Source: Candidatus Omnitrophota bacterium (GTDB lineage Bacteria; Omnitrophota; Gorgyraeia; Duberdicusellales; 4484-171). Taken from it: a stretch of 17,036 bases of DNA. Location of the stretch: the NCBI GenBank assembly GCA_021735655.1, contig JAIPGM010000014.1, positions 1 through 17,036 of the forward strand. The letters are read 5' to 3'. A program made the position numbers and the translations under genes. Numbering within the stretch: position 1 is the first letter of the stretch; each line of letters begins with the position of its first letter. The notes beneath the pieces were generated by a model. That model saw nothing but the letters and a program-made list of their open reading frames with translations. It was not told where the DNA came from and ran no database searches. Shown one piece after another: positions 1-17,036 of the stretch.

Positions 1-91
1 GTATTTGAAGATTTTAGTAATTTTAAATTACAATCTGATAAAAAAGTTTACCATTTATCTCCAGCCTAATGTAGGGCTTGCGATAAATGGC

Positions 92-117
92 TTGATATTT
101 TGAGAGTAGAATATACT
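92..117 (+). promoter_or_regulatory. Weak candidate sigma70 promoter upstream of the first operon. TTGATA (92-97), a short 14-nt spacer, then TATACT (112-117). An AT-rich near-palindrome TAATTTtAAATTA lies at 18-30.
   Basis: Hexamers read directly from the sequence. The spacer is shorter than optimal, so this is weak. An AGGAG Shine-Dalgarno lies at 131-135, before the ATG at 141. Confidence 0.2.
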
Positions 118-140
118 GGACAATTAACATAGGAGATTCT

Positions 141-752
141 ATGAAACATTTTTATTTTTTCGGGTTGGCGGTTTTGTTGTTTTTAGGTCTGGCTTGCGAT
201 CGAGGTCCACAAGAGGTAGTTATCGACAGTTTTGAGAGTGAAATAAATCCAAAAACTGTTGATTTTGGTGCAAGTGAGAATTCGTCTATAAGCGTTGATT
301 TAGCCAAGGATATAAAAGTTTGTGGTGAGCAGTCGTTAAAAATGACTTATGATTTAAGGCCTTCGGGGTATATGTGGGTTGCTCGAGGTTATGGCTTAGA
401 CGTTGAAGGGGCTGCTCTTTGGGAAGTTAAACCTAAAGATATCAAATGGAAGAGATATAAATCAATTAGTGTTGCGATATACGGACGGAACTCGGGAGGC
501 GTTTTAGCTTTTGACTTAAAGGATAGTGGTGGAGAAATGTGGCGGACTATTATTGATGATGATTTTGAGGGTTGGAAAGGTGTAGTTTGTCCTTTCAAGA
601 ATTTCTTTCCTCGTAAAGATTGGCAACCGGACACTGCCAAGAAGAATGATAAATTAGACTTTCCGATTATGAGTTTTCAATTCGAGCCACGGCTTCCTGG
701 CATCGGCGTCTATTATTTTGACTGCATAAAGGCTGTGAAAGTAGAAAAATAA
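141..752 (+). CDS. Putative secreted lipoprotein with a beta-sandwich (CBM / galactose-binding-like) appearance. Function unknown.
   Basis: Hydrophobic N-terminal signal followed by a Cys (…FLGLAC|DRG), which is lipobox-like. AGGAG RBS 6 nt upstream. The mature part is rich in Gly, aromatic and acidic residues (GYMWVARGYG, DDDFEGWKG), reminiscent of carbohydrate-binding or CIA30-type beta-sandwich domains. The stop TAA is immediately followed by the ATG of the next gene. Confidence 0.55.
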   Translation: MKHFYFFGLAVLLFLGLACDRGPQEVVIDSFESEINPKTVDFGASENSSISVDLAKDIKVCGEQSLKMTYDLRPSGYMWVARGYGLDVEGAALWEVKPKDIKWKRYKSISVAIYGRNSGGVLAFDLKDSGGEMWRTIIDDDFEGWKGVVCPFKNFFPRKDWQPDTAKKNDKLDFPIMSFQFEPRLPGIGVYYFDCIKAVKVEK

Positions 753-1778
753 ATGTCCGGTAAAGTCATTGATTTATCAAAGCTAAGCGAAGAGGAATTA
801 CTTAAGGTTAAAATTCGTGACCTGGGCCTCTCAATAGAAGGCACTTGGTTAGAAGATTGTATTCAGCAGTTATATGGAGAACTTGATTCTCAAGGAATCA
901 AGTTCAAACCACCTTGCTACTTAGCCGATGAATGGCTTGCTCCTGATGAAGAGCCAATAATTGGAATACCTTTTTTTTTAGCCCATCCGACGCTTATTAA
1001 GCTAGAAAGGAAAATGATGCTTGATGTCGAAGGTGGTACAAAAGCCTGGTGTATGAAGTTACTTCGTCATGAAACTGGCCATGCTTTAAATTATGCCTAC
1101 AAGCTTTATCGTCGGAAAAACTGGCAAAAGATATTTGGAAAATTTTCCAAGGAGTACGCTGATACTTATCGTTTTCGTCCTTATAGCAAGAATTTCGTTC
1201 GGCATTTGGAAAATCATTATGCTCAATATCATCCTGATGAGGATTTTTCGGAAACTTTTGCTGTCTGGCTTACGCCGGGGCTTAATTGGCAACAACAGTA
1301 TAAGGGTTGGCGGGTGATAAGTAAACTTCATTATGTCGATAAGATTATTAATGAAGTAAAAGATAAAGAGCCATTGGTGGAAAAGGGTAGTCGTTATTGG
1401 GAAGCTAGACGCATGCGCACGACTTTGAAGAGTTTTTATAAGAAAAAACGTCGTTCCTACGCAGAGGATTTTCCTGATTTTCACGATTCTAACTTAAGAC
1501 GAATATTTACCTTACCGGAACCGGAAAGCAAACCTTTGTCTTCGGCGGCAGCAATTTTAAAAAAGTACCGCAAAGAAATATTGAATAATGTAGCTCGTTG
1601 GACCGGAGAAAGAAAATATATTATTGGAGACCTTATTGATACTTTGATTCAGCGATCTAGGGAACTTAAATTGGTGGTTGTTGATCAGGAATCGCTGGCG
1701 GTACTTAAAATTTCTACCTATATTACGACTTTGGTGATGAACTATCTTTATACTGGAGGCTTTAGTAAGGAAAGATGA
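753..1778 (+). CDS. HExxH zincin-like putative metallopeptidase; family uncertain.
   Basis: Canonical HExxH (H-E-T-G-H, aa 106-110, nt 1068-1082) inside a helix-like context (LLRHETGHALNYAYKL). A possible third ligand (Glu/His) sits downstream (HYAQYHPDEDFSETFAVW). Start abuts the upstream stop (TAA-ATG), and the 3' end overlaps the next gene by 4 nt (ATGA). Confidence 0.6.
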   Translation: MSGKVIDLSKLSEEELLKVKIRDLGLSIEGTWLEDCIQQLYGELDSQGIKFKPPCYLADEWLAPDEEPIIGIPFFLAHPTLIKLERKMMLDVEGGTKAWCMKLLRHETGHALNYAYKLYRRKNWQKIFGKFSKEYADTYRFRPYSKNFVRHLENHYAQYHPDEDFSETFAVWLTPGLNWQQQYKGWRVISKLHYVDKIINEVKDKEPLVEKGSRYWEARRMRTTLKSFYKKKRRSYAEDFPDFHDSNLRRIFTLPEPESKPLSSAAAILKKYRKEILNNVARWTGERKYIIGDLIDTLIQRSRELKLVVVDQESLAVLKISTYITTLVMNYLYTGGFSKER

Positions 1779-2794
1779 AAAAACTAAGGGTTCTTTTGCT
1801 TTTTGATAGTCCAGTTTCGAGAATGCGCGGTTATGACTTTAAAGAGGAATTTAAGGATGTTGATTGGGATACCGAGCGCAGCACTTATGAAGTTTTAACT
1901 AAAGCGGGACACGAGGTAAGGATCTTAGGTCTTTATAATAATATTAATATACTTCTTGAAGAGATTGCCGAAATCAAACCGGACATAATTTTCAATATGG
2001 CTGAAGTGTTTAATCAAAAGTCATACCTAGATAAGAATGTTGCCGGAGTTCTTGAGATGCTAGATATTCCTTATACCGGGGCATCTTTAACTACTTTGGC
2101 TATTTGCGGCGATAAAGCTTTATGTAAAAAGATACTTAGTTTTCATAGAATTAAAGTTCCCCAGTTTTATACTTTCTATCGTCACCGGCGGATCTGGCTT
2201 CCTAAGAGACTTCGTTTACCATTAATTGTTAAACCGCTCAGTGAAGAAGCTTCTCGAGGGATTTCTCAAGCTTCAATCGTCGACAATGAGGAGGCGATGA
2301 TTGAGAGAGTTAAGTTTATTCATGATAGTATGAAGAATGACGCCATAGTTGAAGAATACATCGAAGGTCGGGAGCTTTATGTTAGTGCAATTGGTGATAA
2401 GCGAATTAAGATTTTACCTATGCGTGAGATGAAGTTTGGTAGCCTCGGTGAAGATGAGCCGCGGATCGCTACCTATAAGGCAAAGTGGGATTATAAATAT
2501 CGAAAAAAGTGGGAAATTAAAAATATGTTTGCCGGAAGGCTACCTAATGGCTCAACCGAGAAGATAAATGAAGTTTGCAAGCGTGCCTTTAGAGCTTTAA
2601 ATTTGGAGTGTTACGCCCGTTTTGACATTCGTTTAACAAACGATTCAAAAATATATATTCTTGAAGTTAATGCTAACCCTTCTTTAGACCCTGATGATGA
2701 ATTGGCCCAGTCAGCAGAAAAGGGTGGATTAACTTACGATAAGCTTATTCAAAAAATATTGATATTGGGGCTTAAGAGAGGTGGAAATAATTAA
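1775..2794 (+). CDS. ATP-grasp enzyme of the D-Ala-D-Ala ligase / RimK-like superfamily (amidoligase).
   Basis: Collinear with the Ddl fold throughout. RVLLLFD at the N-terminus; DIPYTGASLTTLAICGDKALCKKIL in the central domain; PLIVKPLSEEASRGIS (P-loop-like); EEYIEGRELYVSAIGD; an omega-loop-like KAKWDYKY; and the C-terminal Mg/ATP motif ARFDIRLTNDSKIYILEVNANPSL. It lacks the HG..GEDG block I expect in genuine Ddl. Confidence 0.85.
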   Translation: MKKLRVLLLFDSPVSRMRGYDFKEEFKDVDWDTERSTYEVLTKAGHEVRILGLYNNINILLEEIAEIKPDIIFNMAEVFNQKSYLDKNVAGVLEMLDIPYTGASLTTLAICGDKALCKKILSFHRIKVPQFYTFYRHRRIWLPKRLRLPLIVKPLSEEASRGISQASIVDNEEAMIERVKFIHDSMKNDAIVEEYIEGRELYVSAIGDKRIKILPMREMKFGSLGEDEPRIATYKAKWDYKYRKKWEIKNMFAGRLPNGSTEKINEVCKRAFRALNLECYARFDIRLTNDSKIYILEVNANPSLDPDDELAQSAEKGGLTYDKLIQKILILGLKRGGNN

Positions 2795-2796
2795 TT

Positions 2797-3054
2797 ATGG
2801 GTGCAGAGATTTTTGTAGCTCGTTGTTATGATGTTGGAGGAGTAGGTTTGGTAATCAATGGCTGGGTCCAGTCAGGTGAGATTAGGGAAGGATCAGTCGG
2901 TAGAACCTATAAAGGAAAAAGATTTACTTTGGTAAAGATTGAAAAAGAAGGTAAGCAAATTCCTAAGGCTGTTGAGAAAGATAAGATTAATCTTTTTGTT
3001 AAACATGTTAACCGCACTGAGGTGAAGCCGGGTGAGACTGTTTATTTTGAGTAG
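2797..3054 (+). CDS. Small (85 aa) stand-alone beta-barrel protein resembling EF-Tu domain 2 (translation-protein beta-barrel). It ends in -VYFE.
   Basis: The whole length matches EF-Tu D2: VGGVGLVINGWVQSGEIREGSVG aligns with GTVVTGRVERGIIKVGEEV, and the C-terminal KINLFVKHVNRTEVKPGETV aligns with [21 protein letters not shown]. Starts 2 nt after the ATP-grasp stop. Family placement is by eye, so confidence is moderate. Confidence 0.5.
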   Translation: MGAEIFVARCYDVGGVGLVINGWVQSGEIREGSVGRTYKGKRFTLVKIEKEGKQIPKAVEKDKINLFVKHVNRTEVKPGETVYFE

Positions 3055-3063
3055 GTTTTAGTC

Positions 3064-3633
3064 TTGCAGAGATCAACTAAGATGAAAGATTTACTTAATC
3101 CTAGTCAGAGAAGTTATCTTCTTTCTTTAGTTAGAGATACTATTCAACACTATCTAAGGACAAAAGAACCCTTAGAGCCCAAGACGGAAGACTCTTTGCT
3201 AAAAGATGTGCGCGGCGCTTTTGTTACTTTGCACCAAGGAGGTAGGCTAAGGGGTTGCATTGGTAGTATAGTTGCAACTAAGCCTCTTTATTTAGAGATA
3301 AGGGATATGGCTATTGCCGCAAGTACCCAAGATTCGAGATTTTCTCCGGTGAGTGAAGGAGAGCTGGCCGACATAAGAATAGAGATATCAGTTTTGTCGC
3401 CGTTTAAAAAAATAGTTAATTCTGACGAAATCATAGTTGGCAAGCATGGAGTTTTAGTGAAGCAGGGGTATAAAAGTGGAGTTTATCTACCACAAGTAGC
3501 TAAAGAGACCGGATGGGGTAAGGAAGAATTTATGAATAGTCTTTGTAGGGATAAGGCTGGCATCTCAGTTGATTCTTGGAAGAGGGGTGAGTGCGAAATC
3601 TATATTTTTAGTGCAGAAGTATTCGGAGAGTAG
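3064..3633 (+). CDS. AMMECR1-domain protein.
   Basis: Signature GAFVTLHQGGRLRGCIGS and downstream GKHGVLV / GVYLPQV blocks typical of AMMECR1. The annotated start is TTG at 3064; an in-frame ATG at 3082 (MKDLL…) is an alternative start. Confidence 0.8.
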   Translation: MQRSTKMKDLLNPSQRSYLLSLVRDTIQHYLRTKEPLEPKTEDSLLKDVRGAFVTLHQGGRLRGCIGSIVATKPLYLEIRDMAIAASTQDSRFSPVSEGELADIRIEISVLSPFKKIVNSDEIIVGKHGVLVKQGYKSGVYLPQVAKETGWGKEEFMNSLCRDKAGISVDSWKRGECEIYIFSAEVFGE

Positions 3634-3639
3634 TTAAAA

Positions 3640-4395
3640 ATGTCTAAAACTGTAAAAAATTTAATTATTGCCAATGTTTCAGTTTTTCTGCTTAGCTCTA
3701 TTTGGCAAGAGTTTCCGATCGGGCTGTTAGCTATGGTTCCGAGATTGGTCTTTTCAAAGTTAATGATTTGGCAGCTAGTTACCTATATGTTTGTGCATCT
3801 TGATTTGTGGCATTTGGTGATGAATATGCTGATGCTTTGGTTTTTTGGACCAGCAATCGAGGCAGCTTGGGGCCAGAAGCGATTTTTAATTTATTATTTT
3901 TTTACTGGTATCGGCGCAGCTTTATGCAGTGTTATTTTTTCCTTTAATTCACCGATAATCGGAGCCTCGGGTGCAATATTTGGAATATTGGTTGCTTACG
4001 CCATGCTTTATCCTGATAATATGATTTTGTTTTTTTTCTTTGTTCCGATGAAGATGAAACATGCTGTTTTTGTCTTAGCCGGAATAAATCTTTTGGGGGC
4101 AATTTCAGCTTCTGGCAGTGGCATTGCTTACATAGCTCATTTAGGCGGTGGTCTTTTTGGTTACCTTTACTTAAAAAACGAAACTTTACGCCATCGCCTT
4201 CTATCTTTAGACTTTGAGAAGATCAAATCATGGTTTAATAAGCCATCGGCAAAACCGACAAAGTCTACTAAACCCAATAAGCCTAAAACCTTTGATGAAC
4301 GGGTTGATGAGATTCTTGATAAGATATCCAAGAAAGGAATGGCTAGCCTTACTAAGGAGGAGATAGATATCCTTGATCGACGTAGTCGTTCTTAA
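3640..4395 (+). CDS. Rhomboid-family intramembrane serine protease with a C-terminal Pro/Lys-rich linker and a SHOCT-like tail.
   Basis: Multiple TM helices. Catalytic GxSG (GASGAIFGIL) and a His in AHLGGGLFG sit in the last TM helices. The tail KPSAKPTKSTKPNKPK followed by ERVDEILDKISKKGMASLTKEEIDILD fits the L-x-L-x3-G-x-[IL]-T-x-EE-[FI] SHOCT pattern. Confidence 0.85.
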   Translation: MSKTVKNLIIANVSVFLLSSIWQEFPIGLLAMVPRLVFSKLMIWQLVTYMFVHLDLWHLVMNMLMLWFFGPAIEAAWGQKRFLIYYFFTGIGAALCSVIFSFNSPIIGASGAIFGILVAYAMLYPDNMILFFFFVPMKMKHAVFVLAGINLLGAISASGSGIAYIAHLGGGLFGYLYLKNETLRHRLLSLDFEKIKSWFNKPSAKPTKSTKPNKPKTFDERVDEILDKISKKGMASLTKEEIDILDRRSRS

Positions 4396-4437
4396 CCCGC
4401 CATTTTGTTAGTTTTTCCTAGAAACTTACTGCTGAGC

Positions 4438-4466
4438 TTGACAAACCAAGATAAATAGGCTATACT
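4438..4466 (+). promoter_or_regulatory. Near-consensus sigma70 promoter: TTGACA (4438-4443), 17 nt spacer, TATACT (4461-4466).
   Basis: Read directly from the sequence. It lies in the only sizeable intergenic gap (4396-4512), about 47 nt upstream of the MarR ATG. An AGGAGG Shine-Dalgarno is at 4501-4506. Confidence 0.6.
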
Positions 4467-4473
4467 TTGGTTG

Positions 4474-4495
4474 ATTAATAGTTCACATTATTAAT
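4474..4495 (+). promoter_or_regulatory. Inverted repeat ATTAATA-N8-TATTAAT between the -10 element and the RBS; candidate MarR operator.
   Basis: Perfect 7-bp arms read from the sequence. Position relative to the -10/+1 region is typical of MarR autoregulatory sites. The AT-rich context makes chance palindromes more likely. Confidence 0.35.
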
Positions 4496-4512
4496 ATTTT
4501 AGGAGGTTAATT

Positions 4513-4974
4513 ATGCCTAAAGAAAGTCAAATAAAACAATTTTCTCAAGAGCTTACCGAAAGTATATCTTATATCCAGCGAATGGCCCGAATATTGCTAA
4601 GAGAGCGTTCCGATGCATTAATTCAGGGAAAAGTAACCATGCCCCAGTATTTGAGTCTCGAGTTGCTCAGTAATCATGGCGTTCTAAAGATGAAAGATAT
4701 TGCCAAAGCTTTAAATATTAGTCTTCCAGCGGCAACTGGCTTGGTGAATCGTTTGGTCAAAATGAAGTTAGTTGAGCGGGTTTATGATCAAGAAGACCGC
4801 CGGGTAATATTTGTTGAGCTCACCAGTGAAGGGAAAAAAACTACTGATGAAACTAAGTTAGCCCGGAGAAAAATTATTGAGGAGATGTTTGGCGGTATTA
4901 CCGATGAAGAAAGGGAAATTTATATTAGAATTATTCGCAAGGTAAAGAGTAATTTAAATGAAAAAGCTAAGTAA
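4513..4974 (+). CDS. MarR-family winged-helix transcriptional regulator.
   Basis: The wHTH core (TMPQYLSLELLSNHGVLKMKDIAKALNISLPAATGLVNRLVKMKLVERVYDQEDRRVIFVELTSEGKK) matches the MarR recognition helix and wing pattern. Size is 153 aa. The 3' end overlaps the next gene by 17 nt. Confidence 0.85.
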   Translation: MPKESQIKQFSQELTESISYIQRMARILLRERSDALIQGKVTMPQYLSLELLSNHGVLKMKDIAKALNISLPAATGLVNRLVKMKLVERVYDQEDRRVIFVELTSEGKKTTDETKLARRKIIEEMFGGITDEEREIYIRIIRKVKSNLNEKAK

Positions 4975-6439
4975 AAGTAAAAACATTAGTTTATTTTTAA
5001 TTCTAGTGGCAGGATTTTTTTTAACTTTTAAAGGTTTCACTGAAGACCTATTGCCTTTGGAATTGTCTTTAGAAGAGGTAACCGAGATTGCTTTGGAAAA
5101 TTCTTTGGATATTCAGATTGCTAAGTTTGATACCTATATTAGTAGAACCTCTAAAGATGAGGCTGAATCAATATTTGATACTATTTTTAGCGCTGAAGCT
5201 AGCTATAATCGAAATCGAAAAGAAACGGCCAGTTCTTTGGCCGGAACCGATACTCGAGAGACTATTTTTTCATTGGGTCTTGAGAAAAAACTACCTACCG
5301 GAACCACGCTTGCTCTAGATGCAATCAACACCAAGACTAAAACTAATAGTTCTTTTACTACCTTAAATCCTTATACTGAAGCTGGGCTTGAATTTTCAGT
5401 AACTCAGGAGTTAGGTAGGAATTTCTTTGGCTTAGCTGATCGGGCTAAGATTAAAATTACTAAAATCGATATTGAAAATTCTGAGTTTGTGTCTTTGGAT
5501 GATATTGAACAGTTTCTCTATGCTGTTCAGCGTTCCTATTGGAATTTAGCACTTCGCGAAGAAGAGCTTTTAATCGCTAAAGATATGCTGTCGGAAGCAG
5601 AAAAACTTTATGAAATTTACAAGGAAAAGAAAGAGCTAGGCTTGGTCGAGGAGAGTGAATTTTTAGCAATTGAGGCTTTACTTAAGGCCCGTCAAAGTAG
5701 CATTAATGTAGCTCAATTAGCTCGGGAAACGGCAAAGAATGATTTATTATTTTTAATTAACCGTGGTGATTTTCAGCAAAATCTTATTCCTCGGGATAGT
5801 CTAGATATCGAGGTTTTTGAGACAGATTTATATCAAGCTTTGAATCGGGCAGTTGATTCGCGTCGTGACTATAAGCGGATTAAAAATGAGTTAGAGAAAA
5901 ACAAGATTGATTTGGTGGTTAAAAAGAATGCCCTTTGGCCGCAAATAGATTTTGAGGCTACTTTTACTCGCAATAATATTGATACCGGACGCAGTCAGGC
6001 TTGGGGGGATATTTTTAGCGATGGCGGCGAAGATGTTTTTTTTAAAGTAAGTTTTGAGGTACCGCTTGAAAAAAGAGCGGCTCGTTCTCAAGTTCGCAAG
6101 GCCGACTTAGAAAAATCTCGGTTTTTACTCAAGTTTAAGCGAATTGAACGTCTATTGTTACAGGAAATCAACGATAAGGTTAATCAGGTAAATACGATGC
6201 AGAATCAAGTCAAACTATTTAAGCAGACGGTTAAAATTCATCAGCGCAAACTTAAGAGTCAAATTGAGCGTTTAAGTTTGGGGCGCTCTGATTCAGATAC
6301 GCTTATTCGTTACGAGGAAGACTTATTAAAAGCACGTTTATCTTTAGCGGAGTATTTATTTAATTATCGTACTAGTTTGATCGAGCTGGATTTAAAACAG
6401 AACATTTTACTAGATAAGTATTGGCAGGAGCCACTTTAG
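4958..6439 (+). CDS. TolC-family outer-membrane efflux protein (outer membrane factor, OMF).
   Basis: N-terminal signal peptide, then the classic OMF opening (LSLEEVTEIALENSLDIQIAKFD…). Two-fold internal repeat of beta-strand and coiled-coil segments. 493 aa. Confidence 0.85.
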   Translation: MKKLSKSKNISLFLILVAGFFLTFKGFTEDLLPLELSLEEVTEIALENSLDIQIAKFDTYISRTSKDEAESIFDTIFSAEASYNRNRKETASSLAGTDTRETIFSLGLEKKLPTGTTLALDAINTKTKTNSSFTTLNPYTEAGLEFSVTQELGRNFFGLADRAKIKITKIDIENSEFVSLDDIEQFLYAVQRSYWNLALREEELLIAKDMLSEAEKLYEIYKEKKELGLVEESEFLAIEALLKARQSSINVAQLARETAKNDLLFLINRGDFQQNLIPRDSLDIEVFETDLYQALNRAVDSRRDYKRIKNELEKNKIDLVVKKNALWPQIDFEATFTRNNIDTGRSQAWGDIFSDGGEDVFFKVSFEVPLEKRAARSQVRKADLEKSRFLLKFKRIERLLLQEINDKVNQVNTMQNQVKLFKQTVKIHQRKLKSQIERLSLGRSDSDTLIRYEEDLLKARLSLAEYLFNYRTSLIELDLKQNILLDKYWQEPL

Positions 6440-6451
6440 GAGAGCAAAGCG

Positions 6452-9400
6452 ATGAGTATTGTTGAATTTTCAGTAAAGCGTTCACTTTTAGTAAACCTTA
6501 TTTCAGTTTTTATCTTAGTCGCTGGGTTTTTGTCGGTTTTTGTGTTTAAGATTAGAAGAGAGGCTTTTCCTGAAGTTTCTTATGACATTGTCATTGTTAG
6601 TACGGTTTATCCGGGGGCAGCCCCCGAGGAGGTAGAAAAGCTAGTTACCATACCGATTGAAAAGGAGTTAAAGGGAGTAGACGGAATAGAGAAGATGAAG
6701 TCTACCTCCCTAGAGAACTCTTCAAACATTTCAATCGAGATAAGCCAAGATGTAAAAAACAAGCGCAAGGTTATTACCGATATTCAAAAGGCGGTTGATC
6801 GAGTAAGAGATTTACCGGCCGGAGTAGAGGATGACCCAGTAGTAAGTGAGGTTACTTCTGGAGAGTTTCCGGTAGTTCAGGTAGCCTTAAGTGGTGATAT
6901 GCCTGAGAAAGAGCTTCAAGAGTATGCTGAAAATCTAGAAGATATCCTAGAAGATATTCCTGGTGTTTCAAAGATTTCTCGGATTGGTTATCGAGATCGA
7001 GAAGTCTGGGTTGAGGTTGATCCACAAAAGCTAAGCTCTTTTCATTTAAGCCTTGAAGAGGTAATGGAAGCTCTGGCTAGGAAAAACCGAAGTATTCCCG
7101 GAGGAAAAATCAGAGGAGTTCAAGAGTTCAGCATTCGGACAACCGGTGAATTTTATACTAAAGAAGAAATTGAAGATGTGGTTATCCGGGCTAATGAGAC
7201 TGGGAATTGGCTAAGAGTAAAAGATGTGGCTGAAGTAAAGTTTTCTTTTGAGGATGAAAACACAATTAATAAAAGTTTTGGTACTCGGTCGATAGACCTT
7301 ACTGTAATCAAGCGGGCTAGCGGTGACGCGATTGAAATAGTTGAAAAAGTCAAGCTTAAGACTGAAAAATTTTTAACTCAGACAAATGATTCTCGTTTGG
7401 AAACTTCTTACATTAATGACATATCTTTTTATATTAAACGTCGGCTAGGTACGCTTAAAAATAACGGAATAGTCGGTATTGTTTTAGTTTGTTTTGTTTT
7501 GATGATATTTTTGCAATTTCGGATTGCTTTGATAACTGCTATTGGACTTCCGATTGCTTTTTGTGCAACTTTGGCGGTAATGAGCTTTGTTGGTTTGAGT
7601 ATAAACCTAGTTACCATGTTTGGTTTGATTGTGGTTTTGGGTATGTTAGTTGATGATGGCATTATTGTTTCTGAGAATTGTTCACGCTATCTAGAAGAGG
7701 GCCATTCACCTTATCAGGCGGCTATTTTAGGAACCCAGGAAGTAATAAAACCAGTTACTACTACAATAATTACGACCATTGCTGCTTTTAGTCCGCTTCT
7801 TTTTATGGGGGGGATGATGGGGAAGTTTATCTGGGGGATACCTCTGGTAGTTATTATTGCTCTTTGTGCTTCTTTATTTGAAGCCTTAGTTATTTTGCCT
7901 TCGCATTTTGCCGATTTTATTCGTCGGGATAAAAATTTTAAATCGCGTAAAGAACTCCCTTGGTTTAAGAAATTGGTCGTTGTCTATACTCGATTAGTGA
8001 CTAAGGCTTTAAATCGGCGTTGGTGGGTATTGGGAGGATTATTTTTAGTTTTAATTTTAACTGTTGGTTTAGTTATGCACATGCCAAAAATTCTTTTTGC
8101 TTCTGAAGAAGGAATAGAAGAGTTTACTGTCCGGGCCGAAGCCCCAGTCGGAACTAATCTTTATTCCACTGATAAGTTAATTAAACCGATAGAGGAAGAA
8201 GTCGCTAAGATGCCTAAAAATCAGGTCGAAGCCTACACTACTCAAGTTGGTTCAATCGGTGATAGTTGGCATTTTGATCCTTATGGTAAGAGCGGTAGCC
8301 ATGTAGTTCAGGTGACAGTTCACTTAACGCCTTATAAGCAGCGCAAAAGAAAGGTTAGTCAGATCATCGAAGACCTACGAACTAAAATTGGTGATGTTGA
8401 GGGGTTTGATCGGGTTTACTTTGAGAAACCTCAGGCTGGACCTCCGGTCGGTGCACCGGTTGCGGTTGAAATTCGCGGCGAGAGCTTTGAAGTTTTAAAC
8501 AAAATCGCTAATCAGATAAATGAATTTTTAAAAACCATTCCCGGTATTTCCGATATAGTATCTGATTATGAGGTTGGCAGAGGAGAAATTCGGGTTATTG
8601 TTGATGAAGAAAAAGCTGCCCGGACCTATTTGTCGGTCGGTGAAGTGGCTTCAAGTATTCGCAATGCTTTTCGCGGCGGGGTGGCTACTTCAATTAAGCC
8701 GGTTAAGGCTGAAGAAGAGATTGATGTTTTAGTGAGATTTCCCGATGACTATCGTACTAAGCGAGAATCCTTTGAAAAAATATTAGTTCCTAATAAGTTT
8801 GGTAATTTAATCCCTTTAGCTAAGATAGCTAGATTTGAGGATGGTGTATCGGTAGCCAGGGTTCAGCATCTCGACGGAAAAAGAGTGATATCGGTCAAAG
8901 CTAACGTTGATAACCAGAACATTACTTCTAATGAAGCTAATAAGCTGATTAAGGATAAATTTAAGGATGTTTCAATTAATTTTCCCGGATATAGTATACA
9001 GTTTGGCGGAGAGCAAAGGGAAAATGTCCGTTCAATGAAAGATTTCGCTAATGCTTTTATTCTGGCCTTGTTTTTAATTTTTTTAATTTTAGCCGCTAAC
9101 TTTAATTCATTGGTTCAGCCGTTAATCGTTATGATGGCGATTCCTTTTGGTTTTATCGGAGTCATCTGGGCTTTTTTCTTCCATGGTTTACCGATCGGTT
9201 TTTTTATGTTTATGGGTGCAGTAGGTTTAACTGGAATAGTAGTTAATGATTCTATAGTTTTGGTTGAGTTTGTTAATAATTTAAGAAGAAAAGGGGTCGA
9301 TCGAAGACATTCATTAATTCAAGCCGGTCAGTTACGCTTGCGGCCGGTTTTACTTACTACGATTACTACTGCTCTTGGTTTGACCCCGACAGCCTATGGT

Positions 9401-9574
9401 ATTTGGGGCGGAGACCCATTTTTAAAGCCAATGGCTTTGACTATTGTTTGGGGTATAGTTTGTGCAACCGTTCTAACTTTGGTTGTCTTGCCTTGTATTT
9501 ATGCTATTATAGATGATATTACTTTAAAGCTGGCTGGCCATACGACAGTTAAGAAAAGCAATATCACTATATGA
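6452..9574 (+). CDS. RND-superfamily efflux permease (AcrB-like, HAE1-type architecture, 12 TM).
   Basis: 1040 aa. TM1 followed by a large periplasmic domain (VSTVYPGAAPEEVEKLVTIPIEKEL). The TM4 proton-relay pair is present (MLVDDGIIVSEN; DD at nt 7652-7657). There is a second large periplasmic loop, and an Arg in TM11 (LRLRPVLLTT). No adaptor gene is present either side. Confidence 0.93.
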   Translation: MSIVEFSVKRSLLVNLISVFILVAGFLSVFVFKIRREAFPEVSYDIVIVSTVYPGAAPEEVEKLVTIPIEKELKGVDGIEKMKSTSLENSSNISIEISQDVKNKRKVITDIQKAVDRVRDLPAGVEDDPVVSEVTSGEFPVVQVALSGDMPEKELQEYAENLEDILEDIPGVSKISRIGYRDREVWVEVDPQKLSSFHLSLEEVMEALARKNRSIPGGKIRGVQEFSIRTTGEFYTKEEIEDVVIRANETGNWLRVKDVAEVKFSFEDENTINKSFGTRSIDLTVIKRASGDAIEIVEKVKLKTEKFLTQTNDSRLETSYINDISFYIKRRLGTLKNNGIVGIVLVCFVLMIFLQFRIALITAIGLPIAFCATLAVMSFVGLSINLVTMFGLIVVLGMLVDDGIIVSENCSRYLEEGHSPYQAAILGTQEVIKPVTTTIITTIAAFSPLLFMGGMMGKFIWGIPLVVIIALCASLFEALVILPSHFADFIRRDKNFKSRKELPWFKKLVVVYTRLVTKALNRRWWVLGGLFLVLILTVGLVMHMPKILFASEEGIEEFTVRAEAPVGTNLYSTDKLIKPIEEEVAKMPKNQVEAYTTQVGSIGDSWHFDPYGKSGSHVVQVTVHLTPYKQRKRKVSQIIEDLRTKIGDVEGFDRVYFEKPQAGPPVGAPVAVEIRGESFEVLNKIANQINEFLKTIPGISDIVSDYEVGRGEIRVIVDEEKAARTYLSVGEVASSIRNAFRGGVATSIKPVKAEEEIDVLVRFPDDYRTKRESFEKILVPNKFGNLIPLAKIARFEDGVSVARVQHLDGKRVISVKANVDNQNITSNEANKLIKDKFKDVSINFPGYSIQFGGEQRENVRSMKDFANAFILALFLIFLILAANFNSLVQPLIVMMAIPFGFIGVIWAFFFHGLPIGFFMFMGAVGLTGIVVNDSIVLVEFVNNLRRKGVDRRHSLIQAGQLRLRPVLLTTITTALGLTPTAYGIWGGDPFLKPMALTIVWGIVCATVLTLVVLPCIYAIIDDITLKLAGHTTVKKSNITI

Positions 9575-11463
9575 TTTTTTTAAATAACCTTTCCAAAAGT
9601 TACGGTTCGAGGATTCTTTTTGAGAATTTTTCCTTAACCATTGATCGCGGTGAACGAATCGGCTTGGTTGGTCCCAACGGAGCTGGCAAATCTACACTTT
9701 TCAATATTATTCTTAAGCAAAACGAAAGCTCTTCGGGAACTATTCAGATAAATAAAGGTGTTCGTATTGGTTATCTTGCTCAAGAGGTAACCTTTAATTC
9801 AGAAGCTACAGTTTTGTCAGAGCTAACTGCTGGTGATGAGTCGATTAAGAAGCTCAAAAAAGAAAAGGATGCTTTAGAGAAAGAGAACAAAGCTGCCGGA
9901 GCTCGCTACGGGGCAGTACTCCACGATTTAGAGTTTTTTGGTTATTTTGATTTAGAGCATCGAGCTAAAAAAATATTAAGCGGCTTAGGCTTTGCGAATT
10001 CAGATTTTAATCGGCCGGTTAATGAAATGAGCGGTGGTTTTAAGATGCGAGTTTTATTGGCTAAGCTGTTGCTGTATCCTTATGATATTTTACTTTTGGA
10101 TGAACCTACCAACTTTCTAGATTTAGAAGCAGCTATTTGGTTTAAAGATTATTTATTAAAATTTAAGGGAACTTTTGTGATGATTTCTCACGATCGGGAT
10201 TTTCTTACCGAGGTAACCAGCGACACTTTAGTTTTAGAAAACGGAGCAATCACTAAGATCAAGGGAAATTATGATGATTATGAAAAGATGTGTAATGAGC
10301 AGCGAGAGCGCCTGCTTAAGCAGTTTAAGGAGCAGGATAAAAAGTGTAAACAATTGAAAGTTTTTATTAATCGGTTTCATGCTCAGCCGAATAAGGCTTC
10401 CCAGGTTAGATCTAAGAAACGGATGTTAGAGAAGATGGATATCATTAACGTACCGTTAGATCGCAAGGAAAGTATCCGCAAGTTTAATTTTCCAAAGGCC
10501 ACACGCAGTGGCTACCGGGCGATAGAGCTTAAAAGTATTTCTAAAGCTTACGGTGATATCTCGGTGTATCAAGATTTTGATTTTGAACTAACTCGAGGAG
10601 AAAAGTCAGTTTTTATCGGCCATAATGGAGCCGGCAAATCGACCCTCTTAAAGATTTTGGCCGGAGTTATTGATATTGATTCCGGATCGCGGATTCTTGG
10701 CACCAATATTGATATTGGTTATTTTTCACAAACCCGTCTTGATGTTCTAACTCCCGATAATACTGTTTTTGAAGAAGCCTATTCAGCTTCCGGAGGCAGG
10801 CTGACTAATGATGAGATTAGAACGGTTTTGGCCGCTTTTTTATTTACCGGAGACGATGTTGAGAAGAAGGTTAGCATTCTTTCCGGAGGAGAGAAGAGTC
10901 GTTTGATTTTAGCAAAACTTTTAATTAACCCTCCTAACTTTTTGCTTTTGGATGAGCCGACAACTCATCTTGATGTTGATGCAGTTGAGGCATTAATCAG
11001 AGCTTTAAAAGAATACGACGGAACACTTGTTTTTATAAGTCATGATATCCATTTTGTTCGCTCGGTAGCCAATATGGTTTTTGAAATCAATAAGGGGCGA
11101 GTAAGGAAATTTCCCGGCAGCTTTGATTACTATTGGCAAACTGCCAGGCATAAAGATGTTGTTGAGCTTAAACGTAAAAAAATAAAATCGAAATCGTCCC
11201 CAGTAAAAGAAATGTCAGAAAAAGATAAGGAAAAGAAACAAAAAAAAGAAAACGAGAAAATTTCCAAGAAGATAAAAGCCCTTAGGAAAGAAAAAGAAGA
11301 CTTAGAGCTGGAATATAATGTGAAGTGGCGGGTTGTTTCTAATCCCCGCAGCTATCATCGTAAAGAGGTAGCTTCTGAATATAGCCAACGCTTGAAAGAA
11401 CTGAAGTGCCAAATAGCGAAAAATGATCAAGAGATAAAGGACCTCAAAAAGCTGTTTAAATAG
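9571..11463 (+). CDS. ABC-F family ATPase: two ABC domains, an inter-domain linker, and a Lys/Glu-rich C-terminal coiled-coil (Uup/EttA-like architecture).
   Basis: Two Walker A motifs (GPNGAGKST, GHNGAGKST) and two signature motifs (MSGGFKMRV, LSGGEKSRL). Walker B motifs LLLDEPTNFLD and LLLDEPTTHLD. No transmembrane domain. The C-terminal KRKKIKSKS…KEKKQKKENEKISKKIKALRKEKEDLE tail is present. The ATG overlaps the RND stop (ATGA). Confidence 0.9.
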   Translation: MIFLNNLSKSYGSRILFENFSLTIDRGERIGLVGPNGAGKSTLFNIILKQNESSSGTIQINKGVRIGYLAQEVTFNSEATVLSELTAGDESIKKLKKEKDALEKENKAAGARYGAVLHDLEFFGYFDLEHRAKKILSGLGFANSDFNRPVNEMSGGFKMRVLLAKLLLYPYDILLLDEPTNFLDLEAAIWFKDYLLKFKGTFVMISHDRDFLTEVTSDTLVLENGAITKIKGNYDDYEKMCNEQRERLLKQFKEQDKKCKQLKVFINRFHAQPNKASQVRSKKRMLEKMDIINVPLDRKESIRKFNFPKATRSGYRAIELKSISKAYGDISVYQDFDFELTRGEKSVFIGHNGAGKSTLLKILAGVIDIDSGSRILGTNIDIGYFSQTRLDVLTPDNTVFEEAYSASGGRLTNDEIRTVLAAFLFTGDDVEKKVSILSGGEKSRLILAKLLINPPNFLLLDEPTTHLDVDAVEALIRALKEYDGTLVFISHDIHFVRSVANMVFEINKGRVRKFPGSFDYYWQTARHKDVVELKRKKIKSKSSPVKEMSEKDKEKKQKKENEKISKKIKALRKEKEDLELEYNVKWRVVSNPRSYHRKEVASEYSQRLKELKCQIAKNDQEIKDLKKLFK

Positions 11464-11487
11464 GCCATTTTTTGCTATAATCATTAG

Positions 11488-12270
11488 ATGTTTGTAATTA
11501 AGATAAAGCCTGAAAGAAAAATTGATATTATTGTTCGGATCGGCCTGTATATAAGCCTAGGTTTACTTATTGCTTCTTTTGTTCAAAAAGGCGTACTTCC
11601 CAAAAAGAAAGCAATACATCCTGATTTGTATCAAGAGCCGATTCAGCGTGAGACCTACACTCCTTCTTTTGAAGCAAAAGCTGAGGGTTCAATTTACGAT
11701 ATAAATCCGAGTCACCACTATAAACTTAATGGTTTGGTTGTTTCTCAACACGACTCAACCGCTTGGTGGGATTATTATCATAAAAAATGGGGTGATTCAT
11801 TAAATCTAAAAGATGTTTGTGTTATTTGGGGCGATAACCTTGAGAATGAAACCTATCGAAGAATGCGTTTTAGAAATGGTAATTGGACTTGCTATGTGTC
11901 AGTAAATCATAAAACAGCTGATCAAGATTGGGCACAGTTTAATATGGCGGCTTTATCCAATAATCACCTTTTGTCGGATAAAGCTGAAATCAACCAGGCT
12001 TTACGCAAGGTGCATGTTGGTGATCAGATTTATCTCAAAGGATACTTGGCATCCTATCATCGTCAAGGAAGCCATTTTTCTCGTGACTCAAGTATCTCGC
12101 GAACCGATGAAGGTGATGGCGCTTGTGAAACAATTTACCTTACTGATTTTAAGGTTCTTAAAAGCGCTAATTTTTTTTGGTGGTCAGTTTATGGAGTATC
12201 TAAATATTTAGTCTTGATATTATTCATTTTTTTAGTTTTCCTTCGAATTCAAGCCCCTTTGAGCAGGTAA
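11488..12270 (+). CDS. Hypothetical membrane protein of unknown function, with a TM helix at each end.
   Basis: Predicted TM helices at aa ~15-35 and ~225-250, flanking a ~190-aa hydrophilic domain rich in Trp, His and Tyr (WWDYYHKKWGDS, NGNWTCYVSVNH). I see no recognisable family motif. The start has a weak RBS. Confidence 0.5.
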   Translation: MFVIKIKPERKIDIIVRIGLYISLGLLIASFVQKGVLPKKKAIHPDLYQEPIQRETYTPSFEAKAEGSIYDINPSHHYKLNGLVVSQHDSTAWWDYYHKKWGDSLNLKDVCVIWGDNLENETYRRMRFRNGNWTCYVSVNHKTADQDWAQFNMAALSNNHLLSDKAEINQALRKVHVGDQIYLKGYLASYHRQGSHFSRDSSISRTDEGDGACETIYLTDFKVLKSANFFWWSVYGVSKYLVLILFIFLVFLRIQAPLSR

Positions 12271-12279
12271 AAAATTATC

Positions 12280-13401
12280 ATGATTACCAAACCATTATTA
12301 TTAAAAGTTTATGAAGCAGCCAGCATGCAGCGCTGGAATGATCAGATTAAGGCGGTGGAGCTTACTGAGCTCGATAAGCAAGCGCATAAGATGATCATTG
12401 CCTATTGCTTAGGCAAGTGTCAGGAGAAGTACAAGACGGCCGGTTTTAACTGGATCGAGATTATCGAAGCCGGAATATTTGAATATTTACAGCGAATAGT
12501 TCTTACTGATTTAAAGCCACCCTTATTTCATCGGATAAAGGAAGATCAGGATAAATACCGGCGTCTTAATGAATGGGTTTATGAAAAAATAGAAAAGGTT
12601 ATTCGGCCGCTTGGTGAAGGATTTTGCCAGCGCTTTAATTCCTATCTTCTAGATCCTAAGCGGAATGTGAACCGAAGGATTATAAGTGCTGCTCACTTTT
12701 ATGCAACTAAATGGGAGTTTGATATAATTGAACGGGCCAATCCTCAAGGTTATTTGATTGAAGAGATCAGGGAAGATATCCGTACCAAACAGGAACGTTA
12801 TCACGATTTAGAAAGTATGCAGGATTTGTTAAATTCACCCGGTCTTAAGAGTTTTGTGAATATTTGCGGCCAGCTTCGTTTTCAGATTCGCTGGAGTCAT
12901 CTTCCGAGAGTTCCTAAGACCTCGGTATTGGGCCATATGCTGATTGTCGCTATGATTGCCTATCTTATGTCTGAAAATTCCGGTGCCGATTCTGAGCGTT
13001 GCTTGAACAATTATTTAACCGGGCTGTTTCATGATTTACCTGAGGTTTTAACTCGGGATGTAATTAATCCGGTAAAAAGATCGGTTGAAGGTTTGGATGA
13101 CTTAATTAAAGAGTATGAGCGCCAGGAAATGGAAAGAAAAATATATAAGTTAATTCCTACCGATTGGCATTCTCAGATGAGGAATTTTACCGAAGAAGAG
13201 TTTACTAACACTGCTTCCCGCGATGGAGAGCTTATTAAGGCAGTTGATGAGTTGGCTGCCTTTCTGGAGGCCTATTTATCTTTGGCTAATGGCATTCAGA
13301 GCCAAGATTTTACAACAGCTAAGAAATCTCTGCCGCGTAAGTATAAGTCTAAAATAATTGCCGGAGTTAATTTCGCTAAGATTTATAAAGAGTTTTGTTG
13401 A
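12280..13401 (+). CDS. HD-domain phosphohydrolase of the YfbR-like (5'-deoxynucleotidase, HD_3) type, carrying a duplicated, degenerate N-terminal HD-like domain.
   Basis: C-terminal half: IRWSHLPRVPKTSVLGHMLIVAMIAY (His219) and LTGLFHDLPEVLTRDVINPVK (H251-D252, nt 13030-13035), then KAVDELAAFLEAY. This matches YfbR's RW…SEHSLQVAMVAHA / YHDASEVLTGDLPTPVK / KQADALCAYLK. The N-terminal half repeats the same pattern (QRWNDQ…, RIVLTDLKPPL) but has E-Y where the H-D dyad should be (nt 12481-12486). Confidence 0.75.
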   Translation: MITKPLLLKVYEAASMQRWNDQIKAVELTELDKQAHKMIIAYCLGKCQEKYKTAGFNWIEIIEAGIFEYLQRIVLTDLKPPLFHRIKEDQDKYRRLNEWVYEKIEKVIRPLGEGFCQRFNSYLLDPKRNVNRRIISAAHFYATKWEFDIIERANPQGYLIEEIREDIRTKQERYHDLESMQDLLNSPGLKSFVNICGQLRFQIRWSHLPRVPKTSVLGHMLIVAMIAYLMSENSGADSERCLNNYLTGLFHDLPEVLTRDVINPVKRSVEGLDDLIKEYERQEMERKIYKLIPTDWHSQMRNFTEEEFTNTASRDGELIKAVDELAAFLEAYLSLANGIQSQDFTTAKKSLPRKYKSKIIAGVNFAKIYKEFC

Positions 13402-13426
13402 ATAATTAGTTAAGTTTAGGAGTCAA

Positions 13427-14278
13427 ATGAAAATTGTAGATATTCTTAAAACTAGGGAGTCAGGCGTGGCTTTTGAATTTTTTCCGCCTAGCACTCAGAA
13501 GAGTGAAGAGAGATTGATTGAAACAGTTAGGATTCTAAAAGACTATCAGCCGCTTTACGTTTCAATGACCCATGGTGCCGGCGGCACTGATCAAACTAAG
13601 ACTCAAAAAGCAGTCGACATACTTCTTTCAGAAGGTGGCCTAGCGGTTATGCCGCATTTAACTGGCATTTCGGCTTCAAAGAGTCAGGCTGAGGAGCTGC
13701 TTAAGGCTTATCAACTAAAGGGTCTTGAGAATATCATGGCTTTGCGGGGTGATCCACCAAAAGAGGAAATTGGAGCTAAGGTTGGAGATTTTCGTTATGC
13801 GATAGATTTGGTTAAATTTATAAAGGAACGTAGCGATCTTTGTATAGGGGTTGCCGTTTACCCTGAGGGACATATTGAAACTGAGTCAGTTGAACAAGAT
13901 TTAGACTACACAAAGCAGAAGATAGATTCGGGAGCAGATTTTGCGGTCACTCAAATGTTTTTTGATAATTCTTATTATTATTCTTTTTTAGATCGGATGA
14001 AAAAAAGAGCGATTAATGCTCCGGTTTTACCGGGCATCCTGCCTTTAACTAATATTGCTAAAGTTAAAGAGTTTGCATCTATCTGCCGAACTACAATCCC
14101 GAGGCAGATTGAAGAAAAAATGGAACAGTTTAAAGATAAACCAAAAGAGATGGAGAAAGTAGGAATTGATTTTACGATTAAGCAGTGCCGGGATCTAAAA
14201 AGTCAGGGAGTAAAGTACATACATTTCTTTACTCTTAATCGGCCTAAAGTAATGAGCGCTATTTTAGAGTCCATCTAG
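13427..14278 (+). CDS. metF: 5,10-methylenetetrahydrofolate reductase (MetF).
   Basis: FEFFPP near the N-terminus; HLTGIS…; ALRGDPP; FAVTQMFFD; and the overall ~280-aa TIM-barrel MetF layout. AGGAG RBS upstream. Confidence 0.9.
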   Translation: MKIVDILKTRESGVAFEFFPPSTQKSEERLIETVRILKDYQPLYVSMTHGAGGTDQTKTQKAVDILLSEGGLAVMPHLTGISASKSQAEELLKAYQLKGLENIMALRGDPPKEEIGAKVGDFRYAIDLVKFIKERSDLCIGVAVYPEGHIETESVEQDLDYTKQKIDSGADFAVTQMFFDNSYYYSFLDRMKKRAINAPVLPGILPLTNIAKVKEFASICRTTIPRQIEEKMEQFKDKPKEMEKVGIDFTIKQCRDLKSQGVKYIHFFTLNRPKVMSAILESI

Positions 14279-14284
14279 AAGACG

Positions 14285-14313
14285 TTGACTAGTTCCAATA
14301 GAAATAGTATGAT
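14285..14313 (+). promoter_or_regulatory. Sigma70-type promoter: TTGACT (14285-14290), 17 nt spacer, TATGAT (14308-14313).
   Basis: Read directly from the intergenic gap 14279-14336. The next gene follows after a G-rich Shine-Dalgarno (GGGGGGA). Confidence 0.55.
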
Positions 14314-14336
14314 TTAGTTTAAATCAGGGGGGACAG

Positions 14337-14921
14337 ATGAAGTTATCTATAATTTTAATTATTTCGGCCATGGTTTTATTTCCCGATAGTTTGATGGCTC
14401 AAGTTACCGAGAGCAATATTTATCCGGTTTGCCAGTCAAAGGCTATAGATAGTAAGTCAGAGCTTAAGGTAGGAGATCAAGCTCCGGATTTTACTCTTTT
14501 GGCGGTTGGTGGAGGAGAAGTTAGCTTGCATGATTATTTAGGCACTAAGTATGTAGTGATTAGTTTTGTTCCGGCGGCCTGGACTCCGGTTTGCTCGGTT
14601 CAGTGGCCGGAATACAATCAATTCGAGTCGGTGTTTAGAGATCATGATGCAGTTTTATTGGGGATAAGCGCCGATAATATTCCTAGTCTTTATGCTTGGA
14701 TAAACGATATGGGAGGCATTTGGTTTGAGGCACTTTCAGATTTTTGGCCACATGGAGCAGTTGCTGAAAAGTATGGAGTTTTACGTTCTGATGGTACAGC
14801 TGAAAGATCTTTGTTTATTATCGACAAACAAGGAATAATTCGTTATATCGATATTCATGATATTAATCAGAAGCCGGCCTTTGCCGATTTAGTTGTTGAG
14901 TTGCAGAAGCTGGAAGATTAA
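14337..14921 (+). CDS. Secreted peroxiredoxin / redoxin of the AhpC-TSA family.
   Basis: N-terminal signal peptide (MKLSIILIISAMVLFPDSLMA|QV). Motif FVPAAWTPVCSVQWPE with the peroxidatic Cys in the T-P-V-C context. About 170 aa mature length. Confidence 0.8.
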   Translation: MKLSIILIISAMVLFPDSLMAQVTESNIYPVCQSKAIDSKSELKVGDQAPDFTLLAVGGGEVSLHDYLGTKYVVISFVPAAWTPVCSVQWPEYNQFESVFRDHDAVLLGISADNIPSLYAWINDMGGIWFEALSDFWPHGAVAEKYGVLRSDGTAERSLFIIDKQGIIRYIDIHDINQKPAFADLVVELQKLED

Positions 14922-14932
14922 GGAGGGTTTTT

Positions 14933-15286
14933 ATGTTGAGATGTAAGGTCTGTAAAGTTCCTTTGAGTGGTTTTTTAAGTAAACTAGCGAGGGTTTTGTG
15001 TAAAGTTAAGCCTTCAACTGAAGAAAACGGAGTTTGTAGTAAGTGTGCTGATAAGCCGATTGGTGAAAAAAATAAAGTTCCCCTTGATCATTTAAAGGGT
15101 AAAAAATATGAGTGTAAAATATGTAAAAGAATGATTCATGAAGAGCATTCGCTTGAACATGTTAAGGCTGAGGAGTACTTAATCGAATTAATTCGCAAAG
15201 ATCATTCCAATTGGCAGCATAAGGATCCTACCTGTAAGGAATGTATTGAATATTATCGAAAGCTAGTTAAAGAAACAGAAATTTAA
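14933..15286 (+). CDS. Small Cys-rich protein with four CxxC pairs (probable double zinc ribbon); function unknown.
   Basis: CKVC (aa 5-8), CSKC (35-38), CKIC (61-64) and CKEC (101-104), plus a His-rich stretch HEEHSLEH. AGGAGG RBS upstream. No family recognised. Confidence 0.55.
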   Translation: MLRCKVCKVPLSGFLSKLARVLCKVKPSTEENGVCSKCADKPIGEKNKVPLDHLKGKKYECKICKRMIHEEHSLEHVKAEEYLIELIRKDHSNWQHKDPTCKECIEYYRKLVKETEI

Positions 15287-15323
15287 TCAATTTCAAGTTA
15301 GTATTGTTAGGAGGGTTAAAAAG

Positions 15324-16274
15324 ATGTACAGAGAACAGATCAAAGTTTTAGACTGCACCATTCGTGATGGAGGGCTTATTAACAACCATGATTTTGACCA
15401 TCGTTTTGTGCGCGAAGTTTATAAGGCCATAGCAGCTTCGGGTGTTGACTATGTAGAAATGGGGTATAAAAATTCTAAGAAACTTTTTTCTTCCAAGGAG
15501 TACGGACTTTGGAAGTTTTGTGATGATGATGAAATTCGTAAAGTAATTGAAGGAGTAGAGAGTAAGACAAAAGTCTCAGTGATGGTCGATATCGGCAGAG
15601 TCGAGCTAGATGACGTTAAGCCAAAGTCAGAGAGCCCGGTAGATATGATCAGAGTGGCTTCATATGTAAAAGATATCGACAAGGCGATACATATGACTAA
15701 TCATTTTGCTGATAAAGGCTATGAGACAACGATAAATATTATGGCTATTTCCCGGGATGCCGGAATTGAGCTAGATGAGGCGATCGAACAGATTGAGAAG
15801 GAAAGTAAAGTTAATGTTGTTTATATCGTCGATAGTTTTGGATTTTTGTATCAGGAACAGGTTGAGGCCTTGGTTAAGAAGTTTAAAGAAATTCTTAAAA
15901 CTAAAGAGGTGGGGTTTCATGGTCACAATAACCAGCAACTAGCCTTTTCTAATACGATTGAATCAATTATTCATAATGCTAATTATTTGGATGCTACAGT
16001 TTATGGAATCGGTCGAGCTGCCGGGAATTGTCCGCTAGAGTTATTAATTGGATTTCTAAAAAATCCTAAATATGATCTTCGACCGATTTTAGATTTAATA
16101 TCTAAAGAGTTTGTGCCACTGCGAAAAAAAATTGAATGGGGCTATATTGTTCCTTATGCTATATCAGGGATGATGAATGAACATCCGCGAGCTGCGATGG
16201 CTTTGCGTAACAGCACTAAGAAAGAGAACTACCGAGAGTTTTACGAAAGTCTTGCTGATACCGATTTAGAATAG
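15324..16274 (+). CDS. DRE-TIM metallolyase (HMGL-like) aldolase-family protein, 4-hydroxy-2-oxovalerate-aldolase-like.
   Basis: KVLDCTIRDGG at the N-terminus (metal/substrate Asp), DSFG, HGHNN and GIGRAAGNCPLE blocks characteristic of the HMGL-like barrel. 316 aa, so the barrel plus a short C-terminal region only. Confidence 0.8.
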   Translation: MYREQIKVLDCTIRDGGLINNHDFDHRFVREVYKAIAASGVDYVEMGYKNSKKLFSSKEYGLWKFCDDDEIRKVIEGVESKTKVSVMVDIGRVELDDVKPKSESPVDMIRVASYVKDIDKAIHMTNHFADKGYETTINIMAISRDAGIELDEAIEQIEKESKVNVVYIVDSFGFLYQEQVEALVKKFKEILKTKEVGFHGHNNQQLAFSNTIESIIHNANYLDATVYGIGRAAGNCPLELLIGFLKNPKYDLRPILDLISKEFVPLRKKIEWGYIVPYAISGMMNEHPRAAMALRNSTKKENYREFYESLADTDLE

Positions 16275-16295
16275 CTGCAGCATCTAACTTAGAGT

Positions 16296-16931
16296 ATGGA
16301 TTTAGCACAATTCAAACAGCTTCCGATAATTGGAATATTGCGTGATATTGAGTTGGAGATAGTTGATGAGCTCATTGAAGCGGTAGTTTCTTCCGGCCTT
16401 AAGACAATTGAAATTACCATGAATACTCCGAATGCTGCCAGTTTGATTAAGGCAGCTCAGGCTGCAGCTAAGGGTCGTTTGATGATTGGGGCTGGTACTG
16501 TTTTGAGCAAGCAGGATTCAAAGACAGCTCAGGATTCAGGAGCAACCTTTATAGTTTCGCCGACCCTGGTTGAGGATCTTGTTAATGATTGCTGTAAGAA
16601 GTCAATTCCGGTATTTCCGGGAGCGCTGACTCCTGGTGAAATAAATAAAGCTTGGGTTTGCGGTGCAACTATGGTTAAGGTTTTTCCGGCTAAAGTTTTT
16701 GGCCCCGGTTACTTTAAAGAGATAAAAGGTCCTTTTAAAAATATCGAACTTCTTGCTTGTGGAGGAGTTAACTCAAAGAATATCGGAGAGTTTTTCTCCA
16801 GTGGTGCCTCAGCTGTTGCTTTTGGGGCTAGTATTTTTAAAAAAGCCTGGCTTAAGAGTAGGAATTTTTCAGCGATTGAAAAAGAGATCAAGGAACTTAT
16901 TAAAGGAGATGATACGATAATTGTTCAATGA
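16296..16931 (+). CDS. eda: 2-dehydro-3-deoxyphosphogluconate / 4-hydroxy-2-oxoglutarate aldolase (Eda family, class I).
   Basis: PIIGILRD, EITMNTP, GAGTVL, SPTL, GALTPGEI, Schiff-base Lys in MVKVFPA, ACGGV. About 211 aa. This is the typical KDPG/KHG aldolase barrel. Confidence 0.85.
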   Translation: MDLAQFKQLPIIGILRDIELEIVDELIEAVVSSGLKTIEITMNTPNAASLIKAAQAAAKGRLMIGAGTVLSKQDSKTAQDSGATFIVSPTLVEDLVNDCCKKSIPVFPGALTPGEINKAWVCGATMVKVFPAKVFGPGYFKEIKGPFKNIELLACGGVNSKNIGEFFSSGASAVAFGASIFKKAWLKSRNFSAIEKEIKELIKGDDTIIVQ

Positions 16932-17036
16932 TAGTTGGTGAAAACTCTGGATTATCAGTAGAATAAATAGATAGTCACAGAGTAGATAGGTTATAGGTTG
17001 TATTGTTTTTCTGGGGCTTAATTGACCCCGTAAAGG

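What the first reader, a model, noticed from the sequence alone, without database searches (positions are those of the whole stretch)
141..3054. Translationally coupled cassette: lipoprotein, HExxH protein, Ddl-like ATP-grasp and an EF-Tu-D2-like mini-protein, a candidate peptide-ligation/cleavage system
Four consecutive genes are joined by TAAATG, by a 4-nt ATGA overlap and by a 2-nt gap, so they are almost certainly co-translated. The pairing of an ATP-grasp amidoligase with a zinc-peptidase-like protein recalls known tag/untag or peptide-modification pairs: RimK with S6 and its peptidase, TTL with tubulin and its carboxypeptidases, cyanophycin synthetase with cyanophycinase. Here the ligase is a Ddl-type enzyme without Ddl hallmarks, the protease is of an unassigned HExxH type, and the partners are a lipoprotein and an 85-aa beta-barrel ending in an acidic C-terminus (-YFE). 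My hypothesis is that the ATP-grasp ligates amino acids onto the C-terminal Glu of the mini-protein or onto a small metabolite, and that the HExxH enzyme reverses or processes the product. I do not recognise this exact four-gene arrangement as a described system.
Basis: partly seen in the sequence, partly recalled or inferred. Interest (0 to 1): 0.75.

Follow-up and report, generated by a model that had tools for sequence, protein, structure and literature searches.

The report
Zinc peptidase–ATP-grasp ligase gene pair
Only the two middle genes of the proposed four-gene cassette, a lethal-factor-like zinc peptidase and a D-Ala-D-Ala-ligase-like ATP-grasp enzyme, form a conserved unit; this uncharacterised pair recurs across several bacterial phyla, while the lipoprotein and the 85-residue mini-protein are lineage-specific neighbours.

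Summary
The four ORFs, their junctions (TAAATG, ATGA overlap, 2-nt gap), the HExxH motif, the Ddl-like ATP-grasp and the EF-Tu-domain-2-like mini-protein ending in -YFE are all in the sequence. Tight packing is not special here. All 17 genes of this Omnitrophota contig lie on one strand, mostly 25 nt or less apart.

Comparative data split the cassette:
- HExxH followed by ATP-grasp is adjacent in 77/77 assessable Omnitrophota-type genome loci, 72/72 diverse metagenome loci and 4/5 hand-picked distant relatives (Planctomycetota, Burkholderiales-like and others). The flanking genes are otherwise unrelated.
- The lipoprotein is present in 24/76 loci, the mini-protein in 15/66 and the full quartet in 8/63. 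All three are essentially absent outside Omnitrophota.

The HExxH protein is a cytoplasmic gluzincin of the anthrax-LF/PPEP/MtfA type, with H106, E107, H110 and E167 invariant. The ATP-grasp keeps every Ddl catalytic residue but always changes S150 to A/G, Y216 to W/F and L282 to E/D. It scores far below the Ddl cut-offs.

Best reading: a self-contained two-enzyme module that cleaves and forms an amide bond on an unknown substrate.

The parts
753..1778 (+). Core gene 1: a 341-aa cytoplasmic gluzincin. It has an N-terminal LF/PPEP/MtfA-like catalytic domain of about 190 residues and a C-terminal helical domain (residues 190-335). HExxH is residues 106-110 (nt 1068-1082). The putative third zinc ligand E167 is at nt 1251-1253, inside the invariant motif HPDEDFxETF.
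1775..2794 (+). Core gene 2: a 339-aa Ddl-like ATP-grasp ligase, overlapping gene 1 by ATGA. Its family-specific positions are A159 (DdlB S150), K237-W238 (nt 2483-2488; DdlB K215-Y216) and D308-E309 (nt 2696-2701; DdlB S281-L282).
   Evidence: Dala_Dala_lig_C matches at 4e-25. The best NCBIfam Ddl model gives 134 bits against a cut-off of 243. The closest PDB entries are Ddl enzymes, at 25-31% identity to E. coli DdlB. In 136 family members the equivalents of K97, K144, E180, E187, K215, R255, D257, E270 and N272 are fully conserved (two partial sequences have alignment gaps at E270 and N272). S150 is A/G in 134, Y216 is W/F in 135, and L282 is E/D in all 134 ungapped sequences. The gene lies directly downstream of the HExxH gene in 77/77 and 72/72 loci.
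2797..3054 (+). Lineage-specific accessory or neighbour: an 85-aa stand-alone beta-barrel like domain II of EF-1alpha/EF-Tu. It is not part of the conserved core.
   Evidence: Its family profile matches eEF1A domain II at E 2.4e-6. NCBIfam gives EF-1alpha 2.8e-5, SelB 1.3e-4 and Pbp11 4e-4. Only 14 clusters exist among 5.8 billion proteins. It is present in 15/66 assessable Omnitrophota loci, always directly after the ATP-grasp, and its distribution on the tree is patchy. Its C-terminus is not conserved; only F84 is invariant.
141..752 (+). Lineage-specific neighbour: a 203-aa exported lipoprotein with a CBM_11-like domain. It is not part of the conserved core.
   Evidence: CBM_11 matches at 7.6e-16, above the cut-off. 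The signal peptide and LGLAC are visible in the sequence. It lies upstream of the pair in 24/76 Omnitrophota-type loci; in the diverse metagenome set it is seen only in the Omnitrophota-like locus L098. It is frameshifted in L004/L005.

Best explanation
The region holds a conserved bicistronic module (753-2794), flanked on each side by a clade-specific gene within a compact run of unrelated housekeeping genes.

The first gene of the module encodes a cytoplasmic zinc metallopeptidase of the anthrax-lethal-factor / Pro-Pro-endopeptidase / MtfA type, carrying an extra C-terminal helical domain. The second encodes an ATP-grasp ligase that is a sister family of D-Ala-D-Ala ligase.

Shown:
- The ligase keeps the complete machinery for ATP binding, Mg2+ binding and acyl-phosphate formation.
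- It lacks the Glu-Ser-Tyr triad of Ddl. At the position where Ddl uses the backbone of Leu282 to hold the carboxylate of D-Ala2, it always has an acidic residue.

Inferred:
- The ligase activates a carboxylate and couples it to a nucleophile that is not a free alpha-amino acid bound as in Ddl. The acidic residue suggests a cationic or carboxylate-free amine, such as a peptide N-terminus, a Lys/Orn-type side chain or a polyamine.
- The zincin works on the same molecule. It either trims a peptide to create the ligase's substrate or hydrolyses the ligase's product (a make/break cycle).
- The substrate is encoded elsewhere or is a metabolite, because no third gene is conserved next to the pair.

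The lipoprotein is an unrelated exported neighbour. The 85-aa EF-1alpha-domain-II-like protein is at most an optional, Omnitrophota-specific add-on.
For: Pair conservation:
- The ATP-grasp lies directly downstream of the HExxH gene in 77/77 assessable loci from GTDB species genomes.
- The same holds in 72/72 assessable diverse metagenome loci.
- It holds in 4/5 distant representatives whose neighbours are entirely different: ECH/TRAP, an ABC transporter, a GluRS-like gene, and SDF/OMP.
- In Omnitrophota the estimated junctions are mostly -4 or -1 nt.
- Pairwise distances of the two proteins correlate at r = 0.94 over 136 loci.
- No other family recurs in more than 5-6 of about 77 diverse loci.

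Family spread:
- The HExxH profile finds 2526 clusters at 50% identity, 759 of them at E <= 1e-30.
- Sources name members as 'putative zinc-binding metallopeptidase' from Planctomycetota, Polarisedimenticolia and Burkholderiales MAGs, and as 'hypothetical protein' from Pyrinomonadaceae MAGs.

Ligase: catalytic residues conserved in 136/136, with specificity positions changed; Ddl HMM scores of 104-138 bits against a cut-off of 243.

Accessory status of the lipoprotein and mini-protein.
Against: - No substrate or product is known, and nothing here distinguishes a small-molecule target from a protein target.
- The 'cationic nucleophile' idea rests on an alignment to E. coli DdlB, whose sequence I recalled from memory. 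It was checked only against its published residue numbers.
- Exceptions exist in both directions. L095 has the HExxH gene without an adjacent ATP-grasp. L004/L005 have the ATP-grasp and mini-protein with the HExxH gene deleted.
- The mini-protein stays glued to the 3' end of the ATP-grasp even where AMMECR1 is not downstream (L046, L098). A functional tie in that clade is therefore not excluded.
- I could not check whether Omnitrophota genomes also carry a canonical ddl.
Confidence: 0.6

Rival explanations
1. All four genes form one system. The ATP-grasp adds amino acids to the C-terminal Glu of the 85-aa mini-protein, in the manner of LysW/LysX or RimK/S6, and the HExxH enzyme removes them. 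The lipoprotein is a fourth partner.
For: The junctions in the window are tight. Where the mini-protein exists, it is always the gene directly after the ATP-grasp, in 15-16 loci with gaps mostly between -11 and 13 nt. That includes loci lacking the downstream AMMECR1 gene.
Against: - The terminal residue is Glu only in the window. In other copies it is D, G, S or I, or the protein ends at Phe.
- The mini-protein is absent from 51/66 assessable Omnitrophota loci and from every diverse locus except the Omnitrophota-like L098.
- The full quartet occurs in only 8/63 loci.
- The ligase is Ddl-like, not RimK/LysX-like (Pfam RimK 0.002, below its cut-off).
- The lipoprotein is exported, while both enzymes lack signal peptides.
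- Equally tight junctions link unrelated genes throughout the window.
Confidence: 0.04
2. The mini-protein is a clade-specific adaptor or client of the pair, though not through a C-terminal Glu. For example, it could be a binding module that recruits the pair to an aminoacyl-tRNA-like or translation-related target.
For: It is adjacent to the ATP-grasp over a fairly wide part of the Omnitrophota tree, including L046, L070 and L098. It resembles EF-1alpha domain II and the tRNA-binding protein Pbp11. RNA-modification genes (MnmA, RluA-type, U32) lie upstream of the pair in three Omnitrophota clades, and a GluRS-like gene does so in L094.
Against: It has been lost repeatedly while the pair is retained. 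No equivalent exists in other phyla. The RNA-modification theme is absent from 121 flanking genes in the diverse set, and it is a post-hoc observation in small genomes rich in housekeeping genes.
Confidence: 0.15
3. The ATP-grasp is simply the organism's peptidoglycan D-Ala-D-Ala (or D-Ala-D-X) ligase, and the zincin is a VanX-like dipeptidase partner or an unrelated neighbour.
For: Ddl enzymes are by far the closest characterised relatives. All catalytic residues are present. Ligase plus Zn dipeptidase is the logic of van operons (established knowledge). I could not show that a canonical ddl coexists in Omnitrophota.
Against: - Scores are about half the Ddl subfamily cut-off in all five members tested.
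- S150 and Y216 are never retained, and the L282 position is always acidic.
- PGAP names the protein only 'ATP-grasp domain-containing protein'.
- The gene is not in a mur/dcw context in the window.
- The module also occurs in a Burkholderiales-like MAG, Acidobacteriota and Planctomycetota. Those groups are expected to have an ordinary ddl (inference from general knowledge).
- The zincin is unrelated to VanX (M15).
Confidence: 0.08
4. The pair is a RiPP-like or peptide-maturation cassette whose precursor peptide is encoded nearby but differs between lineages.
For: Different small ORFs abut the pair in different clades. These are the 85-aa barrel in Omnitrophota, a roughly 50-aa ORF with a conserved core and a conserved [RK][AV]A C-terminus in 8 soil loci, and a 61-aa membrane peptide in 6 loci.
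Against: Most loci have no conserved small ORF. Graspetide ligases belong to a different ATP-grasp clade (established knowledge). No transporter or leader-type architecture recurs. Both proteins evolve slowly and appear vertically inherited, like housekeeping genes.
Confidence: 0.08

Closest known systems
D-alanine--D-alanine ligase family (DdlB, VanA/VanC types), and the VanA-VanX ligase plus zinc-dipeptidase gene pair
   Same: The ATP-grasp fold is the same, and Ddl enzymes are the best PDB and HMM matches. All ATP, Mg2+ and transition-state residues are conserved: the equivalents of K97, K144, E180, E187, K215, R255, D257, E270 and N272. As in van operons, the ligase gene is coupled to a zinc hydrolase gene.
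   Different: Scores are 104-138 bits against a cut-off of 243. S150 becomes A/G, Y216 becomes W/F and L282 becomes E/D. The N-terminal domain is not recognised by Dala_Dala_lig_N. The gene has no mur/dcw context. The partner hydrolase is an HExxH gluzincin, not an M15 VanX.
Anthrax lethal factor / Pro-Pro endopeptidases (MEROPS M34), MtfA (M90), and the Pfam 'Peptidase_Mx/Mx1' putative zincins (PDB 4l7a)
   Same: HExxH is followed by a downstream Glu in an E-x-F-x-E-x-F-type helix. These proteins are the top structural neighbours, and Pfam Peptidase_Mx gives a weak HMM match.
ATP-grasp tag/untag pairs: RimK-RimB on ribosomal protein S6, and TTL/TTLL with vasohibin/CCP on tubulin
   Same: The logic of an ATP-grasp amide ligase genetically or functionally paired with a peptidase that removes or prepares the modification.
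   Different: Those ligases are RimK/TTL-type. Here RimK scores 0.002 and TTL matches only a 35-residue stretch. No target protein with an acidic C-terminus is linked to this pair.
LysW/LysX/LysK amino-group carrier protein system
   Different: LysW has a strictly conserved acidic C-terminal tail and a zinc ribbon (established knowledge). The mini-protein here is an EF-1alpha-domain-II-like barrel with a variable C-terminus. LysX is RimK-like and LysK is M20, and neither is matched here.
Stand-alone EF-Tu domain-2-like proteins such as archaeal Pbp11
   Same: The mini-protein is a single small beta-barrel with the same type of profile match (Pbp11 4e-4, EF-1alpha 2.8e-5).
   Different: All matches are far below the family cut-offs. 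The protein is bacterial, restricted to part of Omnitrophota, and of untested function.

Membership tests
Bona fide D-Ala-D-Ala ligase (Ddl) | Scores above the curated NCBIfam Ddl cut-offs | tested here: not met
   The best model, NF002378, gives 134 bits against a cut-off of 243 for the window protein. Four distant partners score 104-138 bits.
Bona fide D-Ala-D-Ala ligase (Ddl) | ATP-grasp catalytic residues (DdlB K97, K144, E180, E187, K215, R255, D257, E270, N272) | tested here: met
   All nine are conserved in 136/136 family members, apart from alignment gaps in two partial sequences.
Bona fide D-Ala-D-Ala ligase (Ddl) | The E15-S150-Y216 triad and the S281/L282 D-Ala2 carboxylate site | tested here: not met
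   S150 is A/G in 134/136, Y216 is W/F in 135/136, and L282 is E/D in 134/134. The E15 equivalent is ambiguous; E34 is the invariant candidate. The DdlB reference sequence came from memory and was checked only against its known residue numbering.
Bona fide D-Ala-D-Ala ligase (Ddl) | It is the organism's peptidoglycan ligase, meaning the only Ddl homologue or one located in a mur/dcw context | not testable with these tools
   No mur genes lie in the window.
Pfam Peptidase_Mx (PF15887) / gluzincin metallopeptidases | HMM match at the gathering threshold | tested here: inconclusive
   The window protein scores 25.3 bits against a cut-off of 27. The precomputed tables list PF15887 for most homologues, unmarked for the HExxH genes of L091, L092, L094 and L096 and marked 'weak' in the other loci where it is listed.
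Pfam Peptidase_Mx (PF15887) / gluzincin metallopeptidases | HExxH plus a third zinc ligand (Glu) on a downstream helix, in a zincin fold | tested here: met
   The C-termini are -YFE, -YFD, -YFG, -FFS, -SFI, or end at Phe (-HF, -SF, -FF).
   Present in 15/66 Omnitrophota-type loci and 1/52 diverse loci.
   Pfam RimK scores 0.002 (18 bits, cut-off 21), against Dala_Dala_lig_C at 4e-25.
EF-Tu/EF-1alpha domain 2 fold (mini-protein) | A full-length profile match to domain II | tested here: met
   The family profile matches eEF1A residues 251-325 at E 2.4e-6. Seven of 14 members hit GTP_EFTU_D2, the best at 3.6e-4 and all below the gathering score. No structure was predicted.
CBM_11 (lipoprotein) | Pfam match above the gathering score | tested here: met
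   59.1 bits against a cut-off of 27. Carbohydrate binding was not tested.
Anti-phage defence or phage-derived system | A match to PADLOC or PHROGs models | tested here: not met
   No PADLOC hits, and only one marginal PHROG hit of unknown function.

The most novel reading that the evidence does not exclude
The zincin/ATP-grasp pair is a previously unrecognised cytoplasmic system, conserved across at least four phyla, that edits the terminus of a peptide or protein by trimming and re-ligating, or by tagging and untagging. Its clients would be encoded elsewhere in most genomes. In some lineages they would be captured next to it: the EF-1alpha-domain-II-like 85-aa protein in Omnitrophota, and the roughly 50-aa protein with a conserved [RK][AV]A C-terminus in a soil clade.
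Probability: 0.15. Interest if true: 0.75.

Novelty: new variant of a known kind. Interest (0 to 1): 0.45.

Why it matters
ATP-grasp ligases paired with peptidases underlie several important biochemical cycles, including vancomycin resistance, S6 and tubulin tagging, the LysW carrier pathway and cyanophycin turnover. Here a Ddl sister family with a systematically altered second-substrate site is locked to an uncharacterised lethal-factor-like zincin in about 150 independent loci. These loci come from Omnitrophota, Planctomycetota, Acidobacteriota and a Burkholderiales-like lineage, and they include genomes of only 1.3-1.5 Mb.

That pattern suggests a basic, still unnamed piece of cytoplasmic amide-bond chemistry. 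It also gives a defined two-gene construct that can be expressed and assayed. More immediately, it argues against annotating these ligases as D-Ala-D-Ala ligases, and it shows that translational coupling in compact genomes is weak evidence for a shared function.

Tried and rejected
- The afdb50 fold library was unavailable.
- Sequence and profile searches of the HExxH family against the PDB found nothing significant.
- PADLOC and PHROGs gave no defence or phage link.
- A Burkholderiales-type HExxH protein had no tblastn match in plasmids.
- Literature searches for PF15887, Peptidase_Mx, 'zinc-binding metallopeptidase' and Omnitrophota plus ATP-grasp or Ddl found nothing relevant. PMC4000134 concerns an unrelated M28-like protein. 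The Iyer et al. 2009 amidoligase survey is not held in the library.
- I looked for a conserved third gene around the pair by clustering and Pfam census of flanking ORFs. None was found in the diverse set. Only clade-limited neighbours appeared in Omnitrophota.
- I looked for a canonical ddl in the 176 loci held. The only DdlB-like hits are the pair's own ligase, so the question of coexistence stays open.
- Rfam found no RNA family in the window.
- A polyamine link was considered and not adopted. It rests on a spermine-synthase gene a few genes downstream in one Omnitrophota clade, a PotD-like ABC transporter in L093 and an Orn/Arg decarboxylase in L094. These are too few, are not adjacent, and do not recur in the census.

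Full report
**Source and observation**

The window is a 17,036-bp contig of a Candidatus Omnitrophica MAG. The ATP-grasp, HExxH and mini-protein sequences are each found at 100% identity in NCBI records from a contig of exactly that length.

The junctions read directly from the sequence:
- TAA|ATG at 750-755.
- An ATGA overlap at 1775-1778.
- TAA-TT-ATG at 2792-2799.

The first protein has a signal peptide with an LGLAC lipobox-like motif and a CBM_11 domain (7.6e-16). The second has HETGH at residues 106-110 and a sub-threshold Peptidase_Mx match. The third matches Dala_Dala_lig_C at 4e-25. The fourth ends -YFE and weakly matches EF-Tu domain 2. A profile of the mini-protein family matches domain II of eEF1A at E 2.4e-6.

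**Is the coupling informative?**

It is not informative by itself. Every ORF of at least 100 aa in the window is on the + strand. Successive gaps are 0, -4, 2, 9, 6, 117, -17, 12, -4, 24, 9, 25, 58, 11, 37 and 21 nt. The genes are a mix of unrelated functions: AMMECR1, rhomboid, MarR, a TolC-like protein, AcrB, ABC-F, an HD domain protein, MTHFR, AhpC and an HMGL-like protein.

The tight run that starts at 141 continues through AMMECR1 and the rhomboid gene to 4395. The only strong promoter-like site is at 4438-4466. Compactness is a property of this genome, not of the quartet.

**Comparative test of the quartet**

Homologues of the ATP-grasp and the HExxH protein are abundant and highly conserved in Omnitrophota, at 57-84% identity. 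The mini-protein has only 14 clusters among 5.8 billion proteins.

The first neighbourhoods already split the cassette. The HExxH and ATP-grasp genes were adjacent in 3/3, the lipoprotein was present in 1/3, and the mini-protein in 0/3.

A scan of one genome per GTDB species with the HExxH alignment found at least 589 relatives; I kept the best 80 loci. A metagenome scan with an alignment of distant, non-Omnitrophota members gave 80 more loci. The census is:

| Feature | Genome set | Metagenome set |
|---|---|---|
| ATP-grasp directly downstream of HExxH | 77/77 | 72/72 |
| Lipoprotein directly upstream | 24/76 | only the Omnitrophota-like L098 |
| Mini-protein directly after the ATP-grasp | 15/66 | 1/52 |
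| Full quartet | 8/63 | 1/47 |

Loci with the mini-protein or the lipoprotein in the second set are themselves Omnitrophota-like.

Five hand-picked distant representatives include a Planctomycetota MAG and a cluster containing Burkholderiales MAG proteins. Four of the five have the ATP-grasp downstream, amid completely different neighbours. One, L095, lacks it. Conversely, L004/L005 keep the ATP-grasp and the mini-protein but have lost the HExxH gene and carry a frameshifted lipoprotein gene.

Clustering and Pfam census of flanking ORFs found no third conserved gene in the diverse set. In that set the gene downstream of the pair is usually on the opposite strand. Pairwise distances of the two proteins correlate at r = 0.94 over 136 loci. 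The conserved unit is therefore a bicistronic pair.

**The mini-protein**

On a tree of the concatenated pair, the mini-protein is concentrated in the crown clade that contains the window. It shows repeated absences there and a few outliers elsewhere. When present, it is always the gene immediately after the ATP-grasp, even where AMMECR1 is not downstream (L046, L098).

Its C-terminus is not conserved. Among the 14 database homologues the ends are -YFE, -YFD, -YFG or a truncated -YF. Among the 16 locus copies most end in Phe (-HF, -SF, -FF), others in -FD, -FS or -FI, and only the window's copy ends in Glu. F84 is the invariant feature.

**The HExxH protein**

Profile search of 1.84 billion representatives found 2526 clusters, 759 of them at E <= 1e-30. 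The top 150 are mostly 330-360 aa and match the profile over nearly its full length. Among 107 full-length representatives of 32-56% identity to the window protein, HExxH is present in 106 and HPxEDFAETF in 98.

In an alignment of 100 sequences of 31-77% identity, H106, E107, H110, E167, D164 and Q158 are invariant. With that alignment AlphaFold2 gave pLDDT 94.1 and pTM 0.87.

Foldseek agrees, with 4l7a at probability 0.96, then lethal factor. The protein has no signal peptide. It is best described as a cytoplasmic LF/MtfA-type gluzincin with an additional C-terminal helical domain. Neither NCBIfam nor the searchable literature has an entry for it.

**The ATP-grasp**

Ddl enzymes are the closest solved and curated relatives. 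All five members tested score 104-138 bits against a subfamily cut-off of 243.

I mapped the family onto E. coli DdlB. That sequence came from memory, but it reproduces the published residue numbers. In 136 members the equivalents of K97, K144, E180, E187, K215, R255, D257, E270 and N272 are conserved in all aligned sequences. By contrast:
- S150 is Ala or Gly in 134.
- Y216 is Trp (112) or Phe (23), and never Tyr.
- The L282 position is Glu or Asp in all 134 ungapped sequences.

S281 is Asp in Omnitrophota and variable elsewhere.

The enzyme should therefore still form an acyl-phosphate and ligate it. However, the Glu-Ser-Tyr network and the D-Ala2 carboxylate site of Ddl are gone. An always-acidic residue at that site argues, by inference only, for a nucleophile without a nearby carboxylate, or for a cationic one.

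**Mechanistic reading**

Shown:
- The two genes are inherited and arranged as a unit across phyla.
- Both proteins have intact catalytic motifs.
- Both lack export signals.
- No conserved third gene accompanies them.

Inferred:
- The two enzymes act on the same amide. The zincin either prepares the substrate of the ligase or hydrolyses its product.
- The target is a metabolite or a protein encoded elsewhere.

I cannot decide between a small-molecule and a protein target. Ddl ancestry favours a small molecule. The zincin's relatives, its extra domain and the lineage-specific small ORFs favour a peptide or protein.

**Comparison with known systems**

- The closest in logic are VanA/VanX (a Ddl-type ligase plus a zinc dipeptidase), RimK/RimB and TTL/carboxypeptidases (tag and untag).
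- Membership in Ddl, RimK/LysX and LysW-type carriers fails on tested defining features, as set out in the membership table.
- The pairing of a Ddl sister family with a Peptidase_Mx-type zincin appears undescribed in the literature I could search. That search excludes most subscription journals and the 2009 amidoligase survey.

**Verdict**

The four-gene system and the mini-protein-acceptor mechanism are not supported. What remains is an uncharacterised two-gene peptidase/ligase module conserved across phyla. It is of moderate interest as a defined target for biochemistry.

Noticed in passing
L102 1068-1217; also L127, L135, L142, L145, L151, L157 and L160, about 100-150 nt upstream of the HExxH gene: A roughly 50-aa ORF lies on the same strand in 8 soil-metagenome loci. 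It has a conserved core, EP[IVM]GI[IV]ISxG...P.F.AY[VIM]W, and a conserved C-terminus, [RK][AV]A (RAA, KVA or KAA). It could be a clade-specific client or partner of the pair.
   Followed up: partly
L032 5810-5995; also L034, L036, L049, L080 and L097: A 61-aa hydrophobic ORF (MLAGFLLVLAGVLIAIFP...YYYKKVSRHFDNPFIDFIFRF) lies directly upstream of the HExxH gene in six loci.
   Followed up: no
L004/L005 3130-3972: In one abundant Omnitrophota lineage, seen in two independent assemblies and on 19 contigs, the HExxH gene is missing and the lipoprotein gene is split by a frameshift. The ATP-grasp and mini-protein remain intact.
   Followed up: partly
Upstream of the pair in L011-L090; L094 5216-6010: RNA-modification genes recur upstream of the pair in separate Omnitrophota clades: MnmA in 17-18 of 73 loci, peptidase U32 family in 5, and RluA-type pseudouridine synthase in 5. 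In an unrelated lineage a 264-aa GluRS-like (tRNA-synt_1c) gene overlaps the HExxH start. This theme does not appear in the diverse soil set.
   Followed up: partly
window 3064-3633, compared with L004-L010: The window has a stand-alone 189-aa AMMECR1 (AmmeMemoRadiSam protein A, 5.6e-52). Most close relatives carry a Memo-AMMECR1 fusion of about 485-500 aa at the same position. A DsbD-like gene, a 700-aa spermine-synthase-domain protein and a radical SAM gene lie further downstream in those relatives.
   Followed up: no
window 4513-11463: A MarR regulator, a TolC-like OEP (493 aa) and an AcrB-type RND pump (1040 aa) are followed by an ABC-F ATPase that overlaps AcrB by 4 nt. No periplasmic adaptor (MFP/HlyD) gene lies between OEP and AcrB. 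The best sigma-70-like promoter match in the first 4.6 kb, the only part scanned (TTGACA-17-TATACT, 4438-4466), precedes MarR.
   Followed up: no
window 1-17036: All predicted genes are on the + strand. GC skew is positive throughout (0.11-0.31 in 1-kb windows) at about 38% GC, consistent with a leading-strand segment of a compact genome.
   Followed up: no
window 11488-12270 and 14933-15286: Two ORFs, of 260 aa and 117 aa, have no Pfam match at 1e-5.
   Followed up: no
L031-L090 record titles: Many loci with 57-75% identity to the Omnitrophota HExxH protein come from MAGs labelled 'uncultured Planctomycetia', Brevinematales, Fibrobacterota, Bacteroidota or Auribacterota. These labels are probably automatic taxonomic assignments rather than real phylum-level spread.
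   Followed up: no

Follow-up and report, generated by a model that had tools for sequence, protein, structure and literature searches.

A Ddl-fold ATP-grasp protein with replaced Ddl substrate determinants, encoded as an obligate pair with a predicted zincin-type metallohydrolase in Omnitrophota and other bacteria

The locus

The window considered here is the whole stretch of DNA that was analysed, a 17-kb Omnitrophota contig taken in full. It encodes CBM_11, HExxH, AMMECR1, rhomboid, MarR, OEP, AcrB, ABC-F and HD-domain proteins as well as MTHFR, a peroxiredoxin, an HMGL-like protein, KDPG aldolase and the ATP-grasp protein that is the subject of this study. No mur, fts or ddl genes are present in the window, in agreement with the original prediction, which placed the ATP-grasp gene outside a dcw context. 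The ATP-grasp gene and the HExxH gene directly upstream of it are arranged as follows.

753..1778, + strand: partner gene, encoding a 341-aa predicted cytoplasmic HExxH zincin-fold metallohydrolase (Peptidase_Mx-like) with a C-terminal helical domain
1775..1778, + strand: 4-bp ATGA overlap of the partner stop and the ATP-grasp start, in the sequence ...AAGGAAAGATGAAA...
1775..2794, + strand: predicted Ddl-fold ATP-grasp carboxylate-amine ligase, 339 aa, ATG to TAA

The ATGA stop/start overlap implies translational coupling of the partner and the ATP-grasp protein. The ATP-grasp stop is followed, at a distance of 2 nt, by a further open reading frame of 85 aa (2797-3054) whose product has ...YFE as its C-terminus. 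This was considered as a LysW/S6-like carrier or substrate and was rejected as part of the module because it is rarely found beside the pair (missing in 84 of the 85 other loci), has just 14 homologues in 5.8 billion proteins and varies in its last residue (D, E, G or missing). No substrate gene was found in the neighbourhood of the pair. A defence or phage origin was likewise rejected, as there were no PADLOC matches and no meaningful PHROG matches.

Fold and catalytic residues of the ATP-grasp protein

The AF2 model of the ATP-grasp protein has a pLDDT of 86.3 and a pTM of 0.86, and its best 50 Foldseek matches in the PDB are all D-Ala-D-Ala or D-Ala-D-Lac ligases (TM 0.69-0.76 on the ATP-grasp query, 19-25% identity). 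Ddl and VanA share the same three-domain ATP-grasp fold over the full length (TM 0.70-0.76) and are also the best sequence matches among solved structures. The Pfam matches are Dala_Dala_lig_C (4e-25), ATP-grasp_3 (1.5e-11) and ATP-grasp_4 (8e-7). The expectation of a Ddl fold from end to end was thus borne out by the model and the structural matches. Two of the conserved motifs discussed below are located as follows.

2618..2632, + strand: RFDIR, residues 282-286, with R282 equivalent to DdlB R255 and D284 to D257
2663..2680, + strand: EVNANP, residues 297-302, in which E297 and N299 correspond to the DdlB Mg2+ ligands E270 and N272

In a profile alignment to E. coli DdlB (reference sequence identical to 1iov across all 306 residues), all nine of the DdlB residues for ATP, Mg2+ and the transition state are kept, and the ATP/Mg2+/acyl-phosphate residues are identical in the two proteins. 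The correspondences are K97 to K114, K144 to K153, E180 to E193, E187 to E200, K215 to K237, R255 to R282, D257 to D284, E270 to E297 and N272 to N299. Among 103 diverse representatives of the family these positions are close to invariant: K114 and N299 occur in all 103, K153, K237, R282 and D284 in 102 each, E193 in 101 and E297 in 99. The retention of the ATP/Mg2+ motifs, claimed from the single sequence, therefore holds for all nine residues and extends to the relatives. RFDIR also carries an additional family-specific arginine, R286, where DdlB has M259, and this is present in 99 of the 103 representatives.

These residues suggest that the protein would be a catalytically competent carboxylate-amine ligase descended from the Ddl lineage, and this forms part of the overall explanation that we hold with moderate confidence. 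That it could instead be a Ddl relic without catalysis, or with a regulatory role only, is hardly credible. Nothing specific speaks for such a relic and the sole argument is that no substrate is known, whereas the near-invariance of the ATP, Mg2+ and transition-state residues in the 103 representatives and the strong conservation across phyla argue against it.

Replacement of the Ddl substrate determinants

The regions of the ATP-grasp protein that depart from Ddl are listed here.

1994..2038, + strand: NMAEVFNQKSYLDKN, residues 74-88, in place of the Ddl HG..GEDG block, from alignment
2477..2524, + strand: omega-loop KAKWDYKYRKKWEIKN, residues 235-250, from alignment and residue counts
2696..2701, + strand: acidic pair D308-E309 at the positions of DdlB S281-L282, from alignment

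The HGKYGEDG of B. anthracis Ddl aligns with NQKSYLDK, and the ATP-grasp protein has no match to Pfam Dala_Dala_lig_N (PF01820); the proposed replacement of HG..GEDG is upheld by both results. Within NMAEVFNQKSYLDKN the family has hallmarks of its own, namely E77 (88/103 representatives), F79 (84/103) and D or E at position 86 (87/103), and the AF2 model shows low pLDDT at residues 79-82. PROSITE-type patterns for the N-terminal (HG..GEDG, PS00843) and C-terminal (PS00844) Ddl signatures were searched with DdlB as positive control. The control matches both patterns, and neither is matched by any of the 53 Omnitrophota sequences or the 103 diverse family members.

The omega-loop was predicted to be highly basic, and indeed KAKWDYKYRKKWEIKN contains 7 K/R compared with 2 D/E and is conserved across the Omnitrophota homologues. 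Here K237-W238 stands for DdlB K215-Y216, and a basic/aromatic insertion comes next; in the 103 representatives K237 is found in 102, W238 in 86, Y242 in 75 and R243 in 74. The D308-E309 pair is invariant in the 53 Omnitrophota sequences, and the two positions hold D or E in 88 and 91 of the 103 representatives, respectively.

In DdlB, D-Ala is bound by the E15-S150-Y216 triad and E68, with S281 and L282 holding the D-Ala2 carboxylate. In the profile alignment these contacts are replaced (E68 by L85, S150 by A159, Y216 by W238, S281 by D308 and L282 by E309), and the replaced positions hold family-specific conserved residues. Candidates for the equivalent of the D-Ala1-binding Glu15 are E25 and E34, in the N-terminal domain, where the alignment to Ddl is unreliable. 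Read against DdlB, both substrate pockets appear to have been rebuilt, and this belongs to the same explanation and shares its moderate confidence.

Profile scores lead in the same direction. Against the curated Ddl models PRK01372 and TIGR01205 the protein scores 134.4 bits (cut-off 243) and 117.2 bits (cut-off 245.65), around half of each curated Ddl cut-off, and it falls far under the cut-off for all 25 listed Ddl/Van models (NCBIfam/TIGRFAM). PGAP names the protein only as 'ATP-grasp domain-containing protein'.

A family distinct from Ddl

At E<1e-30 the family comprises 817 representative clusters, of which the best 150 score at least 187 bits against the single query. With the single ATP-grasp sequence as query, solved Ddl structures score no higher than 88 bits, and with the family profile no higher than 158 bits. 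As such, the family is large and distinct from Ddl/VanA. Identity among the Omnitrophota homologues is 63-84% for the ATP-grasp protein and 61-77% for the partner. In a plasmid collection only distant rhizobial ATP-grasp proteins, 28-31% identical, were seen. When 934 kb of locus DNA was searched by tblastn with DdlB from E. coli as query, family members were the only matches.

Verrucomicrobiota, Gammaproteobacteria, delta-proteobacterial/Binatia lineages, Turneriella and others share the motif changes described above, which makes the GEDG difference a trait of the family rather than of the Omnitrophota lineage. Together with the model scores, the signature counts and the replaced D-Ala contacts, this supports the central claim of the original prediction, a Ddl-derived ATP-grasp that is not a genuine Ddl and uses other substrates.

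The competing view is that the gene encodes the true, perhaps the sole, D-Ala-D-Ala ligase of this Omnitrophota genome, a lineage-specific and highly diverged Ddl that still supplies the peptidoglycan dipeptide. JGI/IMG tags many family members as 'D-alanine-D-alanine ligase', and a preprint has K01921 and alanine racemase in 176 of 176 complete Omnitrophota genomes, with the scored protein left unspecified. Moreover, the closest solved structures are all Ddl, and the 17-kb window holds no second ddl. However, the motif changes define a cross-phylum family and so are not a lineage quirk, an acidic pair occupies the D-Ala2 carboxylate positions, and the equivalents of E68, S150 and Y216 are lost. 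The scores at half of the curated cut-offs, the generic PGAP name and the constant coupling, with one fusion, to a zincin hydrolase that is foreign to Ddl weigh further against this view, which we consider very unlikely. That the product is not the cell-wall D-Ala-D-Ala ligase is part of the explanation favoured here.

Similarity to other ATP-grasp enzymes is more limited. Full-length similarity to L-amino-acid ligases of the BacD/BL00235 type was not found among the PDB profile matches, in which BL00235 (3vot, L-amino-acid ligase) matched only family-profile positions 102-213 at 59 bits, compared with 100-158 bits across the full length for Ddl structures. No RimK, LysX or TTL-type chains occur among the PDB profile matches at E<=1e-5; Pfam RimK gives 18.2 bits (cut-off 21), and the Pfam TTL match covers a 35-residue stretch just over cut-off. 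Other branches of the same non-Ddl clade also adjoin peptidases, for instance a tandem ATP-grasp with Peptidase_S58 and a distant relative (P0160) with a RimB-like gene nearby.

The zincin partner

The upstream HExxH partner is the most informative feature of the locus and was overlooked in the original prediction. It has a C-terminal helical domain besides its peptidase core, and two motifs stand out in the latter.

1068..1082, + strand: HETGH zinc-binding/catalytic motif of the partner (H106, E107, H110), from conservation
1236..1259, + strand: DEDFSETF block of the partner (D162-F169), from invariant residues

HETGH is invariant in 45 Omnitrophota partner homologues, as are D162, E163, D164, F165, E167, T168 and F169 (DEDFxETF). 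In related loci, HExxH is present in 79 of the 82 partner ORFs and the longer pattern HExxH...[DE][DE][FWY]xExF in 72 of them. By analogy with gluzincin architecture, E163 or E167 is a candidate third zinc ligand.

The fold is that of a zincin, and the nearest folds are LF, PPEP and M32, which are endopeptidases or carboxypeptidases acting on proteins or peptides. A Foldseek search of the PDB with the partner gave no match with an E below 1. The partner scores 25.3 bits against Pfam Peptidase_Mx (PF15887; cut-off 27), and matches to PF15887 are carried by two related loci (L005 and L006) and by almost all of the 120 homologues listed. Peptidase_Mx and Peptidase_Mx1 (PF15887/PF15890, including PDB 4l7a) are described as 'putative zinc-binding metallo-peptidase'; Pfam gives the Peptidase_Mx family no experimentally defined function and no paper on it was found in the searched literature. 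The window partner differs from Peptidase_Mx in its extra C-terminal helical domain.

Conservation of the gene pair

Pairing of the two genes is obligate among the loci compared. In 86 of 86 related loci, chosen by ATP-grasp similarity alone and spanning around nine lineages, an HExxH protein is encoded directly upstream on the same strand. These lineages include Omnitrophota, Auribacterota, Verrucomicrobiota, Gammaproteobacteria and delta-proteobacterial/Binatia lineages, and also Methylomirabilota, FCPU426, Turneriella and Planctomycetota. Carriers of the pair include the complete genome CP070807.1 (GCA_020343695.1), a 1.5-Mb Omnitrophota contig with the family member P0053, the Turneriella chromosome CBDIID010000003.1, and MAGs from the genera Opitutus, Lacunisphaera, Turneriella, Solimonas and Rudaea. 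The identical 4-bp overlap is called in two further loci (L001 and L002), and for 69 of the 82 loci the distance between the two genes is estimated at -32 to +25 bp. Since the HExxH gene lies directly upstream in every genome examined, the ATP-grasp protein is probably half of a two-enzyme system.

In one protein cluster of the family the two are fused. In this protein (P0239; 568 aa, a cluster of 4 members on 3 contigs) the ATP-grasp is preceded by an N-terminal domain that matches the peptidase domain of the partner (41% identity over 232 aa, E 2e-55), and the C-terminal helical domain of the partner is missing. All-against-all ORF clustering of 83 loci gave no other conserved neighbours beyond the pair, and the cluster that came next, represented in 16 loci, consists of generic two-component regulators. 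The searched literature yielded no description of the pair. A 2009 paper by Iyer et al. may be relevant; it reportedly treats ATP-grasp amidoligases and their peptidase neighbours and may cover the pair.

A macromolecular substrate deserves consideration at this point. In the manner of RimK, TTL and LysX, the ATP-grasp protein could extend a specific protein by one amino acid or more, at its C-terminus or on a side chain, and the zincin would take the addition off again, giving a reversible post-translational mark. The strong conservation of both proteins (63-84% and 61-77%) would fit recognition of a macromolecular partner, the nearest folds of the zincin belong to enzymes with protein or peptide substrates, the ligase has an enlarged omega-loop that is both conserved and basic, and no biosynthetic or transport genes accompany the pair. 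Opposed to this are the Ddl-type fold with its full-size N-terminal domain, a domain that in Ddl closes a small-molecule pocket, the lack of RimK, LysX or TTL-type similarity at E<=1e-5, with Pfam RimK and TTL marginal, and the lack of a conserved substrate protein nearby, the ORF at 2797-3054 having few homologues and a variable C-terminal residue. On balance, we regard protein or peptide tailing as rather unlikely.

Comparison with known ligase-peptidase systems

Several known systems combine a ligase with a peptidase or amidase. VanA and VanX are a Ddl-family ligase and, in the same operon, a zinc dipeptidase that acts on the related dipeptide, and as in the van operon a Ddl-fold ligase is here encoded beside a predicted zinc peptidase. 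VanX, however, belongs to M15 (Hedgehog/DD-peptidase fold), whereas the window partner is an HExxH zincin nearest to LF and PPEP. No vanH/R/S-like genes, which would belong to a VanA-VanX module, occur among the conserved neighbours of the pair. The pair looks like housekeeping genes kept across phyla rather than a resistance cassette.

Glutathionylspermidine synthetase/amidase (Gss/GspSA) is bifunctional, with an N-terminal amide hydrolase that breaks the very amide bond to a cationic amine which its C-terminal ATP-dependent carboxylate-amine ligase makes. By analogy, P0239 shares this domain order. Nevertheless, the amidase of Gss is a CHAP cysteine hydrolase, its synthetase belongs to another ATP-grasp-like branch, and no sequence relationship to Gss was detected. 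RimK (with RimB), LysX and TTL are ATP-grasp amidoligases that often have a dedicated neighbouring peptidase; the window protein shows no significant similarity to them and has a Ddl-type N-terminal domain architecture.

In the cyanophycin synthetase CphA1, a metallopeptidase-like N domain, N-terminal in the protein, makes primers for the ATP-grasp G domain, and both contribute to a single peptide product (PMC9262961). By extension, the pair could be an oligomer or polymer synthetase with a primer-making or length-setting peptidase, the two activities cooperating. The order of the fused domains, peptidase before ATP-grasp, matches CphA1, the acidic pair and the extra arginine would suit a substrate with cationic and anionic groups, and tandem double ATP-grasp relatives exist. 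Yet the module has no second ligase domain of the Mur-ligase-like M type, the CphA1 N domain has an inverted HxxEH and another fold, the ATP-grasp domain of CphA1 gets a weak score of 30-33 bits from the family profile, and no storage-polymer genes are nearby. We therefore judge a CphA1-like synthetase improbable.

Proposed function

The explanation that we favour, with moderate confidence, is that the pair forms an obligate unit of ligase and zincin metallohydrolase in which both Ddl substrate pockets have been replaced and catalysis has been retained. Such a unit would probably be a two-enzyme system that makes and cuts some amide bond other than D-Ala-D-Ala. ATP would be bound between the central and C-terminal domains with Mg2+ on D284, E297 and N299; the ligase would phosphorylate a carboxylate substrate, K237 and R282 would stabilise the acyl-phosphate intermediate, and the acyl group would then be passed to an amine.

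The substrates can be narrowed at residue level from the sequence alignment to DdlB. The acidic D308 and E309 lie where Ddl holds the D-Ala2 carboxylate, and the incoming amine is thus probably cationic or without a nearby carboxylate. It could be a basic amino acid, an amine of the polyamine type or the N-terminus of a peptide. For the acyl substrate, the additional R286 and the basic character of the omega-loop suggest an anionic compound.

As to how the two activities relate, the partner most likely acts on the same amide bond as the ligase, and it would hydrolyse or trim the same class of bond that the ligase forms. The two would then form a synthetase/hydrolase couple whose target is a small peptide-like metabolite, an oligomer or the peptide tail of a protein. 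Alternatively, the partner could act ahead of the ligase, exposing a terminus or making primers, instead of reversing it.

A more far-reaching version, which we put forward tentatively and regard as possible rather than probable, is that the pair is an uncharacterised, self-contained multi-phylum system that installs and removes or processes a specific amide or isopeptide linkage by way of a cationic amine and an anionic acyl donor. The linkage would occur in a novel metabolite of peptide-like type, in a short polymer, or in an amino-acid tail reversibly attached to a housekeeping protein.

Significance

The tagging of family members as 'D-alanine-D-alanine ligase' in JGI/IMG means that claims about peptidoglycan supply, such as those based on K01921 in Omnitrophota, might in principle rest on a misassigned protein. 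As an annotation filter, the family signature could be useful: no HG..GEDG, KW for KY, an additional Arg two residues past the Mg2+ Asp, and [DE][DE] where Ddl has S-L.

A strictly conserved two-gene module in around nine lineages, once fused, marks a defined biochemical activity. In other systems, ligase-peptidase couples of this general type regulate osmolytes, storage polymers, thiol-polyamine conjugates and protein tails, and the identity of the substrate would add another such pathway. The strong conservation of both proteins within Omnitrophota would be in keeping with a central function in the physiology of these ultra-small bacteria, which depend on hosts, and knowing the substrate might reveal a trait tied to their host-dependent lifestyle.

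The Ddl-like ATP-grasp protein

The analysis concerns two adjacent genes:

753-1778, + strand: partner, a 341-aa HExxH zincin-fold protein, TGA stop overlapping the ATG of the next gene (ATGA)
1775-2794, + strand: ATP-grasp, 339 aa, ATG to TAA

The ATP-grasp protein is 100% identical to an NCBI protein from a Candidatus Omnitrophica MAG, and the window makes up the entire contig. Its Pfam matches were PF07478 (Ddl C-terminal domain, E 4e-25) and generic ATP-grasp domains; PF01820, the N-terminal Ddl domain, gave no match. All NCBIfam Ddl/Van models scored far under their curated cut-offs, the best being PRK01372 (134 bits, cut-off 243), with TIGR01205 at 117 bits (cut-off 246), and PGAP therefore assigns the generic name 'ATP-grasp domain-containing protein'; many family members carry the JGI label 'D-alanine-D-alanine ligase'. 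When the window was searched by tblastn with E. coli DdlB, this ORF was absent from the matches (E limit 10), although relatives elsewhere were recovered with E values of 1e-20 to 1e-25. Plain BLAST can therefore overlook the Ddl relationship of this member, which phmmer does pick up as a link to 1iov (2e-13).

A confident AlphaFold2 model (pLDDT 86.3, pTM 0.86) was obtained from 53 homologues. Values below 50 occurred only at residues 79-82 and 159-162, which align respectively with the block substituted for HG..GEDG and with the loop surrounding S150 of DdlB, and residues 221-240, including the start of the omega-loop, averaged 56-60. The end-to-end Ddl fold proposed in the original prediction is confirmed, since each of the top 50 PDB structures retrieved by Foldseek is a D-Ala-D-Ala or D-Ala-D-Lac ligase, with an alignment spanning the full length (TM 0.69-0.76, identity 19-25%).

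For residue-level comparison, DdlB (identical to 1iov across all 306 residues) and the window protein were both aligned to a profile built from 103 diverse members of the family. Nine DdlB residues are retained (K97>K114, K144>K153, E180>E193, E187>E200, K215>K237, R255>R282, D257>D284, E270>E297 and N272>N299, DdlB residue first), in keeping with the predicted conservation of the ATP/Mg2+ motifs. Changed positions are E68>L85, S150>A159, Y216>W238, S281>D308 and L282>E309, together with H63>N80 in alignments with B. anthracis Ddl; the roles of the DdlB residues are taken from the structural and mutagenesis literature on that enzyme. The HG..GEDG block is indeed replaced (residues 74-88, NMAEVFNQKSYLDKN) and the omega-loop is basic (residues 235-250, KAKWDYKYRKKWEIKN, 7 K/R), as had been noticed from the sequence, and the suggested lack of a cell-wall (dcw) context holds, with mur, fts and ddl genes all absent from the window. 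Beyond fold and ATP chemistry, the protein lacks five of the six testable Ddl-defining features. It is a Ddl-fold ATP-grasp with intact catalytic residues from which the Ddl substrate determinants are gone.

A large family with its own hallmarks

Among 1.84 billion representative proteins, 817 clusters matched at E<1e-30, the top 150 of which scored 187-420 bits at 29-69% identity; between Omnitrophota genomes, ATP-grasp identity is 63-84%. Among solved structures, the best Ddl reached 88 bits when the window sequence alone was the query and 158 bits when the family profile was. VanA reached 133 bits, BL00235 (an L-amino-acid ligase, partial match) 59 bits and CphA1 30-33 bits; RimK, LysX and PGM1 were not among the matches at E<=1e-5. 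Ddl signatures of PROSITE type, which DdlB as a control does match, were found in 0/53 Omnitrophota members and 0/103 diverse members. The motif changes are thus a property of a multi-phylum family, not an Omnitrophota quirk.

Table. Hallmark residues of the family and their occurrence among 103 representatives
E34: 84/103
E77: 88/103
F79: 84/103
[DE]86: 87/103
K237-W238: 102/103 and 86/103
R286 (additional Arg, position +2 from the Mg2+ Asp): 99/103
N301: 102/103
[DE]308-[DE]309: 88/103 and 91/103

No canonical ddl was found within 934 kb of related loci. A 2026 preprint credits 176/176 complete Omnitrophota genomes with both K01921 and alanine racemase, the scoring protein not being named. 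A true Ddl encoded by the ATP-grasp gene would account for that call, and the fold would suit it; given the changed residues and absent signatures, this reading is scarcely credible. Because the window protein reaches only about half the score that the curated Ddl models require, we infer that a strict K01921 call would more likely stem from a separate, canonical Ddl. It is closest to Ddl/VanA, yet should not be classed as a Ddl, and we hold with high confidence that it is not one.

A zincin-type partner

The original prediction was accurate in its observations on the ATP-grasp ORF and missed the partner directly upstream. The motifs of the partner are an invariant HETGH and a DEDFxETF block; identity to its Omnitrophota homologues is 61-77%. 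Its weak Pfam match suggests that it borders Peptidase_Mx, a functionally undefined family. A GGA-rich stretch lies directly 5' of the ATGA overlap. The pair recurs with an identical 4-bp overlap in a complete 1.82-Mb Omnitrophota genome and a PVC-group MAG, and also occurs in a delta-proteobacterial/Binatia lineage (48% identity).

When one genome per GTDB species was scanned, at least 598 matching stretches turned up. The best 80 of these loci, selected by ATP-grasp similarity alone, span Omnitrophota, Auribacterota, Verrucomicrobiota, Gammaproteobacteria (Nevskiaceae/Solimonas, Steroidobacteraceae, Rudaea), delta-proteobacterial/Binatia lineages, Methylomirabilota, FCPU426, Turneriella and Planctomycetota. 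In 86/86 loci examined, the gene immediately upstream in the same orientation encodes an HExxH protein, with an estimated gap of -32 to +25 bp in 69/82 loci and the HExxH motif in 79/82 partner ORFs; clustering of all ORFs from 83 loci gave no conserved neighbour beyond the pair. Furthermore, a natural fusion (P0239, 568-572 aa, a four-member cluster on three contigs) opens with a peptidase domain matching that of the partner (41% identity over 232 aa, E 2e-55) and continues with an ATP-grasp, without the partner's C-terminal helical domain. The ATP-grasp is genetically locked to a zincin-type hydrolase.

More distant ATP-grasp relatives (32-37% identity) lack the HExxH partner. At locus L089 (322-3509), the 682-aa P0219, with two tandem Ddl-like ATP-grasp modules, overlaps by 4 bp a following Peptidase_S58 (DmpA-type aminopeptidase) gene, and is another ligase-peptidase couple within the same non-Ddl clade. 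At L087 (2177-6014), P0160 (37% identity, no HExxH partner) starts 2 bp past the gene for a biopterin-dependent aromatic amino-acid hydroxylase, and a RimB-like (PF05618) gene is found about 2.4 kb upstream.

Other genes of the window

141-752, + strand: CBM_11-like protein, lipoprotein-like N-terminus (…LGLAC)
2797-3054, + strand: 85-aa ORF
3064-3633, + strand: AMMECR1 / AmmeMemoRadiSam system protein A homologue (TIGR04335, 176 bits)
4513-9574, + strand: MarR regulator, TolC-like OEP and AcrB-type RND transporter in a row
11488-12270, + strand: 260-aa ORF, hydrophobic segments at the termini
14933-15286, + strand: 117-aa Cys-rich ORF, four CxxC pairs

All family-assigned ORFs lie on the + strand, GC skew is positive throughout (+0.11 to +0.31), and genes are closely packed, with several neighbours abutting or overlapping. 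The CBM_11-like gene, directly upstream of the pair, stops at 752, immediately before the partner ATG at 753, and holds the same position in 2/85 other related loci (L001 6348-6962, L007 4368-4958). The 85-aa ORF starts 2 nt past the ATP-grasp stop and is weakly similar to EF-1alpha/SelB domain II and the tRNA-binding protein Pbp11. Only 14 homologues were found in 5.8 billion proteins, those named being Omnitrophica and several apparently sharing contigs with ATP-grasp homologues; the product looks like a stand-alone beta-barrel limited to one Omnitrophota subclade. It was rejected as substrate or carrier of the pair on account of these few homologues, a variable last residue (YF[DEG]) and its absence beside the pair in 84 of the 85 other loci. 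No Memo-like or radical-SAM gene accompanies the AMMECR1 homologue in any part of the window, and no membrane-fusion (HlyD/MFP) gene lies between or beside the efflux genes, which is unusual for the tripartite type. Neither the 117-aa nor the 260-aa ORF matched a Pfam or NCBIfam family.

Proposed function of the pair

The ATP-grasp would form an acyl-phosphate on some carboxylate and then couple it to an amine other than D-Ala. As two acidic residues occupy the D-Ala2-carboxylate site of Ddl, the nucleophile is probably cationic or without an adjacent carboxylate, and the extra R286 with the basic omega-loop suggests an anionic acyl substrate. The partner most likely hydrolyses or trims the bond made by the ATP-grasp; known counterparts are Gss synthetase/amidase, VanA-VanX, ligase-peptidase pairs for dipeptide metabolites and CphA1. 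This general ligase-plus-hydrolase model is slightly favoured, and the product could be a small metabolite, an oligomer or a protein tail. A reading in which the pair adds amino acids to a protein and removes them again we consider doubtful. In CphA1, a metallopeptidase-like N domain produces primers for its own ATP-grasp domain (PMC9262961), resembling the pair in that a metallopeptidase-like part works with an ATP-grasp. A comparable primer or polymer role here, set beside the low CphA1 score, is improbable.

No paper describing the pair was found in the literature searched. Iyer et al. 2009, reportedly a comparative-genomics study of amidoligases of the ATP-grasp type and the peptidases encoded beside them, may mention it, and ligase-peptidase couples in general are an already known theme. 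The practical value of the finding is as a warning against annotating this ATP-grasp family as Ddl.

Follow-up and report, generated by a model that had tools for sequence, protein, structure and literature searches.

The D2 gene and its setting in the window

The analysis concerned a 17,036-nt stretch of Candidatus Omnitrophota DNA, referred to here as the window, and within it a short gene, D2, whose product is a stand-alone β-barrel protein of the EF-1α/EF-Tu domain-2 type (Table 1). The 85-residue protein is an exact match to K9L86_08385 of a Candidatus Omnitrophica MAG and its C-terminus reads -ETVYFE. A gap of 2 nt separates the stop codon of the ATP-grasp gene from the start codon of D2, and the ATP-grasp gene in turn shares a 4-nt overlap at its start with the gene for the peptidase-like protein. 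The genes on the + strand between positions 141 and 4395 follow the order CBM_11-like lipoprotein, HExxH peptidase-like protein, ATP-grasp ligase, D2, AMMECR1, and rhomboid, and are separated by gaps of 0–9 nt or overlap briefly. No terminator-like site was detected on this strand before position 4147, and a search of the window for tRNA and tmRNA genes identified none. The ATP-grasp protein scored below the cut-offs of the NCBIfam Ddl models (134 against 243). When compared with solved Ddl structures, residues ~54–336 of the protein could be aligned (usually 86–335), and the N-terminal ~50 residues never were included. PADLOC returned no matches for D2, the ATP-grasp protein, the peptidase-like protein or the CBM11 protein, and a defense system was rejected on these grounds.

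Table 1. Genes and other features of the D2 locus, with the D2 positions that correspond to pocket residues of E. coli EF-Tu.
Feature	Position	Strand	Evidence or remark
CBM_11-like lipoprotein	141..752	+	Pfam CBM_11, 7.6e-16
Cytosolic HExxH zinc-peptidase-like protein (Peptidase_Mx-like)	753..1778	+	Pfam PF15887, 1.2e-5, slightly under cut-off
Ddl-like ATP-grasp ligase, directly upstream of D2	1775..2794	+	Pfam Dala_Dala_lig_C, 4e-25
Shine-Dalgarno-like motif AGAGGTGG	2777..2784	+	Read from the sequence; 12 nt 5′ of the D2 ATG, within the 3′ end of the ATP-grasp gene
D2, 85-aa stand-alone EF-1α/EF-Tu domain-2-like β-barrel protein	2797..3054	+	ORF; NCBI K9L86_08385, annotated as hypothetical protein
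A8, R9 (EF-Tu E215, D216, aminoacyl-group contact)			Not kept
Y11 (EF-Tu F218, aminoacyl pocket aromatic)	codon 2827..2829	+	Aromatic in 27/38
V13, V19 (EF-Tu I220, V226, pocket hydrophobics)			Hydrophobic in the family
E49 (EF-Tu E259, E271 in T. aquaticus, holds A76)	codon 2941..2943	+	E in 32/38, D in 3/38
G52 (EF-Tu R262, aminoacyl-group contact)			G in 27/38
K63 (EF-Tu N273, aminoacyl-group contact)			K/R in 28/38
K69 (EF-Tu R279, no role given)			K/R in 35/38
P78 (EF-Tu R288, tRNA 5′ end contact)			Not kept; K77 is K/R in 25/38
AMMECR1, stand-alone (AmmeMemoRadiSam system protein A), directly downstream of D2	3064..3633	+	Pfam AMMECR1, 1.3e-55; TIGR04335, 5.6e-52

Homologues of D2, comprising 14 close and ~35 remoter proteins, are 82–87 residues in length with identical N- and C-terminal boundaries. 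Across 36–100% identity the homologues stay at 84–85 residues with the start and stop preserved. D2 is a real gene under purifying selection: in comparison with the nearest relative the pN value (0.10) is far below that of pS (0.69), a pattern which disfavors both a pseudogene and an artefactual reading frame.

Fold, homology and stand-alone relatives of D2

The AlphaFold2 (AF2) model of D2 is an all-β barrel with strands that span residues 3–84 and a pLDDT of 93.6. The best 50 of 155 Foldseek matches in the PDB (E ≤ 0.001) were all domain-2 barrels of translation factors or Pbp11, with TMq values of 0.79–0.91 and rmsd values of 1.3–2.5. Most of the barrels among these 50 were those of eEF1A, aEF1A or EF-Tu, with SelB, aIF5B and eRF3 also represented. 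Superposition of the model on domain 2 of eEF1A, aEF1A, EF-Tu and SelB produced TM values of 0.83–0.91, and values for the Pbp11 entries 4PGO, 1XE1 and 7ANU were 0.81–0.86 (TMq) and ~0.8 (TMt). A profile assembled from 14 homologues matched residues 251–325 of eEF1A2 among PDB sequences (E = 2.4e-6), followed by weaker matches to archaeal EF-1α, SelB, eRF3 and bacterial EF-Tu (E = 0.036). Judged by these profile values, the D2 family is nearer to the EF-1α type than to bacterial EF-Tu. The initial annotation had assigned D2 to the EF-Tu domain-2 fold, and the AF2 model, the Foldseek comparison and the family profile together establish that assignment, as the model superposes on domain-2 barrels instead of on an OB or SH3 fold.

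Pfam and NCBIfam models recognized the family more readily than the single sequence. Nineteen of 28 family members matched Pfam GTP_EFTU_D2 (PF03144) at E ≤ 0.1, the best with E = 1.2e-9, whereas the window protein alone scored 14.0 bits (E = 0.07), which is under the gathering threshold of 30.3 bits. Single-sequence scores of D2 with NCBIfam models for EF-1α (2.8e-5), SelB (1.3e-4) and Pbp11 (4e-4) similarly were all below the cut-offs. Thus, although the window sequence by itself is sub-threshold in Pfam, the family profile and the predicted structure place D2 in the EF-Tu domain-2 superfamily. D2 is not a translational GTPase: the flanking G domain and domain 3 of such proteins are absent, and the 85 residues between the stop codon of the ATP-grasp gene and that of D2 itself comprise the barrel only. 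The free-standing status ascribed initially to the protein therefore was borne out, since D2 consists of one barrel devoid of G domain, domain 3 or tails. A RiPP or graspetide precursor, with an unstructured leader and a core peptide bearing conserved ring-forming Thr/Ser and Asp/Glu motifs, was rejected in view of the confidently predicted globular barrel and the homology with domain 2 of EF-1α.

When 1.84 billion representative proteins were searched exhaustively with the profile, 98 matches were obtained. Approximately 35 of these proteins are 82–87 residues in length and, where named, are from Omnitrophota only; on the evidence of the named records, D2 appears to form an orphan family that is confined to Candidatus Omnitrophota. 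A second set comprises proteins of 100–145 residues from DPANN (Diapherotrites) archaea that match the same profile with E values of 1e-7 to 1e-4. Like the window protein, these are GTPase-less single barrels, but they are archaeal, longer, and possess a conserved N-terminal MGLFD.LFGKK extension and a linker. A few further matches are GTPase-less proteins with multiple D2 domains. The long matches consisted of fragments of eEF1A or SelB, of proteins with several D2 domains, and of spurious hits to Gly-rich proteins, e.g., fasciclin, and no fusion between ATP-grasp and D2 domains was present among the 98 matches. Fusion proteins accordingly were discarded as a functional hint.

The characterized example of a stand-alone domain-2 barrel is Pbp11 of the Thermococcales (Q9UZY3/PF0907; PDB 7ANU, 1XE1, 4PGO; NF041207). 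Pbp11 shifts tRNA in EMSA, loses tRNA binding when the N-terminal tail is removed, and binds the PAN-proteasome (PMC9540759). D2 and Pbp11 are both small, GTPase-less and monomeric with one domain-2 barrel, and the Glu equivalent to EF-Tu E259 is kept in both. In contrast, Pbp11 is an archaeal protein of ~11 kDa with the tail and PAN-proteasome binding noted above, whereas the window protein is bacterial and tail-less, with strand 1 commencing at residue 3, and has Pro at the R288-equivalent position. When D2 was compared with NF041207, the Pbp11 equivalog, the score was 20.3 bits (E = 4e-4) against a cut-off of 100 bits. D2 is homologous to Pbp11 at the superfamily level, but is outside the Pbp11 equivalog because of this low score, the absence of an N-terminal tail, and the bacterial origin. 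Omnitrophota are not known to possess PAN. The isolated C2 domain of IF2 provides a further precedent for a free domain-2 barrel. The supposition of the initial annotation that domain 2 is not encoded as a free-standing protein thus was too strong, given that Pbp11 stands alone and that many GTPase-less D2 proteins are found in metagenomes. The D2 family itself is undescribed and bacterial; the stand-alone barrel as such is already known from Pbp11 and DPANN.

The pocket positions in Table 1 derive from a MAFFT alignment of the D2 family (38 members) with residues 207–296 of E. coli EF-Tu and an eEF1A fragment. The numbering of the EF-Tu segment agrees with E259 and R288 as quoted in the Pbp11 paper, where E259 is described as holding A76 of aa-tRNA (PMC9540759). 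D2 shares the fold, homology, A76-pocket Glu and pocket aromatic with domain 2 (PF03144) of EF-1α/eEF1A, EF-Tu and SelB. Unlike these proteins, D2 is without a G domain or domain 3, and hence without a GTP switch; inter-domain contacts by which the aa-tRNA site of EF-Tu is made complete, e.g., His66 and the 5′-phosphate site, are missing as well. At the positions of the acidic and polar EF-Tu pocket residues E215, D216 and N273, D2 has A, R and K, respectively. Three conserved basic residues (K63, K69, K77) are located at or beside pocket-lining positions, and the family overall is mildly basic with a median pI of 8.8 and a net charge of ~+2 to +4, a few members being neutral. As the E215/D216, N273, R262 and R288 residues of EF-Tu are not kept, the ligand of D2 may be something other than an aminoacyl ester. 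A Glu equivalent to E259 is absent from the EF-G protein that is encoded beside one D2 homologue. Thus, E49 marks a pocket of the EF-Tu/EF-1α/SelB type and is not a general feature of domain 2.

Gene neighborhoods of D2 and the proposed function

D2 is independent of the ATP-grasp module. At least five lineages of Omnitrophota (L011, L027, L030, L034, L118) have a D2 locus that is devoid of the peptidase/ATP-grasp pair. In one of these (L118), D2 is located between smpB and a tmRNA gene (ssrA) on the opposite strand (Rfam tmRNA, 173.7 bits) which is followed by tRNA-Ser. In another (L030), the gene is flanked by a canonical fusA and by the gene for shikimate kinase. The orders in the remaining lineages are IscS, NadA, MnmA, LarE and D2 (L027); MnmA, LarE, CBM11, D2 and PEMT-like (L034); and RNase III, CBM11, D2 and TrpB-like (L011). 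The CBM11 gene is directly 5′ of D2 where the peptidase/ATP-grasp pair is missing between them (L011/L012, L034). Translation-related neighbors of D2 are few, and the mnmA cases constitute one syntenic block and are not independent. The larE, CBM_11, TrpB-like and PEMT neighbors have no link with translation.

D2 is a real, cytosolic, mildly basic protein of 85 residues that forms one barrel and is homologous to domain 2 of EF-1α/EF-Tu/SelB. The best-supported mechanism, proposed here tentatively, is that D2 may be a free barrel which binds the acceptor end of tRNA or tmRNA and has a part in translation or tRNA metabolism. Through the canonical domain-2 pocket (Y11, E49, K50/G52, K63, K69), D2 would contact the unpaired 3′ acceptor end of a tRNA-like RNA, whether tRNA, aminoacyl-tRNA or tmRNA, and in this way a small accessory protein would assist either process in trans. 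This reading is favored because of the Pbp11 precedent, the C2 domain of IF2, the conserved pocket residues, and the smpB/ssrA, fusA and mnmA neighbors, and is close to the fallback suggestion of the initial annotation that D2 is an aminoacyl- or peptidyl-binding accessory. However, a number of observations temper the proposal. Pbp11 requires the N-terminal tail for tRNA binding and D2 has no counterpart to it; the E215/D216, N273, R262 and R288 residues of EF-Tu are replaced by A8/R9, K63, G52 and P78, respectively; the net charge is modest and in a few members neutral; and independent neighborhoods with a translation connection are few.

The same neighborhoods also may be viewed in terms of a regulator that is not a tRNA binder. 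Here, D2 would mimic domain 2 of a GTPase and dock either with the shoulder of the 30S subunit (h5/S12 region) or with a factor recognizing EF-Tu domain 2, so as to modulate EF-Tu or EF-G or to compete with them. Domain 2 is the element through which translational GTPases in general contact the 30S subunit, D2 is sited beside fusA and smpB/ssrA in other lineages, and the lack of a tail of the Pbp11 type fits a role in docking to protein or rRNA. Nevertheless, the best-conserved non-glycine residues of D2, E49 and Y11, correspond to the A76/aminoacyl pocket that is specific to EF-Tu, EF1A and SelB and not to general 30S contacts, which renders docking mimicry an unlikely explanation.

Relation of D2 to neighboring genes, and implications

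Metagenome contigs were scanned with an alignment of ATP-grasp orthologues, which produced >529 matches of which the 80 best loci (45–75% identity) were analyzed. Of the 66 loci in which the upstream sequence was long enough, 64 had the HExxH peptidase gene directly 5′ of the ATP-grasp gene. In contrast, D2 was present in five of the 80 loci, all with ATP-grasp identities of ≥65% and one (L039) with D2 on the opposite strand, and in none of the 61 other loci that had ≥400 nt downstream. Three loci (L042, L044, L045) with Omnitrophota-like ATP-grasp genes (62–66% identity) also have no downstream D2. A conserved small ORF that might replace D2 was not found 3′ of the ATP-grasp gene in the D2-less loci; the commonest genes at this position were for DEDD exonuclease (12 loci) and LexA (four loci), with others also occurring. 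The peptidase/ATP-grasp pair is an autonomous, separate and widespread two-gene module, for which a literature search found nothing. The ATP-grasp gene is a neighbor of D2 in the clade of the window, but is not an obligate partner: such a partnership was rejected because none of the 61 remoter loci with enough downstream sequence has a D2 gene and D2 is found without the module at its locus. D2 adjoins the ATP-grasp gene in ~15 distinct Omnitrophota genomes.

Within the broader clade of the window the order ATP-grasp–D2 persists, and the downstream gene varies between Memo-AMMECR1, AMMECR1 alone, a YqeY-domain gene (L035) and DUF3352 (L029). As the adjacency outlasts changes in the downstream gene, some functional tie is possible in that clade. 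D2 might be a non-covalent accessory of the peptidase/ATP-grasp module there, e.g., a ligand-presenting or specificity factor, that was recruited secondarily from a translation-related ancestor. Retention of the order over D2 identities of 36–79% and with three different downstream genes agrees with such a role, and the 2-nt spacing is suggestive of co-translation. However, the support comes entirely from gene order in a single phylum, the module works elsewhere in the absence of D2, and the three Omnitrophota-like ATP-grasp genes described above are not followed by D2. Moreover, in the same genome pairs the dN of D2 (0.38–0.55) is approximately twice that of the ATP-grasp and peptidase genes (0.18–0.26), which is unusual for a subunit or partner under tight co-adaptation. 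An accessory function in the module consequently is improbable. The position of D2 behind the ATP-grasp gene is best interpreted as a lineage-specific gene order and not as a sign of a substrate-enzyme relationship.

A covalent relationship was at the center of the initial annotation, in which the C-terminal Glu made D2 a candidate substrate or carrier for the ligase. D2 would be a substrate or amino-group carrier whose C-terminal Glu is extended or loaded by the ATP-grasp enzyme in the style of RimK/S6, LysX/LysW or TTL/tubulin, and which the zinc peptidase would untag. Ligase, peptidase and small protein indeed would form a plausible tagging and untagging triad, the genes are clustered in operon-like fashion with 2 nt between the ATP-grasp and D2 genes and no terminator-like site, and the adjacency in ~15 distinct Omnitrophota genomes is retained even when the downstream gene changes. 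In common with S6, LysW and tubulin, D2 is a small protein beside an ATP-grasp enzyme, and the window copy ends in Glu. In known ATP-grasp acceptors, however, an acidic C-terminus is conserved and is carried on a flexible tail, and acceptor and ligase are found together; D2 displays none of these characteristics, in the last case as assessed at the locus level.

The C-terminus is particularly informative in this regard. Among 33 representatives of the family the last residue is Asp in 12, Glu in eight, Gly in five, and Lys, Asn or Val in one each, and is absent in a further five which end at Phe. Thus, the residue is acidic in 20 of the 33, but the conserved end of the family is Phe84. Where D2 comes directly after an ATP-grasp gene, the protein terminates in YFE, YFD, FFD, HF, YF, SF, FFS, FF, VFK or YFN, and at least seven ATP-grasp-linked copies end at Phe. 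The acidic terminus noted originally is present as a Glu in the window protein, but is not conserved in the family, and this variation of the terminal residue, which the initial annotation itself had named as grounds for rejection, counts directly against the substrate proposal. In addition, the last strand comprises residues 81–84 of 85, and the final five-residue block has a mean pLDDT of 94 in the AF2 model; there is no flexible C-terminal tail as the strand reaches residue 84. The remoter loci in which the module has neither D2 nor a conserved small ORF in its stead, the lineages in which D2 has no module at its locus, the opposite orientation of D2 in L039, and the absence of an ATP-grasp–D2 fusion among the 98 profile matches all argue in the same direction. 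A role for D2 as a substrate or carrier of the ATP-grasp enzyme accordingly is highly improbable.

A partnership with the downstream AMMECR1/Memo/radical-SAM (AmmeMemoRadiSam) system, for which a literature search retrieved incidental mentions only and none that gave a function, is more doubtful still. AMMECR1, which in most relatives is a fusion with Memo, is directly 3′ of D2 in the window and, alone or as Memo-AMMECR1, in ~15 related genomes. However, Memo and the radical SAM gene are gone from the window, where D2 is retained, and in other lineages a different gene is 3′ of D2, namely that for the TrpB-like protein (L011), DUF3352 (L029), shikimate kinase (L030), PEMT (L034), YqeY (L035) or tmRNA (L118). 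The link was rejected on the basis of this variable downstream gene. Finally, the labels EF-1α, GTPase or SelB that some pipelines attach to D2 homologues might suggest a decaying remnant of an EF-1α- or SelB-like gene, or a gene-calling artefact, but this reading is effectively refuted by the constant length of 84–85 residues with start and stop conserved over 36–100% identity, a pN value far below pS, the Shine-Dalgarno-like motif that D2 possesses, and a model that describes a complete and confidently predicted domain.

The practical outcome is a correction, as the view of the locus as a ligase with its acceptor is unsupported. Likewise, the labels EF-1α, SelB and GTPase on these proteins of 85 residues are mislabelings of a stand-alone domain. 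The best experimental leads for D2 are the smpB-D2-ssrA and fusA-D2 arrangements. If D2 binds acceptor ends as proposed, the protein would be the first bacterial GTPase-less EF-Tu-like binder of the tRNA end, the sole characterized case being the archaeal Pbp11, and would offer a very small and easily expressed handle on a lone domain-2 pocket. Omnitrophota are ultra-small, often host-dependent bacteria. In a broader and more speculative formulation of acceptor-end binding, one that on balance is rather unlikely, these bacteria would carry a minimal trans-acting 'EF-Tu pocket': a free barrel that catches tRNA, aminoacyl-tRNA or tmRNA by the acceptor end, or competes with EF-Tu for that end. 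D2 then would represent an undescribed layer of translation or quality control, with parallel inventions in DPANN and, as Pbp11, in the Thermococcales, and perhaps would also be coupled to the peptidase/ATP-grasp module in the clade of the window.

Peptidase and ligase genes, and their relation to D2

The overlapping genes for the HExxH zinc-peptidase-like protein (PepMx) and the Ddl-like ATP-grasp ligase constitute a two-gene module that was recovered at more than 529 loci when metagenome contigs were scanned by alignment. Among the 80 best metagenome loci from the ATP-grasp scan (L037-L116), ATP-grasp identity ranged from 45 to 75%, and PepMx was located directly 5' of ATP-grasp in 64 of the 66 loci with enough upstream sequence. 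Matches of the ATP-grasp protein to solved D-Ala-D-Ala ligases were confined to residues ~54-336, and usually to residues 86-335. As nothing outside the former segment aligns, the first ~50 residues, at a minimum, do not resemble Ddl.

The free-standing EF-Tu domain-2-like gene (D2) is inverted in one relative, L039, where it converges on the ATP-grasp gene and co-transcription of the two therefore is impossible. In distant genome pairs, non-synonymous change in D2 was approximately twofold that of the adjoining ATP-grasp and PepMx genes, and the rates were alike in the two closest pairs.

Features of the window and of related loci
Feature	Locus	Position	Strand	Remarks
PepMx and ATP-grasp module	window	753-2794	+	PepMx 753-1778, ATP-grasp 1775-2794; 4-nt overlap
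AMMECR1, then rhomboid gene directly	window	3064-4395		AMMECR1 stand-alone, 189 aa
Sigma-70-like promoter match	window	4438-4466		11/12 positions; just 5' of MarR gene
P0035, D2 homologue, 84 aa	L118 (also L119)	5377-7187 (region)		between smpB and tmRNA gene
tmRNA gene	L118	6501-6849	minus	Rfam, 173.7 bits
P0033, D2 homologue	L030	3457-6255 (region)		immediately 3' of canonical EF-G gene
Inverted D2 gene	L039	5020-5277	minus	convergent with ATP-grasp gene

Downstream genes and contig labels

Whereas AMMECR1 stands alone in the window, comparison with L002-L025 and L032 revealed a Memo-AMMECR1 fusion of 485-500 aa in most of these relatives. Downstream of the fusion lie, in order, genes for DsbD_2, for a spermine-synthase-like protein of ~700 aa and for a radical SAM protein. 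This block has been lost from both the window and L020.

Further downstream, the promoter match ahead of the MarR gene was the top sigma-70-like match in the first 4.6 kb of the window. The MarR gene is the first of a block that includes MarR, TolC-like, RND and ABC-F genes.

Nine related loci (L015-L017, L019-L023 and L025) displayed the Omnitrophota gene order on contigs of species-representative MAGs that are labelled Methanosarcinales archaeon or uncultured Planctomycetia. Their ATP-grasp genes were 71-76% identical to that of the window, and these contigs probably are mis-binned or mislabelled.

D2 homologues in other settings

The D2 homologue P0035 belongs to another Omnitrophota lineage. 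The neighboring tmRNA in L118 encodes, as read by ARAGORN, an unusual tag peptide, ANPFATLPA, and its gene is followed by a tRNA-Ser gene. The EF-G gene adjacent to P0033 matched TIGR00484 with 1041 bits, and the open reading frame as called bears an N-terminal extension of ~120 aa.

Other D2 proteins that lack a GTPase were found in the family profile search. P0032 (655 aa), P0047 (190 aa) and P0070 (324 aa) each consist of EF-Tu domain-2 repeats, two or three in number, and carry no further Pfam domain. Among matches P0040-P0107, stand-alone D2 proteins of 100-145 aa derive from DPANN (Diapherotrites) archaea and share a conserved N-terminal motif, MGLFD.LFGKK, followed by a variable linker. 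This motif may form a helix that is amphipathic or that targets the protein to a membrane.

Follow-up and report, generated by a model that had tools for sequence, protein, structure and literature searches.

Does an RND permease encoded next to its own outer membrane factor (OMF) need a periplasmic adaptor (MFP) to reach it? To our knowledge, no OMF-dependent RND pump studied by experiment assembles or works without an adaptor, and in the cryo-EM structures of AcrAB-TolC and MexAB-OprM known to us the RND and the OMF make no contact. The question is raised by a metagenome-assembled Omnitrophota contig, analysed over its complete length of 17,036 bp (hereafter the window), in which such a pair has no adaptor gene beside it.

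Gene content of the efflux locus

On the plus strand, the locus encodes a MarR-family regulator (positions 4513-4974), a TolC-like OMF (4958-6439), an AcrB-like RND permease (6452-9574) and an ABC-F protein (9571-11463). The marR and OMF genes overlap by 17 nt, the OMF and RND genes are separated by 12 nt, and the RND and ABC-F genes overlap by 4 nt (ATGA). These ORF coordinates bear out the gene order and the overlapping or near-abutting junctions described in the original prediction. The prediction had also reported no adaptor-like ORF in the window, and this was confirmed in two ways. A Pfam scan of the 17 window ORFs with a length of 80 aa or more found no HlyD/MFP match, and phmmer searches with E. 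coli AcrA, CusB, MacA, MdtA and EmrA detected nothing among those reaching 100 aa.

The regulator (153 aa, Pfam MarR 6.8e-14) is encoded by the first gene of the module, and its best NCBIfam match is the fatty-acid regulator FabT, at a score (41 bits) far below the cut-off of 200. Upstream of marR, a sigma-70-like sequence TTGACA-17 nt-TATACT (4438-4466, plus strand) matches the consensus at 11 of 12 positions and is the best match in the region 4300-11700, where the total of promoter-like sites is not above the shuffled expectation. Its quality and position suggest that it serves as the single strong promoter of the module. Just 3' of the -10 box lies the inverted repeat ATTAATA-N8-TATTAAT (4474-4495), whose 7-nt arms are 100% complementary. 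It is a candidate MarR operator in the position usual for this family, but being AT-rich and short it could also have arisen by chance.

The OMF, 493 aa long and with a signal-like segment at its N-terminus, is a divergent TolC-like protein that matches the Pfam OEP family in two stretches (1.6e-33) and scores only 48 bits against the NCBIfam TolC and NodT models (cut-offs 225 and 210). Its AF2 model has moderate confidence (mean pLDDT 73), and all 44 significant Foldseek matches in the PDB are OMFs, such as TolC, OprM, CmeC and CusC. The RND protein (1040 aa) covers positions 3-1020 of the 1021 in the Pfam ACR_tran profile (5e-207), with only weak matches to the MMPL, SecDF and HAE3 profiles. 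It shares approximately 23-25% identity with AcrB, MdtB, MdtC and CusA, and its AF2 model (pLDDT 79) has a TM-score of 0.88 to AcrD, AcrB and CmeB. No extra adaptor-like domain was found in the structure models of the OMF or the RND by Foldseek and fold comparison, both folds being ordinary. The RND has the AcrB fold over its full length and belongs to a large, structurally uncharacterised clade of permeases with Asn-Asp in TM10. Most members of this wider clade are encoded in ordinary (OMF-)MFP-RND operons.

Conservation of the locus among relatives

We found 355 relatives in species-representative genomes and fetched the best 80 of them. The OMF gene lies immediately 5' of the RND gene in every fetched locus with upstream DNA (approximately 75 among the best 80 of 355). 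Of 73 loci, 61 have a gap of at most 20 nt between the two genes, and 33 show an overlap; in the sub-clade lacking the MFP gene, the stop and start codons of OMF and RND often overlap. The only other conserved neighbour is MarR, present near the pair in 65 of 80 loci, always upstream and on the same strand, with every other family found in no more than 15 of the 80. The ABC-F protein (630 aa) contains two ABC_tran domains and ABC_tran_Xtn (Pfam) and clears the NCBIfam cut-off for ribosomal protection-like ABC-F proteins (456 versus 380). Its gene had been listed as part of the operon, but it directly follows the RND gene only in the three closest relatives (L002, L003 and L007), and the other loci differ downstream. 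The conserved unit is the three-gene set marR-OMF-RND, to which ABC-F is attached only in this sub-lineage. Here it is probably co-transcribed with the module, as a lineage-specific passenger and not as a transporter subunit.

The MFP search of approximately 1,570 ORFs from the fetched loci and the window produced a single match, and none adjoining an OMF-RND pair. The matching gene, in locus L082, lies at a distance of 6.6 kb in a distinct, canonical OMF-MacA-MacB operon. In L002, a syntenic 101-kb relative with an RND 82% identical to that of the window, no HlyD gene was present within 10 kb on either side. To control for sensitivity, we applied these E. coli seeds to more distant relatives within the same RND clade, nearly all of which proved to have an adjacent MFP. 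More distant members without the adaptor gene (47%, 45% and 36% identity) have the same OMF-RND pair, and marR, OMF and RND are all intact and highly conserved.

In a neighbour-joining tree, the loci lacking the MFP gene form one clade, which comprises Omnitrophota and some unplaced metagenomic lineages. Since its sister group (L097, L101, L107 and L111) and the outgroups have ordinary (OMF-)MFP-RND operons, the tree suggests a single loss of the adaptor gene, starting from an operon of the OMF-MFP-RND type. The original prediction was right in calling an OMF-RND pair without an adaptor gene unusual; the absence is, however, no quirk of one contig but a fixed, monophyletic feature of a large clade (approximately 75 loci). 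Judged from these sequence comparisons, it characterises the lineage and is not a local accident.

Relay residues and periplasmic contact surfaces

The proton relay had been aligned by eye, with Asn-Asp placed at AcrB Lys940 in TM10 (9245-9250, plus strand) and with the TM4 Asp pair and the TM11 Arg retained. This register held in HMMER alignments with MdtB and MexK and in a MAFFT alignment with AcrB, MdtB, MdtC and CusA, which put Asn932 at Lys940 and Asp933 at Asn941. Asn932 is present in 116 of 116 orthologues and Asp933 in 111 of 116. The TM4 pair Asp401-Asp402 (7652-7657, plus strand; AcrB D407/D408) is invariant in all 116 orthologues, and so are TM11 Arg962 (9335-9337, plus strand; AcrB R971) and Thr969 (9356-9358, plus strand; AcrB T978); all four residues are likewise invariant in both the MFP-less and the MFP-containing groups. 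However, the TM10 motif is neither special to the pump of the window nor tied to the missing adaptor, as had been implied. Related RNDs with an adjacent MFP gene have Asn932 in 59 of 59 and Asp933 in 56 of 59 sequences, and Asn-Asp is likewise what the 150 nearest cluster representatives generally carry. Being fixed in the 59 MFP-containing relatives, the motif is older than, and independent of, the adaptor loss.

Differences between the two groups were found at the crown of the RND, where 20 MFP-less and 59 MFP-containing sequences were contrasted. The most differentially conserved segment of the whole protein in the MFP-less clade is the tip of the DN β-hairpin of the docking domain (residues 245-253, IRANETGNW; 7184-7210, plus strand), aligned with AcrB 251-259. 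It has Arg246 in 20/20 sequences, Asn248 in 18/20, Gly251 in 19/20, and Asn252 and Trp253 in 16/20 each, whereas the MFP-containing group shows a variable R-P-D-G-T. The DC β-hairpin (residues 778-789, LVPNKFGNLIPL; 8783-8818, plus strand) is aligned with AcrB ~790-801 and has Asn781 (20/20) and Leu786 (19/20), in place of the Thr (43/59) and Glu (36/59) of the MFP-containing motif R-I-R-T-P-D-G-x-E-V-P-L. In both crown hairpins, (R/T)-P-D-G has thus changed to N-x-x-G-N-(W/L) in the MFP-less clade. The AF2 model places the DN hairpin at strand segments E244-247 and E253-255 and the DC hairpin at E778-780 and E786-788. The DC subdomain overall is relatively less conserved in MFP-less than in MFP-containing RNDs (Mann-Whitney p = 0.002), as expected upon losing an adaptor-binding surface.

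The OMF also carries clade-specific features at both periplasmic turns. Tip 1, L-G228-L-V-E231 (5636-5650, plus strand), joins helices 180-226 and 232-266 in the AF2 model, with Gly228 and Glu231 each conserved in 20/20 MFP-less OMFs; the Glu231 position is Ser, Pro or Gly in 31 OMFs of MFP-containing operons. This tip keeps the L-G-L-V motif, which is canonical in OMFs and binds adaptor hairpins in known systems. Tip 2, L-G442-R443-S444-D (6278-6292, plus strand), joins helices 373-440 and 446-481 and has Arg443 in 19/20 and Ser444 in 18/20 sequences; the residue after Gly is mostly Leu or Val in the MFP-containing group, and this hydrophobic residue is lost in the MFP-less clade. In addition, approximately 29 residues within OMF 93-135, in the first β region (5234-5362, plus strand), have no counterpart in the OMFs of adaptor-containing relatives. 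They correspond to insertions of 12, 12 and 5 columns in an uncertain part of the alignment, and in the AF2 model residues 75-149 form four strands, with low to moderate confidence.

Coupling of the pump to its channel

The RND resembles those of the HAE1 tripartite multidrug pumps AcrAB-TolC and MexAB-OprM in fold and length (TM-score 0.86-0.88), in its TM4 Asp-Asp and TM11 Arg and Thr, and in a docking domain that bears a pair of crown hairpins, and like them it has a TolC/OprM-fold partner and a small repressor gene upstream. In contrast to these systems, it has no adjacent MFP, the OMF and not the MFP is fixed beside the RND, TM10 carries Asn-Asp for Lys940-Asn941, the crown and OMF tips have clade-specific motifs, and identity is only ~23%. 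The closest complete three-part relatives are the metagenomic (OMF-)MFP-RND operons of the 'VVND' clade (for example L107, L115-L119, L122 and L128), for which we found no experimental study in the literature. They share an identical relay (D-D / N-D / R / T), mostly the OMF-(MFP)-RND order and in some cases MarR, but retain the MFP gene between OMF and RND, the crown motifs R-P-D-G-T and T-P-D-G-x-E, and G-L/V in OMF tip 2.

E. coli MdtB is the best PDB sequence match (2e-94), and RND_permease_2 is the top NCBIfam subfamily, although the score (598 versus a cut-off of 1250), as for every subfamily, falls short. MdtB and MdtC differ in their TM10 Lys-Lys-Asn, their need for MdtA and an unlinked TolC, at 24-25% identity. 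CusA of the HME system CusCBA also lacks the TM10 Lys and has a carboxylate (Glu939) aligned there; unlike the window protein with its Asp-Asp and TM11 Arg, it has a single TM4 Asp and a compensating Lys in TM11, and it needs CusB. HpnN, MmpL3, SecDF and the eukaryotic Patched/Dispatched function without an MFP. Several adaptor-independent RNDs have carboxylates on TM4 and TM10 (Asp-Tyr pairs in MmpL3; TM4 Asp-Asp with TM10 Asp or Glu in Dispatched/Patched), resembling Asp401/Asp402 and Asp933, but these distant homologues have neither a TolC-like partner nor an AcrB docking domain.

Of the two options in the original prediction, an adaptor encoded elsewhere or a non-canonical mode of operation, our results tend towards the second. 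We favour, at somewhat less than an even chance, direct, adaptor-free docking of the trimeric RND onto its dedicated OMF. Consistent with this, the two crown tips of the RND and the two periplasmic tips of the OMF all carry strongly conserved motifs specific to the clade. The same remodelling could equally mean a fit to another, unlinked adaptor, and the adaptor-binding L-G-L-V of tip 1 also counts against direct docking. It is quite possible, if rather doubtful, that the pump is canonical and that an MFP encoded elsewhere, either a dedicated orphan or a shared protein of the MacA type, bridges RND and OMF in a 3:6:3 complex. At least one module-carrying Omnitrophota genome encodes a MacA-type MFP: an OMF-HlyD-MacB operon lies on the module contig of L082 and occurs also in L179, and close relatives of the L082 MFP are very widespread. 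Some adaptors serve several RNDs, as AcrA does with AcrB and AcrD, and the general requirement for adaptors points the same way. However, known systems keep the MFP beside the RND and often leave the OMF unlinked, the reverse of the layout fixed across this clade. Furthermore, the sole MFP in ~1.3 Mb of Omnitrophota flanking DNA belongs to a full MacB system that includes an OMF of its own, the DC subdomain shows relative relaxation, and the remodelling of both RND crown tips and both tips of the OMF falls at the node where the MFP disappeared.

The absence of the adaptor gene from the loci examined, the existence of adaptor-independent RND proteins and the FabT match, which weakly fits a lipid-type substrate, would also agree with the lack of any continuous conduit. 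The RND alone would then be an inner-membrane exporter or lipid shuttle like HpnN and MmpL3, and the OMF would let the substrate diffuse out or serve another partner. This is unlikely, as the protein has the full AcrB architecture with docking domain and not that of HpnN or MmpL, the strict OMF adjacency and frequent stop/start overlap argue for a stoichiometric complex, and it is on the OMF-facing crown hairpins that conservation specific to the clade is strongest. The co-occurrence of TM10 Asn-Asp and the missing adaptor in one protein might indicate a single novelty, in which altered energy coupling makes the adaptor dispensable, but the near-fixation of this motif in MFP-containing relatives renders the idea highly improbable. 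An artefact of mis-assembly, a missed gene call or operon decay might be suspected because the contig is metagenome-assembled and just 17 kb long. It is ruled out by the same arrangement in approximately 75 assemblies made independently, among them single-cell genomes and a chromosome closed at 1.82 Mb; moreover, all three genes are intact, and the 12-nt OMF-RND gap is too small for a gene.

The single deletion of the adaptor gene left the OMF immediately 5' of the RND. Under direct docking, the crown tips N248-x-x-G-N252-W253 and N781-x-x-G-N785-L786 would contact the helix-turn-helix tips L-G228-L-V-E231 and G442-R443-S444 of the OMF, and substrates would move from the porter domain directly into the OMF channel. 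Transport would be powered by ion flux through Asp401/Asp402 (TM4), Asn932/Asp933 (TM10) and Arg962 (TM11), with MarR repressing the module until a ligand, probably a pump substrate, releases it. In this bacterium and the whole branch of related drug-efflux pumps, permease and channel may thus be joined either by direct contact or through an adaptor taken from elsewhere, although they lack beside them the adaptor gene whose product every studied pump of the type requires.

Gene organization around the efflux genes

The plus strand carries 17 of the 19 window ORFs of at least 80 aa, and the other two are antisense ORFs nested within genes. The efflux genes on this strand encode, in order, a MarR-family regulator (4513-4974), a TolC-like outer membrane factor of the OEP family (OMF; 4958-6439, 493 aa), an AcrB-like RND permease with a full-length ACR_tran domain (6452-9574, 1040 aa) and an ABC-F ATPase (9571-11463). 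The marR and OMF genes overlap by 17 nt, the OMF and RND genes are separated by 12 nt, and the last 4 nt of the RND gene, its stop codon included, are shared with the start of the ABC-F gene. The best sigma-70-like promoter of the region (TTGACA-17-TATACT, 4438-4466) matches 11 of 12 positions and is followed on its 3' side by the inverted repeat ATTAATA-N8-TATTAAT (4474-4495), a plausible candidate for the MarR operator. The winged-helix domain of the regulator scored 51.9 bits against the Pfam MarR gathering score of 24.6, and the protein reached no NCBIfam equivalog cut-off.

The OMF contains two OEP stretches (116.5 bits versus 22 for Pfam PF02321) and stayed below the NCBIfam cut-offs for TolC (TIGR01844, 48.7 versus 225 bits) and NodT (TIGR01845, 48.3 versus 210 bits). 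Its AlphaFold2 model (pLDDT 73, with less than 50 in the second beta region) has strands at residues 75-149 and helices at 180-266 and 373-481, and all 44 Foldseek matches in the PDB with E ≤ 0.001 were OMFs. Compared with the OMFs of adaptor-containing relatives, the first beta region has approximately 29 extra residues (93-135; nt 5234-5362), modelled with low to moderate confidence as four strands rather than two; in that case either the barrel would differ or the protein would have an additional hairpin outside the cell.

The ABC-F protein has two ABC_tran domains and an ABC_tran_Xtn linker without a membrane domain in Pfam, and its score of 456 exceeds the cut-off of 380 for the NCBIfam family 'ribosomal protection-like ABC-F'. 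It was ruled out as a pump component, being a soluble protein whose position is not conserved. In the sub-lineage of the window only, a MarR-controlled transcript may join efflux with ribosome protection.

Several other genes of the window are shared with the related locus L002. At both loci the immediate 5' neighbour of the module encodes a rhomboid protease ending in a DUF6576 domain (3640-4395 in the window), and this neighbour is not found at the module of remoter relatives. Two proteins without Pfam or NCBIfam matches (11488-12270, 260 aa; 14933-15286, 117 aa) have kept their position and length in L002. Further upstream, a co-directional cluster (141-3054) encodes a CBM11-like protein, a weakly Peptidase_Mx-like protein, an ATP-grasp enzyme of the D-Ala-D-Ala ligase type and an 85-aa protein with weak likeness to elongation factor domain 2; its last three genes are syntenic in L002, which begins inside the Peptidase_Mx gene. 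The cluster may serve to ligate or modify small peptides or be a small system of that kind.

Distribution and origin of the adaptor-less arrangement

According to the original prediction, the OMF-RND pair lacks a gene for a periplasmic adaptor (MFP) of the HlyD/AcrA type. This was borne out in the window, where none of the scanned ORFs matched a HlyD/MFP family of Pfam and phmmer searches seeded with AcrA, CusB, MacA, MdtA and EmrA of E. coli gave no match. Since the window is the whole contig, the possibility of an MFP gene lying just outside it was addressed in relatives. The (MarR-)OMF-RND arrangement recurs in four contexts with differing flanks, namely a closed Omnitrophota chromosome of 1.82 Mb (CP070807.1), a syntenic contig of 101 kb and contigs of 414 kb and 15.6 kb, and no HlyD gene was found within 10 kb in any of them. 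The closed chromosome was examined within 10 kb of its RND gene, and the 15.6-kb contig (P0107) stops at the RND gene, so that its context is limited to the 5' side.

Species-representative genomes yielded 355 relatives when scanned, and the best 80 loci were examined. Nearly all of these derive from metagenome-assembled or single-cell genomes of Omnitrophota, together with some evidently mislabelled bins. In line with a tripartite system, which includes a dedicated or shared TolC-family OMF, the OMF gene is located immediately 5' of the RND gene at every one of these loci that includes upstream DNA, with a gap of at most 20 nt in 61 of 73 loci (the two genes overlap in 33) and a maximum of 484 nt. 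A marR gene precedes the OMF gene in most loci, and when every ORF located up to 5 kb from the pair was clustered, MarR emerged as the sole conserved neighbour (65 of 80 loci); each of the remaining families was present in at most 15 of the 80. The ABC-F gene follows the RND gene directly in the three closest relatives only. Thus, the conserved unit is marR-OMF-RND.

In 85 related loci, phmmer with the five seeds detected no MFP adjoining the RND gene. The idea that a neighbouring gene encodes an unrecognized adaptor without homology to MFPs was rejected, as MarR is the only conserved neighbour family, and so was an adaptor fused into the pump, as neither the OMF (493 aa, with a canonical N-terminus) nor the RND protein (1040 aa) has an extra domain. 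At the related locus L109 the OMF-RND gap of 1.1 kb (6891-8001) was rejected as an MFP remnant because it contains an unrelated ORF of 199 aa (7275-7874); this junction evidently tolerates insertion.

Cassettes nearly identical to the module (marR-OMF-RND, with RND proteins 51-80% identical) were also found in bins labelled as a Methanosarcinales archaeon, Bacteroidaceae, Nitrospirota, Ratteibacteria and Planctomycetia (L027, L031, L049, L077 and many entries titled 'uncultured Planctomycetia'). These probably represent mislabelled taxonomy or bin contamination and not transfer; an archaeon with a TolC-like OMF would be implausible.

When 1.84 billion cluster representatives were searched, the window RND proved to belong to a very large clade with 33-64% identity to it, far above the approximately 23-25% identity of solved structures. 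The loci of three clade members (47%, 45% and 36% identity) likewise have an OMF-RND pair and lack an MFP gene. Seven representatives of the clade (P0254, P0258, P0260, P0265, P0275, P0331 and P0338) are 1350-1500 aa long; their second periplasmic loop has an insertion of roughly 300-450 aa that follows residue 650 or so and in five of the seven has weak Pfam matches to WD40/beta-propeller families. A propeller inserted in the porter/docking region of an RND protein is unusual.

Using remoter clade members as seeds, a metagenome scan yielded 80 further loci, whose ORFs were classified. RND proteins scoring at least about 940 bits against the window protein always occurred in OMF-RND pairs, those at 650-790 bits were mixed, with and without MFP, and those at 620 bits or less nearly always had an MFP gene directly 5' (OMF-MFP-RND, MFP-RND or MFP-RND-OMF). 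The same E. coli seeds readily detected the adaptors of this wider clade, which served as a control of sensitivity. In a neighbour-joining tree rooted on CusA, calculated without support values, the MFP-less loci formed one clade including the window and all Omnitrophota orthologues, and MFP genes were present in its sister group (L097, L101, L107 and L111) and in all outgroups. The simplest reading of this tree topology is that the MFP gene was deleted once from an OMF-MFP-RND operon. The absence of an adjacent adaptor gene is therefore real and more general than could be seen from the window, being shared by a monophyletic, phylum-wide marR-OMF-RND family.

Permease fold and transmembrane relay

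With the Pfam profile ACR_tran (PF00873; cut-off 28 bits) the RND protein scored 690 bits, and the match spanned positions 1-1020 of the 1021 in the profile. Its AlphaFold2 model (pLDDT 79) indicates a 12-TM fold with two large periplasmic loops, predicted to form the porter and docking domains, and Foldseek aligned it to AcrD with a TM-score of 0.88 and to AcrB, CmeB and AdeJ with 0.87-0.88; superposition on AcrD, AcrB and CmeB spanned 0.86-0.88. No NCBIfam RND subfamily cut-off was reached (RND_permease_1/2, 2A0602 HAE1, 2A0601 HME, MdtB/C, AcrB/D), the best scores being 598 versus 1250 bits for RND_permease_2, 426 versus 940 for HAE1 (TIGR00915) and 399 versus 701 for HME (TIGR00914).

The residues of the proton relay were placed by HMMER alignments to MdtB and MexK and by a MAFFT alignment with AcrB, MdtB, MdtC and CusA, which agreed with each other. 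AcrB D407/D408 correspond to D401/D402 of the window protein, K940 to N932, N941 to D933, R971 to R962 and T978 to T969. These alignments upheld the by-eye register in which the TM10 lysine had been read as Asn-Asp, and likewise the retention of the TM4 Asp-Asp pair and the TM11 arginine. D401/D402 are invariant in 116 of 116 orthologues, and both the Arg and the Thr of the HAE1-type relay in TM11 are kept. The position of AcrB K940 is occupied not by Lys or Arg but by N932, which is invariant (116/116) and followed by the nearly invariant D933; the solved RND proteins inspected have Lys (AcrB, AcrD, MexB, MdtB, MdtC), Arg (MexK) or Glu (CusA) at this position.

Relatives with an adjacent MFP gene have Asn at 932 in 59 of 59 sequences and Asp at 933 in 56 of 59, and VVND or VVNN is the rule in the 150 nearest cluster representatives. 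The TM10 change is thus unconnected with the missing adaptor: Asn-Asp is an older trait of a much larger clade. The variant relay is real, though structurally unstudied, and marks a large group of otherwise ordinary tripartite pumps. The presence of carboxylates on both TM4 and TM10 recalls MmpL3 and Patched/Dispatched, and we speculate that, through its D-D/N-D/R network, the wider clade may link transport to another ion or stoichiometry than the Lys-based relay of AcrB does. No precedent for natural K940 variants was found in the searchable literature, where absence is no proof of absence. Replacement of the 'essential' TM10 lysine of AcrB by Asn-Asp in a very large unstudied RND branch calls into question the generality of the AcrB proton-relay model.

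The permease-channel interface and possible pump architectures

In canonical pumps the adaptor hairpins bind the OMF tips; pump assembly, opening of the channel in the outer membrane and activation of the transporter all fall to the adaptor, and it is also a drug target. To our knowledge, it is obligatory in every mechanistic model of two-membrane RND efflux. Both surfaces that would meet without it were compared: 20 MFP-less RND proteins were set against MFP-containing ones (58 in the scan along the protein, 59 in the residue counts and subdomain comparison), and the OMF set included 31 proteins from MFP-containing operons. The strongest differential conservation in the entire RND protein of the MFP-less group was found at residues 245-253 (I-R-A-N-x-x-G-N-W), which align with AcrB 251-259 at the tip of the first docking-domain hairpin. 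In the second hairpin (778-789), R-I-R-T-P-D-G-x-E-V-P-L of the MFP-containing group is replaced by x-x-P-N-K-F-G-N-L-I-P-L, with N781 in 20 of 20 and L786 in 19 of 20 MFP-less proteins. Both segments are beta hairpins in the AlphaFold2 model. Taken as a whole, the DC subdomain shows relatively lower conservation among the MFP-less proteins (p = 0.002), and PC1 shows higher conservation (p = 0.0009); relative to the MFP-containing proteins the RND protein has no insertion specific to the clade, and only two short deletions, one of 4 columns and one of 5.

On the side of the channel, known OMFs have a 'VGL'-type Gly-hydrophobic motif at both periplasmic tips as the contact with the adaptor hairpin. 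The first tip (L-G-L-V) has kept this motif and is accompanied by E231 in 20 of 20 MFP-less OMFs, against Ser, Pro or Gly in the 31 OMFs from MFP-containing operons. At the second tip (G-R-S) the hydrophobic residue after the Gly, mostly present in those 31 OMFs, has been lost to R443 (19/20) and S444 (18/20).

In the 'direct docking' model, once proposed for AcrAB-TolC and later abandoned, the OMF tips would meet the crown hairpins. All four of these elements changed in concert and became fixed at the node of adaptor gene loss, which is compatible with a new direct interface, as a fit and not as proof. Direct docking of the OMF and RND proteins is the reading we rank highest, at slightly less than an even chance. 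Changes at the OMF tips would also be expected from adaptation to a different, unlinked adaptor, and an adaptor supplied in trans is the next most probable reading, a substantial possibility in a phylum where MFPs do occur. The five seeds found a single match among approximately 1,570 ORFs of the related loci, at L082 (19755-20759), the only contig with both an MFP and the RND module; yet the gene of this HlyD-family protein is part of a canonical OMF (420 aa, OEP 208 bits)-MFP-MacB operon (18542-22749) located 6.6 kb 3' of the RND module, and the protein thus belongs to an ABC-type system that is complete and includes an OMF. That the RND and OMF proteins act independently of each other we regard as unlikely for two genes paired so consistently.

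The Omnitrophota operon of L082 is also present at L179 (3369-7560). It is compact, with an OMF of 420 aa, a MacA-like MFP of 320 aa and a fused MacB. The MacA-like MFP is unusually conserved (66-82% identity in the best 120 clusters, some labelled Deltaproteobacteria or Coxiella), which suggests broad horizontal spread or mislabelled bins.

Building on direct docking, we tentatively propose, with somewhat less confidence than in docking itself, that a monophyletic AcrB-type family present throughout Omnitrophota and in some other uncultured lineages has dispensed with the adaptor and forms a two-component, envelope-spanning pump, in which NxxGN-W/L hairpins would plug into the LGLVE/GRS tips of a co-evolved TolC-like channel. 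We found no description of the adaptor-less module or of the TM10 Asn-Asp in the searchable literature, nor any precedent for adaptor-less OMF-RND pumps or for Omnitrophota efflux, although absence from it is no proof of absence.

A large natural clade that has a transporter and a dedicated channel, and from which the adaptor has been deleted, provides a test case for the role of this component. The module is small (three genes), candidate interface residues are named and the adaptor-bearing sister group is a built-in control, so the question is directly testable. A two-component pump, if true, would realize the 'direct docking' model in nature, and if two proteins suffice, there would be consequences for the trigger of channel opening and for the geometry of the periplasm in very small cells, since a direct stack would span about 170 Å and a pump with an adaptor ring about 200 Å or more. 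Alternatively, the genes of the pump would have become uncoupled in the genome in an unusual manner, the adaptor instead of the channel being the shared part.

Follow-up and report, generated by a model that had tools for sequence, protein, structure and literature searches.

A housekeeping-type ABC-F ATPase adjoining an RND efflux gene in an Omnitrophota genome, an adjacency probably due to gene packing

The window analyzed here, a stretch of 17,036 bp of a Candidatus Omnitrophica MAG contig, carries a gene (9571–11463, forward strand) whose product belongs to the ABC-F family of soluble twin-NBD ATPases. The best account of its place directly after an RND permease gene, and in our judgment a probable one, is that a housekeeping ABC-F came to stand there through gene packing and local rearrangement. 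The protein appears to be the orthologue, in Omnitrophota, of a YheS/YbiT/YdiF-type housekeeping translation factor, and the evidence argues that the RND/ABC-F adjacency is a by-product of a tightly packed genome and not a new combined resistance operon. In itself the finding is of little weight, concerning as it does an uncharacterised member of a known translation-factor family in an uncultivated phylum, with an efflux cassette that adjoins it by local synteny. It carries a caution for the reading of such loci, namely that a 4-bp stop/start overlap and a shared orientation are the default in compact, co-directional genomes and are uninformative on shared function.

All genes of the window lie on one strand and about 97% of its length is coding. 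The efflux cassette opens with a gene for a MarR-family regulator of 153 aa (4513–4974; PF01047, 51.9 bits), a protein that stays below the cut-off of every NCBIfam equivalog. It is followed, with an overlap of 17 nt, by the gene of a TolC-like outer-membrane factor of 493 aa (4958–6439; PF02321 in two stretches, 116.5 bits) that bears an N-terminal hydrophobic signal-like segment (aa 9–28), and then by the gene of an AcrB-type RND permease of 1040 aa (6452–9574; PF00873, 690 bits, profile positions 1–1020 of 1021), which scored 598 bits against the RND_permease_2 model and did not reach its cut-off of 1250. The permease (PF00873) and outer-membrane factor (PF02321) genes of a tripartite RND efflux system are both present. 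A gene for the HlyD-type (MFP) periplasmic adaptor was found neither among the ORFs of the window (the unannotated ones searched to E ≤ 1) nor among the genes listed in the flanks, up to 10 kb on each side, of the related loci L001, L003, L005, L007, L008, L079 and L082; the adaptor of this pump may be encoded elsewhere in the genome. The RND and ABC-F genes meet in the tetranucleotide ATGA (9571–9574), shared by the RND stop codon (TGA, 9572–9574) and the ABC-F start codon (ATG, 9571–9573), as a previous sequence-only reading had described and as the ORFs 6452–9574 and 9571–11463 confirm. That the two genes are co-translated may be surmised from the overlap. Since tight junctions and overlaps recur throughout the window, this overlap is not distinctive: 12 of the 16 gene junctions measure 25 bp or less, three of the 16 are overlaps (−4, −17 and −4) and one is of 0 bp. 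The tight junctions of the window include gene pairs with no plausible functional link. The GC content of the ABC-F gene matches that of its flanks.

The ABC-F protein (630 aa) holds two ABC_tran domains (PF00005 in two stretches, 175 bits) in a single polypeptide, arranged as a first NBD with an arm-length insert, a linker, a second NBD and a C-terminal extension, and it passes the generic NCBIfam model NF000355 (455.9 bits, cut-off 380). The ABC motifs are intact in both NBDs (Walker A at aa 34 and 350, signature at 153 and 437, Walker B glutamate at 173 and 457, H-loop at 205 and 489), and the true N-terminus lies at 9571, as 19 orthologues share the opening M-I-x-[LI]-x-N-L-S-K-x-Y-G. The lack of a TM domain, asserted previously, was borne out by a hydropathy scan in which no segment reached 1.6 (top 19-residue value 1.22, vs 2.76 in the RND permease), and no gene for an ABC permease partner is present in the window. 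The linker, put earlier at about 80 aa, coincides with an ABC_tran_Xtn domain (PF12848, 71.5 bits, cut-off 25.9) at aa 222–302 (10234–10476), the region of the P-site tRNA interaction motif. The spacing from Walker B1 to Walker A2 is 177 aa, compared with 173–176 aa in EttA, YheS, Uup and YbiT and about 204–208 aa in Msr/Lsa, in agreement with the earlier view of a housekeeping-like protein as opposed to a long-linker ARE. A Lys/Glu-rich C-terminal extension spans aa 521–630 (11131–11460; 49% K/R/E/D over the last 110 aa). The number of residues after Walker B2 is 173 here, 186 in YheS, 174 in Uup, 90 in EttA and 71 in YbiT. The resemblance of this tail to those of Uup and EttA, as put forward earlier, is correct for Uup (and extends to YheS), but not for EttA, which lacks such a tail.

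Among solved structures the closest is E. coli YheS (337 bits over aa 5–579), followed by YbiT (329 bits); ARE structures score lower, with PoxtA at 244 bits and VmlR, Vga, Msr, Lsa and Lmo0919 at 203 bits or less. YheS, the best PDB match, is 33.5% identical and of similar length (637 aa), with a Walker B1–A2 spacing of 175 aa, an arm of 116 aa (arm-length spacing of 119 aa here) and a long C-terminal extension too, although the tail in the Omnitrophota protein is K/E-rich and of low complexity. YbiT (36% identical over aa 1–521), Uup and EttA share with it the twin-NBD and PtIM architecture, the linker length and the housekeeping side of the tree described below, whereas YbiT and EttA have no long C-terminal extension. 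A neighbour-joining tree (25 sequences, 521 columns) supported the Omnitrophota ABC-F clade at 99%, and a 100% bootstrap split placed it together with YheS, YbiT, Uup, EttA and other chromosomal ABC-Fs against the six ARE references (OptrA, PoxtA, MsrA, MsrE, LsaB and LsaE). The phylogenetic placement that had been proposed as a check thus groups the protein with the E. coli housekeeping ABC-Fs. YheS is the nearest named branch to the Omnitrophota clade, with a sister grouping at only 37% bootstrap. None of the NCBIfam equivalog cut-offs was reached (EttA 433–440 bits vs 599–807, YbiT 409 vs 762, Uup 351 vs 900, YheS NF007921 391 vs 917), and equivalog status with any of the four was rejected; "YheS/YbiT-like" is the sole label justified by these comparisons. 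In the classification of Murina et al. (2019), the YdiF subfamily is a catch-all for broadly distributed bacterial ABC-Fs outside other subfamilies, whose counterpart DAF2, small and uncharacterised, is on record from Omnitrophica, Planctomycetes, Spirochaetes and Proteobacteria (PMC6723617, Table 1); one of these two plausibly accommodates the Omnitrophota clade.

Membership among the AREs was rejected on the 100% split, on the unextended linker and on the curated ARE models (Msr, Vga, Lsa, Sal, OptrA, CplR and the producer type), for all of which the protein scored far below the cut-off (Vga 318 bits vs 725, OptrA 290 vs 1450, Msr 278 vs 680, Lsa 220 vs 750). The genomic context is likewise chromosomal, among housekeeping genes, and not the mobile-element or antibiotic-producer context of AREs. 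An antibiotic-sensing leader peptide or attenuator is typical of AREs. No room for such a drug-sensing element was found at any locus, the space upstream of the ABC-F gene being 0 bp here and 44–72 bp in L008 and L009. An extended linker is not universal in AREs, with spacings of 175 aa in OptrA and 184 aa in PoxtA, and AREs are polyphyletic and able to evolve from housekeeping ABC-Fs (PMC6723617). Given this polyphyly, a tree with six AREs sampled and the near-standard linkers of OptrA and PoxtA, neither tree position nor linker length is strict proof against a protective activity.

The ABC-F orthologue group is phylum-wide and runs to hundreds of proteins with at least 59% identity; the matches listed, at least 120, are 59–100% identical over the full length, and the named orthologues among these are nearly all from Omnitrophota/Omnitrophica. 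The direct RND/ABC-F junction is confined to the five closest lineages (ABC-F identity of at least 73%), where synteny extends over the whole set of surrounding genes. At 70% identity (L007), HTH_17 and Fic genes are inserted between the RND and ABC-F genes; at this locus a PrsW-like protein occupies the position equivalent to that of hyp260, and the two sequences are not similar. At 66% identity, the RND and ABC-F genes stand 3 kb apart, with opposite-strand genes, and at 14 further testable loci, at 66% identity or less, the RND gene is absent. No match to MarR, OEP or RND was obtained at E ≤ 1e-5 in L009–L023, nor any in L080 and L081. A separate scan of genome contigs with query-specific peptides was informative for L011–L023 only, many of its matches (L024–L068) being irrelevant distant ABC proteins. 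Elsewhere the orthologue follows recR in six loci (gaps of about 2–12 bp), overlaps glmS by 1 nt in another, or has as its upstream neighbour TP_methylase, PagL-like, Band_7 or amino-acid permease genes (the latter on the opposite strand). The within-phylum ABC-F tree parallels this stepwise loss of synteny. At the junction itself, the overlap varies by lineage, being either 4 nt (ATGA) or, where the stop codon is TAG, 8 or 11 nt; this variable geometry and the variable RND C-terminus led to the rejection of a conserved coupling sequence. The gene pair is not conserved beyond the synteny of close relatives.

These neighbourhoods indicate that the adjacency arose recently, in one subclade with compact, co-directional genomes, by packing and rearrangement and with no demonstrated functional link to efflux. 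The earlier proposal, by which the ABC-F would work as one unit with the MarR-controlled efflux operon around it, is not supported, the adjacency being limited to syntenic relatives and decaying stepwise. Conservation of the adjacency in relatives, which that reading wished to see examined, was found in the five lineages but gives way to separation at 70% and 66% identity and to absence at the 14 loci. What was observed corresponds in essence to that reading's own fallback, a chance result of packing in a compact genome, except that the adjacency is shared with a few close relatives. Retention of the junction in five lineages is a counterpoint to the packing view.

The one intergenic gap of any size (117 bp) lies upstream of marR and contains a sigma-70-like promoter match (TTGACA-17-TATACT, 4438–4466), which with 11 of 12 matches ranks first within 4300–12400. 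Promoter-like sites in the region are no more frequent than in shuffled sequence (21 vs 19.3 ± 4.4), and this match therefore has positional plausibility only; the scan alone was set aside as weak evidence, and position and conservation were used instead. A perfect 7-bp inverted repeat (ATTAATA-N8-TATTAAT, 4474–4495), placed after the −10 hexamer and before the Shine–Dalgarno of marR, is a candidate MarR operator, which, being short and AT-rich, could also have arisen by chance. No terminator was detected by sequence scan between the RND and ABC-F genes, which makes read-through from the marR promoter likely; such read-through would likely put some of the ABC-F expression under MarR control. 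Within the 3′ coding region of the RND gene, 60 nt 5′ of the ABC-F ATG, a candidate internal promoter (TTGTCT-16-TATTAT, 9483–9510; 9 of 12 matches) includes a TG-extended −10 (TGCTATTAT, 9502–9510). Among the six junction-bearing sequences, 9497–9510 is the longest invariant nucleotide run in the RND gene and the sole RND site where four third positions in a row are invariant. The motif is lost in L007 and L008, whose ABC-F gene is not directly downstream, through third-position differences, accompanied at two codons by I to L or I to V replacements. The run of 14 nt was not accepted as significant gene-wide on its own (shuffle P for a run of 14 or more = 0.11) and is kept as a hypothesis on account of its coincidence with the TG-extended −10-like site and its loss in L007 and L008. 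These features are suggestive of an internal promoter that may drive MarR-independent expression of the ABC-F. A Shine–Dalgarno sequence is absent before the ABC-F gene in all 19 orthologues, whatever the upstream gene, for which reason its absence here was not accepted as evidence that the ABC-F depends on translation of the RND gene.

By homology to YheS, YbiT and EttA, the ATP-bound ABC-F would occupy the ribosomal E site, where the inter-domain linker would be inserted in the direction of P-site tRNA and peptidyl-transferase center to relieve problematic or stalled translation, the protein departing from the ribosome upon ATP hydrolysis. YheS releases SecM-arrested ribosomes, and each of the four E. 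coli ABC-Fs handles hard-to-translate sequences (PMC11162784, PMC13249984). The gene would be transcribed by read-through and/or from the extended −10 promoter inside the RND 3′ end, the latter possibly making its expression at least partly MarR-independent, and its mRNA would probably be initiated in an SD-independent manner, as for all orthologues.

The same locus could be read as a dual-defence operon, in which the ABC-F of this subclade was recruited to MarR-regulated efflux and a xenobiotic co-induces the pump and ribosome protection or rescue, in the manner of mefA/msrD. There (mefE/mel), an efflux gene and then an ABC-F gene are expressed on one polycistronic drug-responsive transcript and the two proteins are synergistic (PMC10314930), a precedent overlooked in the earlier statement that no such arrangement was known. 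A literature search for RND/MarR/ABC-F operons yielded general reviews only, and one on Omnitrophota and efflux nothing relevant. The gene order is alike in both systems; however, the pump is of the MFS type in mefA/msrD and RND here, the ABC-F there is a true ARE (Msr, with a long linker and no arm), and the pair is borne on mobile elements and regulated through leader-peptide attenuation, its two genes having a leader and a separate RBS between them, none of which applies to the Omnitrophota locus. The stop/start overlap and the missing terminator would make co-transcription from the 4438–4466 promoter likely, the junction is kept in five lineages, and housekeeping ABC-Fs are able to give rise to AREs (PMC6723617). 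Against this, the ABC-F is a vertically inherited phylum-wide orthologue and no added paralogue, it adjoins recR, glmS and other genes elsewhere, synteny of the whole neighbourhood accounts for the retention of the junction, and L007 tolerates the HTH/Fic insertion between the two genes. The position outside the ARE references and under every ARE cut-off, the absence of a leader peptide or attenuator, and the promoter-like element with conserved synonymous sites, seen in junction lineages only and hinting at independent transcription, point the same way, and we regard recruitment to a joint defence as improbable.

Two further proposals tie the ABC-F to the pump itself. RND pumps run on proton-motive force, which speaks against an ABC-F that serves as the ATPase subunit energising or gating the efflux pump, as in the old "Msr as efflux pump" model. 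Such a role, suggested by gene adjacency alone, is also at odds with a protein that has no TM domain and no ABC permease partner gene in the window, with a linker that is a PtIM-type ABC_tran_Xtn domain, and with a family shown to act on ribosomes rather than in efflux (PMC6723617); it is effectively refuted already and hardly credible. It is slightly more conceivable, yet still very unlikely, that the ABC-F acts in cis as a translation helper, coupled to the RND gene to aid synthesis of the large polytopic permease or of other hard-to-translate envelope proteins, much as YheS does on SecM-type arrests, with the overlap tying the dosage of the ABC-F to that synthesis. YheS, the nearest relative that has been characterised, relieves a nascent-chain arrest linked to secretion (PMC11162784, PMC13249984), and the overlap without an SD could permit termination–reinitiation coupling; but the orthologues have no SD in every context, most Omnitrophota lineages retain the ABC-F without an adjoining RND gene, and with no arrest motif identified this role is pure speculation.

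A further, quite unlikely reading would have the phylum's housekeeping YheS-like ABC-F partly under MarR via read-through in the junction subclade, xenobiotic stress co-inducing the RND pump and a ribosome-rescue factor, possibly balanced by the constitutive internal promoter, as an early, non-mobile stage of a mefA/msrD-like logic. If this were true, it would illustrate how capture by a drug-responsive regulon can precede ARE-type specialisation in a housekeeping ABC-F, which would bear on the repeated evolution of ARE ABC-Fs from housekeeping ancestors. Among the AREs, OptrA and PoxtA resemble the Omnitrophota protein in linker spacing and in the possession of an arm, at identities of 35% and 31% respectively, and OptrA also in its long C-terminal extension. 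Both differ in falling outside the housekeeping clade and in being plasmid- or transposon-borne in Firmicutes, whereas the gene described here is a chromosomal, phylum-wide orthologue.

The 630-aa ABC-F protein encoded beside the RND permease gene adds an ordinary member to a known family, in a genome that is compact. The analysis shows its domain architecture, its soluble nature, its two intact ATPase sites and its affinity to housekeeping proteins, as well as the distribution of its orthologues and the decay of its gene context. It comprises two ABC_tran domains and an ABC_tran_Xtn linker (aa 222–302), both ATPase sites carry full catalytic motifs, no hydrophobic segment was found in the protein, and its 110-aa C-terminal tail is 49% charged, so that all the sequence-level claims of the sequence-only reading were correct. 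The only NCBIfam model passed was the generic ABC-F model (456 against a cut-off of 380); the equivalogs for the Escherichia coli housekeeping proteins EttA, YbiT, YheS and Uup gave 350–440 bits against cut-offs of 599–936, and all NCBIfam models of the antibiotic-resistance subgroup (ARE) fell far under threshold. The closest solved structures are E. coli YheS (337 bits, aa 5–579 aligned) and YbiT (329 bits), followed by ABCF1, EttA, Uup and PoxtA (~245–256 bits) and, lowest, by VmlR, Vga-type, Msr(E), Lmo0919 and Lsa(A) (129–203 bits). Walker B1 and Walker A2 lie 177 aa apart, a distance near that of housekeeping proteins (YheS and Uup 175, YbiT 176, EttA 173) and unlike that of AREs (Msr(A) 208, Lsa ~204). 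NBD1 has an arm-length insert, with a spacing of 119 aa compared to 116 in YheS and 65 in Msr(A), and 173 aa follow Walker B2 (YheS 186, Uup 174, EttA 90, YbiT 71).

In a neighbor-joining tree (25 sequences, 521 columns, 100 bootstraps) with references drawn from E. coli K-12 and resistance plasmids, ten Omnitrophota ABC-Fs form a single clade (99% bootstrap). A 100% split places them with YheS, YbiT, Uup, EttA and other chromosomal ABC-Fs, apart from the six ARE references OptrA, PoxtA, Msr(A), Msr(E), Lsa(B) and Lsa(E). The specific link to YheS is weak (37% bootstrap). In the scheme of Murina et al., where YdiF is a catch-all group and DAF2 a small uncharacterised one that includes Omnitrophica (PMC6723617), the clade would fall in YdiF, YheS or DAF2.

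The junction itself is present in the sequence: ATGA at 9571–9574 joins the RND stop (TGA, 9572–9574) to the ABC-F start (ATG, 9571–9573). This start is the genuine N-terminus, since 19 ABC-F orthologues begin at the same motif, MI-x-[LI]-x-N-L-S-K-x-Y-G. A homologue search returned several thousand matches, and neighbourhoods were read at graded ABC-F identity; the best 120 matches were full length with 59–100% identity, nearly all the named ones among them being Omnitrophota. The order MarR-OEP-RND-ABC-F with direct overlap recurs in loci L001 (85% ABC-F identity), L003 (81%), L005 (73%) and L079/L082 (73%), where the rhomboid-to-HMGL-like neighbourhood is also syntenic. Because L079 and L082 are 97% identical to each other, five distinct lineages including the window carry the direct junction. 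The window, L001, L003 and L005 share an overlap of 4 nt; in L079 and L082, where the RND C-terminus differs, it measures 8 or 11 nt. The next relatives are intermediate: in L007 (70%) an HTH_17 and Fic gene pair separates RND from ABC-F, with a 17-nt overlap between the Fic gene and the beginning of ABC-F, and in L008 (66%) MarR-OEP-RND is present with ABC-F 3 kb away, behind an HD gene, two opposite-strand genes (an RRM protein and ribosomal protein S21), a metallophosphatase and a small ORF. A metallophosphatase and small ORF precede ABC-F in L080 (65%), the upstream gene in L081 (65%) is of glmS type and shares 1 nt of its stop with the ABC-F start, and RND was not found within 10 kb of ABC-F in L009 (64%) and L010 (63%). 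Overall, the direct adjacency is confined to the five lineages at ABC-F identities of at least 73%, and all 14 testable loci at 66% or below lack it.

Among 13 species-representative Omnitrophota-type genomes (ABC-F identity 57–66%), tblastn with the window's MarR, OEP and RND gave no match at E ≤ 1e-5. The commonest order among these more distant representatives has recR upstream of ABC-F (6 of 14 testable loci), as dnaX-recR-ABC-F with gaps of ~2–12 bp in L013, L014, L015, L017, L018 and L021, and this may be the ancestral position of the gene; other upstream neighbours in the 13 genomes are a PagL-like gene, a Band_7 gene and unannotated genes. The within-clade tree, (((window, L005), L007), L008) with 97% support, matches the loss of synteny. 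ABC-F is therefore a vertically inherited, phylum-wide orthologue, for which the RND junction is a recent, derived state of a single subclade.

Tight packing is general in the window, which is ~97% coding at a flat GC of 36–40%, with all ORFs of at least 80 aa in its gene map on the + strand. A CBM11-like gene, a peptidase-like gene, an ATP-grasp gene, an 85-aa ORF, AMMECR1 and rhomboid are followed by MarR (4513–4974), the TolC-like OEP (4958–6439), the AcrB-type RND (6452–9574) and ABC-F (9571–11463); downstream lie a 260-aa membrane protein without family, a YfbR-like HD phosphohydrolase, MTHFR, a peroxiredoxin, a 117-aa ORF, an HMGL-like gene and KDPG aldolase. Three of 16 junctions overlap (peptidase-like/ATP-grasp 4 nt, MarR/OEP 17 nt, RND/ABC-F 4 nt), 12 of 16 are of 25 bp or less, one being 0 bp, and a 4-nt overlap also occurs between the HD phosphohydrolase and MTHFR genes of relatives. 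The RND/ABC-F overlap is nothing special in the window, and the ABC-F gene and these genomes generally abut any upstream gene tightly. E. coli is alike in this respect, the yheS stop overlapping the yheT start and uup lying 11 bp after rlmL.

By homology, ATP-bound ABC-F would bind the ribosomal E site, its linker would reach the P-site tRNA and PTC, relieving problematic translation, and ATP hydrolysis would release it. Published work has established this E-site/linker mechanism for YheS, which acts on SecM arrest, and for three proteins that act on other hard-to-translate sequences, YbiT, Uup and EttA (PMC11162784, PMC13249984). A functional unit in which MarR controls both efflux and ABC-F, as earlier proposed, is very improbable and unsupported, since the protein is a phylum-wide vertical orthologue and the junction occurs only in five close lineages. 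Some room for such a unit is nevertheless left by the polyphyly of AREs, which are able to evolve from housekeeping ABC-Fs (PMC6723617), and by the near-standard linkers of OptrA and PoxtA, with which sequence alone allows a protective side-activity. The sequence-only reading knew of no such arrangement as a standard operon type; mefA/msrD is a well-known case of an efflux pump and an ABC-F on one drug-responsive transcript (PMC10314930). In that system the ABC-F is a true ARE, the pump is of the MFS type, and leader-peptide attenuators and mobile elements are involved. The RND/ABC-F locus shows none of these features, and a literature search found no description of an RND/MarR/ABC-F operon.

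The best promoter-like site of 4300–12400, TTGACA-17-TATACT at 4438–4466, sits in the sole long intergenic gap, upstream of marR, and is followed by a perfect inverted repeat, ATTAATA-N8-TATTAAT (4474–4495). No terminator-like site was found between RND and ABC-F, which makes read-through plausible. Inside the RND coding sequence, 60 nt upstream of the ABC-F ATG, there is also a weaker promoter-like match, whose TG-extended -10 reads TGCTATTAT (9502–9510). Across six junction-bearing sequences, 9497–9510 (14 nt) is the longest invariant run in the whole 3.1-kb RND gene and the only place with four consecutive invariant third codon positions (overall third-position invariance 16%). The TGCTATTAT motif is destroyed by third-position differences in the two loci whose RND gene is not directly followed by ABC-F, L007 and L008; at two codons these differences replace I with L or V. 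Gene-wide, an invariant run of at least 14 appears in 11% of codon-column shuffles, and the conserved run is suggestive, not proof, of a candidate internal promoter. Such a promoter might transcribe ABC-F besides read-through and, if real, would do so independently of MarR. The AGGAGG-type SD frequent among the neighbours is absent from ABC-F. The SD is also missing in 19 of 19 orthologues, including those after an opposite-strand gene; its absence is thus a property of the ABC-F gene and no sign of RND-dependent translation.

Another TG-extended -10 consensus, TTGCTATAAT, is located at 11472–11481, with only 6 nt between its end and the start codon of the 260-aa ORF (11488–12270), and the same motif, related to TGCTATTAT, lies ~8–10 nt before the ABC-F ATG in L009 and L011. 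Such closeness to start codons suggests that this lineage uses leaderless or near-leaderless mRNAs, and the absence of an SD on the ABC-F and 260-aa membrane-protein genes would be in keeping with that. The 260-aa ORF has hydrophobic segments at its N- and C-terminus and no Pfam or NCBIfam match; it lies directly downstream of ABC-F in the junction lineages (66–68% identity), and an unrelated PrsW-type protease gene takes its position in L007.

No periplasmic adaptor gene (MFP/HlyD-family) was found in the window, where thresholds were relaxed for the unannotated ORFs, and the annotated flanks (up to 10 kb each side) of L001, L003, L005, L007, L008, L079 and L082 list none. RND (1040 aa) and OEP (493 aa) are of standard size, hence no adaptor fusion is obvious; the adaptor gene would lie elsewhere in the genome, unless this conserved Omnitrophota pump does without a canonical adaptor. 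Across L001–L008, RND is at least as well conserved as ABC-F (79–86% vs 66–85% identity to the window). Accessory efflux pumps are not usually so well conserved, which suggests that this one has a core role in the physiology of these organisms.

The toxin-antitoxin-like pair of HTH_17 and small Fic-domain genes occurs just upstream of ABC-F in L007 (9337–10017), between RND and ABC-F, and in L010 (8639–9318), between glmS and TP_methylase-ABC-F. The Fic proteins of these divergent loci are 69% identical, and the same flanks lack the pair in the window and L081; it looks like a small module repeatedly inserted or lost 5' of the ABC-F gene. At the left end of the window, 141–3054 holds tightly packed genes (gaps of 0, -4 and 2 bp) for a CBM11-like protein, a putative zinc metallopeptidase-like protein scoring under the Pfam cut-off, a D-Ala-D-Ala-ligase-like ATP-grasp enzyme and the 85-aa ORF; together they may form a small cluster for peptide modification or ligation.

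Follow-up and report, generated by a model that had tools for sequence, protein, structure and literature searches.

YfbR of E. coli (2PAQ/2PAR/2PAU; PF12917) is a 5'-deoxynucleotidase, a function marked by the Co2+/Mn2+-dependent hydrolysis of dNMPs, and a homodimer of single-domain HD-fold chains of about 199 aa. Its active site has been described residue by residue: H33, H68-D69 and D137 provide the four ligands of a Co2+ ion and E72 is the catalytic glutamate, R18 stabilises the phosphate, W19 constitutes the 2'-deoxy gate and D77 binds the sugar (review PMC8177086). OxsA, HDDC2, YGK1 and DatZ are likewise single-domain YfbR-type HD phosphohydrolases, and they act on substrates from dNMP through dNTP to nucleoside-analogue triphosphates; membership of this group therefore does not fix the substrate of the protein described here. 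Lin2634 of Listeria innocua (3MZO), a single-domain HD phosphohydrolase from structural genomics, has both the His-Asp dyad and the catalytic Glu intact, and no function is assigned to it in the names or descriptions of the matched entries. An HD domain that has lost its catalytic residues and is kept as a conformational or regulatory module, a pseudo-hydrolase, is known from RelA of the long RSH enzymes (PMC8012599). Full-text searches of the literature for YfbR-type HD proteins with tandem, duplicated or pseudo domains gave no description of such a protein, and returned only the work on the RelA pseudo-HD domain.

The window, that is the whole stretch of DNA analysed, spans a complete contig of 17,036 bp from a Candidatus Omnitrophica MAG. 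One of its genes encodes a product named only 'HD domain-containing protein', and the full-length homologues, which are 373–381 aa long with 64–84% identity, carry the same name. In contrast to the single-domain YfbR the protein has 373 aa and very probably consists of two fused copies of the HD fold, an intact C-terminal one and an N-terminal one without metal ligands and without the catalytic Glu; the first-pass annotation had rightly pointed out that this is not the standard YfbR architecture. Residue counts in the following are taken from a deep alignment of 78 full-length representatives plus the query (79 sequences, Neff 5.2), gathered by a profile search with the N-half. The gene, its two domains and the equivalents of the YfbR active-site residues in the C-half are the following.

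12280..13401, + strand: two-domain HD-fold protein, complete ORF with ATG start, 373 aa plus stop
12280..12837, + strand: predicted N-terminal pseudo-HD domain, aa 1–186, with a YfbR-type fold lacking the H..HD..D metal tetrad
12838..13398, + strand: C-terminal YfbR-type catalytic HD domain, aa 187–373, from Pfam, sequence and Foldseek matches
12889..12894, + strand: R204-W205, corresponding to YfbR R18-W19 in the YfbR alignment; the set R204, W205, E255 and D260 is complete in 76/79
12934..12936, + strand: H219, first metal ligand, corresponding to YfbR H33; H in 78/79
13030..13035, + strand: H251-D252, the HD dyad ('catgat'), corresponding to YfbR H68-D69; H in 78/79 and D in 77/79
13042..13044, + strand: E255, corresponding to the catalytic YfbR E72 in the YfbR alignment; E in 76/79
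13057..13059, + strand: D260, corresponding to the sugar-binding YfbR D77 in the YfbR alignment; D in 76/79
13246..13248, + strand: D323, last metal ligand, corresponding to YfbR D137 in the YfbR alignment; D in 74/79

Residues 192–357 match the Pfam family HD_3 (PF13023) with E = 2.8e-31 (109.1 bits, cut-off 22.5) and the YfbR-like family (PF12917) with E = 1.1e-24 (87.6 bits, cut-off 25.9). Among solved structures the C-half has sequence matches to YfbR (2paq, E = 9e-7), OxsA (E = 2e-4), AF1432 and Lin2634, and Foldseek places Lin2634, YfbR and HDDC2 at TM-scores of 0.64–0.72 normalised to the target. The C-half thus has the fold of YfbR, the metal tetrad and the equivalents of R18, W19, E72 and D77. 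The complete YfbR signature of H219, H251-D252 and a downstream Asp, which had been proposed from the first reading of the DNA, is therefore present with D323 as the last residue, and the whole H...HD...D tetrad is found in 74 of the 79 representatives. As read from these residues the protein has one intact YfbR-type active site, located in the C-half, which is most likely a catalytically competent phosphohydrolase of the mononuclear-metal YfbR/HDDC2/OxsA type. The substrate is most likely the 5'-phosphate or 5'-phosphates of 2'-deoxynucleotides, judging from the Trp gate and the sugar-binding Asp. Against the NCBIfam equivalog of 5'-deoxynucleotidase (NF003009) the score is 58.5 bits with a cut-off of 122, and the protein should therefore be regarded as a member of the YfbR-like family and not as an orthologue of YfbR, with a substrate that homology does not fix. 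A dNTP or dNDP, as with OxsA, DatZ and YpgQ, or something else could be hydrolysed instead, and since these three enzymes have the same fold both dNMP and dNTP come into question.

The N-half is much more diverged. No Pfam or NCBIfam model matches aa 1–186 above threshold, but the N-half alone gives a match to PF12917 with E = 0.005 (17 bits, below the cut-off of 25.9) in which residues 15–138 are collinear with profile positions 11–132. Sub-threshold matches to the same family were found in 13 of 15 homologous N-halves, with E = 1.7e-4 as the best value, and it is the only Pfam match that recurs. When the N-halves and the C-halves of the deep alignment were compared by hhalign, the score was 39.8 with P = 9.4e-6, although a probability of only 83%, over 171 collinear columns (residues 3–180 against 3–177). 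All 61 controls stayed below this score: the reversed N-half reached 15.0, none of 30 column shuffles exceeded 20.1 and none of 30 block shuffles exceeded 27.4, and the resemblance between the halves therefore exceeds chance. A profile of 21 N-half sequences run against all PDB sequences gave a single significant match, Lin2634 (3MZO), with E = 1.5e-4 and collinear over 148 residues, which makes this protein, by sequence, the nearest relative of the N-half with a solved structure. The HMM built from 79 N-half sequences scores Lin2634 at 28 bits, YfbR at 17 and OxsA at 16, and hhalign of the N-half profile with Lin2634 gave a score of 52.0 and a probability of 95%. By profile comparison and structure prediction the N-half is a copy of the YfbR-type HD fold that diverged long ago. 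The similarity of the halves that the first-pass annotation had suggested is borne out when diverse homologues are used in hhalign, and it took profiles and structure prediction to bring it out; the N-half matched no unrelated domain, its hits being the sub-threshold YfbR-like family in Pfam and Lin2634 in the PDB. Because the N-half profile lies nearer to Lin2634 (52.0) than to its own C-half (39.8), an internal duplication, as originally put forward, is indistinguishable from a fusion of two YfbR-type paralogues of which the N-terminal one was Lin2634-like. Second stretches matching the N-half profile inside the C-halves of single proteins were not significant (i-E at least 0.2).

The register of the N-half against the HD fold is the same in three alignments, namely hhalign of the N-half with the C-half, HMMER of the N-half with Lin2634, and hhalign of the N-half with Lin2634. 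It places the following residues at the positions of the YfbR active site.

12331..12336, + strand: R18-W19, at YfbR R18 and W19, kept; R and W in 78/79
12376..12378, + strand: K33, at the first metal-ligand His (YfbR H33, C-half H219) by the hhalign pairing; Lys in 70/79
12481..12486, + strand: E68-Y69 ('gaatat') in place of His-Asp, paired with H251-D252 and with the HD of Lin2634
12493..12495, + strand: R72, at the catalytic Glu (YfbR E72, C-half E255); R in 55/79 and K in 11/79
12508..12510, + strand: D77, at YfbR D77 and C-half D260, kept; D in 77/79
12694..12696, + strand: H139, at the last metal-ligand Asp (YfbR D137, C-half D323); H in 54/79 and S in 17/79

The distance between the Trp and the first ligand position is 14 residues in YfbR, the N-half and the C-half alike; the HMMER alignment sets the His of Lin2634 opposite Q34, and the position of K33 is accordingly uncertain by one residue. 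The repeated blocks seen by eye in the first reading, RW and the IVLTDLKPP segment, are recovered here as RW at 18–19 and at 204–205, and as LTDLKPP (75–81) paired with TRDVINP (258–264) in the profile alignment. The Glu-Tyr read at nt 12481–12486 also stands; across the family, position 68 is E in 51/79 and D in 14/79, position 69 holds L, F or Y, and none of the 79 representatives has His-Asp at 68–69. At the dyad and the catalytic Glu, both intact in Lin2634, the N-half shows E-Y and R. None of the four metal ligands is left, nor is the catalytic Glu, and by the canonical mechanism the N-half therefore cannot hydrolyse a substrate. The residues outside the metal site have fared differently, with R18, W19 and D77 jointly present in 76 of the 79 N-halves. 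The columns that are at least 90% conserved are R18, W19, D21, E30, D77 and E146. Mean pairwise identity is 32.5% in the N-half and 37.9% in the C-half, so that the N-half falls only a little short of the catalytic domain in conservation. The N-half has accordingly the marks of a pseudo-enzyme, with catalytic residues lost while fold, as predicted, and conservation are kept. That R18, W19 and D77 carry the same numbers in the N-half as in YfbR is a coincidence of numbering.

In the AlphaFold2 model of the full-length protein (mean pLDDT 87, pTM 0.91) there are two parallel series of helices. Each series opens with a helix of 12–15 residues, continues with a loop that is closed by a β-bridge and holds the RW motif, and then has the helix that in the C-half bears the first His. 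The N-half is in this prediction a helical bundle of the HD type, with the same fold as YfbR; it was obtained from an alignment of 15 sequences, and a bias of AlphaFold towards a known fold is possible. Helix 1 of the N-half has a pLDDT of 89 in the full model, but in a model of the N-half alone residues 1–31 drop to values under 50. Lin2634 is among the top structural matches for both halves. The structure comparison figures are 12.3 for OxsA, 11.7 for YfbR, 10.8 for Lin2634, 10.6 for PH0347, 10.0 for HDDC2, 9.4 for YGK1, 9.1 for DatZ, and 8.1 both for the predicted metal-dependent phosphohydrolase 3KH1 and for YpgQ.

The N-half profile was also run against 1.84 billion representative proteins, where it matched 434 clusters (50% identity) with E at or below 0.001, and 306 with E at or below 1e-10. 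The C-half HD domain is present as well in 77 of the 78 full-length representatives, all of which had been found through the N-half alone, so that the check suggested in the first reading, whether orthologues keep the two-domain form, came out in its favour. Short representatives that seemed to contain the N-domain only were mostly truncated or frameshifted gene calls, and a free-standing N-domain family was rejected. The two-domain architecture is fixed, with the halves always fused. When one genome was scanned for each GTDB species, at least 596 species had confirmed N-domain loci, and among the loci listed are Omnitrophota, Planctomycetota (Brocadiaceae), Nitrospirota, Desulfobacterota/Thermodesulfobacteriota, Syntrophorhabdales, Actinomycetota, Dehalococcoidia and Bacillota, together with several archaeal MAGs; one further representative comes from a Hodarchaeota MAG. 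Most of the carrier lineages among the loci listed are anaerobic and uncultured.

Two readings would deny the N-half the role of a dead HD domain. According to one of them it is an unrelated all-helical domain, in which coincidence or model bias accounts for the predicted fold and for the RW and LTD..P motifs. This would agree with a BLASTP comparison of the halves against each other that gave no signal (E = 0.7), with an hhalign probability of 0.4% for the halves in a shallow alignment (24 close homologues, Neff 1.9), and with a Pfam match that is under the gathering score. It is, however, very hard to reconcile with the deep hhalign comparison that lies above every control, the match to an HD protein in a PDB-wide search, the 95% probability for Lin2634 and the common residue register of three alignments, and we regard it as most improbable. 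According to the other, the N-half would have a non-canonical metal or active site formed by H36, E68, D77 and H139, and the protein would possess two different catalytic centres. The types of residue, two His and two carboxylates, are those of the H..HD..D tetrad, and each position taken alone is rather well kept (H36 in 66/79, E or D at 68 in 65/79, D77 in 77/79 and H139 in 54/79), but the full quartet is found in only 36 of the 79, to be compared with 74 for the C-half tetrad, position 139 is Ser in 17 representatives, and Arg or Lys stands where the catalytic Glu would be. A permuted site of this kind was rejected on the incomplete quartet, and a second catalytic centre is quite unlikely.

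For the protein as a whole we place moderate confidence in an active (deoxy)nucleotide phosphohydrolase joined to a dead HD domain as a pseudo-dimer, the latter perhaps binding a nucleotide. The C-half would remove the 5'-phosphate or 5'-phosphates from 2'-deoxynucleotides, the N-half would pack against it within the same chain and take the place of the second subunit in the YfbR homodimer, and the same N-half might keep a non-hydrolytic nucleotide pocket by which it senses nucleotide levels and tunes the active domain. Both the packing as a stand-in and the retained pocket are suggested by the conservation of R18, W19 and D77 together with the nearly equal conservation of the two halves. The parts differ in how well they can be argued: the packing of the N-half on the C-half is reasonably probable, given the pTM of the model and the behaviour of helix 1, and ligand sensing is a tentative proposal that is read from the residues. 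Since the triad is kept and basic residues have been gained at the metal site, the N-half probably binds a nucleotide without cleaving it, but R18, W19 and D77 may also be kept for structural reasons and not for ligand binding. It is possible, although rather doubtful, that the N-half is purely structural, a degenerate second subunit which has been fused and which stabilises the catalytic domain, with neither a ligand nor a regulatory role. A structural part would suit the dimeric state of YfbR (PMC8177086), the confidence of the full model as one unit, the placement of helix 1, which is confident only when the C-half is present, and the possibility of a metal-free network of salt bridges among K33, E68, R72 and H139; against it, three of the six residues conserved to at least 90% are those that in YfbR contact the substrate, and a mere scaffold should have drifted further than the observed 32.5% against 37.9% identity. 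At the opposite end, the dead N-domain might be a dedicated sensor of deoxynucleotides, with R18, W19 and D77 plus K33, R72 and K79 forming the site, that gates the active site allosterically. This is unlikely; if true, the dNMP/dNTP pool of anaerobic bacteria and archaea would have a widespread, self-contained regulator on a single chain, in which a tandem HD repeat implements a minimal logic like that of SAMHD1.

The pseudo-dimer with one active half gives predictions that can be tested, namely a monomer in the form of a pseudo-dimer, a single active site and perhaps a single site that senses nucleotides. Recognition of the dead HD domain accounts for a half of the protein that no Pfam or NCBIfam model matches above threshold, and provides a clear example of a pseudo-enzyme domain arising within the YfbR-type HD family. 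The concept is that of the RelA pseudo-HD domain, an HD fold without catalytic residues fused to an active domain, but the RelA domain comes from a different HD subfamily and does not form a tandem repeat. The advance is incremental for annotation and for protein evolution; it is not a new kind of system and will not surprise a specialist in HD proteins, and it amounts to a genuine, clear-cut instance of a pseudo-enzyme domain, duplicated or fused, within a family that is large and uncharacterised.

PADLOC models for anti-phage defence had no match, and across the 80 loci compared the HD gene has no conserved neighbour. The most frequent neighbour 'clusters' were shadow ORFs that overlap the HD gene itself and were discarded as partners. 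The gene looks like a stand-alone, housekeeping-like gene for a nucleotide-pool enzyme of mainly anaerobic lineages. In the window, with the neighbours assigned by Pfam, the gene order is MarR regulator, outer-membrane factor, RND pump, ABC-F, a 260-aa membrane protein, the HD gene, MTHFR and peroxiredoxin, and the order ABC-F, 260-aa protein, HD gene and metF was found again in the closest relative only.

All 16 long gene-like ORFs of the window (1–17036) lie on the plus strand and are separated by short gaps. The only other ORF of at least 90 aa, at 1086–1484 on the minus strand, is located inside the gene at 753–1778. The genes are functionally unrelated, and encode a CBM_11 protein, an ATP-grasp ligase, AMMECR1, rhomboid, MarR, OMF/RND efflux, ABC-F, the HD protein, MTHFR, AhpC/TSA, HMGL-like and KDPG aldolase products. 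Two ORFs for which Pfam gave no match are placed as follows:

11488–12270, plus strand, 260-aa ORF ending 10 nt upstream of the HD gene start
14933–15286, plus strand, 117-aa ORF between the peroxiredoxin and HMGL-like genes

The 260-aa product has hydrophobic segments at its N- and C-terminal ends and matched none of the Pfam and PADLOC models searched. L001, the closest relative, is the only one of the 80 family loci (L001–L080) that keeps the ORF beside the HD gene. For the 117-aa ORF no match was found in Pfam.

Directly 3' of the HD gene, a group of Actinomycetota MAGs has a gene for a protein of about 498 aa, which matches DUF2779 (E = 3.8e-43) and, weakly, a Cas4-like nuclease. At locus L050 the gene is placed as follows:

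L050, 7136–8629, plus strand, DUF2779 gene adjoining the HD gene

It also lies downstream of the HD gene at L051, L073 and L075, at a distance of 14 nt, and at L072, at a distance of 77 nt. The putative nuclease and the putative deoxynucleotidase form a lineage-specific pair in this group.

Among the matches listed (L001–L080, from the contig scan), almost all family hosts are MAGs of anaerobic or uncultured lineages, the bacterial ones being Omnitrophota, Brocadiaceae, Nitrospirota, Desulfobacterota, Syntrophorhabdales and Dehalococcoidia. The family is also present in archaeal MAGs with the labels Methanosarcinales, Methanofastidiosum, Thermococci and Hodarchaeota (L001–L080 and homologue P0133), a distribution that points to horizontal spread or, alternatively, to contamination during binning.

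In one representative, P0160 (451 aa), residues 237–309 match GLAA-B beta-barrel II in place of the continuing C-half HD domain, and the gene call is possibly a chimera or an assembly error. A few members of the family, homologues P0097 and P0116 (527 aa) among them, carry after both HD-fold domains a third, C-terminal domain of the low-molecular-weight phosphotyrosine phosphatase/ArsC type (PF01451; E = 4.7e-21 over residues 394–519 of P0097).
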